Positions 1 to 57,224 are shown, counted from the stretch's first letter. The stretch: DNA of 57,224 nt from an uncultured Pirellulales bacterium (GCA_964492365.1 CAZBKA010000002.1:1208-58431), one strand, 5' to 3'. A program made the numbers and translations. Notes: generated from the sequence alone by a model not told the origin.

Positions 1-323
1 TTTACAGCGGGCCTATTTATAAAGAGATGGACGTTGAAGATAATAAAATCAGACTTTCGTTTGATTATGATGGCGGACTGGCTGCAAAGGGTGGTGAGCT
101 GAAGCAATTCCAGATTGCTGGTGAAGATAAGAAGTTTGTGGATGCCAAGGCGGTTATTGACGGCAAGAGTGTTGTTGTTTCATCGGATGTGGTTAGTAAG
201 CCTGTTGCGGTGAGGTATTGCTGGAGTAATATTGCTATTGGCAATCTTTATAATGGCGGTGATTTGCCGGCGAGCCCTTTCAGGACGGATGATTGGCCTG
301 GAGTTACGATTAATAATAAATAA
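1..323 (+). CDS. SASA/DUF303-family O-acetylesterase, C-terminal fragment (5' end lies outside the window)
   Basis: Frame 3 is open from the window edge. It reads YSGPIYKEMDVEDNKIRLSF...YCWSN...FRTDDWPG, the same C-terminal beta-sandwich module that occurs twice in the next ORF (YSGPVYREMKIEGDKI...FRTD.W.G). Confidence 0.6.
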   Translation, partial: YSGPIYKEMDVEDNKIRLSFDYDGGLAAKGGELKQFQIAGEDKKFVDAKAVIDGKSVVVSSDVVSKPVAVRYCWSNIAIGNLYNGGDLPASPFRTDDWPGVTINNK

Positions 324-351
324 GACGTTAGGTTAATTGAAGTGTTTTCAA

Positions 352-387
352 GCAGCTGGGAATTAAATATTTCCGGCTGCTTTTTTT
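352..387 (+). terminator. Rho-independent terminator
   Basis: GCAGCTGG (352-359) pairs with CCGGCTGC (373-380), 8 bp including one G-U. A T7 run follows at 381-387. Confidence 0.6.
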
Positions 388-477
388 ATGAACAACTTGC
401 CTGTAGAAATTGTAATGAGTACAATCATGCATTGTTATGGATGACCCTTTTTCTGTTTTTATGGAAGGAAATGTATA

Positions 478-3400
478 ATGAGAAATTTTAAACGTGCTTT
501 TTTGTTCATATCGGTTCTGTTTTCGGGCTTATGCTCGACGGGGTTGGCAGATGTGCGGATGCATAGTTTGTTCTGCGATAATATGGTTATTCAGCGAGAG
601 ATGAAAGTGCCTGTTTGGGGGTGGGCTGATGCGGGTGAGAATGTGGCGGTCAAGGTCAGTTGGAAATGGGGGACGGTTAAGACGGTTGCGGATGCGAATG
701 GTAAGTGGAAGGTTACGGTTGAAACACCAAAGGCGGGCGGGCCTTATGAGATTACGGTGACGGGGAACAATGTTGTCACGATTAAAAATGTTTTGTGCGG
801 GGATGTATGGGTTTGCAGCGGGCAATCGAATATGCAGTTCAATGTCGGCAGTGCTAATAATGCAAAAGAAGAAATTGCTAATTCTAATTACCCTGAGATA
901 AGATTATTGCAAGTTAGCAATGTTGTTGCACAGGAGAGGCAGAGTGATATTAAGACTGGCGGGTGGAAGGTTTGCGGACCTGGGACAGTTGAATGGTTTA
1001 GTGCGATTGGGTATTTCTTTGGACGTGAGATATATAAAGAGGTTGGTGTGCCGGTCGGGTTGATAATGTCCTGCTGTGGAAGCACTCCCGCGGAGGCGTG
1101 GATAAGCAAAGAGACTTTGGAAGCTGATGCGGATTTAAAGGTGATACTTGATAAGGTTGAGGTTGCGTTGGCGAGGTATCCGCAGGCGATGGTGGAATAT
1201 CAGATGTGGATGGAGAAGTGGGAGAAGGCTGCTGCTAAAGCCAAGGCTGAGGGTAAACCTGAGCCTGTCAGACCACAGGAGCCAAGGGGCAGGGATAATG
1301 TCTGCTATCCTACTGGATTGTTTAATGGTTCGATTGCGCCTTTGATGCCTTACGGGATAAAGGGGGCATTGTGGTACCAGGGTGAGGCGAATGCTACGAG
1401 GGCCTATGAGTATAGAAAGCTATTGCCGGCGATGATTAATAGCTGGCGAAAAGAATGGGGGCAAGGTGACTTTGCGTTTTATTTAGTTGAGATAGCGCCA
1501 TTCGGTTACTGGGAGCCTGTGCTTGCGGAGCTTCGGGAGTCACAGAGGATGGTTGCGGATTCGGTTGCGAATTGCGGAATGGCACAGACGATTGATATTG
1601 GTGATGTGCATGATATTCATCCGAAAAACAAACAGGATGCCGGCAAAAGGCTTGCGATGGTTGCGTTGGCGAAGACTTACGGTAAGGGAGATGTTATTTA
1701 TTCGGGGCCTGTATATCGGGAGATGAAAATTGAGGGGGATAAGATTCGTCTTTTCTTCGATCATATTCACGGGGGTCTTGAGTGTAAAGGTGAAGAGCTG
1801 ACTTGTTTTACTATTGCTGGTGCGGATGAAAAATTTGTCGATGCAAAAGCTGAGATAGATGGTGACAGTATACTGGTACATAGTGACAATGTGAAAGAAC
1901 CTGCTGCGGTTCGGTTTGCGTGGGGAGATTTGCTGGTTCCTAATTTGTTTAATAAAGCTGGGCTGCCCTGCAGTTGCTTCAGGACGGATTGCTGGACGGG
2001 GATAACTGAAGGTCGAAAAGGGTTTGTTTATTCGGGGCCTGTATATAGGGAGATGAAAATCGAGGGGGATAAGATAAAGTTGTTTTTTGACTTTGCGGCG
2101 AATGGTCTTGTCAATGCGAGCTGGGAGATCAATCAGTTTGAAATCGCGGGAGAAGATCATCGGTTTTACCCGGCGAATACGCAGTTCGGGCATGACTGGA
2201 TAGTTTGCAGCAGCGAAAAAGTTGCAAAGCCTATAGCGGTCAGGTATGGCTGGGGTGAAAGCGATGTGCAGAATTTGTTGAACAGGGAATGTTTGTTTGC
2301 TGGGCCTTTCAGGACGGACAGATGGGCTGGGAAAGAGGAAGTTAAAGCGAAATTGCAGAGTGAGTTTTTTGAAAAACTTTACAGCAAGACTTATTACAGC
2401 CTGGTCGACAGGATCGAAGATGATGGTTATCTTGAGGAATCTTTGACAGGTGCTTATGACGGGATGTATCCGAGGACGACGGGCGGGGTTGCAACGCTGC
2501 TAATGGAAACGGGAGATTATGAGAATGCCAAGAAGATTTTGAATCTTGATATGCAGGTTGGTAACCAATACAAAATGGAACGGATGCCTCATGTGATCGG
2601 CAAGCACAGGGGCAGGCTGATACGGCCTGTAGCGGATGCGAATAATATTGCACAGGTGAAGACTAATCATGTGGTTCTGCAAATGACGCCTGGCGGATGC
2701 GGCGCGGTTAGTTTTGTTGCGGGCAGTAATAAAGGTATCAAGGCTGTTGAGGCGGCGATCAGATCGAAAAAATCCGATGGCAAATTTGTGCTTAGTATGA
2801 GGGAATCGGCAGACGGAGAAGTGCTCGGCAGGTCAGAATTTTTTGTTACTTCTGATATGCAGGATGAATTGTGGAAGCGTTTTGTATTTACTTCGCCAGT
2901 GAAAGTTGAAGCTGGCAAGAAGTATTACGTAAGAATAGATTTCGAGGGCAAAGGGTCGCCTTGGTGGATGGGTTATAAGAAGCTTTGCGAGAGTGATGGA
3001 TTCAGTGCGAATTTCCTGATAAAATATGAGGGTCAAGAGCCTTTCTGGTTTGCACAGACAAGAGAGGCAGGCGGATTCGCAATTGATACTGGTGATCTGA
3101 AACATGAAGCAGATGAAGAATACTATGTTATAAGCGATTTCGATGAGATTGACGGGCAGGCTCATCCACTTATGGCGTGGGCAAGGCTTGTCAGTAAGAC
3201 AGGTGATAAAGAGTTCGAGGACAAGTGGTATGATTATCTGGCGAAGATAATTGACCGGGCGAGTGACTATCCGTATTTCATGTATGGAAACAATCCGACG
3301 TGGGGATTTGTTGACCTGGTGCTATGCCCTTCTTTTGAACATTCGAGAGAGTATCGTTTCTGGCAATGCTATGATCTTTTGACGCAGAGCTTTAATGGCG

Positions 3401-4011
3401 CGGCGTGGCAGGCGATGGCAGATGTTGCGAGGAGACGTGGTGACACGGAGCACGCAAATAAATGGGAAGATAAATTGAAAATGCTTCGACGCGGCATAGC
3501 TAATAATCTTACCAGAGAGGTTGACGGCAAGAAGGTTTATCTTGAGATGCGACTGCCTGACGGTGGTGCTGGTAAAGCAATGCTTGATATGGGGTGGGTT
3601 AATCTTTCTCCTGTGGCTGCTCAGTGGGAAGCGATGGACAGAGAGATTCTTGTTAATACGGTAGATCTGCTTAGGGCTAAGGCTATGCAAACTCTGGCAG
3701 ACGGGACAAAGTGGCTACCTACGGATTGGTATGAAGACAAGGGGCCTTCGCCTGAGATTATCGGCAAAGGTATCGGCTGGGAGATTGATTTTTGCAGACA
3801 GCACGGGCAGTGGTGGCGAATTATGGAAATACTTGATATGCTGGAAAAGGTTAATACAACTGAGCTTTATATGGAAGGCGCTGGCTATCACGACGGCAAA
3901 CTTATAGTTAAAGACGCTGGTAATGGCGAACAGACATGCTGGTGGAGCTGGGCAATGGCAAGGCTTCGCTCGGATATGGGGCTGGAAGCCAAACCTAAGC
4001 GATGGGATTAA
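478..4011 (+). CDS. Secreted multidomain protein: SASA/DUF303 SGNH-type O-acetylesterase, two tandem C-terminal beta-sandwich modules, and a roughly 560 aa uncharacterised C-terminal domain (possibly alpha/alpha-barrel glycosidase-like)
   Basis: N-terminal signal peptide. The CSGQSNMQ nucleophile block is typical of sialate O-acetylesterase (PF03629)-type esterases. Duplicated YSGPVYREMKIEGDKI...FRTD.W.G modules are present. The Trp-rich helical C-terminal region has no motif I can name. Confidence 0.7.
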   Translation: MRNFKRAFLFISVLFSGLCSTGLADVRMHSLFCDNMVIQREMKVPVWGWADAGENVAVKVSWKWGTVKTVADANGKWKVTVETPKAGGPYEITVTGNNVVTIKNVLCGDVWVCSGQSNMQFNVGSANNAKEEIANSNYPEIRLLQVSNVVAQERQSDIKTGGWKVCGPGTVEWFSAIGYFFGREIYKEVGVPVGLIMSCCGSTPAEAWISKETLEADADLKVILDKVEVALARYPQAMVEYQMWMEKWEKAAAKAKAEGKPEPVRPQEPRGRDNVCYPTGLFNGSIAPLMPYGIKGALWYQGEANATRAYEYRKLLPAMINSWRKEWGQGDFAFYLVEIAPFGYWEPVLAELRESQRMVADSVANCGMAQTIDIGDVHDIHPKNKQDAGKRLAMVALAKTYGKGDVIYSGPVYREMKIEGDKIRLFFDHIHGGLECKGEELTCFTIAGADEKFVDAKAEIDGDSILVHSDNVKEPAAVRFAWGDLLVPNLFNKAGLPCSCFRTDCWTGITEGRKGFVYSGPVYREMKIEGDKIKLFFDFAANGLVNASWEINQFEIAGEDHRFYPANTQFGHDWIVCSSEKVAKPIAVRYGWGESDVQNLLNRECLFAGPFRTDRWAGKEEVKAKLQSEFFEKLYSKTYYSLVDRIEDDGYLEESLTGAYDGMYPRTTGGVATLLMETGDYENAKKILNLDMQVGNQYKMERMPHVIGKHRGRLIRPVADANNIAQVKTNHVVLQMTPGGCGAVSFVAGSNKGIKAVEAAIRSKKSDGKFVLSMRESADGEVLGRSEFFVTSDMQDELWKRFVFTSPVKVEAGKKYYVRIDFEGKGSPWWMGYKKLCESDGFSANFLIKYEGQEPFWFAQTREAGGFAIDTGDLKHEADEEYYVISDFDEIDGQAHPLMAWARLVSKTGDKEFEDKWYDYLAKIIDRASDYPYFMYGNNPTWGFVDLVLCPSFEHSREYRFWQCYDLLTQSFNGAAWQAMADVARRRGDTEHANKWEDKLKMLRRGIANNLTREVDGKKVYLEMRLPDGGAGKAMLDMGWVNLSPVAAQWEAMDREILVNTVDLLRAKAMQTLADGTKWLPTDWYEDKGPSPEIIGKGIGWEIDFCRQHGQWWRIMEILDMLEKVNTTELYMEGAGYHDGKLIVKDAGNGEQTCWWSWAMARLRSDMGLEAKPKRWD
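1697..1745 (+). repeat. Intragenic direct repeat, copy A (47/49 identical to 2027-2075)
   Basis: TTTATTCGGGGCCTGTATAT[C/A]GGGAGATGAAAAT[T/C]GAGGGGGATAAGAT, read directly. It marks the start of each duplicated beta-sandwich module. Confidence 0.9.
2027..2075 (+). repeat. Intragenic direct repeat, copy B
   Basis: See 1697-1745. The surrounding domain DNA is much more diverged. Confidence 0.9.
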
Positions 4012-4074
4012 AATTTGTATTTTTCGCCCTTTTGTGGTATAATTGGATGAACTACATAGCCGGTATTATTCAGG
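4006..4074 (+). repeat. Promoter-like direct repeat, copy 1 (42 bp exact at 4006-4047, then about 27 bp imperfect)
   Basis: GATTAAAATTTGTATTTTTCGCCCTTTTGTGGTATAATTGGA is identical to 5577-5618. It contains TTGTAT, a 17 nt spacer, and TGgTATAAT. It overlaps the stop codon of the esterase gene. Confidence 0.9.
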
Positions 4075-4160
4075 TTATTCTCTGGTGATTGGTGAACTAT
4101 CCTGCAATCCACTAAACCGTTACAAAATCTATGCATTTTTAACAGTTTTACGAAAAAGAT

Positions 4161-5399
4161 TTATTCACCTGGATTTACCTCTGATTTTTTAGTTAATTTT
4201 ATATAAAAAGTGCTTGAATCCTGCGGGAAAGCCTTGGAAACAAAAAACTCTTTTTTGTTCAGGTCCTTTCTGTACGCATCAATTCCATTGAATATATCGA
4301 ACGTGTTTTTTTCAGGTAATTCTGAATATTTATTATCATTACCTTGACGGAAAAGAACTTTAGCATCTAACCAGTCGTAAGGCATTGAAATTTTGTAAGT
4401 GATTGGATACGACAAGCCGTATTTAATTCTTTTGTTTTTGGAAACACTTATCCTAAAGATTTTTTCTGAGTCAGTACTTTTGGTAATTTTTATGGTTGGC
4501 TTCACCCGATCCTGGAGATAGTGGTACATGTAGGCATGGTCAAATCCTACATACCAAACATCATTTCTATTTCCGATATATTCAAGATGAAGGGGAGCTT
4601 TCTCATCGGTACTCCAATCATATTTTCCGGGGTGCATATTTACATGGTATATTCCACCATAATCATATGCATGATTAAATTCACTATTAAGAATATCTAA
4701 ACTGTTTTGGGATGATATGTCGATTGTCAGACCTGACAGGTACATGCCAAATTTATTGTCCCATTTGGCCCAGTTGTATTGATACAAATCGGTACTCCGT
4801 GAAACCAAGTAGTTATTTTTGGTTAAATTTTTAATAATTTTTTCATCAATCGTGCCATACGGTGCCATCCAAGCCACCATATATTCAGAAGATTTAAAAC
4901 AGTTTTGAACAGGCATTGTTAGATTATCAATGATGCTTTGTTTAGACCCAGCTATCTCTTTTTGATAACTCGTTCCATGATCGGTGTAAGTGTAATATTT
5001 CCCGGGGTGCGTCATGCTGTGTGAAATGGGGCAAACAGAACCCTGATTTATCTGATTTTGTATATCGCCCCACTGTTTTTTTGTCAGACCAGGAAATAAT
5101 TTGAACGAACCTCCTGGTAATATTCCAGGAGAAATTACCACATTATTTTTCCGAGCTATTTGGCATGCTGTTATAAATGATTGATGGTAAGATTCATTTC
5201 CACACCAGTCGTCAGCGGTAAAAATTACTACAGCTTTTCTATTGTCATAGTATTGTGTTGTTTCGATAAGTTGTTTGCTGCGTTGGTTATTACGATCTAA
5301 CTGTACAGGGTTTGTCTCTGTTCGGCAACTGGTCAGCAGAATAAATGTGATAGCTGATATTGCAACAACCGGATTGATCACTATTTTTTGTATTTTCAT
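4161..5399 (-). CDS. Polysaccharide deacetylase (CE4/NodB-like) lipoprotein
   Basis: Lipobox LLTSC after the signal peptide. NodB-like motifs FTADDW (Asp-Asp) and HSMTHP (H-S-x-x-H). Sampled lines are about 23-40% GC, versus about 45-57% in the flanking genes. Confidence 0.65.
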   Translation of the reverse strand: MKIQKIVINPVVAISAITFILLTSCRTETNPVQLDRNNQRSKQLIETTQYYDNRKAVVIFTADDWCGNESYHQSFITACQIARKNNVVISPGILPGGSFKLFPGLTKKQWGDIQNQINQGSVCPISHSMTHPGKYYTYTDHGTSYQKEIAGSKQSIIDNLTMPVQNCFKSSEYMVAWMAPYGTIDEKIIKNLTKNNYLVSRSTDLYQYNWAKWDNKFGMYLSGLTIDISSQNSLDILNSEFNHAYDYGGIYHVNMHPGKYDWSTDEKAPLHLEYIGNRNDVWYVGFDHAYMYHYLQDRVKPTIKITKSTDSEKIFRISVSKNKRIKYGLSYPITYKISMPYDWLDAKVLFRQGNDNKYSELPEKNTFDIFNGIDAYRKDLNKKEFFVSKAFPQDSSTFYIKLTKKSEVNPGE

Positions 5400-5576
5400 A
5401 AACTAGAATATAACCCCATCTACTGTTCAACTATCTTGCCCGAGGTCAAGGTTCGGCATAGTATCAAATCTGGCTTAAAAAGTAAAGATTTTTAACTTTG
5501 ATTTAGATAATTTCGAACCTAAGAAGCATTACTTTCATGGCTAGCTAGATTTCTTTTTGATTAATTTGAGAGATGT

Positions 5577-5645
5577 GATTAAAATTTGTATTTTTCGCCC
5601 TTTTGTGGTATAATTGGACAAATTGGCTAGCCTGTGTTATGCAGG
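5577..5645 (+). repeat. Promoter-like direct repeat, copy 2
   Basis: Exact 42 bp match to 4006-4047, followed by an imperfect extension. Confidence 0.9.
5586..5614 (+). promoter_or_regulatory. Putative sigma70-type promoter with extended -10, for the GH5-like gene
   Basis: TTGTAT (5586-5591), 17 nt spacer, TGgTATAAT (-10 at 5609-5614). It lies about 58 nt upstream of the ATG at 5672. Confidence 0.5.
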
Positions 5646-5671
5646 AGATTTTTCAGCAAAAGGGTTAAGCG

Positions 5672-8548
5672 ATGGAAAAGAGTTTGAAATTAGAAGTGTG
5701 TGCATTTTCTGCGATAATTCTTTGTTTATTTCTCACAGTTTGCGGATGGGGTTTCGAGGGAGATATTTCAAGCGACGGGGTTGTTGACTTCGATGATCTA
5801 TCGGTGATGGGAGAAAAATGGTTAGCCGACAGCTGGCTCGAGAATAACTGGGGCGGCTGGGCGGATATTGACCACAGCAACAGTGTTAACCTGAGTGACT
5901 TTTCTATAATGGCTAACAATTGGAACGAGATGATACCGGCTGACAGTAATCTGGTTTTGTGGTGGAGCTTTGACCAGACGGGTGGAAATGCGGTTCTCGA
6001 TAAAAGCGGTCATGGTAATAATGGGACGGTATTCGGCGGGGCTAATTTTGTCGAAGGTGTTGTCGGCAACAGCCTGAATTTTGACGGAATTAACGACTGG
6101 ATAGAAAAGACATATCCGACTGGTTTTCCATGCGAAGCCGATGACAGATGGACGATTAATTTATTTTTGAAAGTTCCGCAAGAACCCAATTCGACACAAT
6201 GGATCGGCGGCTGGGGCAAAGGCGCCTATGGGGGATGGCACAATACGGGGACATCGGAAAGATGGATATTTTACAAAGATATATGGGCATCTGATCCACC
6301 CGTAATGACAACACATTTCTGGACGTATGACAGCGGCTCGATTGAGTGGCCTAAGCAAAGTCTTGATATCGGTGAATGGCAGATGCTTACTGTGACATAT
6401 GACGGGGTAATGCTGCGGGTATACAAAAATGGTTTGCTGATGGCCAAGAATGATAAGACACTGCTAGCAAGTGTTGCGAAGATAGTTTGTCTCGGTAAAA
6501 ATGTAGACTGGTCGGGGCCTGGGAACGCTTTGCTGGGACAGGTGGATGAGTTTATGATATGGGATTATGCGCTTTGTCCGGAAGAAATAGGTTTGCTGCT
6601 GGAGCCTTTCAAGGCAGGCAGATGTGAGCCGTTCGATAAAGAATCCGGGGTTAATTTAAATGTGACTTTGAAGTGGAAAACCGGCGCGGGAGCGAACAGC
6701 CATGATGTTTATTGGGGGACGGATTTCGAGGATGTAAAAAAGGCAACGCAGCGGAGCATTTTTTATAAGGGCAATTTCGGGTTCAGTCATAACTGGTTTA
6801 CGTTAGATAAGCTCAAGGCTGGGCTGATATATTACTGGCGAATCGATGAGGTTTGTCAGGGGTTAAGAATTAAAGGCGATGTCTGGCAATTTGTTACAGC
6901 TATGGCGGATAACAGTTTGGTAGTTTTGCCGGGGAAAACAAATATCGGCAAGTATGATGCGTTGTTTGTTGATTTGCTGACGAGTTATGAATATGAGAAT
7001 CCGTTTAATCCGGATGAAATTAAGATCGATGCGGTTATTAGTACGCCTGACGGAAATAGTCTGACGGTGCCAGGATTTTATTATTCGGGGCAAGAGAGCG
7101 GCAGCAGATGGCAGGTAAGATTTACACCTAGAAAAACGGGGACTTACCAATATTATGTTAAGCTTTATAAGAACGGCAGTGTTGCTGAACAATCAGAAGT
7201 ATTCAGTCTGGATGTCACGGAGTCAGTGGAAGATGGATTTTTGAGGATTAATCCTGATTCTTTGTACACACTTAAATATGACAGCGGTAAGCAATTCAGA
7301 GGGGTTGGTAATAATTTGGCAGGTGAAAGTTTTTCAGGATTTGCGAGCAATGGCAAGCCTTTCAGTTATGATAATTATTTTGAAATGCTTGATGCGAATA
7401 ATTGTAATTTTGTGCGGGTGTGGATGAGTTGCAGTAATAAGCCTATCGAATGGATTGATTGCGGGCTGGGCAGGTATAATCTGGTTAATGCGGAGCGTTG
7501 GGATGAGATAATTGAGCTGGCAGAGATGCATGGACTTTATTTGATGGTAACTCTGGACAGCGGTGAGTCGCTGCATAAGAATCCGAATTACTGGAACTGC
7601 TGCAATGAGTGGACAAACAATCCTTATAATGCTGCTCTTGGCGGTCCTTGCGCGGAGCCTGTGGATTTCTTTACCAATGCGACGGCAAAAGAATTTTATA
7701 AGAAAAGACTTCGTTATATTGTTGCAAGGTGGGGATACAGCCCGAATGTTTGCATGTGGGAGCTTTGGAACGAGCTTAATCAGGCAGTCAGTGAGATGGA
7801 CCCTACTGTTGCTGAGCCTGCGAGTATTGCATGGCATGATGAGATGGCTGGGTACCTGAAATCTATTGACCCATTCGGGCACATTGTGAGTACGAGTACA
7901 AGCAGCGATTATCCTGGTCAGCTTTGGGAGGTGGATGATATTGACCTGACACAGACTCATTATTATTACGAAAGCTCCGCGAATATGTACAGCAGATTAG
8001 AGAGCTTCGGCAAGACTTACGGCAAGCCTCATGTACTGGGAGAATTTGCTTATAGTTGGCATGGGCCTGGTGAGATCGGTTATTATGAAGAGTATAAGCG
8101 TGAGCTGCATCTGGGGCTTTGGCGAGGAATGTTCAGCATGACACCGATATTACCTTTGACGTGGTGGGTTGAGTTTTTCGATGAGCAGGGACAGTTTTAT
8201 AATTTCAGTGTTGTAAGGAATTTCTGCCAAGAGATGCTGACGGGCAATGACGATGTTTTATCTGAAAATAAGATTAATAGTGACGGGCTCGACGGGATGA
8301 GTTTGAAGTCAGGCGGACAAGTATTTTGCTGGTTTTATAATAATACAAAAGGCAGCAACTTTAATGTCACTATCTATGGCCTGAATCTGGATAATTATCG
8401 TTACAGATATTATGACACAACCACGGGCACCTGGTCGGCATGGATATATAAACCTTTGTTAACAGTGCCTTACCTTAATTTGAATCTTTCCCTTGCTGCA
8501 AGTAAGGATATTGCGATACAGGTTCAGATATCGCCGATAGTTAATTAG
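5672..8548 (+). CDS. Secreted clan GH-A (GH5-like) glycoside hydrolase with dockerin-like repeats, a LamG/concanavalin-like domain and a DUF5060-like domain
   Basis: Signal peptide. Dockerin-type Ca-binding repeats (GDISSDGVVDFDDLSVM and ADIDHSNSVNLSDFSIM). LamG_3-like block (LVLWWSFDQ...GHGNNGTV...VDEFMIWDYAL). GH-A acid/base block CMWELWNELN and nucleophile block HVLGEFA. Confidence 0.7.
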   Translation: MEKSLKLEVCAFSAIILCLFLTVCGWGFEGDISSDGVVDFDDLSVMGEKWLADSWLENNWGGWADIDHSNSVNLSDFSIMANNWNEMIPADSNLVLWWSFDQTGGNAVLDKSGHGNNGTVFGGANFVEGVVGNSLNFDGINDWIEKTYPTGFPCEADDRWTINLFLKVPQEPNSTQWIGGWGKGAYGGWHNTGTSERWIFYKDIWASDPPVMTTHFWTYDSGSIEWPKQSLDIGEWQMLTVTYDGVMLRVYKNGLLMAKNDKTLLASVAKIVCLGKNVDWSGPGNALLGQVDEFMIWDYALCPEEIGLLLEPFKAGRCEPFDKESGVNLNVTLKWKTGAGANSHDVYWGTDFEDVKKATQRSIFYKGNFGFSHNWFTLDKLKAGLIYYWRIDEVCQGLRIKGDVWQFVTAMADNSLVVLPGKTNIGKYDALFVDLLTSYEYENPFNPDEIKIDAVISTPDGNSLTVPGFYYSGQESGSRWQVRFTPRKTGTYQYYVKLYKNGSVAEQSEVFSLDVTESVEDGFLRINPDSLYTLKYDSGKQFRGVGNNLAGESFSGFASNGKPFSYDNYFEMLDANNCNFVRVWMSCSNKPIEWIDCGLGRYNLVNAERWDEIIELAEMHGLYLMVTLDSGESLHKNPNYWNCCNEWTNNPYNAALGGPCAEPVDFFTNATAKEFYKKRLRYIVARWGYSPNVCMWELWNELNQAVSEMDPTVAEPASIAWHDEMAGYLKSIDPFGHIVSTSTSSDYPGQLWEVDDIDLTQTHYYYESSANMYSRLESFGKTYGKPHVLGEFAYSWHGPGEIGYYEEYKRELHLGLWRGMFSMTPILPLTWWVEFFDEQGQFYNFSVVRNFCQEMLTGNDDVLSENKINSDGLDGMSLKSGGQVFCWFYNNTKGSNFNVTIYGLNLDNYRYRYYDTTTGTWSAWIYKPLLTVPYLNLNLSLAASKDIAIQVQISPIVN

Positions 8549-8700
8549 CATGTAAATATTTTGCTATTTATTTATCTATACTGATTTTATAGACAGCGCG
8601 GGTTGTGTTTCTAAAAAAAGTCTTGCTTAATTTCTTCTGAAGAAATACTTTGTGTATTCGGTTTTAACAAACTTGTAAAAGTATGTTCAGGAGTATTAAA

Positions 8701-11700
8701 ATGATAACCAGGCAAACACTTTTTCTTTTCATGGCAATTTTATTTTCAGCAAATAATTATCTTTTCGGTGGAAACCAAAAATCTGAAACTGCTTTGATAG
8801 TTTGCAGCAAAGATGCTTCTGCAATCGAGAAAATGGCGGCGAGGGAGATTCGCAGGTATATTTATTTGCGAACTGATGAGCTTGTAATGATAGTGAACAA
8901 GGTCAAAGGCGGGGAAAATCTGATAGTCGTAGGGCAAAAAGACAGCGAAGTATTTAAACATGTTATAAGCAATGAACTGCAAAAAGATATTAGCGTGCTG
9001 TCTGAACAGGAATATATCATTAAGACCGTAACATATAAGGGCAAAGATGCGGTGGTTATTGTTGGCGGTGATGCAGTGGGGACTTTATATGGGGCCTACA
9101 GATTTGCGGAGACAATGGGGGTTCGGTTCTATCTGGAGGGCGATGTTGTAGGGGATGAAAAAATCGCATTGACGATTCCACAACTTGATATTAAAGATTC
9201 TCCATTATTCGAATTAAGAGGTATTCAGCCTTTTCATGATTTTCCGGAGGGTCCTGACTGGTGGGATATTGACGGATATAAAGCGGTGCTTGCGCAGCTT
9301 CCTAAGATGCGGATGAACTTTTTGGGGCTGCACACATATCCCGAAGGCTGGCTTGGACCTGAGCCTACGGTATGGATCGGTGAGAAAGAAGATATCGGTA
9401 AAGGCGGGCGAGTAAAATCCAGTTATCCGAGCAGACACTTTACGAGTTACAGCGGGACATGGGGGTATCAGAAAAAGGATACCTGTGATTATCTTTTCGG
9501 CGGTGATCAGATATTTGAAAAGAATGGTTACGGCGTAGATTATATGGAAGGCATGATGCCGTGGCCTGAGACGGAACAGGAAAAGAATGTTTTATTCTAC
9601 AGGATGGGAAATGTTTTGAAGGATGCTTTTGATTTTGCGAATATGCTCGGCATAAAAACTTGCATAGGAACAGAAACGCCTTTGGTTATTCCTTCAGAAG
9701 TCCAACAAAGGCTTAGAGAAGCTGGAAAGAATCCTGAAGAGCCTCAAGTTGTACAGGAGTTATATGAGGGGATGTTTAAGCGGATAATGGAAACCCATAA
9801 GCTTGATTACTACTGGATATGGACGCCTGAAAACTGGACCTGGGATGAAAAATATTCAAATGATAATGCAGATAAAGCATTGGAAGATATACAGCTTGCG
9901 GTCAAGGCGAAGGAAAATGTCGGGGCTGGTTTCAGGTTGGCAACTTGCGGGTGGGTTCTTGGACCTGTAAAAAATCGTGCGATGTTTGACAATGCACTGC
10001 CTAAAGATATGCCGATGAGCTGTATTAACAGGAACGTTGGTTGTGATTTTGTCGAACCTGGATTTGCGGATGTTACAGACAGGGATAAGTGGGCGATACC
10101 GTGGCTTGAAGATGATGCTGGAATGATAGTTCCGCAACTTTGGGCAGGCAGGATGCGAAAAGATGCGGCAGACGCTTTGAAATATGGATGCAACGGACTT
10201 ATGGGGATACACTGGAGAACAAGAATACTTGGGCCGAACGTTTCTGCACTTGCCAAAGCAGGCTGGGATCAGGAAGGATGGAACGCAGATTTTAATCCAC
10301 AAAGTAAAAAAAGTGAACCCGTATTTGTTGATGGCGCAATCGGTGGAAAACCGGCAGTATATGCAAGTAATGTGATTGAAAAAACCGATGATGATGGATT
10401 GTATAACAGTGTACGTTATGATGTTAAAGGTTATCAGTTTAAAGTCGATAACGGCAAGTATAAAGTAACATTGAAGTTTTGTGAGGTACATTATAACGAG
10501 GCCGGCAAGAGAGTTTTCGGTGTGAAATTACAGGGCAAGGAAGTTATTGATCGGCTTGATATCTTTGAAAAGGTCGGAAAGAATTGCGTTCTGGACTATA
10601 CTTTTGATGATATAGATATCACTGACGGTGTGTTGAAAATAGTGTTTGATTATATTGTTGAATATCCGTGTATAAGTGCAATAGTTATTGAGGGTAATGG
10701 GGTATTAAAAAAGATCAATTGCGGCGGCAATACCTATGGCGATTATGCAGCGGATATGAGTGCAACACCAGAACAGGAAAGAGGGCTTGCGATTAACGAT
10801 TTCTATGTTGACTGGGCGAGGACAAGTTTTGGTGAAGAAGCAGCTGAGAATATCGCAAAGATATTTACCAGCATTGACGGTAAGCTGCCCCGACCTGCGC
10901 AATGGGTCGACGGACCTGGCGGAATTGCGGCTGATAATAACCCATGGGATAAGGTTAAACAAGCGTATGGCTTTGTTGATGAGATGGCTGGATTGAAAGA
11001 CAAGGTGACAGGTAAAGGTAATGTTGAAAGATTTGATTACTGGCTGAACAATTTCATGTATCTGCGTGAAGTAGCAAAGGGTAATTGTTTGTGGGGCAGA
11101 TATAACGATATCATGGTAAAAGTCAAATCAGAGGCTGATGCAGTTAAGAAAAAGGAGATGGCTATACAAGAAGCCCTGCCTGCAAGAGAAGAGCTAATAA
11201 AACAAAATGGTGTCATACAAAAATATCTTCTTGCAACGGTAACCACAACCGGAGCGATGGGCAATGTCACCAACTGGAACCAGCATATCTATCCCATCCT
11301 GTTAAGTAATTCTGAGGGTGAATTGTCGCAAATTATCGGCAAATTGCCGCCACAGGCACAGAGCGGGAGATATAAAAAGTATGATGGTGACATCAGGATG
11401 TTTGTCTCGGTAGTAAGGACAAGCTTAGAAAGAGGGGAAAGTCTCAAGCTTAAAGTTATCGTACTTGGTGACATTTTCAAGAAGGCATCGCTGTATTATA
11501 GAGAGATGGGCAGCGGTAAATTTGAAATTAGAGATATCAAACATGTTAATCGTGGTGTTTATCAGGTTGTAATATCCGGTGAAAAGTTAAAATCCCTAGA
11601 TACGGTTGAATACTATATTGATGCTGAAACATTGGGAGGTGTAAAATTAAGATGGCCTGCAACGAGTCCGGAAATTAACCAAACTGTTATCATATTAGAC

Positions 11701-11703
11701 TGA
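8701..11703 (+). CDS. Secreted glycoside hydrolase-like protein with a GH67N/GH20b-like N-domain and an internal malectin-like carbohydrate-binding module
   Basis: The start at 8701 is preferred because AGGAG (8689-8693) lies 7 nt upstream. The track start at 8683 has no RBS. Signal peptide present. N-domain reads VVIVGGDAVGTLYGAYRFAETMGVRFY. Malectin-like block reads YKVTLKFCEVHYNEAGKRVFGVKLQGKEV...INCGG. Confidence 0.55.
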   Translation: MITRQTLFLFMAILFSANNYLFGGNQKSETALIVCSKDASAIEKMAAREIRRYIYLRTDELVMIVNKVKGGENLIVVGQKDSEVFKHVISNELQKDISVLSEQEYIIKTVTYKGKDAVVIVGGDAVGTLYGAYRFAETMGVRFYLEGDVVGDEKIALTIPQLDIKDSPLFELRGIQPFHDFPEGPDWWDIDGYKAVLAQLPKMRMNFLGLHTYPEGWLGPEPTVWIGEKEDIGKGGRVKSSYPSRHFTSYSGTWGYQKKDTCDYLFGGDQIFEKNGYGVDYMEGMMPWPETEQEKNVLFYRMGNVLKDAFDFANMLGIKTCIGTETPLVIPSEVQQRLREAGKNPEEPQVVQELYEGMFKRIMETHKLDYYWIWTPENWTWDEKYSNDNADKALEDIQLAVKAKENVGAGFRLATCGWVLGPVKNRAMFDNALPKDMPMSCINRNVGCDFVEPGFADVTDRDKWAIPWLEDDAGMIVPQLWAGRMRKDAADALKYGCNGLMGIHWRTRILGPNVSALAKAGWDQEGWNADFNPQSKKSEPVFVDGAIGGKPAVYASNVIEKTDDDGLYNSVRYDVKGYQFKVDNGKYKVTLKFCEVHYNEAGKRVFGVKLQGKEVIDRLDIFEKVGKNCVLDYTFDDIDITDGVLKIVFDYIVEYPCISAIVIEGNGVLKKINCGGNTYGDYAADMSATPEQERGLAINDFYVDWARTSFGEEAAENIAKIFTSIDGKLPRPAQWVDGPGGIAADNNPWDKVKQAYGFVDEMAGLKDKVTGKGNVERFDYWLNNFMYLREVAKGNCLWGRYNDIMVKVKSEADAVKKKEMAIQEALPAREELIKQNGVIQKYLLATVTTTGAMGNVTNWNQHIYPILLSNSEGELSQIIGKLPPQAQSGRYKKYDGDIRMFVSVVRTSLERGESLKLKVIVLGDIFKKASLYYREMGSGKFEIRDIKHVNRGVYQVVISGEKLKSLDTVEYYIDAETLGGVKLRWPATSPEINQTVIILD

Positions 11704-11777
11704 AATGAGAAAATAGAGAATCCAAATTGTTACTATAAAATTTTTATATACATTTACCATATAAACTAAAAAAAAGA

Positions 11778-11806
11778 TTGACTTTCGTTTATTTGTTTGT
11801 TCAAAT
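11778..11806 (+). promoter_or_regulatory. Possible promoter of the cold-shock gene
   Basis: TTGACT, 17 nt spacer, TCAAAT. This would give a roughly 95 nt leader, as is common for csp genes. Confidence 0.3.
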
Positions 11807-11907
11807 TGTGGTGTGTACAGGGAGTTTCTTTCACCCCAAAAAGTGACTTCCAGCAATATTTGTTTTGGGGATTATTAAAGGTCGATTAGACCTTGGGAGT
11901 GACACAA

Positions 11908-12111
11908 GTGGATACAGGTACAGTAAAGTGGTTCAATGACAAAAAAGGTTTTGGTTTTATTACCCCTGACGACGGAAGTGAAGATCTTTTCGTACATCAC
12001 AGCGAGATCGCGGCAGAAGGCTATCGCAGCCTTAAAGATGGACAGAAAGTTTCGTATGAAGTAGCAAAAGGCGATAAAGGTTTGCAGGCAACAAAAGTTA
12101 CCGGCAACTAG
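11908..12111 (+). CDS. Cold-shock protein (CspA family)
   Basis: [15 protein letters not shown] (RNP1) and DLFVHHS (RNP2). The GTG start at 11908 has GGGAG 8 nt upstream. The track start TTG at 11893 is less likely. Confidence 0.9.
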
Positions 12112-12514
12112 TTCATTTTCTGCAGTATAAAAAGCCCAGCGTCCAGTGGGCCTTTGGAACCTCCGACGACGGTCGACAAAATATTTGATCATAGATAGTT
12201 TTGGATATTTTCCGGAGGTATACGAGGGAGTGTATACGCGGTTTATCAAAATTAGCGGTAATGTTCTGTCAAAATTGAAGGTTTGATATATATTGCTGCG
12301 GCTGTGTTGTAAATTGTGCTTTACCGATTGCGCATTACCAGTAGGTAGATTGCAGACAAAGTAAGTTTGTATTCATATCAGCCTAATAAGGTGCTGATGG
12401 AGCTGGTTTCGGGCTTGTGGGTGGTGTCTGTCTAAATTTTCGTTCATATCTGTAATTTCGTATCGTATCTATTCTAGTTCTATTCAGTTCATATTGAATT
12501 TTCGGCTAATTTTG

Positions 12515-12542
12515 TTGCAGTCAAGGCTGATGGTTATATAAT
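12515..12542 (+). promoter_or_regulatory. Putative promoter of the symporter gene
   Basis: TTGCAG, 16 nt spacer, TATAAT (12537-12542). Confidence 0.4.
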
Positions 12543-12606
12543 ACCCTTTTGTTTAATTAATCCTAAATTATCGTAGACATGAAGTCTTTTTAGAAAGGGA
12601 TTGGCC

Positions 12607-14268
12607 ATGGGTTTGAGTTTTGTAGACATTGCGGTGTTTGTGTTATTTCTCGTGGGGGTAGTTGCTATTGGCTTATTAAAGAGCCGATCAGAAAAAAACA
12701 CAAATGAAGATTATTTTCTCGCAGGCAGAGGATTGAAATGGTGGCTGATAGGCTTTTCTCTGATTGCCGCTAACATTTCGACTGAGCAGTTCGTTGGCAT
12801 GAGCGGTGACGCTGCGGGCAATGTTGGCTTGGCAATTGCAAGCTATGAGTGGATGGCGGCAATAACTCTTATTATTGTCGCATTTTTCTTTCTGCCTCAT
12901 TTCCTGCGAGCAGGTATTTATACAATGCCCGAGTTTCTGGAATATCGCTATGACTGGACAGCAAGAGCAATTATGGCGTCAGCAACGCTGATGATATATG
13001 TAATGCTGGTTGGCTGTATTACTTATTCAGGAGCATTAACAATAGAGGCCTTCGTAAAAGCGAGAATGGGTTATGAGATATCATTGTGGGCCGGTTCTAT
13101 TTTTATTGTTGTAATAGCATTGATCTATGTCGTAATGGGCGGTTTGAAAGCCTGTGCATGGGCGGATGTGATTCAGGGTTCTGCTCTTATTATCGCCGGT
13201 GCGGTTATTATGATCCTTGTATTTATCAAACTCGGACTGGTTGAACAGGCTACCATGCTAGTCGATGGAGCGGCAAAAACAGTGCCTCTGGATTCTGGTA
13301 TGAGTGCATGGGATCGGTTCTGGCATCTTAATACTAATAAGATGACGATGTATCTTCCTTCGGATCATCCTAAGCTGCCCTGGACGGCACTTATCGTTGG
13401 TTTGTGGATCCCCAACTTTTATTACTGGGGTTTGAATCAGTATATCACACAGAGAACACTTGGTTCAGCATCACTGTCTGAAGGCCAAAAAGGTATCGTA
13501 TTTTCAGCGTTTATGAAATTGATCATTCCTTTCGTTGTTGTTATTCCCGGCATTATTGCTTTTAACCTCTATTATCAGAATATGCAGGTTGACGGTGTTT
13601 ACAAATCAGACCTGGCTTTGGGACAGCTGATAGCGAATGTGGTTCCATCGAATGGATTGTTCGGCTTTGTTCTGGCAGCTTTGCTTGGTGCAGTTATTTC
13701 ATCTCTGGCGGCTTTGCTTAATGCGGCAAGTACAATTTTCTCGATGGATATCTACTGTAAATATATTAATAAAAATGCTCAGCAGAATCGGGTCGTTTCC
13801 ATGGGCAGAATAAGCGTTGCTGTATTCGGTGCGCTTGCAGTTATTATTTCGGCGTTAGTGCTTGATAATCCAAATCTTAATAAGGGTATCTTTACAGTTA
13901 TCCAGGAAGTACAGGGACTTATCAGTCCTGGTATTCTGGCAGCATTTGCCTTTGGTTTTGTAGTTAAAAAAGCTCCGAGAATTTGCGGGACAATATCGCT
14001 TGTGATTAACATTGTCGGTTACTCACTGCTGAAGGTTGCTATGCCAGAGCTAAACTTTCTGAATCGTATGGCGGTTTGTTTCGGGCTTTGTATTCTGGTT
14101 ATGGCTGCAATAAGACTTGCTAAACCACTTGCAGAACCGATCACGTTCGAAACTAAAACGACCATTGATCTTAAAGGTTCTAAAGGTGCTTTCATTGCAG
14201 GTATCGCGGTGATTATATTTACAGTAATACTTTATATTGTATTTAGCCCGCTTGGAATTGTTAAGTAA
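12607..14268 (+). CDS. Sodium:solute symporter (SSS/SGLT family)
   Basis: YFLAGRGLKWWLIGFSLIAANISTEQFVGMSG signature and about 13 TM segments. The ATG at 12607 has AAAGGGA 6 nt upstream. The track start is TTG at 12601. Confidence 0.8.
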   Translation: MGLSFVDIAVFVLFLVGVVAIGLLKSRSEKNTNEDYFLAGRGLKWWLIGFSLIAANISTEQFVGMSGDAAGNVGLAIASYEWMAAITLIIVAFFFLPHFLRAGIYTMPEFLEYRYDWTARAIMASATLMIYVMLVGCITYSGALTIEAFVKARMGYEISLWAGSIFIVVIALIYVVMGGLKACAWADVIQGSALIIAGAVIMILVFIKLGLVEQATMLVDGAAKTVPLDSGMSAWDRFWHLNTNKMTMYLPSDHPKLPWTALIVGLWIPNFYYWGLNQYITQRTLGSASLSEGQKGIVFSAFMKLIIPFVVVIPGIIAFNLYYQNMQVDGVYKSDLALGQLIANVVPSNGLFGFVLAALLGAVISSLAALLNAASTIFSMDIYCKYINKNAQQNRVVSMGRISVAVFGALAVIISALVLDNPNLNKGIFTVIQEVQGLISPGILAAFAFGFVVKKAPRICGTISLVINIVGYSLLKVAMPELNFLNRMAVCFGLCILVMAAIRLAKPLAEPITFETKTTIDLKGSKGAFIAGIAVIIFTVILYIVFSPLGIVK

Positions 14269-14311
14269 TTTTGGGTTATATTTGTAAGAGAAACCAGTAG
14301 TTTGTATAATG

Positions 14312-14346
14312 CGGCCGAGTTGTTAAGTTACTCGGCCGTTTTTATT
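14312..14346 (+). terminator. Rho-independent terminator
   Basis: Perfect 9 bp stem of CGGCCGAGT (14312-14320) with ACTCGGCCG (14330-14338), followed by TTTTTATTTT. Confidence 0.75.
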
Positions 14347-14365
14347 TTCAGTCTGGAACAGGAAT

Positions 14366-15307
14366 ATGTGCAATAACAATAGTAAAAAAGGCATTTTTGA
14401 GGCTAAAGTGAACTCGAACCGGTGCATTGGTGAGGGGTTTTACAGGATTAATATTGGGTTTTGCGGAGATGGAGCGAGACTTTTTGCGAGATTTATTCCA
14501 GGTCAGTTTGTGGAAATCGATCTGAGCAATGCCCCCCTACCTGCGACGGATAAGATACCGGATAAACTTCGTGATGTGAGCGGTCGCAACATTATACTTC
14601 GCAGACCTTTCAGTCTTGCAGATGTTGAGGCTTGCGGGGAAGTTACAAATGTTGAAATACTTTATTGCAGTGTCGGACCGGCGAGTTTGCGGATGACGGG
14701 ATTGAAAAAAGGTGATGTTGTAAGTGTGATTGGGCCTTTGGGAAACGGGTTCTGTATTGATAAGAAGAAAAAAGTTGCGATACTGGCGGTTGGCGGTATG
14801 GGTGCTGGGCCTTTACAGCATCTTGCGGTGGAGCTTGCAAAGATACCTGATATGGAGGTAATCGCTTTTGTTGGGGCACAGTCTTCAAACAGATTGCCAT
14901 TTGAGAAGCCTTTCGGTGAGTTCAGTTGTGAACCTACACTTTGTCTGAATGAATTTACAAAATCGGCGGCTAAGAGTGTTGTTGCAACCGATGACGGATC
15001 CGCGGGGGTTAAGGGGTTTGTTACCGGGGCTGTGGATAGGTGGCTCGACGATTGTGAGGTTGCGACGAAAGATATTGTTATTTATTGCTGCGGGCCCGAG
15101 GCAATGCTGGCGGTAATGGCAAAGATAGCAGAAAAGCGTGGGATTGATTGCCAGGTAAGTATGGAACGACAGATGGCGTGCGGGATCGGTCTTTGCCAGA
15201 GTTGTGCGATAGAGTGCAGAAAAGAAGGCTGTGAGGAAACTTTTTACAAGATGTGCTGTAAGGACGGACCAGTTTTTGACAGCAAAGAAGTGGTTTTTCA
15301 CCCTTAA
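14366..15307 (+). CDS. pyrK: Dihydroorotate dehydrogenase B, electron-transfer (FAD/2Fe-2S) subunit
   Basis: RRPFS flavin-binding motif. GGMGAGP nucleotide-binding loop. C-terminal cluster CGIGLCQSCAIEC...CCKDGPVF. Lies immediately upstream of pyrD. Confidence 0.85.
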   Translation: MCNNNSKKGIFEAKVNSNRCIGEGFYRINIGFCGDGARLFARFIPGQFVEIDLSNAPLPATDKIPDKLRDVSGRNIILRRPFSLADVEACGEVTNVEILYCSVGPASLRMTGLKKGDVVSVIGPLGNGFCIDKKKKVAILAVGGMGAGPLQHLAVELAKIPDMEVIAFVGAQSSNRLPFEKPFGEFSCEPTLCLNEFTKSAAKSVVATDDGSAGVKGFVTGAVDRWLDDCEVATKDIVIYCCGPEAMLAVMAKIAEKRGIDCQVSMERQMACGIGLCQSCAIECRKEGCEETFYKMCCKDGPVFDSKEVVFHP

Positions 15308-15401
15308 GGGTGGTAAATGTCCGCGAATAAATCCATAACTTGTTGTTTTTGAGTTATTTGCCCGCGGATAAACAGCAAGATTCAATTAGGAACAGTACAA
15401 A

Positions 15402-16334
15402 ATGAAAAATAAAGTCGATATGAGTATTGATTTTGCGGGGATAAAACTGGCGAATCCTGTTTTTACGGCATCGGGGACGTGCGGGTATGCGGATGAACTT
15501 GGTGAGTTTATGGACATCGATAAGCTGGGCGGGTTCATTACCAAGAGTATTTCCGTTAAGCCTAGAAAAGGTAATGCTACACCTAGAATGGTGGAAACCG
15601 ATTCGGGAATGCTGAATGCCATAGGTTTAGCTAATATTGGGCTGGATAGATTTGTTGAAGAGAAGATCCCCCTGCTTGCTAAGATGAAAGCTGCGATTTT
15701 TGTTAATGTTGCGGGTACGACGATTGATGATTATATAGAGGTGACGGAGAAACTGGCGGGGCAAAAAGCTATTGCAGGTTTTGAATTAAATATCAGTTGT
15801 CCGAATGTTAAAAAAGGCGGGATAAGTTTTGGTACTGATCCGGTGCAGATCGCAGATATTACTTCTAAAGTTAAAAAGGCGGCTGGGAATAAGAAGCTAA
15901 TCGTGAAGCTGACGCCTACGGTGACGAATATCAGCGAAACAGCGGCGGCGGCGGTTGAAAGCGGCGCTGATGGGCTTAGTCTGGTGAATACGTTTACCGC
16001 TATGGTTATCGATATTGAGACAAGAAAGCCTGTGCTTGCTAACCGGACGGGTGGATTGTCGGGGCCTGCGATAAAGCCTATAGCGGTTTATCTTGTTAAT
16101 AAGGTTTATAATGAAGTTACTAAGAATACTAATGTGCCGATTTTAGGACTTGGCGGGATAAGAAACGCCAGTGATGCAATCGAATTTATGATAGCAGGAG
16201 CTACGGCGGTATCTATTGGGACGGCAAGTTTCTTTGAGCCTGGCAGTTGTGAGAGAATTGTTGAGGGAATCGAGAAATTCTGCGAGAGGAAAAATATATT
16301 GGCTGTTAGAGAAATTACAGGTAGTTTGCTTTGA
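15402..16334 (+). CDS. pyrD: Dihydroorotate dehydrogenase 1B, catalytic subunit
   Basis: NPVFTASGTCGY, NISCPNVK, GLSGPAIKPIA and GLGGI blocks are typical of class 1 DHODH. Confidence 0.9.
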   Translation: MKNKVDMSIDFAGIKLANPVFTASGTCGYADELGEFMDIDKLGGFITKSISVKPRKGNATPRMVETDSGMLNAIGLANIGLDRFVEEKIPLLAKMKAAIFVNVAGTTIDDYIEVTEKLAGQKAIAGFELNISCPNVKKGGISFGTDPVQIADITSKVKKAAGNKKLIVKLTPTVTNISETAAAAVESGADGLSLVNTFTAMVIDIETRKPVLANRTGGLSGPAIKPIAVYLVNKVYNEVTKNTNVPILGLGGIRNASDAIEFMIAGATAVSIGTASFFEPGSCERIVEGIEKFCERKNILAVREITGSLL

Positions 16335-16390
16335 CACAGCAGTATCTGGATGATTAAATAAGTAGGTTCTTAGGATAGCAAATATCCACG

Positions 16391-16416
16391 AATAACTTCG
16401 TAAGTTATTATTTTAA
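16391..16416 (+). terminator. Weak AT-rich hairpin, a possible pyrD terminator
   Basis: AATAACTT, CGT loop, AAGTTATT (8 bp stem), followed by ATTTTAA. Confidence 0.3.
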
Positions 16417-16501
16417 TGGAGTTATATAGAAAGCAGCTGAAGAGGCAAAAAAAATAAAACTAAAAAATAAAATTAAGGATTAACCGGTTAGGGAGTAAAA
16501 G

Positions 16502-17287
16502 ATGAAAAATTACAAAGACATCTTCGATAAAGTCGAATCCACACTCATCAGAGTTGGTTCAGAAAACCTCTCCGCTGAGAAAATTCGCGCCAATCTTGAT
16601 AAGTTTAAAAAACTTGGAAGCAAGATACCCAATGATGCCGATTACTACAAGAGTCTGGTTCATATTATCTTCTATTCAGGTTTTAGAGCTGCGACCGTCA
16701 CCCCTAAACTGCCTGTGATTGACGAACACTTCCCTAATTACGAAACCGTTGCAGGCTATGATGAGAGCATGGTCAACACGATTCTCAGCGACAAAAAAAT
16801 GATAAGGAATAAGCGGAAAGTTCAAGCCTGTATCGGGAATGCAAAAATTTTCAAAAGCATCATCAGCGAACATGGTTCATTCCAAAACTACATTAACTCC
16901 TTCTCGCCGACAGAATCTTTTGAGAACCTCATGCTCTTGAAGGAAGAACTGGAGTATCGTTTTAAAGGCAAAGGCCTGAGTAAAGTTACAACTTATCACT
17001 TTCTGATGGATATTGGCTTGCCTGTCATTAAACCGGACAGAGTAATATGTCGTATCTTTCAGAGATTGGGGCTAATCGAAAATGACGAGCAACTTCTGAA
17101 AACCATAATTCAAGGACGCAAATTTGCCCAAGCAACAGGACACCATATTCGATATATTGATATTGTTTTCGTTGCCTATGGACAGGTAAAGTCACTAGAG
17201 TATGGACTTGTCAAGGGTATTTGTCTTGAGCAAAACCCGTCGTGTTCAATCTGCGGCATAAAGAATTACTGCAAATACTCCTTGTAA
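16502..17287 (+). CDS. HhH DNA glycosylase, Tag (3-methyladenine glycosylase I)-like core with an EndoIII-type Cys cluster
   Basis: The Tag-like block [18 protein letters not shown]...[10 protein letters not shown] aligns to E. coli Tag IIRHRGKIQAIIGNARAY...FADFVWSF. C-terminal [17 protein letters not shown] has the spacing C-x6-C-x2-C-x5-C. Confidence 0.6.
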
Positions 17288-17290
17288 AAT

Positions 17291-17464
17291 GACGCTACTA
17301 ATCTCTGACTCTATCATTGTGGTCAATCCAAGGACTTCATCCAGCTCTCTGTGTGCTAATAAACCTATATCACCGGTAACTTTCACTCCCGAAAATTTCA
17401 GCTTCAATTTTCGGTCAAAACCAGCTTGTACGACGTCGATAAGGGCTTTACTATCAAAGCAATA
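17291..17464 (-). pseudogene. Remnant of an IS1380/IS4-like DDE transposase N-terminus (no start codon; about 45 recognisable codons)
   Basis: The minus-strand frame reads ...[38 protein letters not shown].... This matches the F-x-G-x-x-(I/V)T-x-D-x-G-L-L-x-x-R-E-x-D-x-x-L-G-L signature at the N-terminus of IS1380-type transposases. Confidence 0.5.
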
Positions 17465-17543
17465 TCAAATGCGCAACTTTAATATGGGAAATGCGGAGTA
17501 AATCATTTACTGTCAGGTTGAAATTGATAGAATAGCGTGAGTT

Positions 17544-17846
17544 ATGGAAACATTAAAATTATTATATGATTATTTTCCAACGGCGGTATTTACCGGCAAA
17601 TGCCTGGTTTTTATCAGTGAGGATTGGCGAGTAGAGCTGACTGAGCATAAGGATAAGGACTTTACGAAGAGCGGTAATGAGCCTTCTTTGATACGGGTAA
17701 GGATATTCAAAAAAGCATTAAACGGTGAGTTTGTGCCTGGGCATTATGAGGATTTTCAACTTGAACCGATTGGGATGCTTGCGGAGCAACTTGAGAAATA
17801 TGTTCAGTTGGCAGTTGGAACAAATATCAGGGAAAGTTACGAATAA
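17544..17846 (+). CDS. Hypothetical protein (100 aa)
   Basis: Clean ORF with coding-like composition. No recognisable motif. Confidence 0.45.
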   Translation: METLKLLYDYFPTAVFTGKCLVFISEDWRVELTEHKDKDFTKSGNEPSLIRVRIFKKALNGEFVPGHYEDFQLEPIGMLAEQLEKYVQLAVGTNIRESYE

Positions 17847-17867
17847 TCGACTTAGAAAACTTTAGAC

Positions 17868-18170
17868 ATGTCTCAACTTTCTATAGAAAAAACTGCAACA
17901 GGGGTAGCTTTTAAAGCCAAGATAGTACCTGGCAGCAGTAAGACTGCCTTTGCTGGTATTCTTGACGGAATGCTCAAGGTTAAGGTTTCTGCGGCACCGG
18001 AAAAAGGCAAAGCTAATAAGTGCCTGATAGATTTTCTTGCTAAGAAACTTGGTTTGAAGAAAAAGGACATTTCTATCATCTCGGGGGCAACAAATCCTGT
18101 TAAGCAACTCCAAATTGATGGTATAAGCATGGAGATGTTTATCAGCAAAATGAATCCGGAGCAAGAGTGA
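17868..18170 (+). CDS. DUF167 (YggU/UPF0235) family protein
   Basis: KIVPGSSKTAF...LKVKVSAAPEKGKANKCLIDFLAKKLGLKKKDISIISGATNPVK is the typical DUF167 pattern. Confidence 0.75.
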   Translation: MSQLSIEKTATGVAFKAKIVPGSSKTAFAGILDGMLKVKVSAAPEKGKANKCLIDFLAKKLGLKKKDISIISGATNPVKQLQIDGISMEMFISKMNPEQE

Positions 18171-18173
18171 GAT

Positions 18174-19598
18174 ATGTCTGACTGGCAAATACAGAAATCA
18201 CTCGATAATCGGGATGAGACTTCACTGGGATATATGCTGAAACTGGCGGCACCGATGATAGTCACCAATATATCCTTTACGATGATGCAGTTTATTGACA
18301 GGTTGATGGTTTCCTGTCTAGGAACCAATGAGCTGGCGGCGGTATTACCGGCTGGGGTGGTGAGTTTTTTGCCGGGGAGTTTTGCAATCGGGGTGCTGAC
18401 AAGTGTCAATACATTTGTGAGCCAATCATACGGCAGAAGAGAAAATGAGCAGTGTCCCAAATACTGTTGGCAGGGAATTTATATGGGGCTTGCTTACTTC
18501 ATGGTTGTAACGGCCATTATGTGGCAATGGTCGGATGTAATATTCAAAGCTATGGGGCATGAAGGTGTTATTATTGAGATGGAAGTGTCGTATCTTCGTA
18601 TAATGCTTTATACCCAGATAATCTCGATTTTCATGCATGCGAGCAGTCAATTTTTTATGGGTGTGCACCGCCCTATTATCACGATGTATGCGGCTATAGC
18701 GGCACAAGTGGTCAATGTTGGGTGTAATTATGTTTTGATATTCGGTCATTTCGGATTTCCTCAACTGGGTATCAGAGGTGCAGCATGGGGAACGTTTATC
18801 GGGATGGCAGTTGAAACGTGCATTCATATGTGGATGTTTATAGGCAGTGATATCAATGAAAAATTTCACACCAGAAGCGGCTTGAAACCTGACCTGATTA
18901 TAATGAAAGATCTGCTTAAGGTTGGTATGCCTGCGGGATTTGGCTTGATGATAAATATATCACTGTGGGCCATGATTTTGCTTGGTCTGGTAAGCCGATT
19001 TGGCAAAGAGGCATTAGCGGCGACTTCAGCGGTATTTTCGTGTATTAATATCTCTGTAATGCCGATAGTAGGGATTGGGACCGCGTTGACTGCGGCAGTT
19101 GGAAAAGCCATTGGTGAAGGAAGAAGTGATATTGCCAAAAAGCAGACGCGAATATGTCTTAAAGTCGGACTGATTTACATGGGACTTGTGGGGCTTTGCT
19201 TTTTTGTTTTCAGAGACAGCCTGATGGAGATGTGGTCAACAGACAGTAAGGTTATCGATATTGGTGTTAAGATATTGGTATGTGCAGCGATTTTCCAGGT
19301 TTTCGATGCTGCGACGATAATATATAACGGCAGCTTGCGTGGAGCAGGAGATACGGTCTGGATGGCTGCAATGTCGGCAATCGGAGCGATTGTTATACTT
19401 GGCGGCGTCGGCTGGATAATTTTATATTATTTCGAGGAACTTGGCCCTATAGGGCCCTGGATTGCGGCAACAATCAATATTATTGCTGTCGGAATCGCTA
19501 ACCGGTGGCGGTTTAAAAGCGGTAAATGGAAAGAAATTAACTTATTTAAGCGACGTGCAACAGGTGTCGCTGTTGAAGTTGAAGCTGTAATAGAGTAG
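18174..19598 (+). CDS. MATE family efflux transporter
   Basis: 12-TM protein with internal duplication. Has a MATE-type N-terminus (LKLAAPMIVTNISFTMMQFIDRLMV) and GLRGAGDT-like blocks (SLRGAGDTVW). Confidence 0.8.
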   Translation: MSDWQIQKSLDNRDETSLGYMLKLAAPMIVTNISFTMMQFIDRLMVSCLGTNELAAVLPAGVVSFLPGSFAIGVLTSVNTFVSQSYGRRENEQCPKYCWQGIYMGLAYFMVVTAIMWQWSDVIFKAMGHEGVIIEMEVSYLRIMLYTQIISIFMHASSQFFMGVHRPIITMYAAIAAQVVNVGCNYVLIFGHFGFPQLGIRGAAWGTFIGMAVETCIHMWMFIGSDINEKFHTRSGLKPDLIIMKDLLKVGMPAGFGLMINISLWAMILLGLVSRFGKEALAATSAVFSCINISVMPIVGIGTALTAAVGKAIGEGRSDIAKKQTRICLKVGLIYMGLVGLCFFVFRDSLMEMWSTDSKVIDIGVKILVCAAIFQVFDAATIIYNGSLRGAGDTVWMAAMSAIGAIVILGGVGWIILYYFEELGPIGPWIAATINIIAVGIANRWRFKSGKWKEINLFKRRATGVAVEVEAVIE

Positions 19599-19639
19599 AA
19601 TATATCCAAGGATGTTGTTTTAAGCGGATTAAACTATAG

Positions 19640-21247
19640 ATGAAAAAACTATATGTATATTTATTAATAATATTTGCAATGTTTATTGCTATTGCAGACT
19701 GTTCATTAATGGCTGGGCCTTTGGCTAACAATAATAAACCCGGAACCTACGCCAGGAGCATCGAACAGATACTTAAATACAACAGCATGGACATTGATAT
19801 CGGTACAGCTGCGATGATAATTTCGGAGCAGTGGAGCGAGAATGTACTTGGCCGACAGTATATTTTTCAACTAGACGAAATGGCTCACGATATACTTAAC
19901 GAACTCAAAGAACGAGGCAGGAGTGTTGATTATAGAGCTATCGAGGTTATTAACGATTATCTTTATAATAAGGTCGGCTTTACTACGGTTGAAACTGCGG
20001 ATGACCCGGAAGATTTGTTTTTGCATAGCGTCCTTGATAATAGAAAAGGGTATTGCCTGAGTTTGTCGGTGCTTTATCTTGCACTGGCAGAGAGGATAGG
20101 ACTAGAACTATATGGAGTGGTTGTGCCCGGGCATTTTTTCGTAAGGTATGATGACGGAGAAGTCCGGTTCAATATTGAAACGACTAATCGCGGTTCGATC
20201 AGCGATGATGAGTATTACATTAAAAAATTCAATGTTCCTATGGACAGTAATATTTATATGAAGAACCTCGACAAGAGGCAGAGTCTCGGCTGTTTCTTTA
20301 ATAATCTCGGTAACTGTTACAGTGATATCGGCAACGTTGAAATGGCGATAAAGGCACTGGAAAAATCCATCGAGATTAATCCTTCGCTGGCTGAATCGAG
20401 GACTAATCTGGGAAATATTTACCTGAATAAAGGCGAAATAGATTATGCGATAGAATTGTATCAGGGTGCAGTTGAAATCAACCCTAACGATGCAAAAGTT
20501 TATAATAACCTTGCTAATGCGTATATGCAAAAAGGCCTGGTATCTAAGGCGATTGAGTTTTATATGTTCAGCCAGAATCTTGATCCTGATTTTTGTGATA
20601 CCTATAAAAATCTTGCCAGAGCTTATATCGTAACTAAAAATTATGATGAAGCACTAGCACAACTGAATAAAGCTGAGATACGTTCACCTAATGATCCTTC
20701 GGTCTATTATTTTATGGGAGAGGTTTATGTTCAGAAAAACAAAACCGCAGAAGCAATATATAATTACGAGAAAGCTATCAAACTTAAGGAAGATTACGGT
20801 GAAGCATATTGCGGGATCGCATCATGTTATGGTTTAAGCGGAGATGTAGATAATGAAATATACTACTATGAAAAAGCCATCTCTGTACAACCCGAAATGA
20901 CTGGAGCAATAGTAAATCTCGGGAACGCTTATTTTTCGAAGCAAAACTACGATATGGCTATCGAACAATACAGAAAGGCCTTGACGTTAACAAACAAGGA
21001 TGACAGGATATATTACAATCTTGGAGCAGCATATGCAAATTTGAAACTTTATGCTGAGGCTACCGAGCAATATGTTAAAACTCTGGAAATTAATCCTGAA
21101 AATGCAGATGCAAACTACGGACTCGGGGTTATTTATTATCAGCAGGGCCAATACAGAACAGCATGGAAACATATCATCAAGGCCAAACAGCTTGGCTATG
21201 ATGTTGATCCGCAGCTTTATAATGCAATAGAAAACCAGATTAAATAG
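19640..21247 (+). CDS. Transglutaminase-like domain protein with about 9 TPR repeats
   Basis: Signal peptide. Transglutaminase-like core (RKGYCLSLSVLYLALAERIGL...VVPGHFFVRY). Repeated TPR consensus (A..Y.KAL.L.P..A.AY.NLG). Confidence 0.7.
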   Translation: MKKLYVYLLIIFAMFIAIADCSLMAGPLANNNKPGTYARSIEQILKYNSMDIDIGTAAMIISEQWSENVLGRQYIFQLDEMAHDILNELKERGRSVDYRAIEVINDYLYNKVGFTTVETADDPEDLFLHSVLDNRKGYCLSLSVLYLALAERIGLELYGVVVPGHFFVRYDDGEVRFNIETTNRGSISDDEYYIKKFNVPMDSNIYMKNLDKRQSLGCFFNNLGNCYSDIGNVEMAIKALEKSIEINPSLAESRTNLGNIYLNKGEIDYAIELYQGAVEINPNDAKVYNNLANAYMQKGLVSKAIEFYMFSQNLDPDFCDTYKNLARAYIVTKNYDEALAQLNKAEIRSPNDPSVYYFMGEVYVQKNKTAEAIYNYEKAIKLKEDYGEAYCGIASCYGLSGDVDNEIYYYEKAISVQPEMTGAIVNLGNAYFSKQNYDMAIEQYRKALTLTNKDDRIYYNLGAAYANLKLYAEATEQYVKTLEINPENADANYGLGVIYYQQGQYRTAWKHIIKAKQLGYDVDPQLYNAIENQIK

Positions 21248-21384
21248 CATTTAAACAAAACTTGGACACTTCTGCAAAAAGATTGATAAATCGTTTATAA
21301 GAGTGTATATTGCTGGGTTGTTTAATGTGAAAAATACTATAGAATCCAAAGCGATGTTTTTAATTTTATTATAAAGGTTGTTAA

Positions 21385-22362
21385 ATGAATGTTATTCTGC
21401 TGATTGCCGGTTTTTTACTGGTAATTAAAGGTGCTGATTTTCTGGTTGATGGAGCCAGTGCTTTAGCCAAAAAATTTTCCATATCAGAACTTGTTATTGG
21501 TCTTACAATAGTTGCCTTCGGAACATCTTTGCCTGAGCTTTCGGTCAATGTTTTTGCCAGCATGACAGGCAATTCCAGCATAGCAATTGGTAACATACTA
21601 GGCAGTAACATCGCAAATATCCTGCTTATACTTGGTATTTCGGGATTGATCTATCCGCTTGTGGTAAAAAAAAGTACAGTATGGAAAGAGATACCTTTAT
21701 GTCTATTAGCTATCGTTCTGATAGGTATAATGTCCAATGATAAGTTTATCGATAATGCTGAAGTTTCAGTATTAAGCAGAATCGATGGATTTGTATTAAT
21801 CAGTTTTTTTATTATTTTTCTTTGCTATTCATTTAGTATTGCTAAACCCAGTGAAATGCCTGAAGTTTCATTGAACACAAAGAAAGTAAGCACGAAAAAA
21901 ATTGCAGCTCTAATCTTTTTTGGATTTACTGCTTTAATCTTAGGCGGAAAATTTGTGGTTGACAGTGCTGTTAATATAGCAATTGCACTGGGCATAAGTG
22001 AGTCAATAATAGGCTTAACAATTGTGGCGTTAGGAACATCACTACCTGAATTAGCAACTTCCGCAGTGGCTGCTTATAAGAAAAATTCAGAAATAGCCAT
22101 AGGCAACGTTGTAGGTTCCAATATTTTCAATGTATTCTTCATTCTCGGAGTAAGCTCAGTAATCAAACCGTTGCCATTCGAACCACAAAATAACTTTGAT
22201 ATCGGTGTTGCAATAATGGCAACCTTTTTATTGTTTATATTCATGTTTACAGGGAAAAAACACAAACTGGACAGATGGCAGTCAGGTTTGTTTCTTGCTC
22301 TGTACGCAGGATATATTTTATATTTGATCTTAAACAAAGACGCTTATAGTAATTTATGCTAA
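21385..22362 (+). CDS. CaCA family Na+/Ca2+ antiporter (YrbG-like)
   Basis: Two alpha-repeats, both GTSLPEL (GTSLPELSV and GTSLPELAT). About 10 TM segments. Confidence 0.85.
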   Translation: MNVILLIAGFLLVIKGADFLVDGASALAKKFSISELVIGLTIVAFGTSLPELSVNVFASMTGNSSIAIGNILGSNIANILLILGISGLIYPLVVKKSTVWKEIPLCLLAIVLIGIMSNDKFIDNAEVSVLSRIDGFVLISFFIIFLCYSFSIAKPSEMPEVSLNTKKVSTKKIAALIFFGFTALILGGKFVVDSAVNIAIALGISESIIGLTIVALGTSLPELATSAVAAYKKNSEIAIGNVVGSNIFNVFFILGVSSVIKPLPFEPQNNFDIGVAIMATFLLFIFMFTGKKHKLDRWQSGLFLALYAGYILYLILNKDAYSNLC

Positions 22363-22397
22363 AACAATTTATCATTAAAATTAATGGAGAGCATAAA

Positions 22398-24809
22398 GTG
22401 AATTCAAAAAAGACATTACTTTCATTAGCTGCAATCGTTTTGTTTTTTGCGGCGTGCACCTACGGCATTGATGCAAATGACCTGTCGGACAATTACGGTT
22501 TTGGGGAAATTGAGATAATCAAATCTGACTGGGCAATCCAAAATCTCATAGTGGCGGACTTCAACGGGGACGGGCTGGAGGATATTGCTTTTGCAAATAA
22601 CCAAAAGGCAAAAATAGAGATACTGCTACAAAAAGCCAAGGAACCTGAAATCAAACAGGAAGCCTCTCCAGTGGTTGATCAAGACGACATTAATCAGCTT
22701 CCTGAAGACAGTATGTTTGAGAAAATTTCTATTGCTGTTTCAGAAAAGATAGCAAGTATGATCAGCGGTGACTTTAACAAAGATGGAATGGTTGACATCG
22801 CTTTTTATGGAAAACCTAACGGTCTTTATCTGATATTGCAGAAAAAAGATGAGTCGCAGGCTAAGACTACTGCTTTGAGTTGGAAGAGCTGGAAGAAGAT
22901 TAAGATAGTCGACGCCCTGCTGAGCATCAATTCGCTGGTGAAATCTGATTTTAACAATGACGGCAGAGATGATATCGCTTTGGCTGGGCCGGATAGTATT
23001 TATATTATTTTGCAGAAAGATGACGGGACTTTGGCTGAGGAGGTAAAATATCCGACATCTGCGGCAACGTTGGGAGTTGACAGTTCAGATCTGAATGGCG
23101 ACGGGCTGAATGACCTTGTTCTAATAACAGATGACGGAGACAAACCACTGCATGTAAGATTTGGACTGGCTGATGGTCAGATGGGGCCTGAGATGCGGTT
23201 TTTTATTGAGTCGCCTTATGTATTGGAGATGCGTGATACTGACGGCAAAAAAGGCAGCGAGATACTTACAATCGACAGGAGAAGCGGCAGGCTGATAAAT
23301 TACGGTCTTTCAAGTCAAACTGCAGATGATGAAGACTGGCTCATGTTGTTTTATCCATTTGCTGCGGGCAAAGAAGACAGGAACAGGGATATTGCGGCAG
23401 CTGATTTTGACGGCGATGGGCTGGATGATATTATAGTCAGTGACCCGGCAGCAGCAGAGTTGATACTTTACCAGCAGAAAGCAAATATCGGTTTGGCAGA
23501 TGCGGTACGGTTCCCCTGCTTTTCTGATGTTGACTGTATCAGTACAGGTGACATTAACGGCGATGGCAAAAGTGAGCTGATAGTGCTTAGTATCAAGGAA
23601 AAACTTATAGGGCAGGTCAGCTATGAAAATAATCGACTGACATTTCCAAAGCCTTTGGCGGTTGCAGGCGAACCGGTTGCTATGGCGATAGCTGATATCG
23701 ATGATAACGACGGGCTAGATTGTGTTTATATCAGTAAGGATGCCAATAGTGTGCTTTCACTGGATGTGGTTTATAATCTTCAAGCGATAAAGGAATTAAA
23801 CAACAAAAATCCTGATGGTAAGCAGCAACGACAGACAAAGGATAACAATTCCAACGGATCCAAAATTGAATTGAAAAAGCTCGAGGCAAATCCAGATGGT
23901 ATAAAGATAATTGATGTCGATCAGGATGGGCTCAATGACGTTATTGTTTTTGTCAAATATGAAAAGCCTATACTTATCCGCCAGACTGAGCGGAAAAAAT
24001 TCGAGATTGCAGATGCCAGCACAACGCAGGCAAGTTTGATCCAGCAGGCAACTTTGAGTTCGACGGCTGTTGCGGATATCGACAGCAATAATGGTAAGGA
24101 AATACTTATCGCACAGGATAACTTTGCGAGAAGTCTGAAGTTTTCTGATCAATCAAAATGGCAAATCGTCGATCAGTATAATGCCAAGAGCACTGAAAAT
24201 AAGATCAGTGCTGTTGCGGCATTTATGATGAGCAGTGATAATATTAAACCAAGTATATTACTGCTTGATGGACAAAAGGGACAATTGCAGATATTAAATG
24301 CCAGTCAGGACCAGACATATCGAATCACTAAGGAACTTGAAGTCGGCAACTGGAGCAATTCTCTGCACCTGAGGATACTTTTTGCAAAGGTGAACGGAAA
24401 AGACACTAACAGCATTATCCTTTTTGATAACAGTAAATTTGCTTTGATAGATATGCCTGAAAATAATTCGGGCTTGAGCTTCGAACAGCTTTTCAGCTAT
24501 GAAACAAAAATAAAGAATGGTATCTACGGCAATATGACGAGCGGCGATATTAACAACGACGGCAATATTGATATTGTTCTGGTTGATTATAAAGAGAACA
24601 ATATCGAGATACTGACATTTGAGGAAACTAATAAACCTGTTTCGGTAATGAAATTTAAGGTATTTGAAGAGAAGAGCTACCGCACAGAGCAACAGGACAA
24701 AATTGGAGTTGAACCAAGAGAGATGAAAATTGCTGATGTTACCGGTGATGGCAAGAATGACCTTATATGCATCATTCATGACCGGATAATCATTTATCCG
24801 CAGGACTAA
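22398..24809 (+). CDS. FG-GAP/VCBS repeat lipoprotein (beta-propeller)
   Basis: At least 9 D-x-N/D-x-D-G-x-x-D-(I/L) repeats, for example DFNGDGLEDIAF and DLNGDGLNDLVL. The GTG at 22398 has GGAGAG 6 nt upstream and gives MNSKKTLLSLAAIVLFFAAC (lipobox). The track start at 22356 overlaps the stop of the upstream gene. Confidence 0.75.
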   Translation: MNSKKTLLSLAAIVLFFAACTYGIDANDLSDNYGFGEIEIIKSDWAIQNLIVADFNGDGLEDIAFANNQKAKIEILLQKAKEPEIKQEASPVVDQDDINQLPEDSMFEKISIAVSEKIASMISGDFNKDGMVDIAFYGKPNGLYLILQKKDESQAKTTALSWKSWKKIKIVDALLSINSLVKSDFNNDGRDDIALAGPDSIYIILQKDDGTLAEEVKYPTSAATLGVDSSDLNGDGLNDLVLITDDGDKPLHVRFGLADGQMGPEMRFFIESPYVLEMRDTDGKKGSEILTIDRRSGRLINYGLSSQTADDEDWLMLFYPFAAGKEDRNRDIAAADFDGDGLDDIIVSDPAAAELILYQQKANIGLADAVRFPCFSDVDCISTGDINGDGKSELIVLSIKEKLIGQVSYENNRLTFPKPLAVAGEPVAMAIADIDDNDGLDCVYISKDANSVLSLDVVYNLQAIKELNNKNPDGKQQRQTKDNNSNGSKIELKKLEANPDGIKIIDVDQDGLNDVIVFVKYEKPILIRQTERKKFEIADASTTQASLIQQATLSSTAVADIDSNNGKEILIAQDNFARSLKFSDQSKWQIVDQYNAKSTENKISAVAAFMMSSDNIKPSILLLDGQKGQLQILNASQDQTYRITKELEVGNWSNSLHLRILFAKVNGKDTNSIILFDNSKFALIDMPENNSGLSFEQLFSYETKIKNGIYGNMTSGDINNDGNIDIVLVDYKENNIEILTFEETNKPVSVMKFKVFEEKSYRTEQQDKIGVEPREMKIADVTGDGKNDLICIIHDRIIIYPQD

Positions 24810-24827
24810 TTCTTAATAACAGGTAAA

Positions 24828-25886
24828 ATGGAACGGGATAAAGAAACAGTTTTTATCGCTTTGAGCGGCGGTGTTGATTCTATGGCGACAGGGGCATTGC
24901 TGCTTGAGAGGGGCTACCATTGCGAAGCGGTATTTATGATTACCTGCGACCATTTTTTAACCAACAGAGCAGATGCAGAAAAAGCGGCTCATGCTCTGGG
25001 GATAAAATTACATGTTATCGACTTTCGTCAGGAGTTCAGGCTTATACTGGATTATTTTTTCAGCCAATACAAAGTTGGCAGAACACCAAACCCATGTGTT
25101 TATTGTAATCGGTTTATAAAATTCGGGAAGCTGTGGGACTTTGCCAGGGAACATGGTGCAAAGTTTCTTTCAACGGGACATTACGCACGTGTTATTAAGA
25201 CTGAAGCCGGCTGGGGCATATATGAAGCTACGAATATCGTAAAGGATCAGTCCTATGTGTTTTCAATGATAAACAGAGATGTGCCTGAACATCTGGTTTT
25301 ACCGATGGGGGAATATACTAAAGAACAGGCAAAAAAGATAGCTGGTGCCTTTGATACTGGTATCGAACATAAGGAAGAATCACAGGAGATATGCTTTGTA
25401 CCTGAAGATGATTATGTAAGGCTGATAGAGCAAAACTGCCCGGAGCTTATCCGCGAGGGTGACATCGTTGACAGCAGCGGTAAAATTCTGGGCAAACATA
25501 TGGGTATGCACAAATACACTATCGGTCAACGAAAAGGTTTAGGTGTCGCAATGGGAGTGCCCTACTATGTCACTTGTATCGATGCTGAGAATAACAAGGT
25601 CACACTTGGACCTAAAACAGAAGTAATGCATAATAAATTATCGGCATCTGGGGTGAACTGGCTTATAGATGAGCCTGCTGAGAAATTTAGAGCTAAGGTT
25701 AAAATAAGATATAATTCCAGAGGTGCGTCTGCGAAGGTTTGTCCTAAAGGCAATCAAGTCGATATCGAATTCGATGAGGCAGTATCAGCAATTACACCGG
25801 GGCAAGCCGCGGTAATTTATGTTGAAGATGAACACGGCTGGAAAGTTGCCGGCGGAGCATGGATCGATTCGGCGGAAGATATTTAA
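24828..25886 (+). CDS. mnmA: tRNA-specific 2-thiouridylase
   Basis: PP-loop ALSGGVDS, NPCVYCN, ATGHYAR-like STGHYAR, KDQSY. Confidence 0.9.
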   Translation: MERDKETVFIALSGGVDSMATGALLLERGYHCEAVFMITCDHFLTNRADAEKAAHALGIKLHVIDFRQEFRLILDYFFSQYKVGRTPNPCVYCNRFIKFGKLWDFAREHGAKFLSTGHYARVIKTEAGWGIYEATNIVKDQSYVFSMINRDVPEHLVLPMGEYTKEQAKKIAGAFDTGIEHKEESQEICFVPEDDYVRLIEQNCPELIREGDIVDSSGKILGKHMGMHKYTIGQRKGLGVAMGVPYYVTCIDAENNKVTLGPKTEVMHNKLSASGVNWLIDEPAEKFRAKVKIRYNSRGASAKVCPKGNQVDIEFDEAVSAITPGQAAVIYVEDEHGWKVAGGAWIDSAEDI

Positions 25887-26034
25887 AATAATTGTTTTTT
25901 CAACAGCAATCGCCTTGTCAGACAACGCTTTTTTTGAAATTGGTGATCGCTGAAAAATTTTCATCCTATTTTTTCAATAAATAAAGCTGTGTTTTAAATA
26001 GCAGTATTTGGCTTTTTTATTATAAAGTGATTAT

Positions 26035-26062
26035 TTGACGGCATTTATGTTTGTGATATAAT
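26035..26062 (+). promoter_or_regulatory. Putative promoter of the lpxD-lpxI-kinase unit
   Basis: TTGACG, 16 nt spacer, TGaTATAAT (-10 at 26057-26062). It lies 42 nt upstream of lpxD. Confidence 0.5.
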
Positions 26063-26104
26063 GGCGTGCTATAAATATTGAATAAGAACGTTTGAGGATA
26101 CTAA

Positions 26105-27139
26105 ATGCAACAGGTTAGAACTTTAAAAGAGCTGGCAGAGTTTGTCGGCGGAAAAGTATCAGGCGACGGCAGCGTCAAAATAAGCAATGCCGCTACCCTG
26201 AGTCAAGCAGTTAAGGGTGATATAACATTTCTTGCCAACAAAAAGTATGAAAACCAACTTTTAACAACCAGCGCTTCGGCTGTCGTCGTTGACAGAGAAG
26301 TCGAATCATGTACAAATCTGATTATCAGTGATGATCCCTATTTTGCTTTCAGGGAAATTGTCGTTTTGCTGCACGGGCACCGAAAACATAAGAAAACAGG
26401 AATCAGTCCAAAAGCCTCTGTTGCAGAAACCGCCAGCATAGGCAAAGGCTGTGATATACATGATTTTGCCACGGTTTACGATGGTGCCAAAATAGGCAAC
26501 AACTGTGTGCTTTATCCTGGTGCATTTGTAGGTGAAAATACAACTATCGGCGACAATTGTATCTTGTATCCGAATGCTGTTGTTTTTGACAACTGTGTTA
26601 TTGGAAACAGAGTTATTATACAGGCTAATGCATCTGTAGGCGAAGATGGTTTTGGATTTGCCACTCACAAGGGACAGCATCACAAAATACCTCAAATCGG
26701 CAGAGTAATTCTTGAGGACGATGTTGAGATCGGCGCCAGCAGCGGCATAGAACGCGGAACACTTGATGATACAATAATCGGCAAAGGTACAAAGGTCGGT
26801 GACATGGTTGCCATCGGACACGGCACAAAGATCGGGGCTGGGTGCTTGATTGTGCCTCTGGTAGGAATAGCAGGTTCAGTAACGGTCGGTAATTACTGCA
26901 TTTTCGGGGGGCAATCTGGTATTGTCGGCCATATTAAGATCGGTAACATGGTAAGGATCGGCGCAAAGGCTGGAGTTATCAATGACGTCGCTGACGGGAA
27001 AGAAATGCTGGGCGTACCTGCAATCGATTCGAACAAAGCCAGACGTGCCTATGCCCTTATCGAAACTTTGCCTGAAATGTATAAAAGAATAAAAGATCTT
27101 GAAAAGAAACTGAAAAAAGCTACAGATAAAAACAGTTAG
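26105..27139 (+). CDS. lpxD: UDP-3-O-acylglucosamine N-acyltransferase
   Basis: N-terminal LKELAEFVGGKVSGDG...ITFLANKKY, then left-handed beta-helix hexapeptide repeats and a C-terminal helix. Confidence 0.9.
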   Translation: MQQVRTLKELAEFVGGKVSGDGSVKISNAATLSQAVKGDITFLANKKYENQLLTTSASAVVVDREVESCTNLIISDDPYFAFREIVVLLHGHRKHKKTGISPKASVAETASIGKGCDIHDFATVYDGAKIGNNCVLYPGAFVGENTTIGDNCILYPNAVVFDNCVIGNRVIIQANASVGEDGFGFATHKGQHHKIPQIGRVILEDDVEIGASSGIERGTLDDTIIGKGTKVGDMVAIGHGTKIGAGCLIVPLVGIAGSVTVGNYCIFGGQSGIVGHIKIGNMVRIGAKAGVINDVADGKEMLGVPAIDSNKARRAYALIETLPEMYKRIKDLEKKLKKATDKNS

Positions 27140-27157
27140 AAGAATCAGATTATAAGT

Positions 27158-27997
27158 ATGAATGACAATCCGAAAACACTTGGACTTATTGCAGGAGAAG
27201 GCAGACTTCCGTTCATGGTTGCTGCTGGTGCCAAAAAAGCAGGGCTAAGGGTCGTTTGTGTCGGTCTTGCCGGGAGTGTTGACGAGAGGCTTGCTAACGA
27301 GGTTGATGTGTTTAAAAAAGCAGCTTTGGCCAGACCTGGAGCGTGGATAAGAAAACTTAAAAAACAAGGCGTTACAGATACGATAATGGTTGGTCGGGTA
27401 GCCAAGGGAAAAATATTTACCCCTTTCAGAATAATAAGGTATCTTCCAGACTGGAGATCGATACGGATATGGTATTGGCGGCTGCGAGGAAAAAATAAAC
27501 AGAATGAAACAATGCTGAATGCACTGGCAGAGGAGCTTGCCAGCGGAGGTATTATATTGGAAGATTCTACAAAATATTGCAAAGATAAAATGGCAGAGGT
27601 CGGAGTTATGACCAGCAAAGAGCCTCCGAATTCAATTCGTGAGGATATCGAATTCGGTTGGGAGATTGTTAAAAAACTTGCGGAGCTTGATATAGGTCAG
27701 GCCATTGCAGTAAGGGAAAAAGAGGTGCTTTCGGTCGAAGGAATCGAGGGAACCGCTAATATGATTAAACGCACGGGGCAATTCTGCAAAAAAGGCGGCT
27801 GGACACTTATAAAGGTCTCAAAGTACAATCAGGATATGCGGTTCGATGTTCCTTGTATTGGTGTCGATACTATAAAAGAAGTTGCTGAAAATGGCGGTAA
27901 GCATATTGTTATCGAAGCTGGGAAAACTTTTATGATCGACAAAGAAGAAACAATAAAACTTGCTGACAAGCTGGGCATCACTATCACCGGTCGCTGA
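27158..27997 (+). CDS. lpxI: UDP-2,3-diacylglucosamine hydrolase LpxI (DUF1009)
   Basis: LGLIAGEGRLPF N-terminus and DIGQAIAVREKEVLSVEGIEGTANMIKR block are typical of LpxI. Located next to lpxD. Confidence 0.75.
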   Translation: MNDNPKTLGLIAGEGRLPFMVAAGAKKAGLRVVCVGLAGSVDERLANEVDVFKKAALARPGAWIRKLKKQGVTDTIMVGRVAKGKIFTPFRIIRYLPDWRSIRIWYWRLRGKNKQNETMLNALAEELASGGIILEDSTKYCKDKMAEVGVMTSKEPPNSIREDIEFGWEIVKKLAELDIGQAIAVREKEVLSVEGIEGTANMIKRTGQFCKKGGWTLIKVSKYNQDMRFDVPCIGVDTIKEVAENGGKHIVIEAGKTFMIDKEETIKLADKLGITITGR

Positions 27998-28009
27998 GAA
28001 AAATATTTT

Positions 28010-29422
28010 ATGAATGATTTTCCTGTTCAATTAGAAATTAATAGATTGTCCGATACTAAGACAATCGAAAATGTAAGCTGTTATGAGCTTCTGCGTGAGA
28101 TCGCGGGGAAGCGGCAGGTTTATGACGGCATCTGGGATGGGAAAGCAGTGATTGTAAAAATTTTTCTTGATCCGATCAGCGCAAACAGACATTTTAAAAA
28201 AGAATGGCAAGGCATGAAAAAACTCCAAGAGCTGGGTCTAAACGGTGCTAAGCCTTTATTTTACGGCAAGGGGAAAAACGAAAGCTGGGTGATAGTATCG
28301 GAGAATCTCGTCGGTGCGGAAACAGTTCTTTGTGCAATGCCACAATGCAAAAGCAAAGAGGCTAAAATTGAGCTTGTGCTGAAGGTAGCAAGCGAGCTTG
28401 CCAGACAACATGTTAAAGGTGTAATTCAAAAAGATCTGCATCTTGGCAATTTCATGATTAAAGATGATACGATATATGCACTTGATCCGGGGCAGATGAG
28501 TTTTTCTCCAAAAGCATTATCACGAGGAAAAAGCCTTTGCAATCTGGGGGCACTGGCGATGTCACTGCCGGATTATGACAAACAAATTTTACGAGATTTG
28601 TGTGAAAAATACTTTGCTGAGAGAGGATGGCATTTTAACGATAAAGATGAAAAAGATTTTGAAAAAAATCTCTTAAAAAACGAAATGCTGAGCATAAGAC
28701 ATTCTCAAAGAAAATGTCTGCGGACGAGCAAACGAACCTTGAAACTGGAAACAAATGATTACAACTCTGTTTTTGACAGACATTTCTGCGACAATATTAA
28801 TCCGCATGAATTCATCGATCAAATTGATGATCTTATGGACAAGGGTACCATTCTTAAGAATGGCACAACTTGTTATGTTTCAAGATTCAATTACAACAAT
28901 TATGATATAGTCGTAAAAAAGTATAAATATAAGGGACCAATTAATCTTCTCAGACAAAACCTTCTAACTTCCCGTGCAAGACGCAACTGGCTGTATGCAA
29001 ATTTGCTTATATCTGTAAAAATAGGAACGCCTGAACCTTTTGGTTTTATCGAAAAGAAGAAAGGACCTTTCATCTGGGAGTCTTATTATATCAGCGAATA
29101 TACAGATGCCATAAACCTTTATACATTTTTGGCCAATCCAAATCTGACACCTTCAGCGAGAGAAAAAATGGCAGACAGAATTATTGACCTGATGGCCCAA
29201 ATGGGGAAACGGGGCCTTTCTCATGGCGATATGAAGCGCTCAAATATATTAATAGACGGTGAGAAGCTTATTTTAATAGACCTGGATTCGATGAAAATTC
29301 ACGGCATCGGGCTTACGTGTCAGATGGAACTAGCCAAAGACATCAAACGGCTCGGCAGGGACAAACCAGGCGGTTACAAAGGCATACACATCGACTATAA
29401 AAAGCTGATGAGCAAAATTTAG
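28010..29422 (+). CDS. Tandem lipopolysaccharide-kinase (Kdo/WaaP/RIO-like) domain protein
   Basis: Two kinase-like halves, each with catalytic-loop and DFG-like elements. The first has DLHLGNFMI...ALDPGQM and the second has HGDMKRSNILI...LIDLDSM. Confidence 0.6.
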   Translation: MNDFPVQLEINRLSDTKTIENVSCYELLREIAGKRQVYDGIWDGKAVIVKIFLDPISANRHFKKEWQGMKKLQELGLNGAKPLFYGKGKNESWVIVSENLVGAETVLCAMPQCKSKEAKIELVLKVASELARQHVKGVIQKDLHLGNFMIKDDTIYALDPGQMSFSPKALSRGKSLCNLGALAMSLPDYDKQILRDLCEKYFAERGWHFNDKDEKDFEKNLLKNEMLSIRHSQRKCLRTSKRTLKLETNDYNSVFDRHFCDNINPHEFIDQIDDLMDKGTILKNGTTCYVSRFNYNNYDIVVKKYKYKGPINLLRQNLLTSRARRNWLYANLLISVKIGTPEPFGFIEKKKGPFIWESYYISEYTDAINLYTFLANPNLTPSAREKMADRIIDLMAQMGKRGLSHGDMKRSNILIDGEKLILIDLDSMKIHGIGLTCQMELAKDIKRLGRDKPGGYKGIHIDYKKLMSKI

Positions 29423-29440
29423 TGTGAAAATTCGGCGAAG

Positions 29441-30430
29441 TTAAAACTGACGCAGGAACCTGAGGTCGTTTTCGAAGAGCAGTCTAATATCGGTTATGCC
29501 GTATTTACGCATTGCAAGTCTTTCGATTCCAAAACCAAAAGCCCAACCTGTATATTTTTCTTTGTCAATATGAACCAAATCGAAAACGTTCGGGTCAACC
29601 ATACCACAGCCGCCCATTTCGATCCATTTTTCCTCACCACTTTTATCTATCCAGAGCAAATCAATCTCAGCACTTGGTTCAGTAAATGGGAAAAAGCTCG
29701 GTCTGAAACGCCAAACGGTATTCTGACCAAAAAATGTTTTTATGAACTGGTCAATAGTGGTTTTCATGTCCACCATCGTTACACCTTCGTCAACTACCAA
29801 TGCCTCAATCTGATGGAACATGAACATATGAGTAGCATCGACAGTATCGGGGCGGTATACCCTACCAGGAGCAACAATACGAATCGGCGGCTTCTCTTTT
29901 TCCATCGTACGGATCTGAATAGTTGAAGTCTGGCTTCTCAAAAGAGTGTCATTGTCGACATAAAAATTGTCCATCGGGTCCCTTGCAGGATGTTCCGGAC
30001 CAATGTTCAATGCAATAAAATTATGCCATTCGTCCTCGACTTCAGGACCATAAGCAACATTAAACCCCATCCTGCCGAATATATCGAGCAATTCGCTGAT
30101 CGTCTGAGAGATAACGTGTGCCTTGCCGATTTTGTATTCTCTGGCGGGCAATGTCACGTCTATTGACCTTTCAGATTTGCCTTTTGAAGATTGAAGTGTT
30201 TGTTTTAACAGCTCAAAAGCAGAAGTCACTTCTTTTTTTACTTTATTGGCAATCTGACCGGCTTTTGGTTTTTCCTCTTTTGAAAATTTGCTGATATCGC
30301 TGAGCATTCCAGTAACAATACCTTTACGAGACAGGTATTTGATACGAAAATCTTCAAGGGCCTGTGAATCCACAACCCGCTTCAAAGCATCTAATGCCTC
30401 TTTGCCAATATTTTCAAACTGTTCAAGCAT
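29441..30430 (-). CDS. pheS: Phenylalanine--tRNA ligase alpha subunit
   Basis: Class II aaRS motifs (HPARD, FRPSFFPFTEPS, GFGIERLAM). Confidence 0.95.
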   Translation of the reverse strand: MLEQFENIGKEALDALKRVVDSQALEDFRIKYLSRKGIVTGMLSDISKFSKEEKPKAGQIANKVKKEVTSAFELLKQTLQSSKGKSERSIDVTLPAREYKIGKAHVISQTISELLDIFGRMGFNVAYGPEVEDEWHNFIALNIGPEHPARDPMDNFYVDNDTLLRSQTSTIQIRTMEKEKPPIRIVAPGRVYRPDTVDATHMFMFHQIEALVVDEGVTMVDMKTTIDQFIKTFFGQNTVWRFRPSFFPFTEPSAEIDLLWIDKSGEEKWIEMGGCGMVDPNVFDLVHIDKEKYTGWAFGFGIERLAMRKYGITDIRLLFENDLRFLRQF

Positions 30431-30470
30431 CTAAAAACACCATTGCCGATTATAGTTAAAACGATTCGAT

Positions 30471-30827
30471 TTAAACCAACGCTGCTTTTGCAGCATCTAC
30501 AATGGCATCAAATCCAGCTGGGTCGGCAATAGCAATTTCACTGAGCATTTTTCTGTTAATCTCAATATTTGCCTTTTTACACCCATTTATAAACTGGCTG
30601 TATGTAATTGAACGTGCTTTGCAGGCTGCGTTAACCCTGATGACCCAAATGCCACGGAAAATACGCTTTTTGCGTCTTCTGCCTACTCTTGCATTAACCC
30701 CAGCTCTAACGACAGCTTCTTTGGCCAACCTAATGGTTCTACCTGCAGAACCCCTGTGTCCACTGACTCTTTTTAAAATTCTCTTATTAGCTTGGCGTCT
30801 AGCGGCACCTTTTCTTGCTCTTGGCAT
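30471..30827 (-). CDS. rplT: 50S ribosomal protein L20
   Basis: MPRARKGAARRQANKRILK... is a typical L20 N-terminus. Confidence 0.95.
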   Translation of the reverse strand: MPRARKGAARRQANKRILKRVSGHRGSAGRTIRLAKEAVVRAGVNARVGRRRKKRIFRGIWVIRVNAACKARSITYSQFINGCKKANIEINRKMLSEIAIADPAGFDAIVDAAKAALV

Positions 30828-30933
30828 ATCAGCTTTCCTTTAAATAAATTTTAAAAAATATTAATCCTACTAGCGGCAGCTGATGAGAAGCCGAGAAGCA
30901 GGATATTTAAATTAACTTGATTAACGAATCAAA

Positions 30934-31128
30934 TCAATTACACAAGAATGACTTAATTTTCTTAGACATCGTACTGCTCACCAGTGCAGGCTTTGATAGT
31001 GCCCTTCTTCGCTTAGAAGATTTACTGCTCATGAGATGTCCAGAGAAAGCCTTCTTGTATTTTACTTTCCCCGATCCGGTAACTTTAACTCTCTTACTTA
31101 ATCCCTTATGGGTTTTCTGTTTAGGCAT
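30934..31128 (-). CDS. rpmI: 50S ribosomal protein L35
   Basis: MPKQKTHKGLSKRVKVTGSGKVKYKKAF. Confidence 0.95.
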   Translation of the reverse strand: MPKQKTHKGLSKRVKVTGSGKVKYKKAFSGHLMSSKSSKRRRALSKPALVSSTMSKKIKSFLCN

Positions 31129-31184
31129 ATGTCAAAATCCTTGCAAAATATCTTTAACCGTTTTAATCAAAATAGAAAGTTGAT

Positions 31185-31213
31185 AATGTAAGCTATTTAA
31201 CCGTTCAGGTCAA
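31185..31213 (-). promoter_or_regulatory. Putative internal promoter for rpmI-rplT
   Basis: The minus strand reads TTGACC, 17 nt spacer, TACATT. It lies in the 245 nt infC-rpmI spacer. Confidence 0.4.
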
Positions 31214-31374
31214 GAGGATTGCTTTGAAAATACACAAAAAAGCGTAAAAACTGTGTGTAAGCTGCAAAAAGCCCATGTACAACCTAAATAAACACCCCCA
31301 ATTGAATAAGAGAGCGTATATTTCCCTCCTATTCAATAATCAAACAAGCTTAAAAACCCGTTAAAATATATATG

Positions 31375-31869
31375 TTACTTTGCCCCAAGCAGCAATATCA
31401 TTCGTTTCCCAGCCAGCTTACTCGATCCTTCTACCTTTGAGCAATCACTCATTGTTTCGGCAATGCTTTCAAGAAGCTCAAAACCTTTGTCTTTGTGTAA
31501 CATCTGCCTGCCGCGGAAAATAACGGAAATTTGAACTTTATGACCTTTTTCGAGAAACTGCCTTGCTTGCTTAAGCTTTATTTCTAAATCATGCGGGTCT
31601 GTCTCAGGCCTGATCCTGATTTCTTTTAGCACCTGAGTGGTAACACGAGTTTTCTTATGAGCCTCCCGAGCCTTTCTTTTCTGCTCATAGAGCCATTTGC
31701 CATAATCCATAACTCGACAAACCGGCGGTTCAACATTTGGAGAAACCTCAACGAGATCCAAACCTGCGTCCTGAGCTATCCTTATAGCTTCATATCGATC
31801 AACAACCCCGATTTGTTCATTTTTTTCATTTATTAGGCGAACCTGTCTTGCTTTGATCCCGCCATTCAC
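31375..31869 (-). CDS. infC: Translation initiation factor IF-3
   Basis: IKARQVRLINEKNEQIGVV...YGKWLYEQKRK... is typical IF3. The GTG start at 31869 comes from the track. An in-frame ATC at 31893 with an upstream AAGGTGG is an alternative start (see findings). Confidence 0.9.
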   Translation of the reverse strand: MNGGIKARQVRLINEKNEQIGVVDRYEAIRIAQDAGLDLVEVSPNVEPPVCRVMDYGKWLYEQKRKAREAHKKTRVTTQVLKEIRIRPETDPHDLEIKLKQARQFLEKGHKVQISVIFRGRQMLHKDKGFELLESIAETMSDCSKVEGSSKLAGKRMILLLGAK

Positions 31870-31947
31870 CTTTAAACCTTGTTGCTTACTGATAGCTAAC
31901 CACCTTGCCTTTCTTATATTAACTCAAATATTTTTTGTGTTTTACAA

Positions 31948-33867
31948 TTAAAACACCAAATCAACGGATTTTTCTGCTATTTTAGCTTTTGCTATTGATA
32001 AAAACTCTTCAAACGAAATAGTTTTATTGTCAGTTGTCGATCTTACCCTTACGTTTACAGCATTGTTTTCAGCTTCTTTAGGAGCAACCACTAGTACATA
32101 GGGCACCCTTTCGCTATGTGTTTTTGCGATCTTAGCCCCAATTTTTTCATTTGAGGTATCGATTGAGCATCTAAAAGACGCTTTTTTGAGCAGATCGAAG
32201 ACTTTTTGGGCGTATTCGTTGGATTTTTCACTGATGGTCAATACTTTAACCTGAGTAGGTGCCAACCAGATCGGCATGTTTCCCGCGTAATTCTCAATCA
32301 ATATCCCAATAAACCTCTCAAAAGAGCCCAGAACCGCACGGTGGATCATAACGGGAGCTTTTTCTGTATTATCCTTATCGGTATAAACAAGCCCAAAACG
32401 CTGTGGCATAGAGAAATCAAGTTGAATAGTACCAAGCTGCCATGATCGTTTCAGACAGTCCTTAATATGGAAATCGATCTTGGGGCCATAGAAAGCACCA
32501 TCGCCTTCATTTACCTGAAAATCAATATTCTTATGCTTCAATGCAGCAATAAGTGCATTTGTTGCGATATCCCAGATATCATCGGATCCTATATGCTTAT
32601 CAGGTTTTGTAGAAAGCTCAATATGGATATCTTCAAAACCGAAAGCCTTATAAAGTTCAAATGTAAGTTCAATCACACCAATGATTTCAGCTTCTATCTG
32701 CTCCGGAGTGCAGAATATGTGTGCATCATCCTGAGTAAACTGCCTTACTCTAAAAAGCCCATGCATTACGCCGCTGGCCTCATGCCTGTGCACCAAACCA
32801 AGTTCTGCAACTCTTAATGGAAAATCACGGTAAGAATGTGAGTTGCTATTGAAAACCAGACATCCACCGGGACAGTTCATTGGTTTTATGGCATATCCAA
32901 CGCCGTCAATCTTCGTAAAATACATGTTTTCTTTATAATTGTCCCAATGGCCGCTTTTGTGCCAAAGGTCCTCGTTTAGCATTATTGGTGTTTTTATTTC
33001 ACTGTAGCTATATCTTTTATGCACACTACGCCAGAAATCAACTATTTCGTTCCAGATAATCATTCCATTTGGGTGCATAAAAGCAAAACCAGGGCCTGCG
33101 TCATTGAAGCTGAACAGATCAAGCTGTTTGCCTATAACACGGTGATCCCGTTTTTTTGCTTCTTCAAGGAGGTAAAGATACTCATCAAGCTCTTTTTTAG
33201 TAGCCCATGCTGTACCGTAAACCCTCTGAAGCATCTTCTGTGTAGCATCACCATGCCAATATGCCCCGGCAACAGACATAATCTTAAAACCGCCTATTTT
33301 GCCTGTACTTGGCACATGAGGCCCCCTGCAGAGATCCTCAAAACCGTCTTGCCCATGGCTGTAAAAAGTTATCGTATCGCCATCAGCACGATTGATATTG
33401 TCTATCTTGTAGCCATCACCGGCCATTTTAGTCAGTGCTTCTGACCGGGACATTTCTTTTCTGATAAATGGCACATCTGCTTTAACAATCTCTGCCATTT
33501 TCTTTTCAATTTTCTCAAAATCGTTTGGTCTGATGGTCTCATCAAGGTCAATATCATAATAAAAACCATCTTCGACAACTGGTCCATAGACAAGTTTTGC
33601 CTTTGGCCAAATGCTGCAAATAGCCTCGGCCATTACATGAGAACAGCTGTGCCGCATTATTTCAAGACCTTCAGGGTTTTTAGGTGTTATTATCTCTACA
33701 GAAACATCGGAGTTAATTTTTGCTGACAAATCAACCAATTTATCGTTAATTTTGGCCGCCAGAGCCGACTTTGCAAGACCAACACCTATTTGCTTAGCCA
33801 AATCAAAAACAGTACTACCATTTTCGATTTCTTTTATGCTGCCATCAGGCAGAGTTATTTTCACCAT
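31948..33867 (-). CDS. thrS: Threonine--tRNA ligase
   Basis: TGS domain (KITLPDGS), editing-domain HSCSHV, and class II motifs. Confidence 0.95.
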   Translation of the reverse strand: MVKITLPDGSIKEIENGSTVFDLAKQIGVGLAKSALAAKINDKLVDLSAKINSDVSVEIITPKNPEGLEIMRHSCSHVMAEAICSIWPKAKLVYGPVVEDGFYYDIDLDETIRPNDFEKIEKKMAEIVKADVPFIRKEMSRSEALTKMAGDGYKIDNINRADGDTITFYSHGQDGFEDLCRGPHVPSTGKIGGFKIMSVAGAYWHGDATQKMLQRVYGTAWATKKELDEYLYLLEEAKKRDHRVIGKQLDLFSFNDAGPGFAFMHPNGMIIWNEIVDFWRSVHKRYSYSEIKTPIMLNEDLWHKSGHWDNYKENMYFTKIDGVGYAIKPMNCPGGCLVFNSNSHSYRDFPLRVAELGLVHRHEASGVMHGLFRVRQFTQDDAHIFCTPEQIEAEIIGVIELTFELYKAFGFEDIHIELSTKPDKHIGSDDIWDIATNALIAALKHKNIDFQVNEGDGAFYGPKIDFHIKDCLKRSWQLGTIQLDFSMPQRFGLVYTDKDNTEKAPVMIHRAVLGSFERFIGILIENYAGNMPIWLAPTQVKVLTISEKSNEYAQKVFDLLKKASFRCSIDTSNEKIGAKIAKTHSERVPYVLVVAPKEAENNAVNVRVRSTTDNKTISFEEFLSIAKAKIAEKSVDLVF

Positions 33868-34055
33868 AAATTTTCGTCCAATATCATAAATCCTTTTTAA
33901 TTATCAGCTTAATATAGAGCCAGCTATGCGTTTTGTCAAGATATCGACCCTATTTAAAGAGCTGAAAATCAAATATATAATGCAAATATACACTGACATC
34001 CAGATTATAGCCTATAATACATTAGTCAATTATAAAAGTTTCATAAAATTATTTA

Positions 34056-34084
34056 TTGTAATTTCGAACATTTTATTATACAAT
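34056..34084 (+). promoter_or_regulatory. Putative promoter of the FHA gene
   Basis: TTGTAA, 17 nt spacer, TACAAT. The RBS GAGGAGAG precedes the ATG at 34130. Confidence 0.4.
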
Positions 34085-34129
34085 ATGGCTGGTTAAAAGC
34101 TTTTGTTTCTTGTAATATGAGGAGAGTAA

Positions 34130-34651
34130 ATGGATATAAATCTTGTGTTGTTTAAAAAAGACGGCGGCATGAAATCCTTTCCGGTAAAACGGAATGTTGT
34201 TACAATAGGCAGAAGCCATAACTGTGATTTTCAGATACCAGTGATGTCGGTATCCAGAAAGCACTGTAAGTTAACATGCAAATCTGACGTTGTGACATTG
34301 CGTGACCTTGATTCACACAATGGAACCATTGTTAATGGCAAACCAATCAAAGAAACAACAATTGCCCCCGGTGACTCAATAGAAATAGGGCCTTTGGTAT
34401 TTGTCATACAGATAGACAATGAACCATCTGTTCTGAAAAACCCCAAACAGCAAGGAAATGCAAAAAAAGTTTCTCCAAAAACTGAAGATATACCTCTCAA
34501 AAAAGAAACTCCACCCAAAGAAAGCAAGCAGGATATTCCACCAAGCAAAGTTGAGGATGAAAATGCTATATCCGATGACCTGCTTGAAGGCAGTAGTTTT
34601 CTTAATTTGGATGAACTCGGTGACCTCAGTGATCTTGAAGAATTAAAATAA
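34130..34651 (+). CDS. FHA domain protein with an acidic, disordered C-terminal tail
   Basis: FHA core VTIGRSHNCDFQIPVMSVSRKHCKL...LRDLDSHNGTIVNGKPI. The tail is rich in K/E/P and ends in LDELGDLSDLEELK. Confidence 0.8.
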   Translation: MDINLVLFKKDGGMKSFPVKRNVVTIGRSHNCDFQIPVMSVSRKHCKLTCKSDVVTLRDLDSHNGTIVNGKPIKETTIAPGDSIEIGPLVFVIQIDNEPSVLKNPKQQGNAKKVSPKTEDIPLKKETPPKESKQDIPPSKVEDENAISDDLLEGSSFLNLDELGDLSDLEELK

Positions 34652-34736
34652 TAAACCTCTAAAAAAAAATTAGAAACTGTAATAATTACTTCAGTCGCAT
34701 ATTAAAAATTTTGTGTCGAGTTCTAAAAAGTATAAC

Positions 34737-34765
34737 TTGTATTTAAATAGCAATTGTGTTATTAT
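34737..34765 (+). promoter_or_regulatory. Possible promoter upstream of ATPase A
   Basis: TTGTAT, 17 nt spacer, TGtTATTAT. Confidence 0.3.
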
Positions 34766-34821
34766 TTTTGTAAGAAATAGCGGTTTTTAGGTAGTAATTA
34801 GGTTGCGAAAGAGGAAAATTG

Positions 34822-36333
34822 GTGCAAACTTTAGTTTTTAGTCCGATTAAATTGGCATTGCTCATAGGATGGTTTTTCCTGTGTTTCTGGCTTGCCCAGC
34901 GAACCCAGTACAGCCTGTTGGTGCCAAAGGATAAAAAAATAAGCGCGGCTTTGATGGCATTGCTACTGGGACCAATTGCATTTCTTATTTTCCTTTTCAT
35001 CGACCTGATGAAAAAGTCAGCTCAAAGCCAGAGCAATATGATTGAGCTTTTAAAAGAGTTCATTGCAAATATCTTCAAAAAAGAAAAAGAAGAACGTGAA
35101 GAATTCTCGATCAATCTCTTTGACTCATCGGGAAGAAATCTCAAAGAAATCTACAGCCATGGTAAGTCAAGCAGGGATTTGCAGGTTCTTGACCTTACTA
35201 CGGAAATAATATGGAAAGGGCTTGAACTTAATGCAAGCGACATCCTTATAGACCCGAAAGATGATTCGGTATCTACAGTAAGGCTTAGGATAGACGGAGT
35301 ATTGAGGATTATAGATCAGTTAGAAACGGACACCTGTCAGGCTGTGGTTAACAGTATCAAAGCTGTAGCCAATATGGATATAGCAGAAAGAAGAAGGCCT
35401 CAGGACGGTGCTTTTACCGCAAAAACTATCACAGGAAATGTTTCTTTCAGGGTAGCAAGCGCGGGTGCCTTAAATGGCGAGAAGTTATCTATAAGGGTAC
35501 TTAACCAGAACGCAAATCGATTCAGACTCGATAACATCGGTATTTCAAAAAAACAAGCAATTGTGATTCAAAATGCAATGAAAAAACCTTCCGGTATGAT
35601 TCTGATGTGCGGACCTACGGGAAGCGGAAAAACTACGACTATGTACGGCATGCTGAATGAAATTGATTTCAACCAGCGTAATGTAATCACAGTTGAGGAT
35701 CCGATAGAGTACGTTCTGCCGCAGGCAAGTCAGATCGAAGTAAATGCAAAGGCTGATATTACTTTTGCAAAATCATTAAGGAGCATTTTAAGACAGGACC
35801 CTGATGTGATATGTGTTGGTGAGATTCGAGATGAGGACACCGCTGCTATTGCATTGAGGGCATCACAAACCGGTCACCTGGTACTTGCCACGATTCACAG
35901 CAACAGCAATGCGGCAACAATTGTCAGATTAATGGACCTAGGGATCAGCCCCCTGCTTATCGCTACAGGTCTTAGCACACTTATATCTCAAAGGCTCGTG
36001 CGTAAACTTTGTGAAAATTGTAAACGACAGGCAAATCTGAGCCAAGCACAGATATTGAGCTTTAAAAAGAATAAAGTAAACTACCTGAATATTTATGAGG
36101 CTGTCGGATGTGAAAAATGTCACGGTACCGGATATCTTGGAAGAATAGCTATTTGCGATATACTTGATATCGATGATAATCTCAGGACTCTTATCGCAAA
36201 TGAAAAACTAGATATCGGGCAGCTGAGAAAAAACGGTGACGAAAAAGGTAAATCTAATCTTCAGAAACAAGGACTGAAAAAGGTCGTCGAAGGAATAACA
36301 AGCCTGGATGAACTTAAACGGGTTTTAGGATAA
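34822..36333 (+). CDS. Membrane-anchored GspE/PilB-family secretion ATPase (module A), catalytic motifs intact
   Basis: Two N-terminal TM helices. N2E-like block (RRRPQDGAF). Walker A CGPTGSGKTTT. Asp box ITVEDPIEY. Walker B DPDVICVGEIRD. His box GHLVLATIHSN. Tetra-Cys CENC...CEKCHGTGY. The GTG at 34822 lies 6 nt after GAGGA. The track start is TTG at 34819. Confidence 0.8.
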   Translation: MQTLVFSPIKLALLIGWFFLCFWLAQRTQYSLLVPKDKKISAALMALLLGPIAFLIFLFIDLMKKSAQSQSNMIELLKEFIANIFKKEKEEREEFSINLFDSSGRNLKEIYSHGKSSRDLQVLDLTTEIIWKGLELNASDILIDPKDDSVSTVRLRIDGVLRIIDQLETDTCQAVVNSIKAVANMDIAERRRPQDGAFTAKTITGNVSFRVASAGALNGEKLSIRVLNQNANRFRLDNIGISKKQAIVIQNAMKKPSGMILMCGPTGSGKTTTMYGMLNEIDFNQRNVITVEDPIEYVLPQASQIEVNAKADITFAKSLRSILRQDPDVICVGEIRDEDTAAIALRASQTGHLVLATIHSNSNAATIVRLMDLGISPLLIATGLSTLISQRLVRKLCENCKRQANLSQAQILSFKKNKVNYLNIYEAVGCEKCHGTGYLGRIAICDILDIDDNLRTLIANEKLDIGQLRKNGDEKGKSNLQKQGLKKVVEGITSLDELKRVLG

Positions 36334-36337
36334 TCTT

Positions 36338-36994
36338 ATGGGCATGCTTATTGCAATTATAGCTGGATTGATTTTTGCCTGGATAGCGATCAGGGTAGGT
36401 TTTTATGTTGCATGGTCCGTCATGTTCAATCTGGTTGTATCAATTTATATAGCTATCTCCCTGGGACCATTTGTTGCTGACAAGCTACCATTAGAAGGCG
36501 GTTTCGGTGCAGCAATTGTTTTAACAGGTCTGGCAGCGGCGGTCTTTGCAGTTCTTCAAGGCTCTTGCTATTTATTCTTCACGAGCCAGTATGAAATGTC
36601 TTTTCCCGCTATTTTTGACAGCGTAGCTTCAGGCATCACAGGATTTTTAACTGGAGTGTTGATCGTAAGCTTTCTGATTCTTCCTGTGGGGCTTATACGC
36701 CAGGGTACAGTGGCTGATAAAAATACTACGAAAGAAAGCTACCAACTGAACAGTTCCGCATATCTCAACTTCTGGTATAATGCTGTGCATTATCTGGTAG
36801 GAAAAGAGGAAAATGTTCAACCAGAAACACTAGTTGCCGGAATAATCAAAAACAATAAAAAAGTTAAAAATACCAAAGCAGAAGTTAAGGTTGTTGAGCA
36901 AGTAAAAGTAGTAGAACCAAACGAAGTTAAGGTCGAAGAAGTTAGCAAAGATAAACTTGGCACACCACCTGATTTTGACTTTGATAAAATATAA
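36338..36994 (+). CDS. CvpA-like 4-TM membrane protein (module A) with a K/V/E-rich tail
   Basis: Four hydrophobic segments. The N-terminus LIAIIAGLIFAWIAIRVGF resembles the CvpA (PF02674) start. Only a 4 nt gap separates it from the ATPase gene. Confidence 0.45.
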   Translation: MGMLIAIIAGLIFAWIAIRVGFYVAWSVMFNLVVSIYIAISLGPFVADKLPLEGGFGAAIVLTGLAAAVFAVLQGSCYLFFTSQYEMSFPAIFDSVASGITGFLTGVLIVSFLILPVGLIRQGTVADKNTTKESYQLNSSAYLNFWYNAVHYLVGKEENVQPETLVAGIIKNNKKVKNTKAEVKVVEQVKVVEPNEVKVEEVSKDKLGTPPDFDFDKI

Positions 36995-37047
36995 TCAGCT
37001 ATGCCTTATTTTCGGGTTTGTGTAATTCATCTGCCAAACTCAGCACA

Positions 37048-37090
37048 TAAAAAAAGCGAATATACCAATCGGCATATTCGCTTTTTTTTA
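37048..37090. terminator. Bidirectional rho-independent terminator
   Basis: Perfect 9 bp stem of AGCGAATAT (37055-37063) with ATATTCGCT (37074-37082). It is flanked by an A7 run and a T8 run and sits between convergent genes. Confidence 0.8.
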
Positions 37091-37107
37091 ATTTCAAAAA
37101 TATTAGC

Positions 37108-38109
37108 TTATTCAGCGTTTTCTTTTATGTATGCTATCAGCTCATCAACCTGTGCAAATGCGAGGCCTGTCACTGTATCTGCAGCACCATAGTAAATAGC
37201 GATTTTTCCGCTCGGTGCATCTGTCAAAGCTGCACATGGGAAACAAACATTCGGAGTATCACCAACACATTCATAGTCTTTTTGTGGTGACAGCAGATAA
37301 GGTCTGCAACGATATTTAACTTTCCATGGCTCATCAATATCAAGGATGGCACCACCCATGCTGTATACAAAACCATTACAGCTTGTCAGTACACCGTGAT
37401 AGATCAGCAGCCAGCCTTCAGTAGTTTCAATCGGGGTTGGACCTGGACCGACTTTTGTACATTCCCAGCTCATAACACCGGTACGTCTTGAGGCAAATAC
37501 GAATCTGTGCTTGCCCCAATAAGTCATATCTTTGCTGCGACTCAGGAAGATATCACCAAAAGGTGTATGACCAGTATCGGAAGGTCTTGAAAGCATTACG
37601 TATTCGCCGTTAATTTTTCTCGGGAACAACACACCATTTCTGTTATATGGCAAAAATGCATTTTCCATCTGGTGAAAAGTTTTGAAGTCCTTTGTATAAC
37701 CAACACCTATCGTGTAACCATGATAGTTATTGCACCAGATCACATAATATTTATCATCAACCTTGCAAACTCTGGGGTCATAACGCTCAATCATATTAGC
37801 TATTTCTGGATCATCACATTCGAAATGTATAGGCTCATTATCAATTTCGAAATTGTAACCATCTTTGCTGCGACCAGCATAAAGATTCATATGCCTACTT
37901 CTGTTATCAACACGAAATACGCCGGCAAATTGTCCCTTGAAAGGAACTACAGCACTGTTAAATATCGCATTTGAGCATGGAGTAAGATTCCTTGGAATAA
38001 CCGGGTTGGCATCGTATCGCCAAATAACATCATGTTTGCAATCAGCTGGCTTATCCTGCCAGGGAATATTAGGCAAAGCCTCTCCAATAATCGTTTGTTT
38101 TTTCGCCAT
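37108..38109 (-). CDS. GH130 family glycoside phosphorylase (beta-mannoside phosphorylase-like)
   Basis: About 330 aa five-bladed propeller pattern: PW...DANPVIPR...FNSAVVPF...YDPRVCKVDDKYY...NGVLFPRKINGEYVMLSRP...GAAD. Confidence 0.7.
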   Translation of the reverse strand: MAKKQTIIGEALPNIPWQDKPADCKHDVIWRYDANPVIPRNLTPCSNAIFNSAVVPFKGQFAGVFRVDNRSRHMNLYAGRSKDGYNFEIDNEPIHFECDDPEIANMIERYDPRVCKVDDKYYVIWCNNYHGYTIGVGYTKDFKTFHQMENAFLPYNRNGVLFPRKINGEYVMLSRPSDTGHTPFGDIFLSRSKDMTYWGKHRFVFASRRTGVMSWECTKVGPGPTPIETTEGWLLIYHGVLTSCNGFVYSMGGAILDIDEPWKVKYRCRPYLLSPQKDYECVGDTPNVCFPCAALTDAPSGKIAIYYGAADTVTGLAFAQVDELIAYIKENAE

Positions 38110-38201
38110 ACATCTTTCCTTTTTTTAATTAATACTGTCACTGTCTTTTAAATTACTAAAATAAATTTCAACTGATAAAAAGTTACGCCTTGAATTGCTT
38201 C

Positions 38202-38840
38202 TTAACGCATAATCCAGTTTTGTTCTTTAAATTTTAAAATCGCATCTGATCGAAATATCGGATCACCGCCAATTTTGTAATCAAGCCCGAGTGTTTTTCT
38301 CAGAAAAATTTTCTTACTGTTGCCATTTTCATCTTTAGCCGTGGGATGATCCAAAGCAATTGTCTCATTGCTGAGACCGGCAATAAAGAAACTTACATTC
38401 TTAGCGTTCGGATCAAAATCAGACCAGATAATCGCAATATCTTTTACATTGTCCGGCCCCTGAAGTACCTTGCTGCTTGTCTTATCAACAGATTCAAGAA
38501 ATGGATACTGCTTCTGATGCCGCAACTTAATCTGGTCAAAAACCGAAAGCGGAACATTTACACTTGCTGGTACAATCTGAAATGTATCAGTTACAAGCTC
38601 ACATTCGGGATAAAAATCAACATCATCACTGGTTTGATTGAGTATTGTCATAATAATGTACCAGAATCTTACCGGATGCTTTTGCCCTTCAAAACTAACT
38701 TGTATCTGCTGTGGGTGTTCATATTTGACTTCTAATGTCCAGTCCTGAGCCGACTGCACAACCGCCGGCGAAGGTGCCGCGATACAAAAACCTGCACTAA
38801 CAACCAATATAACTAAAAAAAGATAACTATATTTCTTCAT
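38202..38840 (-). CDS. Secreted hypothetical protein (212 aa)
   Basis: Signal peptide MKKYSYLFLVILVVSAGFCIAAP. No recognisable domain. Lies 92 nt upstream of, and is co-oriented with, the GH130 gene. Confidence 0.5.
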   Translation of the reverse strand: MKKYSYLFLVILVVSAGFCIAAPSPAVVQSAQDWTLEVKYEHPQQIQVSFEGQKHPVRFWYIIMTILNQTSDDVDFYPECELVTDTFQIVPASVNVPLSVFDQIKLRHQKQYPFLESVDKTSSKVLQGPDNVKDIAIIWSDFDPNAKNVSFFIAGLSNETIALDHPTAKDENGNSKKIFLRKTLGLDYKIGGDPIFRSDAILKFKEQNWIMR

Positions 38841-39497
38841 TGTGTATGCCTTAACAGAAAACTACTTTAAAGCCCATTTAAAACCCTTAAATATTCATCC
38901 GAAGCATGATTTTACAATAAAATAAGATAATATCCAAGTACATTTTCTGACTTTTTAGCTTCAATTTGAAAGCTACTGAAACATCGGTCGCGAATTATAA
39001 AGGCTTTTACCCATATCCATATACTATTGTGTTCAATATTATAGCAAGACAAGCGATTATTGCTGAAAAAACGATTATTTAACGATCAAAATTTTAGTTA
39101 GCTTAATTCAGTCTATATGCCACTTTAACAGCCGCGTTAACCAAGATTACTACTATTTTAGGCGAAGTTGAATGCAGCATCCTTCGACGTCTGATGGGCA
39201 AGCTGTCGACATTTCTGGATAGTCCCAGCACCTGGAGCCTCGATGTTTTCAGTTATAATGACAACAGGCAGTTTCTGCCATTTTTATTCAGAAAAATAGG
39301 CATATATCCAGCTATTAGTTCCGGTCTATTTAGTTACCACCGCTAACGACTTGATCAGCGCAACTATTTGTACGCTTCTTGGATTTTTGATCACAAAATA
39401 AAATAATTATCGGACAAAAAACGCTGAAAATACGCAAACTAACGTCTAATCCTCATTTTTAAGCTTAAAACAATCACTTATTGTTGAAGTACACCTG

Positions 39498-39525
39498 TTG
39501 ACAAACCAATGCAAAGCCTTATAAT
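39498..39525 (+). promoter_or_regulatory. Putative sigma70 promoter of the pilT module
   Basis: TTGACA (39498-39503), 16 nt spacer, TATAAT (39520-39525). Confidence 0.55.
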
Positions 39526-39551
39526 GAGACAGTTTAGGGGTAATAATAATT

Positions 39552-39593
39552 TGTTTGTTATTAATTGCCTGCTTTAACAAACAGTATTTTTTA
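39552..39593 (+). promoter_or_regulatory. Leader hairpin followed by a U-tract (possible attenuator) in the pilT 5' UTR
   Basis: TGTTTGTTA (39552-39560) pairs with TAACAAACA (39575-39583), 9 bp. The loop is 14 nt and is followed by GTATTTTTTA. Confidence 0.3.
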
Positions 39594-39640
39594 TAACTAT
39601 TTGTTACTTAGGGCGTTAATGTTCTAAAGGAGTTTTTTTT

Positions 39641-40774
39641 GTGACTGAAGGACAGCCAATAGGTCGTCATGTAATACTTGATCATGACCCTGAAATTAAT
39701 AAACTTTTCAGAGCTGCAATAAAGGTCGGCGCAAGTGACCTTCATCTTAAAGTAAACATGGTTCCCAAATTAAGAATACATGGTTCTTTAAAAAGTACTA
39801 CCGGTGAAAAATTAACCGAGGAAGATTCTGAAAAGCTGATATTTGAAATTCTAACCGAAAATCAGAAACAATTCTTCCTCGAACATGGGGCTCTCGACTT
39901 TGCACATCAGGTCAGCACTACTGATAGATTCCGTGTTAATATCTTCCGTCAGCGCGGTTTTATAAGTCTGGCTGCAAGGCATATTACAAGCAATATCCCT
40001 GCATTTGAAACCCTGCATATGCCATCCATTGTTGAAAAAATAGCAGAAAACCACTCCGGACTGGTACTTGTTACAGGGCCAACAGGTTCAGGTAAAAGCA
40101 CAACGATTGCTTCTATGATCGACCACATTAATGCTACCAGACCTTGTCATATCGTTACTATCGAAGACCCATTGGAGTTTTTGCATAACGATAAAAAAGC
40201 CATCGTTTCACAAAGAGAAATAGGAATAGATGTTCAAGATTTCGAACTTGCATTGAAATCTCTTATGCGTCAGGACCCCGATGTTGTTCTCGTCGGTGAG
40301 ATCAGGGACAATGAAACATTGACTGCTGCGATGAGGGCCGCCGAAACGGGGCATATGGTATTCGGAACCCTGCACTCTGTTAGTGCAGCCCAGACTATCC
40401 AGAGAATCCTCGATCTGTTTCCACAGGAAGAACGAGATCTGGCACGACAGACCTTTGCCCTGACTATCAGGGCCGTTATCAGTCAGCAGCTTTTGCCAGG
40501 TATCAAACCCGAAGCTACAAGAATACCAGCTATTGAAATACTGATAGCTAACCCCATCGTAAGGAAACTCATCTCTGAAGGAAGAGAAGCAGATATCCCT
40601 TCTGTCATAAAATCATGTCAGAATGAAGGTATGCAGGATTTCACCGAGTCGCTTCGAGTACTTATCACGGAAGAGTGGATAGACCTGAAAGTGGGGCTGA
40701 ATTACGCAACGAATGTTGAAGAATTGAAAATGGCATTAAAAGGGATTAGAAGTTCTACGAGCGGTATTCTGTAA
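39641..40774 (+). CDS. pilT: Type IV pilus retraction ATPase PilT/PilU family
   Basis: ASDLHLKV...LRIHG, Walker A TGPTGSGKSTT, TIEDPLEF, DPDVVLVGEIRD, GHMVFGTLHS. No Cys cluster. GTG start with AAGGAG upstream. Confidence 0.8.
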   Translation: MTEGQPIGRHVILDHDPEINKLFRAAIKVGASDLHLKVNMVPKLRIHGSLKSTTGEKLTEEDSEKLIFEILTENQKQFFLEHGALDFAHQVSTTDRFRVNIFRQRGFISLAARHITSNIPAFETLHMPSIVEKIAENHSGLVLVTGPTGSGKSTTIASMIDHINATRPCHIVTIEDPLEFLHNDKKAIVSQREIGIDVQDFELALKSLMRQDPDVVLVGEIRDNETLTAAMRAAETGHMVFGTLHSVSAAQTIQRILDLFPQEERDLARQTFALTIRAVISQQLLPGIKPEATRIPAIEILIANPIVRKLISEGREADIPSVIKSCQNEGMQDFTESLRVLITEEWIDLKVGLNYATNVEELKMALKGIRSSTSGIL

Positions 40775-40798
40775 ATTAAATTTCAAATGGAGCATTTC

Positions 40799-42469
40799 AT
40801 GCCTGATTTATTACTGACTTCTGTTGTTTTTGGGAGCTATATATCAATAGTAAAGCTTATCGTTTTCATGGCTTTGTTCTTTGGTTGGATGTGGCTAATA
40901 ACATGGGTGTATGAGGACGCGATAAACGTTGAAGCGAAGGAAATCTTCTGGAGTTCCCTGGCCTTTGGCATCGGTGCCGGTGCCGCTTTGCTATGGATGA
41001 TGATCCCTGCATTTGCTATAGGTTCAATTCTCTATGTACTTGCAGTGGGCGTTACTTCAATTGTTTATATACTACACCGCAACTCAAAGGTAATGCCATC
41101 GGACAGAATATTTACACCTGAACATATACGCAGCCTTTTGACCAAAAAGGATAAAAATGCGAAAGTTCAGATAAAAGGCTTCACTTTCTACACCACGAAT
41201 AAAAATGAAGTTCCAAGACCTGACACAAAAAGTAAGGACTTTCATGGATTCAAAGCTGCTTACGACATTATAAACGACGCATTAGAAAAAAGAACCAGCA
41301 CTATTATTTTCATTCCCACATCACAGAATTATTCAGTTACATACAATATCGACGGTGTAAATTTAAAACAGCCGGAGATGGACAATGAACTCGCACACCA
41401 CCTAGTCCGTTTTCTAAAACAATTGGCGGATCTCAACCTCGAAGAAAAACGGAAGCCGCAAAGCGGAAGGTTCAGAATTAAAAAAGACAATAAAGTTACT
41501 GACTGGGAAATTAACTGTGCAGGATCAACAGCAGGCGAACAGCTCCAGCTCAGGCTTATGACACAGGAAGTTGAAGAAAGAATATTAGACCTTGGTTTGA
41601 CAACACACCAGTTAGAGTCTCTTGAGCAGTTAAAAAAGCTTAAACATGGAATTGTTTTGGTAACAGGACCAAAACAAAGCGGCGTTACTACGACATTCTA
41701 CGCATTGCTAAGGAATCACGATGCGTTCTTAAATAGCATAAATACCCTCGAAAGAAAAACAACCTCTGTGTTGCCAAATATAACACAGGAAACATTCGAA
41801 CTAACCGATTCGGGAACTTCAACATTTGCTAAACGTCTGAGAACCATTTATAGAATGGGACCTAACATCGTAGGTGTTGAAGGATGTCATGATAGTGATA
41901 CTGCAAAAGAAATATGCAATGCCGCTCAGAATGACATTCTCAGTTATGTAGTCATTGAAGCCGACAGCGTAATAAAAGCTCTGTCCAAATGGATCAAACT
42001 GGTCGGGGATAGAAAATTAGCAACCGAAACTTTGTCAGGAATTTGCAACCAGAGGCTGTTAAGAAAACTCTGTGATGAATGTAAGCAGGGATATACACCA
42101 AATAAGGAACTGCTTAGAAAATTCAACCTGCCTGCAGACAAAGCCAAGGTCATGTACCGCGAAGGAAAAGTAGTATATGACAAACACGGTAAACCTTCAG
42201 AGTGCCCGCAATGTCACGGCATCGGTTTCATCGGAAGAACGGGCATATTTGAAGTAATATTATTGAATGATGAATTAAAACGGGCAATGTTAAATGCAAA
42301 GTCGATGCAGGACATTGATGCTATATTCAGAGGAGATAAAATGCTTTACCTCCAAGAACAGGGTCTTTGCAAAGTCATTACCGGAGTAACATCCGTCAAT
42401 GAAATGATAAGAGCATTGTCTTCTTCAGTGTCAAAAACTGCTGAAAAACCAGTTAATAAAAAAGAATAG
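40799..42469 (+). CDS. Membrane-anchored GspE-like protein with degenerate ATPase motifs (module B)
   Basis: Three N-terminal TM helices. N2E-like block (KRKPQSGRF). The P-loop reads TGPKQSGVTTT, with no Lys. The Asp box, Walker B and His box are all degenerate. The tetra-Cys CDEC...CPQCHGIGF is retained. The ATG at 40799 lies 6 nt after GGAG. The track start is 40787. Confidence 0.7.
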   Translation: MPDLLLTSVVFGSYISIVKLIVFMALFFGWMWLITWVYEDAINVEAKEIFWSSLAFGIGAGAALLWMMIPAFAIGSILYVLAVGVTSIVYILHRNSKVMPSDRIFTPEHIRSLLTKKDKNAKVQIKGFTFYTTNKNEVPRPDTKSKDFHGFKAAYDIINDALEKRTSTIIFIPTSQNYSVTYNIDGVNLKQPEMDNELAHHLVRFLKQLADLNLEEKRKPQSGRFRIKKDNKVTDWEINCAGSTAGEQLQLRLMTQEVEERILDLGLTTHQLESLEQLKKLKHGIVLVTGPKQSGVTTTFYALLRNHDAFLNSINTLERKTTSVLPNITQETFELTDSGTSTFAKRLRTIYRMGPNIVGVEGCHDSDTAKEICNAAQNDILSYVVIEADSVIKALSKWIKLVGDRKLATETLSGICNQRLLRKLCDECKQGYTPNKELLRKFNLPADKAKVMYREGKVVYDKHGKPSECPQCHGIGFIGRTGIFEVILLNDELKRAMLNAKSMQDIDAIFRGDKMLYLQEQGLCKVITGVTSVNEMIRALSSSVSKTAEKPVNKKE

Positions 42470-42524
42470 ATAATCGCGTTTAATAACGGATTTTCTTTAT
42501 AGAGCTAAATTTGGAGAAAAATTG

Positions 42525-43685
42525 ATGGCCGCTTTAGTAATACTTTTGATAGTCGCAGGCTGTGTTGCATACGAGTTTTTCAAAGGAACATGCGTAAAAG
42601 CTTTTGCTAATCTAATTGCCGCTGTATGCTCGGTCGCTGTTGCTTTTGGATTTTTTGAAGTACTTGGAAACGTTATCATTGCTCGTCTTGATATCAGGGA
42701 TAATGCCGCTATCATTCCATGGGTAATGCCTTCATGTTTTTTGATCGTTGCTCTTTTGGTTTTTACGATATTTTCAACGATAACCACCCAGATAATGAAA
42801 AAACCAGTTGACTTCGGTGATCTGCCTGAAAAAATCGGAAAATGCAGCTTCGGGCTGATAACAGGTCTTGTCACCGCTGGAGCTGTACTGGCAGTAACTG
42901 CTATGATGCCGTTGCCTTCTCAATATCCTTATCAACGTTTTGATGAAAATAATTTAGATGTTAAAAACCCTTCTAAAGTTCTGCTGAACATCGACGGCTT
43001 CACAACAGGATGGGCTAACATGATGAGTAAAGGAAGTTTCAGCTCGGGCAAAAGTCTTGCTTTTATGCATGCTGATTTCCTCGACACAGCTTTCCTCTCA
43101 AGAAACACCGATAAAGAAATATTTAATTTTACTTCAACAAGCGTGCTTGAAATACCAAATAAAAAAGCCGTCTGGCCAGGTGCGGTTGGTTTAAAAGATA
43201 CTGAAGAAAATGAACTTACTGCCAAAACCGGAAACCTTTTCGTAATAGTAAGGATGGGACTTAAAAATTCTTCCTTAACAGAAACAAAAAAATTCACCCC
43301 ATCACAAGTCAGACTAATCTGCAAAAGCGATCTTGACACATCACTGGCGCCCAAGGGACAGGGACAGACATTCTTCCCGGTCGGATATATGGAAAGCAAT
43401 CAACAGGTAAAAGTTGTTAAAATCCACGATGCAATATTAATCGATGTCACAAAAATTATAGGCAAAACCAAGTGGATAGATTTTCTCTTTGAAATACCCA
43501 TGGATTACAGACCTGAAATGATTCAGTTCAAACAAAACAATGCCGCCCTGCTGCCTGCTATGACTACCGCTGAACAGGCACCTGAGGTAATCAGCTTCAG
43601 CGATCCAAAGCCACTTGTTGAAGAAGTTGAAGAAAACGCTGATAACACAGAAAATACTGACGACAATGCAGAAACCAATAAGTAA
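42525..43685 (+). CDS. CvpA-like 4-TM membrane protein with a roughly 230 aa C-terminal soluble domain and an acidic tail (module B)
   Basis: The N-terminus LVILLIVAGCVAYEFFKGTCVKAFANLIAAV resembles CvpA. Four TM segments. The ATG at 42525 lies 7 nt after GGAGA. Confidence 0.45.
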   Translation: MAALVILLIVAGCVAYEFFKGTCVKAFANLIAAVCSVAVAFGFFEVLGNVIIARLDIRDNAAIIPWVMPSCFLIVALLVFTIFSTITTQIMKKPVDFGDLPEKIGKCSFGLITGLVTAGAVLAVTAMMPLPSQYPYQRFDENNLDVKNPSKVLLNIDGFTTGWANMMSKGSFSSGKSLAFMHADFLDTAFLSRNTDKEIFNFTSTSVLEIPNKKAVWPGAVGLKDTEENELTAKTGNLFVIVRMGLKNSSLTETKKFTPSQVRLICKSDLDTSLAPKGQGQTFFPVGYMESNQQVKVVKIHDAILIDVTKIIGKTKWIDFLFEIPMDYRPEMIQFKQNNAALLPAMTTAEQAPEVISFSDPKPLVEEVEENADNTENTDDNAETNK

Positions 43686-43773
43686 TCAGGATGCTCTTGT
43701 AGAATAGTATTGTCGCCTTTGTAACAACATTTATTGCAATAGATGATTTTAAAAACCTACCACTATTTGCAGG

Positions 43774-44262
43774 TTAGCTTTTACACTTAAAAACAAAGAT
43801 ACAAATGTCATCCTTTTTGCATTGCTGTTTTTTCAACTTGAAGCTTATCCCATCACCGAATTCCTTTGCCCAGGTTCCATATTCTGCAACCCCAACCTTG
43901 TCACATATAGTCACTCCAAGTTCTGCTTTGCCGCTATTACGCAATATCTCAAACCATGGACATTTATTTATCTTTATAGTAAAACCCCCGCCGTCGCTGT
44001 CTTTCTCTGCTTCAAAAATAAAACCGTCAATGCTCAGCTTCTCAGTAAAACCATCAAAAAGCCCGTCCAAACCGTCAGACAATCCGGCCAACTCTTTCAT
44101 CTTACGAGCCTGTATCTTCGCCAGAACCTTCCAAACCTCTGCATCAATTTCCAATGCCTTATCAAACCCGAACTGTTCCTGAACCTTAACGAACCACAAC
44201 CCGTCAACAGCGGTATAGCACCTGTGAAGATACTCCGCTTTTTGTGTTTTATCCAATAACAT
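43774..44262 (-). CDS. Small Cys-containing protein, possibly ATC-hydrolase/DUF6125-like
   Basis: DGLWF...CPWFEIL...ELGVTICDKV pattern. The assignment is weak. Confidence 0.35.
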   Translation of the reverse strand: MLLDKTQKAEYLHRCYTAVDGLWFVKVQEQFGFDKALEIDAEVWKVLAKIQARKMKELAGLSDGLDGLFDGFTEKLSIDGFIFEAEKDSDGGGFTIKINKCPWFEILRNSGKAELGVTICDKVGVAEYGTWAKEFGDGISFKLKKQQCKKDDICIFVFKCKS

Positions 44263-44349
44263 GTTTCACCTCCACCAAGCTTGTATCAGAAACGCCTTGA
44301 AGAATGTCAAAAAAAACGCAAATGATAATAATGATATTATAAACTAAAA

Positions 44350-45309
44350 TCAGCTAGAAACTTCGGGACAACACATTATGTAGTCCATCACATTGCTCAT
44401 CTTCGCAGTCGCAACGGCTATCGTACAATCAGCGGCACCATAATAAAGATTCAACTGGTCGGTCTCCTTGCTGATAGTAACACCCGTCGGAAAAACAACC
44501 CCACCAACATCACCAACCTGCTCATAAAACTCACGAGGTCCAAGTATCCATTCGTCGCTTCGCCTTAAAACTTTCCAAGGCTCATTAAGGTCTAGAAGCA
44601 CCAAACCAAGACGGTACAAGGCGCCGGCTGTGGTATTACGAACACCATGATAAAACATAAGCCAGCCTTCAGATGTTTCAACCGGCTGACAAGCCAGGCC
44701 CACCCTGTGGCAATCCCAGTATGCATGTCGCGACGGAATAAGCACCGCATGGTCGCCCCAGTGTTTCAAGTCAGGGGAAAAACTAATCCAGATATGAGCC
44801 TCCCCACTAACGATTGGCCGATGGATCAAAGCAAACCTGCCTCTGAACCTGCGAGGGAAAAGACAAGCATCCTTATCCTCAGGAGGAAGCAAAACACCAA
44901 GACGCGCAAACGTCTTAAAATTTTTCGTTATAGCAAGAGAAACTACAGGTCCGCCTTCACTAAAGGATGTATAAGTAATTGCGTACTGCTTTTGCTCTTC
45001 AAGCCAGATAATCCTCGGATCCTCTAGCCCCCACCGCTCTTCCCTGCTGCTGTGGTCAGCTTTCATCGTAGGCTCTGAATCTATCTGCCAGTTTGTAAAT
45101 CCGTCGGCACTTCTGGCAACGGTTAGATGAGAAAACCCCCTCATATCCTCAACCCGGGCAAGGATAAGCGTCTCATTATTGATTTTTATTGCACCAGGAT
45201 TCATCACCGCATTAACCGGGTAAGGCCAATCTTTAGGTGTCAGAATCGGATTTCCCTCATATTTTGTAAAAAGCTCATAAGCCTTCTTCTGCAGTTCAAT
45301 ATTAGGCAT
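44350..45309 (-). CDS. GH130 family glycosidase/phosphorylase (second, divergent paralog)
   Basis: YEGNPILTP...NPGAI...LEDPRIIWLEE...DACLFPRRFRGRFALIHRP...YYGAAD. Confidence 0.7.
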   Translation of the reverse strand: MPNIELQKKAYELFTKYEGNPILTPKDWPYPVNAVMNPGAIKINNETLILARVEDMRGFSHLTVARSADGFTNWQIDSEPTMKADHSSREERWGLEDPRIIWLEEQKQYAITYTSFSEGGPVVSLAITKNFKTFARLGVLLPPEDKDACLFPRRFRGRFALIHRPIVSGEAHIWISFSPDLKHWGDHAVLIPSRHAYWDCHRVGLACQPVETSEGWLMFYHGVRNTTAGALYRLGLVLLDLNEPWKVLRRSDEWILGPREFYEQVGDVGGVVFPTGVTISKETDQLNLYYGAADCTIAVATAKMSNVMDYIMCCPEVSS

Positions 45310-45721
45310 AGCATTATTCCCGAGTTCACCATTAACCGAAATTTTCTGCTTTATTCATTTATAATCGTCCACAAGCAACTTTCCTCATAAACCAATGTAT
45401 AACTTAAAACACAAATTTCAATAAAATTAATCTTTTCAAAAAATCATCCACTTGCCAATTCCTCAATTAATCAACAAAAACGCCAATGGAATCGCCTTGA
45501 TTTTTAGACTGATATTTTTAACTTTGTTTCATCAGGAATAGATTATCGTGCTAAATTTCATAAAAACAATGTGTATAAATTTACAAGCTAACCTTTTCTG
45601 CAAATTGCTGAATGCAAACCGACCCACCTTGAAACAATGCTTATTGACTATTTTCACTGCATCTGTTATTTTTACAGCTATTATGTTTAATATTTCCTGT
45701 CGATGCAAAGGTACAGAAGCT

Positions 45722-46354
45722 ATGCAAATAAAAACCCTGATTCTGGGATTGTATGAAAATAACAGCTATATTCTTCGTGAAAACCAAACCTCAAAAGACT
45801 GTATTATCATAGACACCGCTCTAAATGCCACAGGAATTCTTGATTATCTGAAAGATAATGAGTTAAACCCGGTTGCGATAGTTTTAACTCATGGACACAT
45901 AGACCATATCTTCGGACTCAGGTCTCTGAGAGAAAGTTATCCCAAAATAGAAGTGTACATTCACAAACTTGACGCTCACATGCTTACCGATGGCCAAGCT
46001 AATTTGTCATCGCTTTCCGGAACTCTTTTTAAAACACAAGCTGCAGAACATATCTTCGACGAACCAGACATCCTGAAATTGGCAGGCATAGAATTACAGG
46101 TATTCCACACTCCGGGTCACACACCAGGCGGTGTATGTTTCTATAATAAACAAGCAAACGTACTGTTCAGCGGAGATACTTTATTCGCTGATTGCGTAGG
46201 CAGAACAGATTTTCCCAATGGTTCAATGCAGCAACTCATCGAAAACATACAGAAAAAACTTATGACTTTGCCGGATGAAACCGACGTCCTCCCTGGTCAC
46301 GGTCCCAAAACCACTATCGGTCAGGAAAAAAAACACAATCAGTATTTGCAGTAA
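45722..46354 (+). CDS. MBL-fold metallo-hydrolase (GloB-like)
   Basis: THGHIDH motif, HTPGHTPG, GDTLF. The ATG at 45722 gives the typical roughly 210 aa protein. The 58 aa upstream extension in the track has no support. Confidence 0.75.
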   Translation: MQIKTLILGLYENNSYILRENQTSKDCIIIDTALNATGILDYLKDNELNPVAIVLTHGHIDHIFGLRSLRESYPKIEVYIHKLDAHMLTDGQANLSSLSGTLFKTQAAEHIFDEPDILKLAGIELQVFHTPGHTPGGVCFYNKQANVLFSGDTLFADCVGRTDFPNGSMQQLIENIQKKLMTLPDETDVLPGHGPKTTIGQEKKHNQYLQ

Positions 46355-46372
46355 TTAACAACGACAAACATA

Positions 46373-47227
46373 CTAAATAAAACCATTGCTCAGGTTTTCG
46401 TTCCTGCCGTCGTCCGCATCATAGGTACTGCTGTCCTGGATATTGCTTTTTATGCGAACACGTTCAATTTTTTCTGCCATTTTCGTGTTGCTGTCAACAG
46501 TCACTAATATCCCATTAATCTGAACATCACCATCGGCTATATCAAAGGGATAAGGCATCTGTGTGCGAAAAGATTTAAGAACGTTTTCTTTCCCTCTGCC
46601 CAATACCGAGTCGTGAGGCCCAGTCATCCCGATATCAGTAATATAAGCGGTCCCCTTAGGCAATATCTTTTCATCAGCAGTCTGAACATGGGTATGTGTA
46701 CCAAAACAACAGCTAACCTTGCCGTCAAGATAATGCCCCATAGCTACTTTTTCACTTGTCGCCTCTGCATGCATCTCAACGAAAATAATATCCGCATTTT
46801 GTTTGAGTTTAGGCAATATCTTATCTATCGCACCAAAGGGACAATCCGCAGGCTTCATGAAAACCCTGCCTATCAAGGTCACTATCGCAATCTGAGTACC
46901 TTTAAAACACCGGTACACAGCATACCCCTTACCGGACGATAATTCAGACATATTTGCCGGTCTGACAATATCATCCGCCGTCTCAAGAATAGAAATAATA
47001 TCTCTCTTGCGATAGGTATGGTCGCCAAGAGTTATTAAATTAACCCCATAACGCTGCAACTTGTTATATATCTGCGGAGTCAGACCAGAACCGCCAGCAG
47101 AATTTTCTGCATTGGCAATAACACAATCAACGCCATTATGTTCTACAAAGCCTTTAAGCTCCTCAGACAGCACACGTCTGCCAGGCTTACCGACAATATC
47201 ACCTATACAGAAAATATTTAATTTCAT
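46373..47227 (-). CDS. ymdB: YmdB-family metallophosphoesterase (2',3'-cyclic-nucleotide phosphodiesterase-like)
   Basis: MKLNIFCIGDIVGKPGR, NAENSAGG, DFHAE-like EMHAEATSEK, GTHTHVQTAD. Lies directly downstream of rny, as in Bacillus. Confidence 0.8.
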   Translation of the reverse strand: MKLNIFCIGDIVGKPGRRVLSEELKGFVEHNGVDCVIANAENSAGGSGLTPQIYNKLQRYGVNLITLGDHTYRKRDIISILETADDIVRPANMSELSSGKGYAVYRCFKGTQIAIVTLIGRVFMKPADCPFGAIDKILPKLKQNADIIFVEMHAEATSEKVAMGHYLDGKVSCCFGTHTHVQTADEKILPKGTAYITDIGMTGPHDSVLGRGKENVLKSFRTQMPYPFDIADGDVQINGILVTVDSNTKMAEKIERVRIKSNIQDSSTYDADDGRNENLSNGFI

Positions 47228-47241
47228 TTTTATGGCTTCAA

Positions 47242-48822
47242 TTACTTGGCATATTCAATACAACGAACTTCACGAAGAAGCGTAACTTGTATCTCACCTG
47301 GATACGTCATTTCATCTTCAATTTTCTTCGCTATATCACGCGCAATCTTGGTCGCAGAACTGTCGTCTATCTGTTCAGCATTGACAATAACACGAATCTC
47401 ACGACCCGCCTGAATAGCATACGCCGTATCAACACCCTTAAAACCTATAGCGATTTCTTCAAGCTTCTCGAGCCTCTTGATATAACGTTCTAGGGTTTCC
47501 CTTCGTGCACCAGGTCTCGATGCACTGATAGCATCTGCAGCCGCAACAAGTGGTGTATAAGGATTGTCCGCTGGTATATCGCCATGATGAGCCTCAACAG
47601 CATTTAAAATTATCGATGACTCATTAAAACGCTTCAGGAAATTGGCACCGATCTCTGGGTGACCGCCTTCGATCTCATGGTCAATGGCCTTACCGATATC
47701 ATGCAGCAAACCAGCTCGTCTTGCAATAGAACCATCAAGATTCAGCTCTTCTGCCATTATCTGAGCCAGAAACGCAACCTCAACACTATGACGCAGAACA
47801 TTCTGACCATAGCTTGTTCGGTAATTTAAAGCACCCAGCAAGCTTAATATCCGGTTACTCAATCCTCTAATATTAGTCTCAACTGCAACTTCTTTACCGA
47901 TCTGCAGCACTTTCTGATTAACATCCTTCTTAGTCTGAACCACCAGCTCCTCAATTCGAGATGGGTGAATTCGACCATCTTGGATAAGCCTTTCCATGGT
48001 AAGCCTTGCCACCTCGCGTCTTACAGGATTAAAACCGCTAACAATAATCAAACCAGGAGTATCATCTACAATAACATCAACTCCCGTAGCTTTCTCAAAA
48101 GCACGAATATTCCGGCCTTCTCTGCCGATTATACGTCCTTTCATATCATCATTAGGAATCTCAACCGTAGAAACCGTCGCTGCACAGGTATGTTCTGCTG
48201 CATAACGCTGGATCGCCGTACTTATGATCTCCCTGCTTTTCTCCGTAACAATCTCATTGGTCTCATCAAGCTTACGCTGAATAAGAGTAGACATCTCATG
48301 CTCACACTCGTCTTCAAGTCGTTTTAAGAGAAGTTCTTTCGCATCTTCAACACCCATAGCAGTAATCTTCAACAGCTGATTTTTCTGCTGTGTCAGCAAT
48401 GCCGCCGCTTCTTTTTCTTTGGCTGTGACCTTTTGGAAACGCTTGTCAATTTCCTTGGTCTGTTGACTAATTGTCTTTTCCTGCTGCTGAAGCAACTCGG
48501 TCTGCTTATCAATGGTGTCTTCACGTTTGCTTAATCTTGCTTCGGATTCCCGCAGTTCTATACGAATCTGATTAGCCTCTGCAGTAAACTGTTCTTTCTT
48601 TTTGATTGCCTCCCCAGCTGCATCAATACGTGCTGATTTAATAATATTCTCAGCCTCTTTTTTAGCCCCCTCAAGCTGTCTTTCAATATCCGCATCAACT
48701 GTTTTAGCTTTGGCTCTGGAAATCATCTGAAAAACAACTGCTGCCAGGCAAATCCCCAAGAGTAAACCAACAATAGTTGCTACTGCAACCGACATTTCGG
48801 TCGCCATCAACATATCAACCAT
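47242..48822 (-). CDS. rny: Ribonuclease Y
   Basis: N-terminal TM helix, coiled coil, KH domain (GRIIGREGRNIRAFE), HD domain (LLHDIGKA). Confidence 0.9.
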   Translation of the reverse strand: MVDMLMATEMSVAVATIVGLLLGICLAAVVFQMISRAKAKTVDADIERQLEGAKKEAENIIKSARIDAAGEAIKKKEQFTAEANQIRIELRESEARLSKREDTIDKQTELLQQQEKTISQQTKEIDKRFQKVTAKEKEAAALLTQQKNQLLKITAMGVEDAKELLLKRLEDECEHEMSTLIQRKLDETNEIVTEKSREIISTAIQRYAAEHTCAATVSTVEIPNDDMKGRIIGREGRNIRAFEKATGVDVIVDDTPGLIIVSGFNPVRREVARLTMERLIQDGRIHPSRIEELVVQTKKDVNQKVLQIGKEVAVETNIRGLSNRILSLLGALNYRTSYGQNVLRHSVEVAFLAQIMAEELNLDGSIARRAGLLHDIGKAIDHEIEGGHPEIGANFLKRFNESSIILNAVEAHHGDIPADNPYTPLVAAADAISASRPGARRETLERYIKRLEKLEEIAIGFKGVDTAYAIQAGREIRVIVNAEQIDDSSATKIARDIAKKIEDEMTYPGEIQVTLLREVRCIEYAK

Positions 48823-49770
48823 ATTCCCTGCCTTTCTATGTACCTTTAGTTGTTACCACCAGATAGAAACTATCCGATGAATGCAGATTGCAAGGCTAAA
48901 TGGAAGGAAAGTTGCAAGAAGATATAATAAATGAAAATCCTTTTCGCTAATATAAAATCAACATAAAACCGCCAAATTTGACCAGCAATAAGCCTGTCCA
49001 AACCCATCAGGTTCAAATTTCATTCTTAAATATGTTGATTTATCCATCAATAAATACATTTCTAAAACTCTAATGTATGCGAAAAAATATTTTTATTAAC
49101 AATACTCTGCCATAAAGTCAAGTGAAAGAATCTATTCCTGAACACGCAAATCAAATCCAAGCCTTCTGTTCACAATGCTTATTGCATTCTGCAACTCAAA
49201 CACTTCTTAAACAACCTACACCCGATCCAGCTCAGCCTCCGTTAACATGGCAAAAACAATGTCCAGAGAGCCATTAGCCGCAATCCACTATAATTATTTA
49301 TAAACCAATGCCTTACTTATCGCACATATCGGCTAGGTAGTCAAGGAAAAAAATCACAGCTCCAGTATTATCGCATTTAGAGCAAAAAATGTTTGTTTTT
49401 GTTCATAAAGTGCTTTATTTCAATAAAAATTTCACAATAAATTACCAAAAACTGTCGATTCACTTAAAAAGTGAACCTTTCATTATTTTTAAGATATTTC
49501 CTATTGAAACATCAAAAAATACAAGATATTTAAAAAAAAGCCCTGCATTAACAGCTACCTACCCCAAAATTGGTCCTTTGCCCTGTATTCAAATAACAAA
49601 CCACCACCCCAATCTAAATTTCTCAGCATAAACACCAAACCTGAAAATAACGATAACTATATATAAGGCAAAATTAAAGCCAACCATTTTATAATTGCCT
49701 TCGCTTTATTTAATAATTAAGATAGTTTTAAATAAAAATAACTTCGAAATATTTAACCTTGGAGTAATCT

Positions 49771-50736
49771 ATGAGATCCTTAACAATTGGTATTCTGGGA
49801 TTATTGGTAATAACCGCTGTCAGTTTCGCTGATGTAGTAACTCTAAAGCAAGGGCAAACCCTTACCGGCAGCATCCTCGCAGATAAAGATACCATGCTCA
49901 TCCTCGACATAGGCTATACAGCTCTGTCAATTCCAAAAGATAACATTCTGCAATACCAATACACAGCTGATACCAACGGGTTATCAACCGATGCCAACGA
50001 ACTGCCAAGCCCTGACGTTTCAACTCAGCAACTCTACCGAACAGCCGACCTCAAGGAGACATCCATCCAAAAATGCGTTGAACAAGTAGCAGAGGCAGTT
50101 GTAAAAGTATCAACGCCCGGCGGCCTCGGCTCTGGTTTTTTTATAAACGAACAAGGCTATCTGATAACCAACTGCCATGTAATTGAGCAGGAAACAAAGA
50201 TTGAAGTAACCATTTTCCAGAAAGGCCCAAACGGCTTTGAAAAGAAAACATTCAAAAAAGTAAAAATCGAAGCATTAAACCCGTTCGTTGATCTGGCGTT
50301 ATTAAAAGTCGAAGACCTCGAAAATACCGAAATAAAATATGTATGCCTTGGTAATCTCGATGATATCAGGGTCGGCCAGCAGACATTTGCAATAGGCACA
50401 CCTCTGGGGCTGGAAAGAACTGTAACCGACGGCGTCATCAGCACAAAGAACCGATCTTTTGAGGGGCTGGTATATCTGCAGACAAACGCTGACATCAACC
50501 CGGGAAACTCCGGAGGCCCGCTGTTCAACCTTGCCGGTGAAGTCATAGGCGTAACCAATATGGGTTATATCTTCTTCGGCGGACTCGGCTTTGCAATACC
50601 AGTCGATTATGTAAAGCATTTTATCGAAAATAGAGAATCATTCGCATACGATAAAGACGCACCCAACACAGGCTATAGATACCTTCAGCCTGACAGCAGA
50701 AAAAACAAACAAAAGCTTGATATTCAGAAAAATTAA
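49771..50736 (+). CDS. Secreted trypsin-like serine protease (S1C/HtrA-like, no PDZ domain)
   Basis: Signal peptide. Catalytic triad contexts are ITNCHVI (His), DLALLKV (Asp) and GNSGGPLF (Ser). Confidence 0.75.
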   Translation: MRSLTIGILGLLVITAVSFADVVTLKQGQTLTGSILADKDTMLILDIGYTALSIPKDNILQYQYTADTNGLSTDANELPSPDVSTQQLYRTADLKETSIQKCVEQVAEAVVKVSTPGGLGSGFFINEQGYLITNCHVIEQETKIEVTIFQKGPNGFEKKTFKKVKIEALNPFVDLALLKVEDLENTEIKYVCLGNLDDIRVGQQTFAIGTPLGLERTVTDGVISTKNRSFEGLVYLQTNADINPGNSGGPLFNLAGEVIGVTNMGYIFFGGLGFAIPVDYVKHFIENRESFAYDKDAPNTGYRYLQPDSRKNKQKLDIQKN

Positions 50737-50772
50737 AAAAACAATCTGCATACTTCCAGAAAGGTTTATTAA

Positions 50773-52611
50773 GTGAAACATCTAAACAGAATCATTCTCA
50801 TCGCAATAGCAACGATCACGTTATCATCAACATTAACCGCTGAACCTTTACCAAAAACAGCAAAGGTCATCCCAGCGGATACCATTGCACTTATTGAAAT
50901 TGAAAATGTAAGTGAAATTAAAAGTCTATTTGAAAAAACATCCTTATACAAATTATATAAAGAACCAGCAATGCAGCCTTTTTTTGAAGAGATAAAAACT
51001 AATTTTAAAAAAGGTTTTGAGAGCGAAGAAAACGTTTTCATCAAATCAATCACAGATTCACAATTGCTGCCAACCGGCAGGGTAAGTTTCGCACTTGTAT
51101 TAGACGCTGCTGCTGTTGAAAAAAATGAACCGACCGCACTTTTTATTACGCAATGGGGTGAAAACCTTGAAAAAATAAAAACACTTATTAATGAGTCACT
51201 AACCAAAGCTAACGAACAGGGATGGCACATTAAAACTGAAGAATACCGCTCAATAGAAATAAAAACCCTGACCACTGAAGAATCGGAAAGACTAAGCTTC
51301 GGCTTCGCTGGAAATTTAAGTTACTGCTTTATCGACGATGCTCTTTTAGGCTCGGAAGATATCGAAATTCTGAAATTCATGATTGCTCATTTAAAAGGCG
51401 GTACCGGCGAAACTCTTTTCGATGACAGCGGCTATAATGATGCAGTAAAATCTGTAGGCCCTGATCAGGATATCAGCTTCTTTTTCAATATGAAAAAGCT
51501 CATACAGACGTATTCAAGTAAAGACCCTTCAGGGCAAATGAAGATGCTGACTGATAATCTTGGATTTGACAACCTGGAAAATATTTCAGCTGCCGCGGGC
51601 ATAGCAAGAAAAACTGGCAGTTCGTTTTCTGCGAAGATAAATGTTAAAATTGATGGCGAAAAGAAAGGCATTTTTAAAATGCTCGACTTAAAATCGTCAC
51701 CACTCAAAGCTCCTGACTTTCTACCAGCTTCGGTATATTCGATGACGGTAATCAATGCCGACCTGCCAAATGCATATGCTGAATTGTATAAAATGCTCAC
51801 AGCTTTCAATCCGGGCATTGCCGCGATACTCAATACTCCTCTGATCCCGCCATCACAGCCTGACCAGCCTTCATTGCTGCTTAAAACTTCTGTAATAGAT
51901 TACTTAGGCTCACAGTTTATTTATGCTCAACAGCTAAATAAGCCTTTCAAAAATCGTAAATCACCAACCAATACATTCGTTGCAATAGAAACAACAGACC
52001 ATATTAATCTTGAAAAATCATTAAAAGAAATTCATGGAAAACTTTTAGCGGTTAATGAACCAGACTCGACAAGAGAGCTTTTAGGTCATACTATTTATAT
52101 CCTTAAAATGAAAAATCTTCCTATGTTCGCTATGCGAAACCCCGGCGGAGACCCAGATGAACCAGACCAACAAGATGTAAATATGCCGAACTTTGCCTTC
52201 ACGGTTCTCAATACACACTTGATAATAGGTTCTGAAGAATCAGTTGAAAACATTGTCAGAAACCTGAACAGCAAAGAAGCCGTCTCACTAAATTCAGCAC
52301 AATGGTTCAATACTGCCAAATCAAATGCCACTCCCTCTGTTGGAGCTGCTATTGTGGAAGACAGCAACGCTGCCGCTGAAGCAATGTGGTGGACAATTAA
52401 GCAATTTGCTGAAATGGTTAAAGAAGGAAATGATTCTAATAACAACCCCCAAGCGGCAGAATTCAGCGTTTTAGGCCCTATCAAACCAGAATTGCTGCCG
52501 GAATTCGAAACTGTCAGCAAATACTTCGGCATTTCTGTATTCCAGGGAATCAGTACTGCAGATGGATTTAGTTTCCAATACAACTATCTTGATGCACAAA
52601 ATATGAAGTGA
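50773..52611 (+). CDS. Secreted hypothetical protein (612 aa), possibly DUF3352-like
   Basis: Signal peptide. Long ORF with no catalytic motif. Lies 36 nt downstream of the protease gene. Confidence 0.5.
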   Translation: MKHLNRIILIAIATITLSSTLTAEPLPKTAKVIPADTIALIEIENVSEIKSLFEKTSLYKLYKEPAMQPFFEEIKTNFKKGFESEENVFIKSITDSQLLPTGRVSFALVLDAAAVEKNEPTALFITQWGENLEKIKTLINESLTKANEQGWHIKTEEYRSIEIKTLTTEESERLSFGFAGNLSYCFIDDALLGSEDIEILKFMIAHLKGGTGETLFDDSGYNDAVKSVGPDQDISFFFNMKKLIQTYSSKDPSGQMKMLTDNLGFDNLENISAAAGIARKTGSSFSAKINVKIDGEKKGIFKMLDLKSSPLKAPDFLPASVYSMTVINADLPNAYAELYKMLTAFNPGIAAILNTPLIPPSQPDQPSLLLKTSVIDYLGSQFIYAQQLNKPFKNRKSPTNTFVAIETTDHINLEKSLKEIHGKLLAVNEPDSTRELLGHTIYILKMKNLPMFAMRNPGGDPDEPDQQDVNMPNFAFTVLNTHLIIGSEESVENIVRNLNSKEAVSLNSAQWFNTAKSNATPSVGAAIVEDSNAAAEAMWWTIKQFAEMVKEGNDSNNNPQAAEFSVLGPIKPELLPEFETVSKYFGISVFQGISTADGFSFQYNYLDAQNMK

Positions 52612-52626
52612 TATATAGAGAATAAT

Positions 52627-52668
52627 AAAAAGCCGGTATTGATATTACTCAAAACCGGCTTTTTATTT
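52627..52668. terminator. Bidirectional rho-independent terminator
   Basis: AAAAGCCGGT (52628-52637) pairs with ACCGGCTTTT (52654-52663). A T-run follows and an A-run precedes. It sits between convergent genes. Confidence 0.7.
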
Positions 52669-52700
52669 TAGTATATTAGGCTGACGTCAATGGTATTAAA

Positions 52701-53576
52701 TCAGTGAATAACTTTGTTAAGTGGATAAGTAATTATCCCCGAAGCACCGGCACGTTTCAAAGCTGGAACAAGTTCTCTTTCGATGCTACTGTCAATAATT
52801 ACTTCGATAGCGACATACTTGTCATCTGCAAGACTTGAAATCGTGGGGCTTTTTTCTGCTGGTAAAATTTTAATTATCTTAGGCAGATTATCCTTTTCAA
52901 TATTAAGTTTCAAACCTACTTTGTTTCTTGCATCTATCGCAGCCTGGAGAAGAATAGAAATGTTTTCAATTTTTTCACGTTTGAAATTATCTTTCCATGC
53001 CTGCTTATTGGCAATAAATCTTGTTGTTGAAACTATGAGAGTGTCAATTATCCTCAGATTATTTGCTCTTATCGAAGAACCTGTTTCAGTCAGCTCAACG
53101 ATAGCATTAACGAGCCTGGCTTTGACTTCGGTAGCACCCCAACTGAATTCGACTTTGACATCAATATTTTTATCAGCAAAATATTTTTTAGTTGCATTGA
53201 CCAGTTCGGTAGCGATGATCCCGCCTTTCAATTGTTCAGGCGTAGTTATATCAGACTCACTGGGAACTGCCAACACCCATTTTGTAGGTCTGCTTGTTGC
53301 TTTGCTATAGGCCAATTCGCAAACTTCTATTACATCCGAATTATTTTCCATAATCCAGTCATGGCCTGTGATACCTGCGTCAATAACACCATCTGCAACA
53401 TACTTGCTCATCTCCTGTGCGCGGAGCATAATAAGCTCAATCTGGTCATCATCTATCTGCGGCAGATAGCTTCTTTTGCTGTCTATAATGTTAAACCCTG
53501 CCTTAGCAAAGAGTTCTACTGTTGATTGCTGTAAACTGCCTGCAGGGATACCTAATCTTAACACTTTATCCGACAT
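52701..53576 (-). CDS. hisG: ATP phosphoribosyltransferase (long form)
   Basis: LRLGIPAGSLQ, DAGITGHDW, ELTETGSS(I)RAN, and the C-terminal regulatory domain. Confidence 0.9.
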   Translation of the reverse strand: MSDKVLRLGIPAGSLQQSTVELFAKAGFNIIDSKRSYLPQIDDDQIELIMLRAQEMSKYVADGVIDAGITGHDWIMENNSDVIEVCELAYSKATSRPTKWVLAVPSESDITTPEQLKGGIIATELVNATKKYFADKNIDVKVEFSWGATEVKARLVNAIVELTETGSSIRANNLRIIDTLIVSTTRFIANKQAWKDNFKREKIENISILLQAAIDARNKVGLKLNIEKDNLPKIIKILPAEKSPTISSLADDKYVAIEVIIDSSIERELVPALKRAGASGIITYPLNKVIH

Positions 53577-53594
53577 TTAAATATCAACCCTTTC

Positions 53595-54443
53595 CTATTT
53601 CTTACTTGTCTTTCTGGTCGTCTTTTCTTTGACGGCTTTTGTTTTAGTTTTTTTTGCTGTTTTTTTCTCAGTTACCTTCTTAACAACCTTTTTAGTTGTT
53701 GTCTTGGGAGTTACAACTTCTTCTTTCTTAGGCAACTCTTCAATTACATCTGCCGTGGTAACTTCCTTTGTGGTTTCCTTAGGAGCTTCTTTATGGACTT
53801 CTTCCACTTTTACAACAGCTCTTTTCTTTTTAGGCTTATAACCTTCACTTTCTCGTCTGAGAAGTGAATAAAACTCATAACCTTGGTTAGCAGAAATTAG
53901 TCGAGTTAAAAAACCTTCGATTTCCTGCTGATCCGAGGAAGGATATACTAAGTCCTGATCAACAAGATAGTCTATCATTGCTACACTAAGCGGAATGGCA
54001 TGTCCACCCAGAGCAGTAAGCATACAGTAGTCTGTCATAAAAACCGTAATGCCTTCGAGTTGTTCAATTGCCTGCTTTGCAGGACGCTTTCCAAGTTTTT
54101 TTAAACCCTCAAGGTCAATGTTATTAAAACGGGCAAAAACACTGGCTAGTACTCGTATAAGGGAACGTGCAACTTCACGGGCAAGTCCATCATCTTTATA
54201 ATTTATTATTTCGACGATCTCTTCTGTTCTTGAGACCCTTAATTCATTAAAATCAGTAAAGTAGTTGAGTATATTAGCAAATGTATCTTGCGTGCCTTTA
54301 TCTGTAAGATGCTCAGATATTGCACCATAAATCAAAGCCTCTAAAATCGTATTATGTGTTACAGGATTTACTTTTCCATATTTTTTTGTCAGCGTCTTAT
54401 ACAGCTTCTCAATCTTATCGGAATATTCTTTGCTGTTTTTCAT
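53595..54443 (-). CDS. EndoIII-like HhH-fold protein with a histone H1-like Lys-rich C-terminal tail
   Basis: HhH-like block LEGITVFMTDYCMLTALGGHAIPLSVAMIDYLV. The last 85 aa or so are rich in K/T/V/E (KKVVKKVTEKKTAKKTKTKAVKEK). No catalytic Lys/Asp or Fe-S motif is seen. Confidence 0.45.
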   Translation of the reverse strand: MKNSKEYSDKIEKLYKTLTKKYGKVNPVTHNTILEALIYGAISEHLTDKGTQDTFANILNYFTDFNELRVSRTEEIVEIINYKDDGLAREVARSLIRVLASVFARFNNIDLEGLKKLGKRPAKQAIEQLEGITVFMTDYCMLTALGGHAIPLSVAMIDYLVDQDLVYPSSDQQEIEGFLTRLISANQGYEFYSLLRRESEGYKPKKKRAVVKVEEVHKEAPKETTKEVTTADVIEELPKKEEVVTPKTTTKKVVKKVTEKKTAKKTKTKAVKEKTTRKTSKK

Positions 54444-54500
54444 AATAACCTCTGTCTATCGAAATAAACTCTATCAGCTATAAAAGCCGTTTTTTCAGGA

Positions 54501-54941
54501 TCAATCCTGATTATCATTATCGTTTTCGTTTTCTTCTACTTCTTCTATTTCTTCTGCTTCATCAATATCATCGTTTTCATCAGTTACAAATTCACTGGCA
54601 ACTTCGTTTATAATCTTCATCGTCTCCATAGTCTTTTTAAGATTATCATCAATTTTAAAATGAAGCGATGGACAAAACCTCGTGGTAAGCCTGCCTGCAA
54701 GTATAGACTGTATTTTAGGCGTAGCATGCTCTATCGCCATGAATGTTTTGTTCCGTGATTTTTCATCACCACCAAAAATACTGAGATAAACATCCGCAGC
54801 TTTTAAATTCGGCGATACATCAACCAGCGTAACCGAAACAAAACCTTGTATTCGTGGGTCGCTGAGATGATTGGCTATCGCATCACTGACAGCCTCTTTT
54901 ATAGAACGTGATACTTTTTTCTGTCTTCTTGTCGTTTCCAT
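54501..54941 (-). CDS. rbfA: Ribosome-binding factor A, with an acidic C-terminal extension
   Basis: RRQKKVSRSIKEAVSDAI...VSVTLVDVSPNLKAADVYLS. Lies downstream of infB. Confidence 0.85.
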   Translation of the reverse strand: METTRRQKKVSRSIKEAVSDAIANHLSDPRIQGFVSVTLVDVSPNLKAADVYLSIFGGDEKSRNKTFMAIEHATPKIQSILAGRLTTRFCPSLHFKIDDNLKKTMETMKIINEVASEFVTDENDDIDEAEEIEEVEENENDNDNQD

Positions 54942-54996
54942 ATATTTTAAAGTTTCTTTTCGAAACCTAATAAACCCGAATTAATATTTTCTTATC

Positions 54997-57224
54997 TTAA
55001 GAAAGGGTTCTCGCAACCTCTACTATTTCGTACATGTCAAAAATATCATCAACTTTAACATCATCAAATTTAGCGATCTTGATACCGCATTCAAGACCTG
55101 TTTTGACTTCACGTGCATCATCTTTGAAATGTTTGAGTGTTTCGATTGAAAGATTGTCATGGATAACAACATTATTTCTTATGAGCCTTACTCTAGCATT
55201 CTTGCGAACAACTCCGTCACTTACATAACAACCGGCAATCGTACCGAGTTTGGAAACTTTGAAAGTATCCCTGACAACAGCCCGTCCAATATTCTTTTCC
55301 TGTTCTTCAGGCTCAAGCAAACCTTCCATAGACTTCTGAAGCTCTTCTGTTATTCGATATATGATAGTATAAAGTCTTATATCAACACCACGAGCTTCTG
55401 CCAGCTTGGCAACATGGTCATCAGCAATAACATTGAAACCAATAATAATCGCATTTGATGCTTCGGCAAGCACAACATCACCTTCTGTAATACCACCTGT
55501 TGCAGCATGAAGTATTTTGATTTTTACTTCCGGCGTACTCAACTCAGAGAGATACTTCGTAAGAACGTCTACAGAACCATGAACATCTGCACGAATAATT
55601 ATATTAAGTTCTTTTACACAACCAGCTTCTATCTGACTAAACAGATTCTCAAGCGTCACCTGTGTTCGTTTGGCTAATGCGCTTTCTCGTAATCTGAATA
55701 CGTTTTCTTCAGCAGCGTTTTTGGCACGGTTTATATCATCAAGTTTATAGAATTTATCTCCAGCCTGCGGAACAGCACTCAAACCCGTCACTTCTACAGG
55801 CATCGAACTTGTTGCGGTTTTTAAATTCCTGCCGTAACTGTTTTTCATGGCTTTTACCCTGCCATATGCAGAACCGGCAAGTACAACGTCACCTTTGTTG
55901 AGTATACCTTCTTTCACAAGAAAAGTTGCAACCGGTCCACGCTGAGAATCCATTTCCGCTTCAACAACCCAACCTGTTGCAGGAATAGTGTTGTCGGCTT
56001 TTAAATCAAGCAATTCTGTAGTATAGTCAAGATACTCAAGCAATTCATCTATACCGGCACCAGTAACTGCCGAGGTTTTAACAACTTCTGTTTTGCCGCC
56101 CCACTCGACAGGAACCAGGTCATGCTCAGAGAATTGAGCATATATCCTATTGATATCACATCCCGGCAGATCACATTTATTCAGTGCTATAATCACGGGA
56201 ACATTCGCAGCTTTGGCATGGTGTATGGCCTCTACTGTCTGAGGCATGACACCATCATCAGAAGCAACAACCAAAACGACCACATCAGTCATATTGGCAC
56301 CCCTTGCGCGCATAGCAGTAAATGCTTCGTGCCCGGGCGTATCAAGGAATGTTATCTTGCTTTGACCAAAGCTTACCTGGTAGGCACCAATATGCTGCGT
56401 TATACCACCAGCTTCACCAGATGCAACTTTCGTCGACCTTATCTTATCGAGCAGAGATGTCTTTCCATGGTCAACATGTCCTAACATTGTTACAATAACG
56501 CTTCTCTTCTCAAGATTTTTTCTTTCTCTCTGTTCGAACTCCTTGCGGATTTCATCTTCAAGGCTTGCTTTTCGTTCAACAATAAGCTCTGTTCCAAATT
56601 CAACTGCAACTAATTCCGCAACCTCAGGACTAATAATCTGATTCGCAGTTACCATTACACCCTGTGCAATGAGTTTTGTTATTATATCAGAAGCTTTTAC
56701 AGCTAAAGCAGCAGAAAGGTCCTTCACAATTATTGGTTCACTAATCGTTGCCCTTTCAGGACGTTGAATAGATTTAGCCTCACCGGGACCTTTGGTACTT
56801 ATTTTTCGGGAAGGTCTGAGTCTTAAACCTTCACCGCCTGCTGCTGCAAGCCTTGCGCGTCTTTCATCAATATCTTTTTGTCTGCGATTATGACCTAACT
56901 TACCTTTTTTAGGGGTTTCAACTTCAGTATCCGCAAACCTTCTACCATAAGTTCTGTCTTTGCGTTTTGTTTTGGATTTACCTTTTGTATCTTCTTCAAC
57001 AACTTCAGCTGCAGCAATACCAGCTACAGGTATCAAAGGCACAGTTACAGATGCATCGTGCCTTGGTTTGGTATATGGAATTTTTTGACCAGCTGGCCTC
57101 GGTCTTGGCCTGCGACCCCTTTCCGGTTCTGGTTCTTCAACACGGACAAGCTGAGGACCGCTTAATCTAGCTGGGGCGGGCTTATTCATCATAGGCCCAG
57201 CCGGTTTCACAGGCTCGGGGATAG
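54997..57224 (-). CDS. infB: Translation initiation factor IF-2 (N-terminus beyond the window edge)
   Basis: G domain [24 protein letters not shown]. The frame stays open to the window end (…[14 protein letters not shown]…). Confidence 0.95.

Follow-up and report, generated by a model that had tools for sequence, protein, structure and literature searches.

Predicted membrane-anchored relatives of pilus-type ATPases encoded next to CvpA-type membrane proteins in two conserved gene clusters of Phycisphaerae

The window, the whole stretch of DNA that was analysed (57,224 nucleotides; GCA_964492365.1 CAZBKA010000002.1:1208-58431, from an uncultured Pirellulales bacterium), contains six open reading frames grouped in two modules, each joining a PilB/GspE-type protein preceded by hydrophobic N-terminal segments to a CvpA-type membrane protein, with a gene coding for an FHA protein in module A and for a PilT protein in module B. 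The presence of the six ORFs, as proposed in an earlier note, was confirmed. For the three genes with two possible start codons, the RBS spacing and the N-termini of the homologues favour the starts of the earlier note, the homologues of the module B GspE-like protein starting at MPDLLL. In module A, 4 nt separate the ATPase stop codon from the next gene, and the gaps in module B are 24 and 55 nt. A promoter-like site was found by a consensus scan about 115 nt upstream of PilT, with a 12/12 match to the sigma-70 consensus. It is likely the start of the module B transcription unit, although the total number of sites in the region is no more than expected by chance, so that only the perfect match and its position speak for it, and planctomycete promoters are not characterised.

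Table 1 Features of the two modules (coordinates counted from the first nucleotide of the window).
Feature	Coordinates	Strand	Alternative start	Description
FHA protein (module A)	34130-34651	+		Soluble partner; FHA (phosphothreonine-binding) domain, disordered linker, acidic Leu/Asp-rich C-terminal tail
GspE-like A	34822-36333	+	34819 (TTG; GTG 34822 more likely)	PilB/GspE-type ATPase; two N-terminal hydrophobic helices, N2E domain, catalytic domain, tetracysteine zinc motif
CvpA-like A	36338-36994	+		CvpA-type 4-TM protein with a tail of about 95 residues
Promoter-like site	39498-39525	+		TTGACA, 16 nt spacer, TATAAT
PilT (module B)	39641-40774	+		Soluble PilT/PilU-family hexameric ATPase, catalytic motifs intact
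GspE-like B	40799-42469	+	40787	Anchored pseudo-ATPase; three predicted N-terminal TM helices, PilB/GspE fold, zinc motif kept
CvpA-like B	42525-43685	+	42522	CvpA-type 4-TM domain (residues 1-130), conserved domain of about 230 residues of unknown fold inferred to be periplasmic, variable acidic tail

We, first, investigated the family membership of the soluble partners and of the motor proteins. The Pfam FHA domain was found at residues 24-87 of the first protein (3.9e-20; 72.5 bits against a gathering score of 20.7). Among the loci related to module A (numbered L), an FHA gene lies directly upstream of the anchored ATPase in the window, L003, L004, L005, L006 (= L098), L008 and L099, but not in L001, L007 or L011, and the acidic tails are conserved in character. 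The T2SSE profile matched GspE-like A, GspE-like B and PilT with E-values of 8.7e-113, 7.6e-51 and 8.9e-45, respectively. PilT scored above the curated NCBIfam cut-off of pilT_fam (TIGR01420; 420.5 bits against 319.1), with Walker A GK[ST] present in 59/59 homologues of related loci. In contrast, GspE-like A scored below the cut-offs of the GspE (TIGR02533; 412 bits against 630) and PilB (TIGR02538; 406 bits against 676) equivalogs, and GspE-like B reached only 208 and 183 bits.

Hydrophobic N-termini precede the ATPase core in both GspE-like proteins. In GspE-like A (2e-90 to GspE 4pht), residues 117-502 align to residues 114-496 of V. cholerae/V. vulnificus EpsE/GspE, so that the GspL-binding N1E domain is replaced. 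The Walker A motif GPTGSGKTTT, the Asp box, the Walker B and the His box are invariant in 41 sampled relatives. The N-terminal membrane segments are strongly conserved, more than a mere anchor would need. Their topology is nevertheless uncertain, as the two hydrophobic segments of GspE-like A are joined by a loop with four positive charges, which fits the positive-inside rule poorly. The two N-terminal anchors are not detectably homologous.

The earlier note, which described GspE-like B as a membrane-anchored GspE-like protein like that of module A, missed that it is a conserved pseudo-enzyme. In this protein GPKQSGVTTT replaces GPTGSGKTTT, and the Walker A lysine is V/I/L/A, and never K, in the 65/65 locus homologues in which the motif was found as well as in all 41 sampled database relatives. 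The Asp box EDPIE becomes ERxPS, the Walker B motif GEIRD becomes ADCED, and the His-box His is lost, these changes being conserved across the family, while the fold, the zinc motif and many structural residues are kept. An AF2 model built with a 91-sequence alignment (pLDDT 79.6) predicted helices at residues 21-47, 52-72 and 76-99, and a Foldseek search gave a TM-score, normalised to the target, of up to 0.91 to PilB 5tsh.

The membrane partners were then examined. The window proteins themselves gave weak Colicin_V (PF02674) scores, formally below the gathering score of 29.3 bits, with 22.6 bits (1.2e-4) for CvpA-like A and 29.2 bits for CvpA-like B. However, 13/13 relatives of the module A protein (best 8.9e-10) and 55/55 relatives of the module B protein (best 1.2e-9) matched this profile at E<=0.01, and none of these 68 family members matched T2SSF, the GspF/PilC profile. 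Four helices were found in AF2 and in the hydropathy scan. In CvpA-like B, the motif D-x-G...ERxGR...G located between TM3 and TM4 is invariant, and residues D97, G99, G106 and G115 are invariant or nearly so, matching the conserved Asp and three Gly described for CvpA (bioRxiv 10.1101/2020.09.25.314492). The residues K21-G22-T23 and D97/G99/E103/R104/G106/R107 lie in the two positively charged loops. The CvpA C-terminus is predicted to be periplasmic and of variable length (bioRxiv 10.1101/2020.09.25.314492), and the periplasmic location is inferred here from charge distribution only. The extra domain of CvpA-like B has no Pfam or PDB match, and single-sequence AF2 was uninformative beyond the four helices. 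This family comprises 101 clusters at 50% identity with E<=1e-30, all with the same architecture. CvpA-like A evolves fast, with 24-28% identity outside the window's clade. The two modules, described as paralogous in the earlier note, are so only at family level, as the comparison of CvpA-like A with CvpA-like B gave an hhalign probability of 54%.

We next asked whether this gene arrangement is conserved outside this genome. Starting from CvpA-like B, the anchored GspE-like gene was found directly upstream in 77/77 metagenome loci with upstream DNA, and PilT was also present in 56 of about 58 loci with room for it, one locus (L064) having the pseudo-ATPase and CvpA-like pair without PilT within 1.3 kb upstream. 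The triad was also found in L004, L005 and L012-L016, in a complete Phycisphaerales genome and in the cultured Limihaloglobus sulfuriphilus (L097), a carrier with a complete genome that makes experiments possible. The module A pair is present in every module A locus that extends past the ATPase gene. The flanks otherwise vary, the next most frequent large neighbours occurring in only 22 and 18 loci, although a 49-aa ORF after module B and a HEAT-repeat gene after module A are other conserved neighbours. The two modules are neighbours only in the window's own clade (window, L004 and L005).

No pilin, PilC, secretin or prepilin peptidase was found among the larger ORFs of the window scanned with Pfam, nor any prepilin (G-F-T-L-I-E-type) motif in a six-frame search of the window. 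In about 1 Mb of flanking DNA from 96 related loci and the window, no PilC, secretin or PilMNO homologue was detected by phmmer, a screen based on single Omnitrophota queries which could miss very divergent homologues. The only non-anchored relative retrieved (Omnitrophota, L010) sits in a textbook pilus operon, which shows what the screen would have detected. Searches of the literature for CvpA with GspE or PilT found nothing relevant. The proposal of the earlier note, that the pairing of a membrane-anchored GspE-family ATPase with a CvpA-type protein is a candidate uncharacterised envelope machine, is thus supported, as none of the outcomes that it had named as refuting it was observed.

Taken with about even confidence, the explanation we favour is that these modules are two versions of one Phycisphaerae-specific inner-membrane machine, in which a PilB/GspE-fold protein tied to the membrane by its own N-terminal helices works with the CvpA-family 4-TM protein encoded directly downstream, and not with the usual GspL/PilM docking proteins and GspF/PilC platform. 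In module A, the anchored protein would itself be the ATP-hydrolysing motor, put under Ser/Thr-phosphorylation control by the FHA protein. In module B, the anchored protein, unable to hydrolyse ATP, would act as a membrane-fixed adaptor or stator recruiting the soluble, active PilT hexamer. ATP-driven movements of the cytoplasmic ring might be passed to the conserved cytoplasmic loops of the CvpA-like protein and, through its helices, to its C-terminal segment on the periplasmic side, work being thus done in the envelope without a pilus filament. The physical contacts, the topology, the direction of force transmission and the envelope role are inferred from genomics only, without interaction, expression or phenotype data, and the idea of two versions of one machine rests on the ATPase and CvpA families only.

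Other explanations can be considered. The modules might belong to a divergent type IV filament or T2SS-like machine whose pilins, prepilin peptidase and outer-membrane channel are encoded elsewhere, the CvpA-like proteins having taken over the platform role of PilC/GspF, with module A as extension unit and module B as retraction unit (PilT plus adaptor). The known work of the PilB/GspE and PilT families is filament extension and retraction, which the split into an active PilB-like module and a PilT module mirrors, and pilT genes seem often to be unlinked from other pilus genes. Moreover, a prepilin-type N_methyl protein is encoded divergently upstream of PilT in L015 and L036 and another at the edge of L085, and planctomycetes probably carry many prepilin-like genes and show fibres of unknown assembly (PMC12673574). 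This explanation appears doubtful, as no PilC, secretin, PilMNO or peptidase was found around the 96 loci and no prepilin motif in the window, although the rest of these genomes could not be scanned and pilins, PilC and PilD may be encoded there. In addition, CvpA-like proteins apparently lack the large cytoplasmic domains through which PilC/GspF engage the ATPase, and each module has its own membrane partner whereas PilB and PilT would normally share one platform.

Less likely still, the PilT of module B could be the ordinary retraction motor of a canonical type IV pilus encoded elsewhere, the anchored pseudo-PilB and the CvpA-like protein being accessory regulators that hold, store or gate PilT at the membrane, and module A a separate, unrelated system. 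The PilT score above the curated threshold, the L064 locus and the fact that catalytically dead paralogues may commonly regulate or act as decoys of their active relatives agree with this view, but the triad is kept together in nearly all loci with room for it, and neither the large conserved, probably periplasmic, domain of CvpA-like B nor a second module with the same ATPase-plus-CvpA logic and without PilT is explained. It is very unlikely that the adjacency is merely inherited synteny, with CvpA-like proteins acting alone as in other bacteria. All loci come from one class, so shared ancestry contributes to the counts, and the other conserved neighbours may or may not be functional. However, the proteins have diverged to 25-40% identity (CvpA-like) and 52-64% (ATPases) while the same-strand adjacency with gaps of 4-55 nt survives and the flanks are shuffled, the same pairing occurs twice with distantly related members of both families, and in the window's clade the modules were relocated as intact units.

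In comparison with the T2SS/type IVa pilus inner-membrane motor (GspE-GspL-GspF; PilB/PilT-PilM-PilC), the ATPase superfamily and fold are the same, with N2E and a C-terminal ATPase domain carrying a tetracysteine zinc motif, a PilT-family member is present, and a cytoplasmic ring acting on a polytopic inner-membrane protein is the presumed logic, but the ATPase carries membrane helices instead of N1E, the partner is a CvpA-family protein, no pilus genes were found nearby within the limits of the screens, and the module B PilB-like protein is catalytically dead. E. coli CvpA shares the 4-TM inner-membrane domain with the conserved Asp/Gly motif but is not reported with any ATPase partner, its function being unknown although linked to deoxycholate resistance and the sigma-E response (bioRxiv 10.1101/2020.09.25.314492), and the window proteins carry long extra C-terminal segments. 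Mycobacterium tuberculosis MarP (Rv3671c) would follow the same architectural principle as CvpA-like B, with a CvpA-like 4-TM domain fused to a periplasmic serine protease, but has apparently no linked secretion-type ATPase, and the extra domain found here matches no protease or other known family. In the archaellum motor FlaI-FlaH-FlaJ, a GspE-superfamily ATPase probably works with a second, non-hydrolysing nucleotide-binding ring at the membrane (cf. PMC6011876), conceptually like PilT plus the anchored pseudo-ATPase, but FlaH is presumably a RecA/KaiC-type protein and not a dead PilB paralogue, FlaJ a PilC-type platform, and a filament is assembled. The proposed logic also resembles mechanotransmission of the FtsEX or MacB type, in which a cytoplasmic ATPase would drive a small polytopic membrane protein whose periplasmic domain does the work, no substrate crossing the membrane. 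This is a functional analogy only, supported by architecture alone. The ATPase family (ABC) and the membrane fold are unrelated.

Secretion-superfamily ATPases (PilB, GspE, PilT) are known only as soluble rings recruited to PilC/GspF-type platforms or to type IV secretion channels. The family studied here differs in that it carries its own predicted membrane anchor, is paired with a CvpA-type protein in every locus extending far enough to show it, and in one version keeps a catalytically dead copy next to an active PilT. A tentative, more far-reaching possibility is that of a filament-less envelope machine of a new kind, in which pilus-type hexameric ATPases (PilB-like, or PilT docked on a dead, membrane-anchored PilB paralogue) drive CvpA-family membrane proteins to do mechanical or transport work in the planctomycete periplasm, which would give the first mechanistic context for the widespread but unexplained CvpA family and give secretion-superfamily ATPases a new class of membrane partner. 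If these proteins work together, the finding enlarges what this motor family can drive, supplies a testable partner and energy source for the CvpA family, which is conserved across bacterial phyla and whose function is still unknown (bioRxiv 10.1101/2020.09.25.314492), and points to an unstudied envelope function in Phycisphaerae, in a phylum whose envelope biology and macromolecule uptake remain unexplained (PMC12673574).

The six plus-strand ORFs named in the earlier note are present and are organized in two modules, module A consisting of an FHA protein, a PilB/GspE-type ATPase (GspE-like A) and a membrane protein (CvpA-like A), and module B of a PilT-type ATPase, a second PilB/GspE-type protein (GspE-like B) and a larger membrane protein (CvpA-like B). 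For the three genes with two possible start codons, the spacing of the ribosome-binding sites and the N-termini of the homologues favour the starts that the earlier note had chosen. Two minus-strand genes are located between the modules, one coding for a GH130 phosphorylase and the other for a 212-aa protein with a signal-peptide-like N-terminus and no Pfam match. The left part of the window is rich in large glycan-active proteins (SASA esterase, Laminin_G_3/DUF5060 and GH67N/malectin). The 800-nt stretch upstream of PilT, without a convincing ORF, holds a small hairpin and, about 115 nt upstream of PilT, a perfect TTGACA-16-TATAAT site, the only 12/12 match to the sigma-70 consensus in the region. 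No Rfam family and no tRNA were found in the window, and the search for a defence system with PADLOC gave only generic P-loop matches. The GC skew is strongly positive up to about 30 kb (up to +0.38) and negative afterwards, with the cumulative maximum at 28-30 kb. This switch coincides with the change in gene orientation at about 29.4 kb and may reflect strand bias of transcription or a replication landmark.

Coordinates of the features of the window and of related loci (L numbers designate the loci retrieved from other assemblies and metagenomes).
Sequence	Feature	Position	Strand	Remark
Window	FHA protein (module A)	34130-34651	+	
Window	GspE-like A	34819 or 34822 to 36333	+	
Window	CvpA-like A	36338-36994	+	218 aa, 4 nt after GspE-like A
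Window	Minus-strand genes flanking module B	37108-38109, 38202-38840, 43774-44262, 44350-45309	-	two GH130 (beta-mannoside phosphorylase-like) paralogues, a DUF6125/ATC_hydrolase-like protein and the 212-aa protein
Window	Stretch without a convincing ORF	38841-39640		800 nt, upstream of PilT
Window	Small hairpin	39267-39279		
Window	Sigma-70 consensus match	39498-39525		
Window	PilT (module B)	39641-40774	+	
Window	GspE-like B	40787 or 40799 to 42469	+	
Window	CvpA-like B	42522 or 42525 to 43685	+	387 aa
L012	49-aa ORF	13142-13291	-	
L013	49-aa ORF	13139-13288	-	
L015	49-aa ORF	12909-13058	-	
L001	HEAT-repeat gene	12375-14168	-	
L003	HEAT-repeat gene	12367-14142	-	
L098	HEAT-repeat gene	12316-14094	-	
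L099	HEAT-repeat gene	12264-14069	-	
L016	Long CvpA-like B homologue	11733-13508		
L064	Irregular module B locus	1-1316		no PilT within 1.3 kb upstream of the pseudo-ATPase
L070	Irregular module B locus	1610-3229		pseudo-ATPase split into three overlapping ORFs

We, next, assigned the proteins to families with Pfam and NCBIfam profiles. The FHA domain was found with an E-value of 3.9e-20 and T2SSE with 8.7e-113 for GspE-like A and 7.6e-51 for GspE-like B, whereas NCBIfam placed PilT above the curated PilT/PilU cut-off (420 against 319 bits) and both GspE-like proteins far below the GspE and PilB equivalog cut-offs. Residues 117-502 of GspE-like A align with residues 114-496 of EpsE/GspE, so that the N2E and catalytic domains are present but the N1E domain that binds GspL is replaced by hydrophobic helices. 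The two membrane proteins hit Pfam Colicin_V only weakly, with 22.6 bits (CvpA-like A) and 29.2 bits (CvpA-like B) for a gathering score of 29.3. Their relatives were collected and scanned one by one, and 13/13 relatives of the module A protein and 55/55 of the module B protein hit Colicin_V while none hits the GspF/PilC family (T2SSF), which led us to reject the possibility that the CvpA-like proteins are diverged GspF/PilC. They also keep the Asp/Gly motif before TM4 that is described as the hallmark of CvpA. The two CvpA-like proteins are only distantly related to each other, hhalign giving a weak match over TM3-TM4 only (probability 54%, E 1.3e-4), and homology between the N-terminal anchors of the two GspE-like proteins is not supported (hhalign probability 4.8%).

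A new observation was that the GspE-like protein of module B is a conserved pseudo-ATPase. The Walker A motif GPTGSGKTTT, the Asp box EDPIE and the Walker B motif GEIRD of family A are replaced in family B by GPK(K/Q)SGVTTT, ERxPS and ADCED (VEGCHD in the window), respectively, and the histidine of the His box, present in family A, is lost. These changes are uniform in all sampled relatives, while family A is invariant and canonical. In the related loci, the residue at the position of the Walker A lysine is V/I/L/A in 65/65 homologues in which the motif was found, while PilT has GK[ST] in 59/59. The fold is nevertheless maintained. AlphaFold2 with a 91-sequence alignment gave a pLDDT of 79.6 and Foldseek a TM-score, normalised to the target, of up to 0.91 to PilB. 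The tetracysteine zinc motif and many structural residues are conserved between families A and B. The predicted model shows three N-terminal transmembrane helices (21-47, 52-72 and 76-99), the sequence of which is strongly conserved, suggesting more than a passive anchor.

The conservation of the gene linkage was first examined from the ATPase side. Relatives of GspE-like A with 58-64% identity over the full length are abundant in Phycisphaerae, Sedimentisphaerales and Planctomycetota assemblies. A genome scan with this protein returned only 8 loci, and a word-indexed search with CvpA-like A found only 11 close relatives because this protein evolves fast. In every locus that extends past the ATPase gene, a CvpA-like A homologue follows directly (L001/L002, L003-L008, L011, L098 and L099), L006 and L098 being probably the same organism because their HEAT-repeat proteins are identical. 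An FHA gene precedes the ATPase in L003-L006, L008, L098 and L099 but not in L001, L007 or L011. In the window and in L003-L006 and L008, all FHA partners end in an acidic Leu/Asp-rich tail (for example ...LDELGDLSDLEELK), which shows a short resemblance to the C-terminus of a 49-aa ORF of module B loci (...LMELDLEELAVCS), and the two may be similar docking peptides. Outside the window's own clade, a HEAT-repeat protein of about 590-600 aa (52-78% identity) is encoded convergently right after CvpA-like A in every module A locus (L001, L003, L098 and L099, also L006-L008 and L011). It has no homologue in the 57 kb window and may be a further component or simply conserved synteny.

A stricter reverse test was then run for module B, in which metagenomes were searched with an alignment of CvpA-like B proteins and the upstream DNA was inspected. 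Of the 80 loci, 77 have at least 130 nt of upstream DNA, and all 77 have a GspE-like B homologue immediately upstream, preceded by PilT in 56 of the roughly 58 loci with room for it. L064 is one clear exception, and in L070 the split of the pseudo-ATPase gene indicates either a frameshift or a sequencing error. The same triad is found in five further loci with different flanks, one of them a complete 6.2 Mb Phycisphaerales genome, in the close relatives of the window L004 and L005, and in the cultured Limihaloglobus sulfuriphilus (CP019646.1). The flanks are not conserved: after the three genes and a small ORF, the commonest large neighbours occur in only 22 and 18 of 85 loci. This small ORF codes for an acidic protein of 49 aa and lies convergently about 150 nt after CvpA-like B in 75 of 85 module B loci. 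At about 80% identity it is better conserved than the three large proteins, it has no Pfam annotation in the precomputed tables, and tblastn finds no copy in the window. An exhaustive HMMER search showed that CvpA-like B defines a family of 101 clusters at 50% identity with E<=1e-30, all with the same architecture, and the named members, even at 25-30% identity, are all Phycisphaerae or Planctomycetota. About 16 of 81 homologues (L016, L028, L031, L035, L047, L049, L050, L059, L060, L063-L065, L073, L075, L076 and L095) are 580-639 aa long and carry a further C-terminal domain of about 200 aa with no Pfam match.

Modules A and B are neighbours, 2.6 kb apart, only in the window and its two close relatives L004 (CAYZEH010000002.1) and L005 (DAOWCP010000011.1), whereas in other genomes they lie at separate loci, module A being usually next to thrS-infC-rpmI-rplT-pheS and lpxI-lpxD. 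The window's clade has also lost both the HEAT-repeat gene and the 49-aa ORF as neighbours. The GspE-like A proteins of L004 and L005 are 89-90% identical to that of the window, yet one assembly is labelled 'uncultured Pirellulales bacterium' and the other 'Phycisphaerae bacterium'. The Pirellulales labels on L004 and L006-L008 are probably wrong, so they are not evidence that the system occurs in Planctomycetia.

We also investigated whether these loci belong to a standard pilus or T2SS. The larger ORFs of the window carry no PilC/GspF, secretin, prepilin peptidase or pilin domains, and no class III signal motif occurs in any reading frame of the window. Queries for PilC, secretin, PilM/N/O and pilins were taken from the one canonical operon retrieved (Omnitrophota L010, whose PilB is 41% identical and has no membrane anchor) and were run against about 1 Mb of sequence from 96 loci. 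No PilC, secretin or PilMNO was found, although very divergent homologues could be missed with such single-sequence queries and the remainder of these genomes could not be scanned, and only three loci had a weak prepilin-like neighbour.

In CvpA-like B, the loops after TM1 and TM3 are positively charged and hold the invariant residues K21-G22-T23 and D97, G99, E103, R104, G106 and R107, whereas the TM2-TM3 loop is acidic. This fits an N-out/C-out topology and agrees with the predicted periplasmic, variable C-terminus of CvpA. The conserved extra domain of 230 residues would then be periplasmic and the invariant loops would face the cytoplasmic ATPase ring. For this domain, a profile of 55 sequences found nothing in PDB sequences or Pfam, and AF2 without an alignment failed (pLDDT 39). 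We propose, by inference, that an ATP-driven ring tethered at the membrane acts on the CvpA-like protein, which transmits the work to the periplasm. In module A the ring would be the anchored ATPase itself, under FHA/phosphothreonine control, and in module B it would be PilT, held by the dead anchored paralogue. One point does not fit well, as the loop between the two hydrophobic segments of GspE-like A carries four positive charges, which is unusual for a periplasmic loop.

Other explanations were considered. Pilins and a peptidase may be encoded elsewhere, in which case the CvpA-like proteins would replace PilC as the platform, with module A extending a filament and module B retracting it, and this cannot be excluded without whole-genome scans. 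PilT may also serve a canonical pilus, with the other two proteins acting as regulators. Pure synteny without function is unlikely, given the divergence of the proteins, the shuffled flanks and the repetition of the pairing.

The components belong to known families, the secretion-superfamily ATPases, CvpA and FHA. At least locally, the arrangement does not satisfy the platform, pilin, peptidase and secretin criteria of type IV filament systems. Full-text literature searches found no description of a GspE/PilT-CvpA pairing or of membrane-anchored PilB/GspE proteins, and the function of CvpA itself is reported as unknown. We consider the system as a secretion-superfamily ATPase machine that differs from those known by a new membrane partner and a pseudo-enzyme subunit. 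That it might be a filament-less machine of a new kind is possible but less likely than not. The evidence is entirely comparative-genomic. The interest of these modules lies in how cleanly the linkage is conserved, in the combination of a pseudo-ATPase with PilT, and in the handle that it offers on CvpA.
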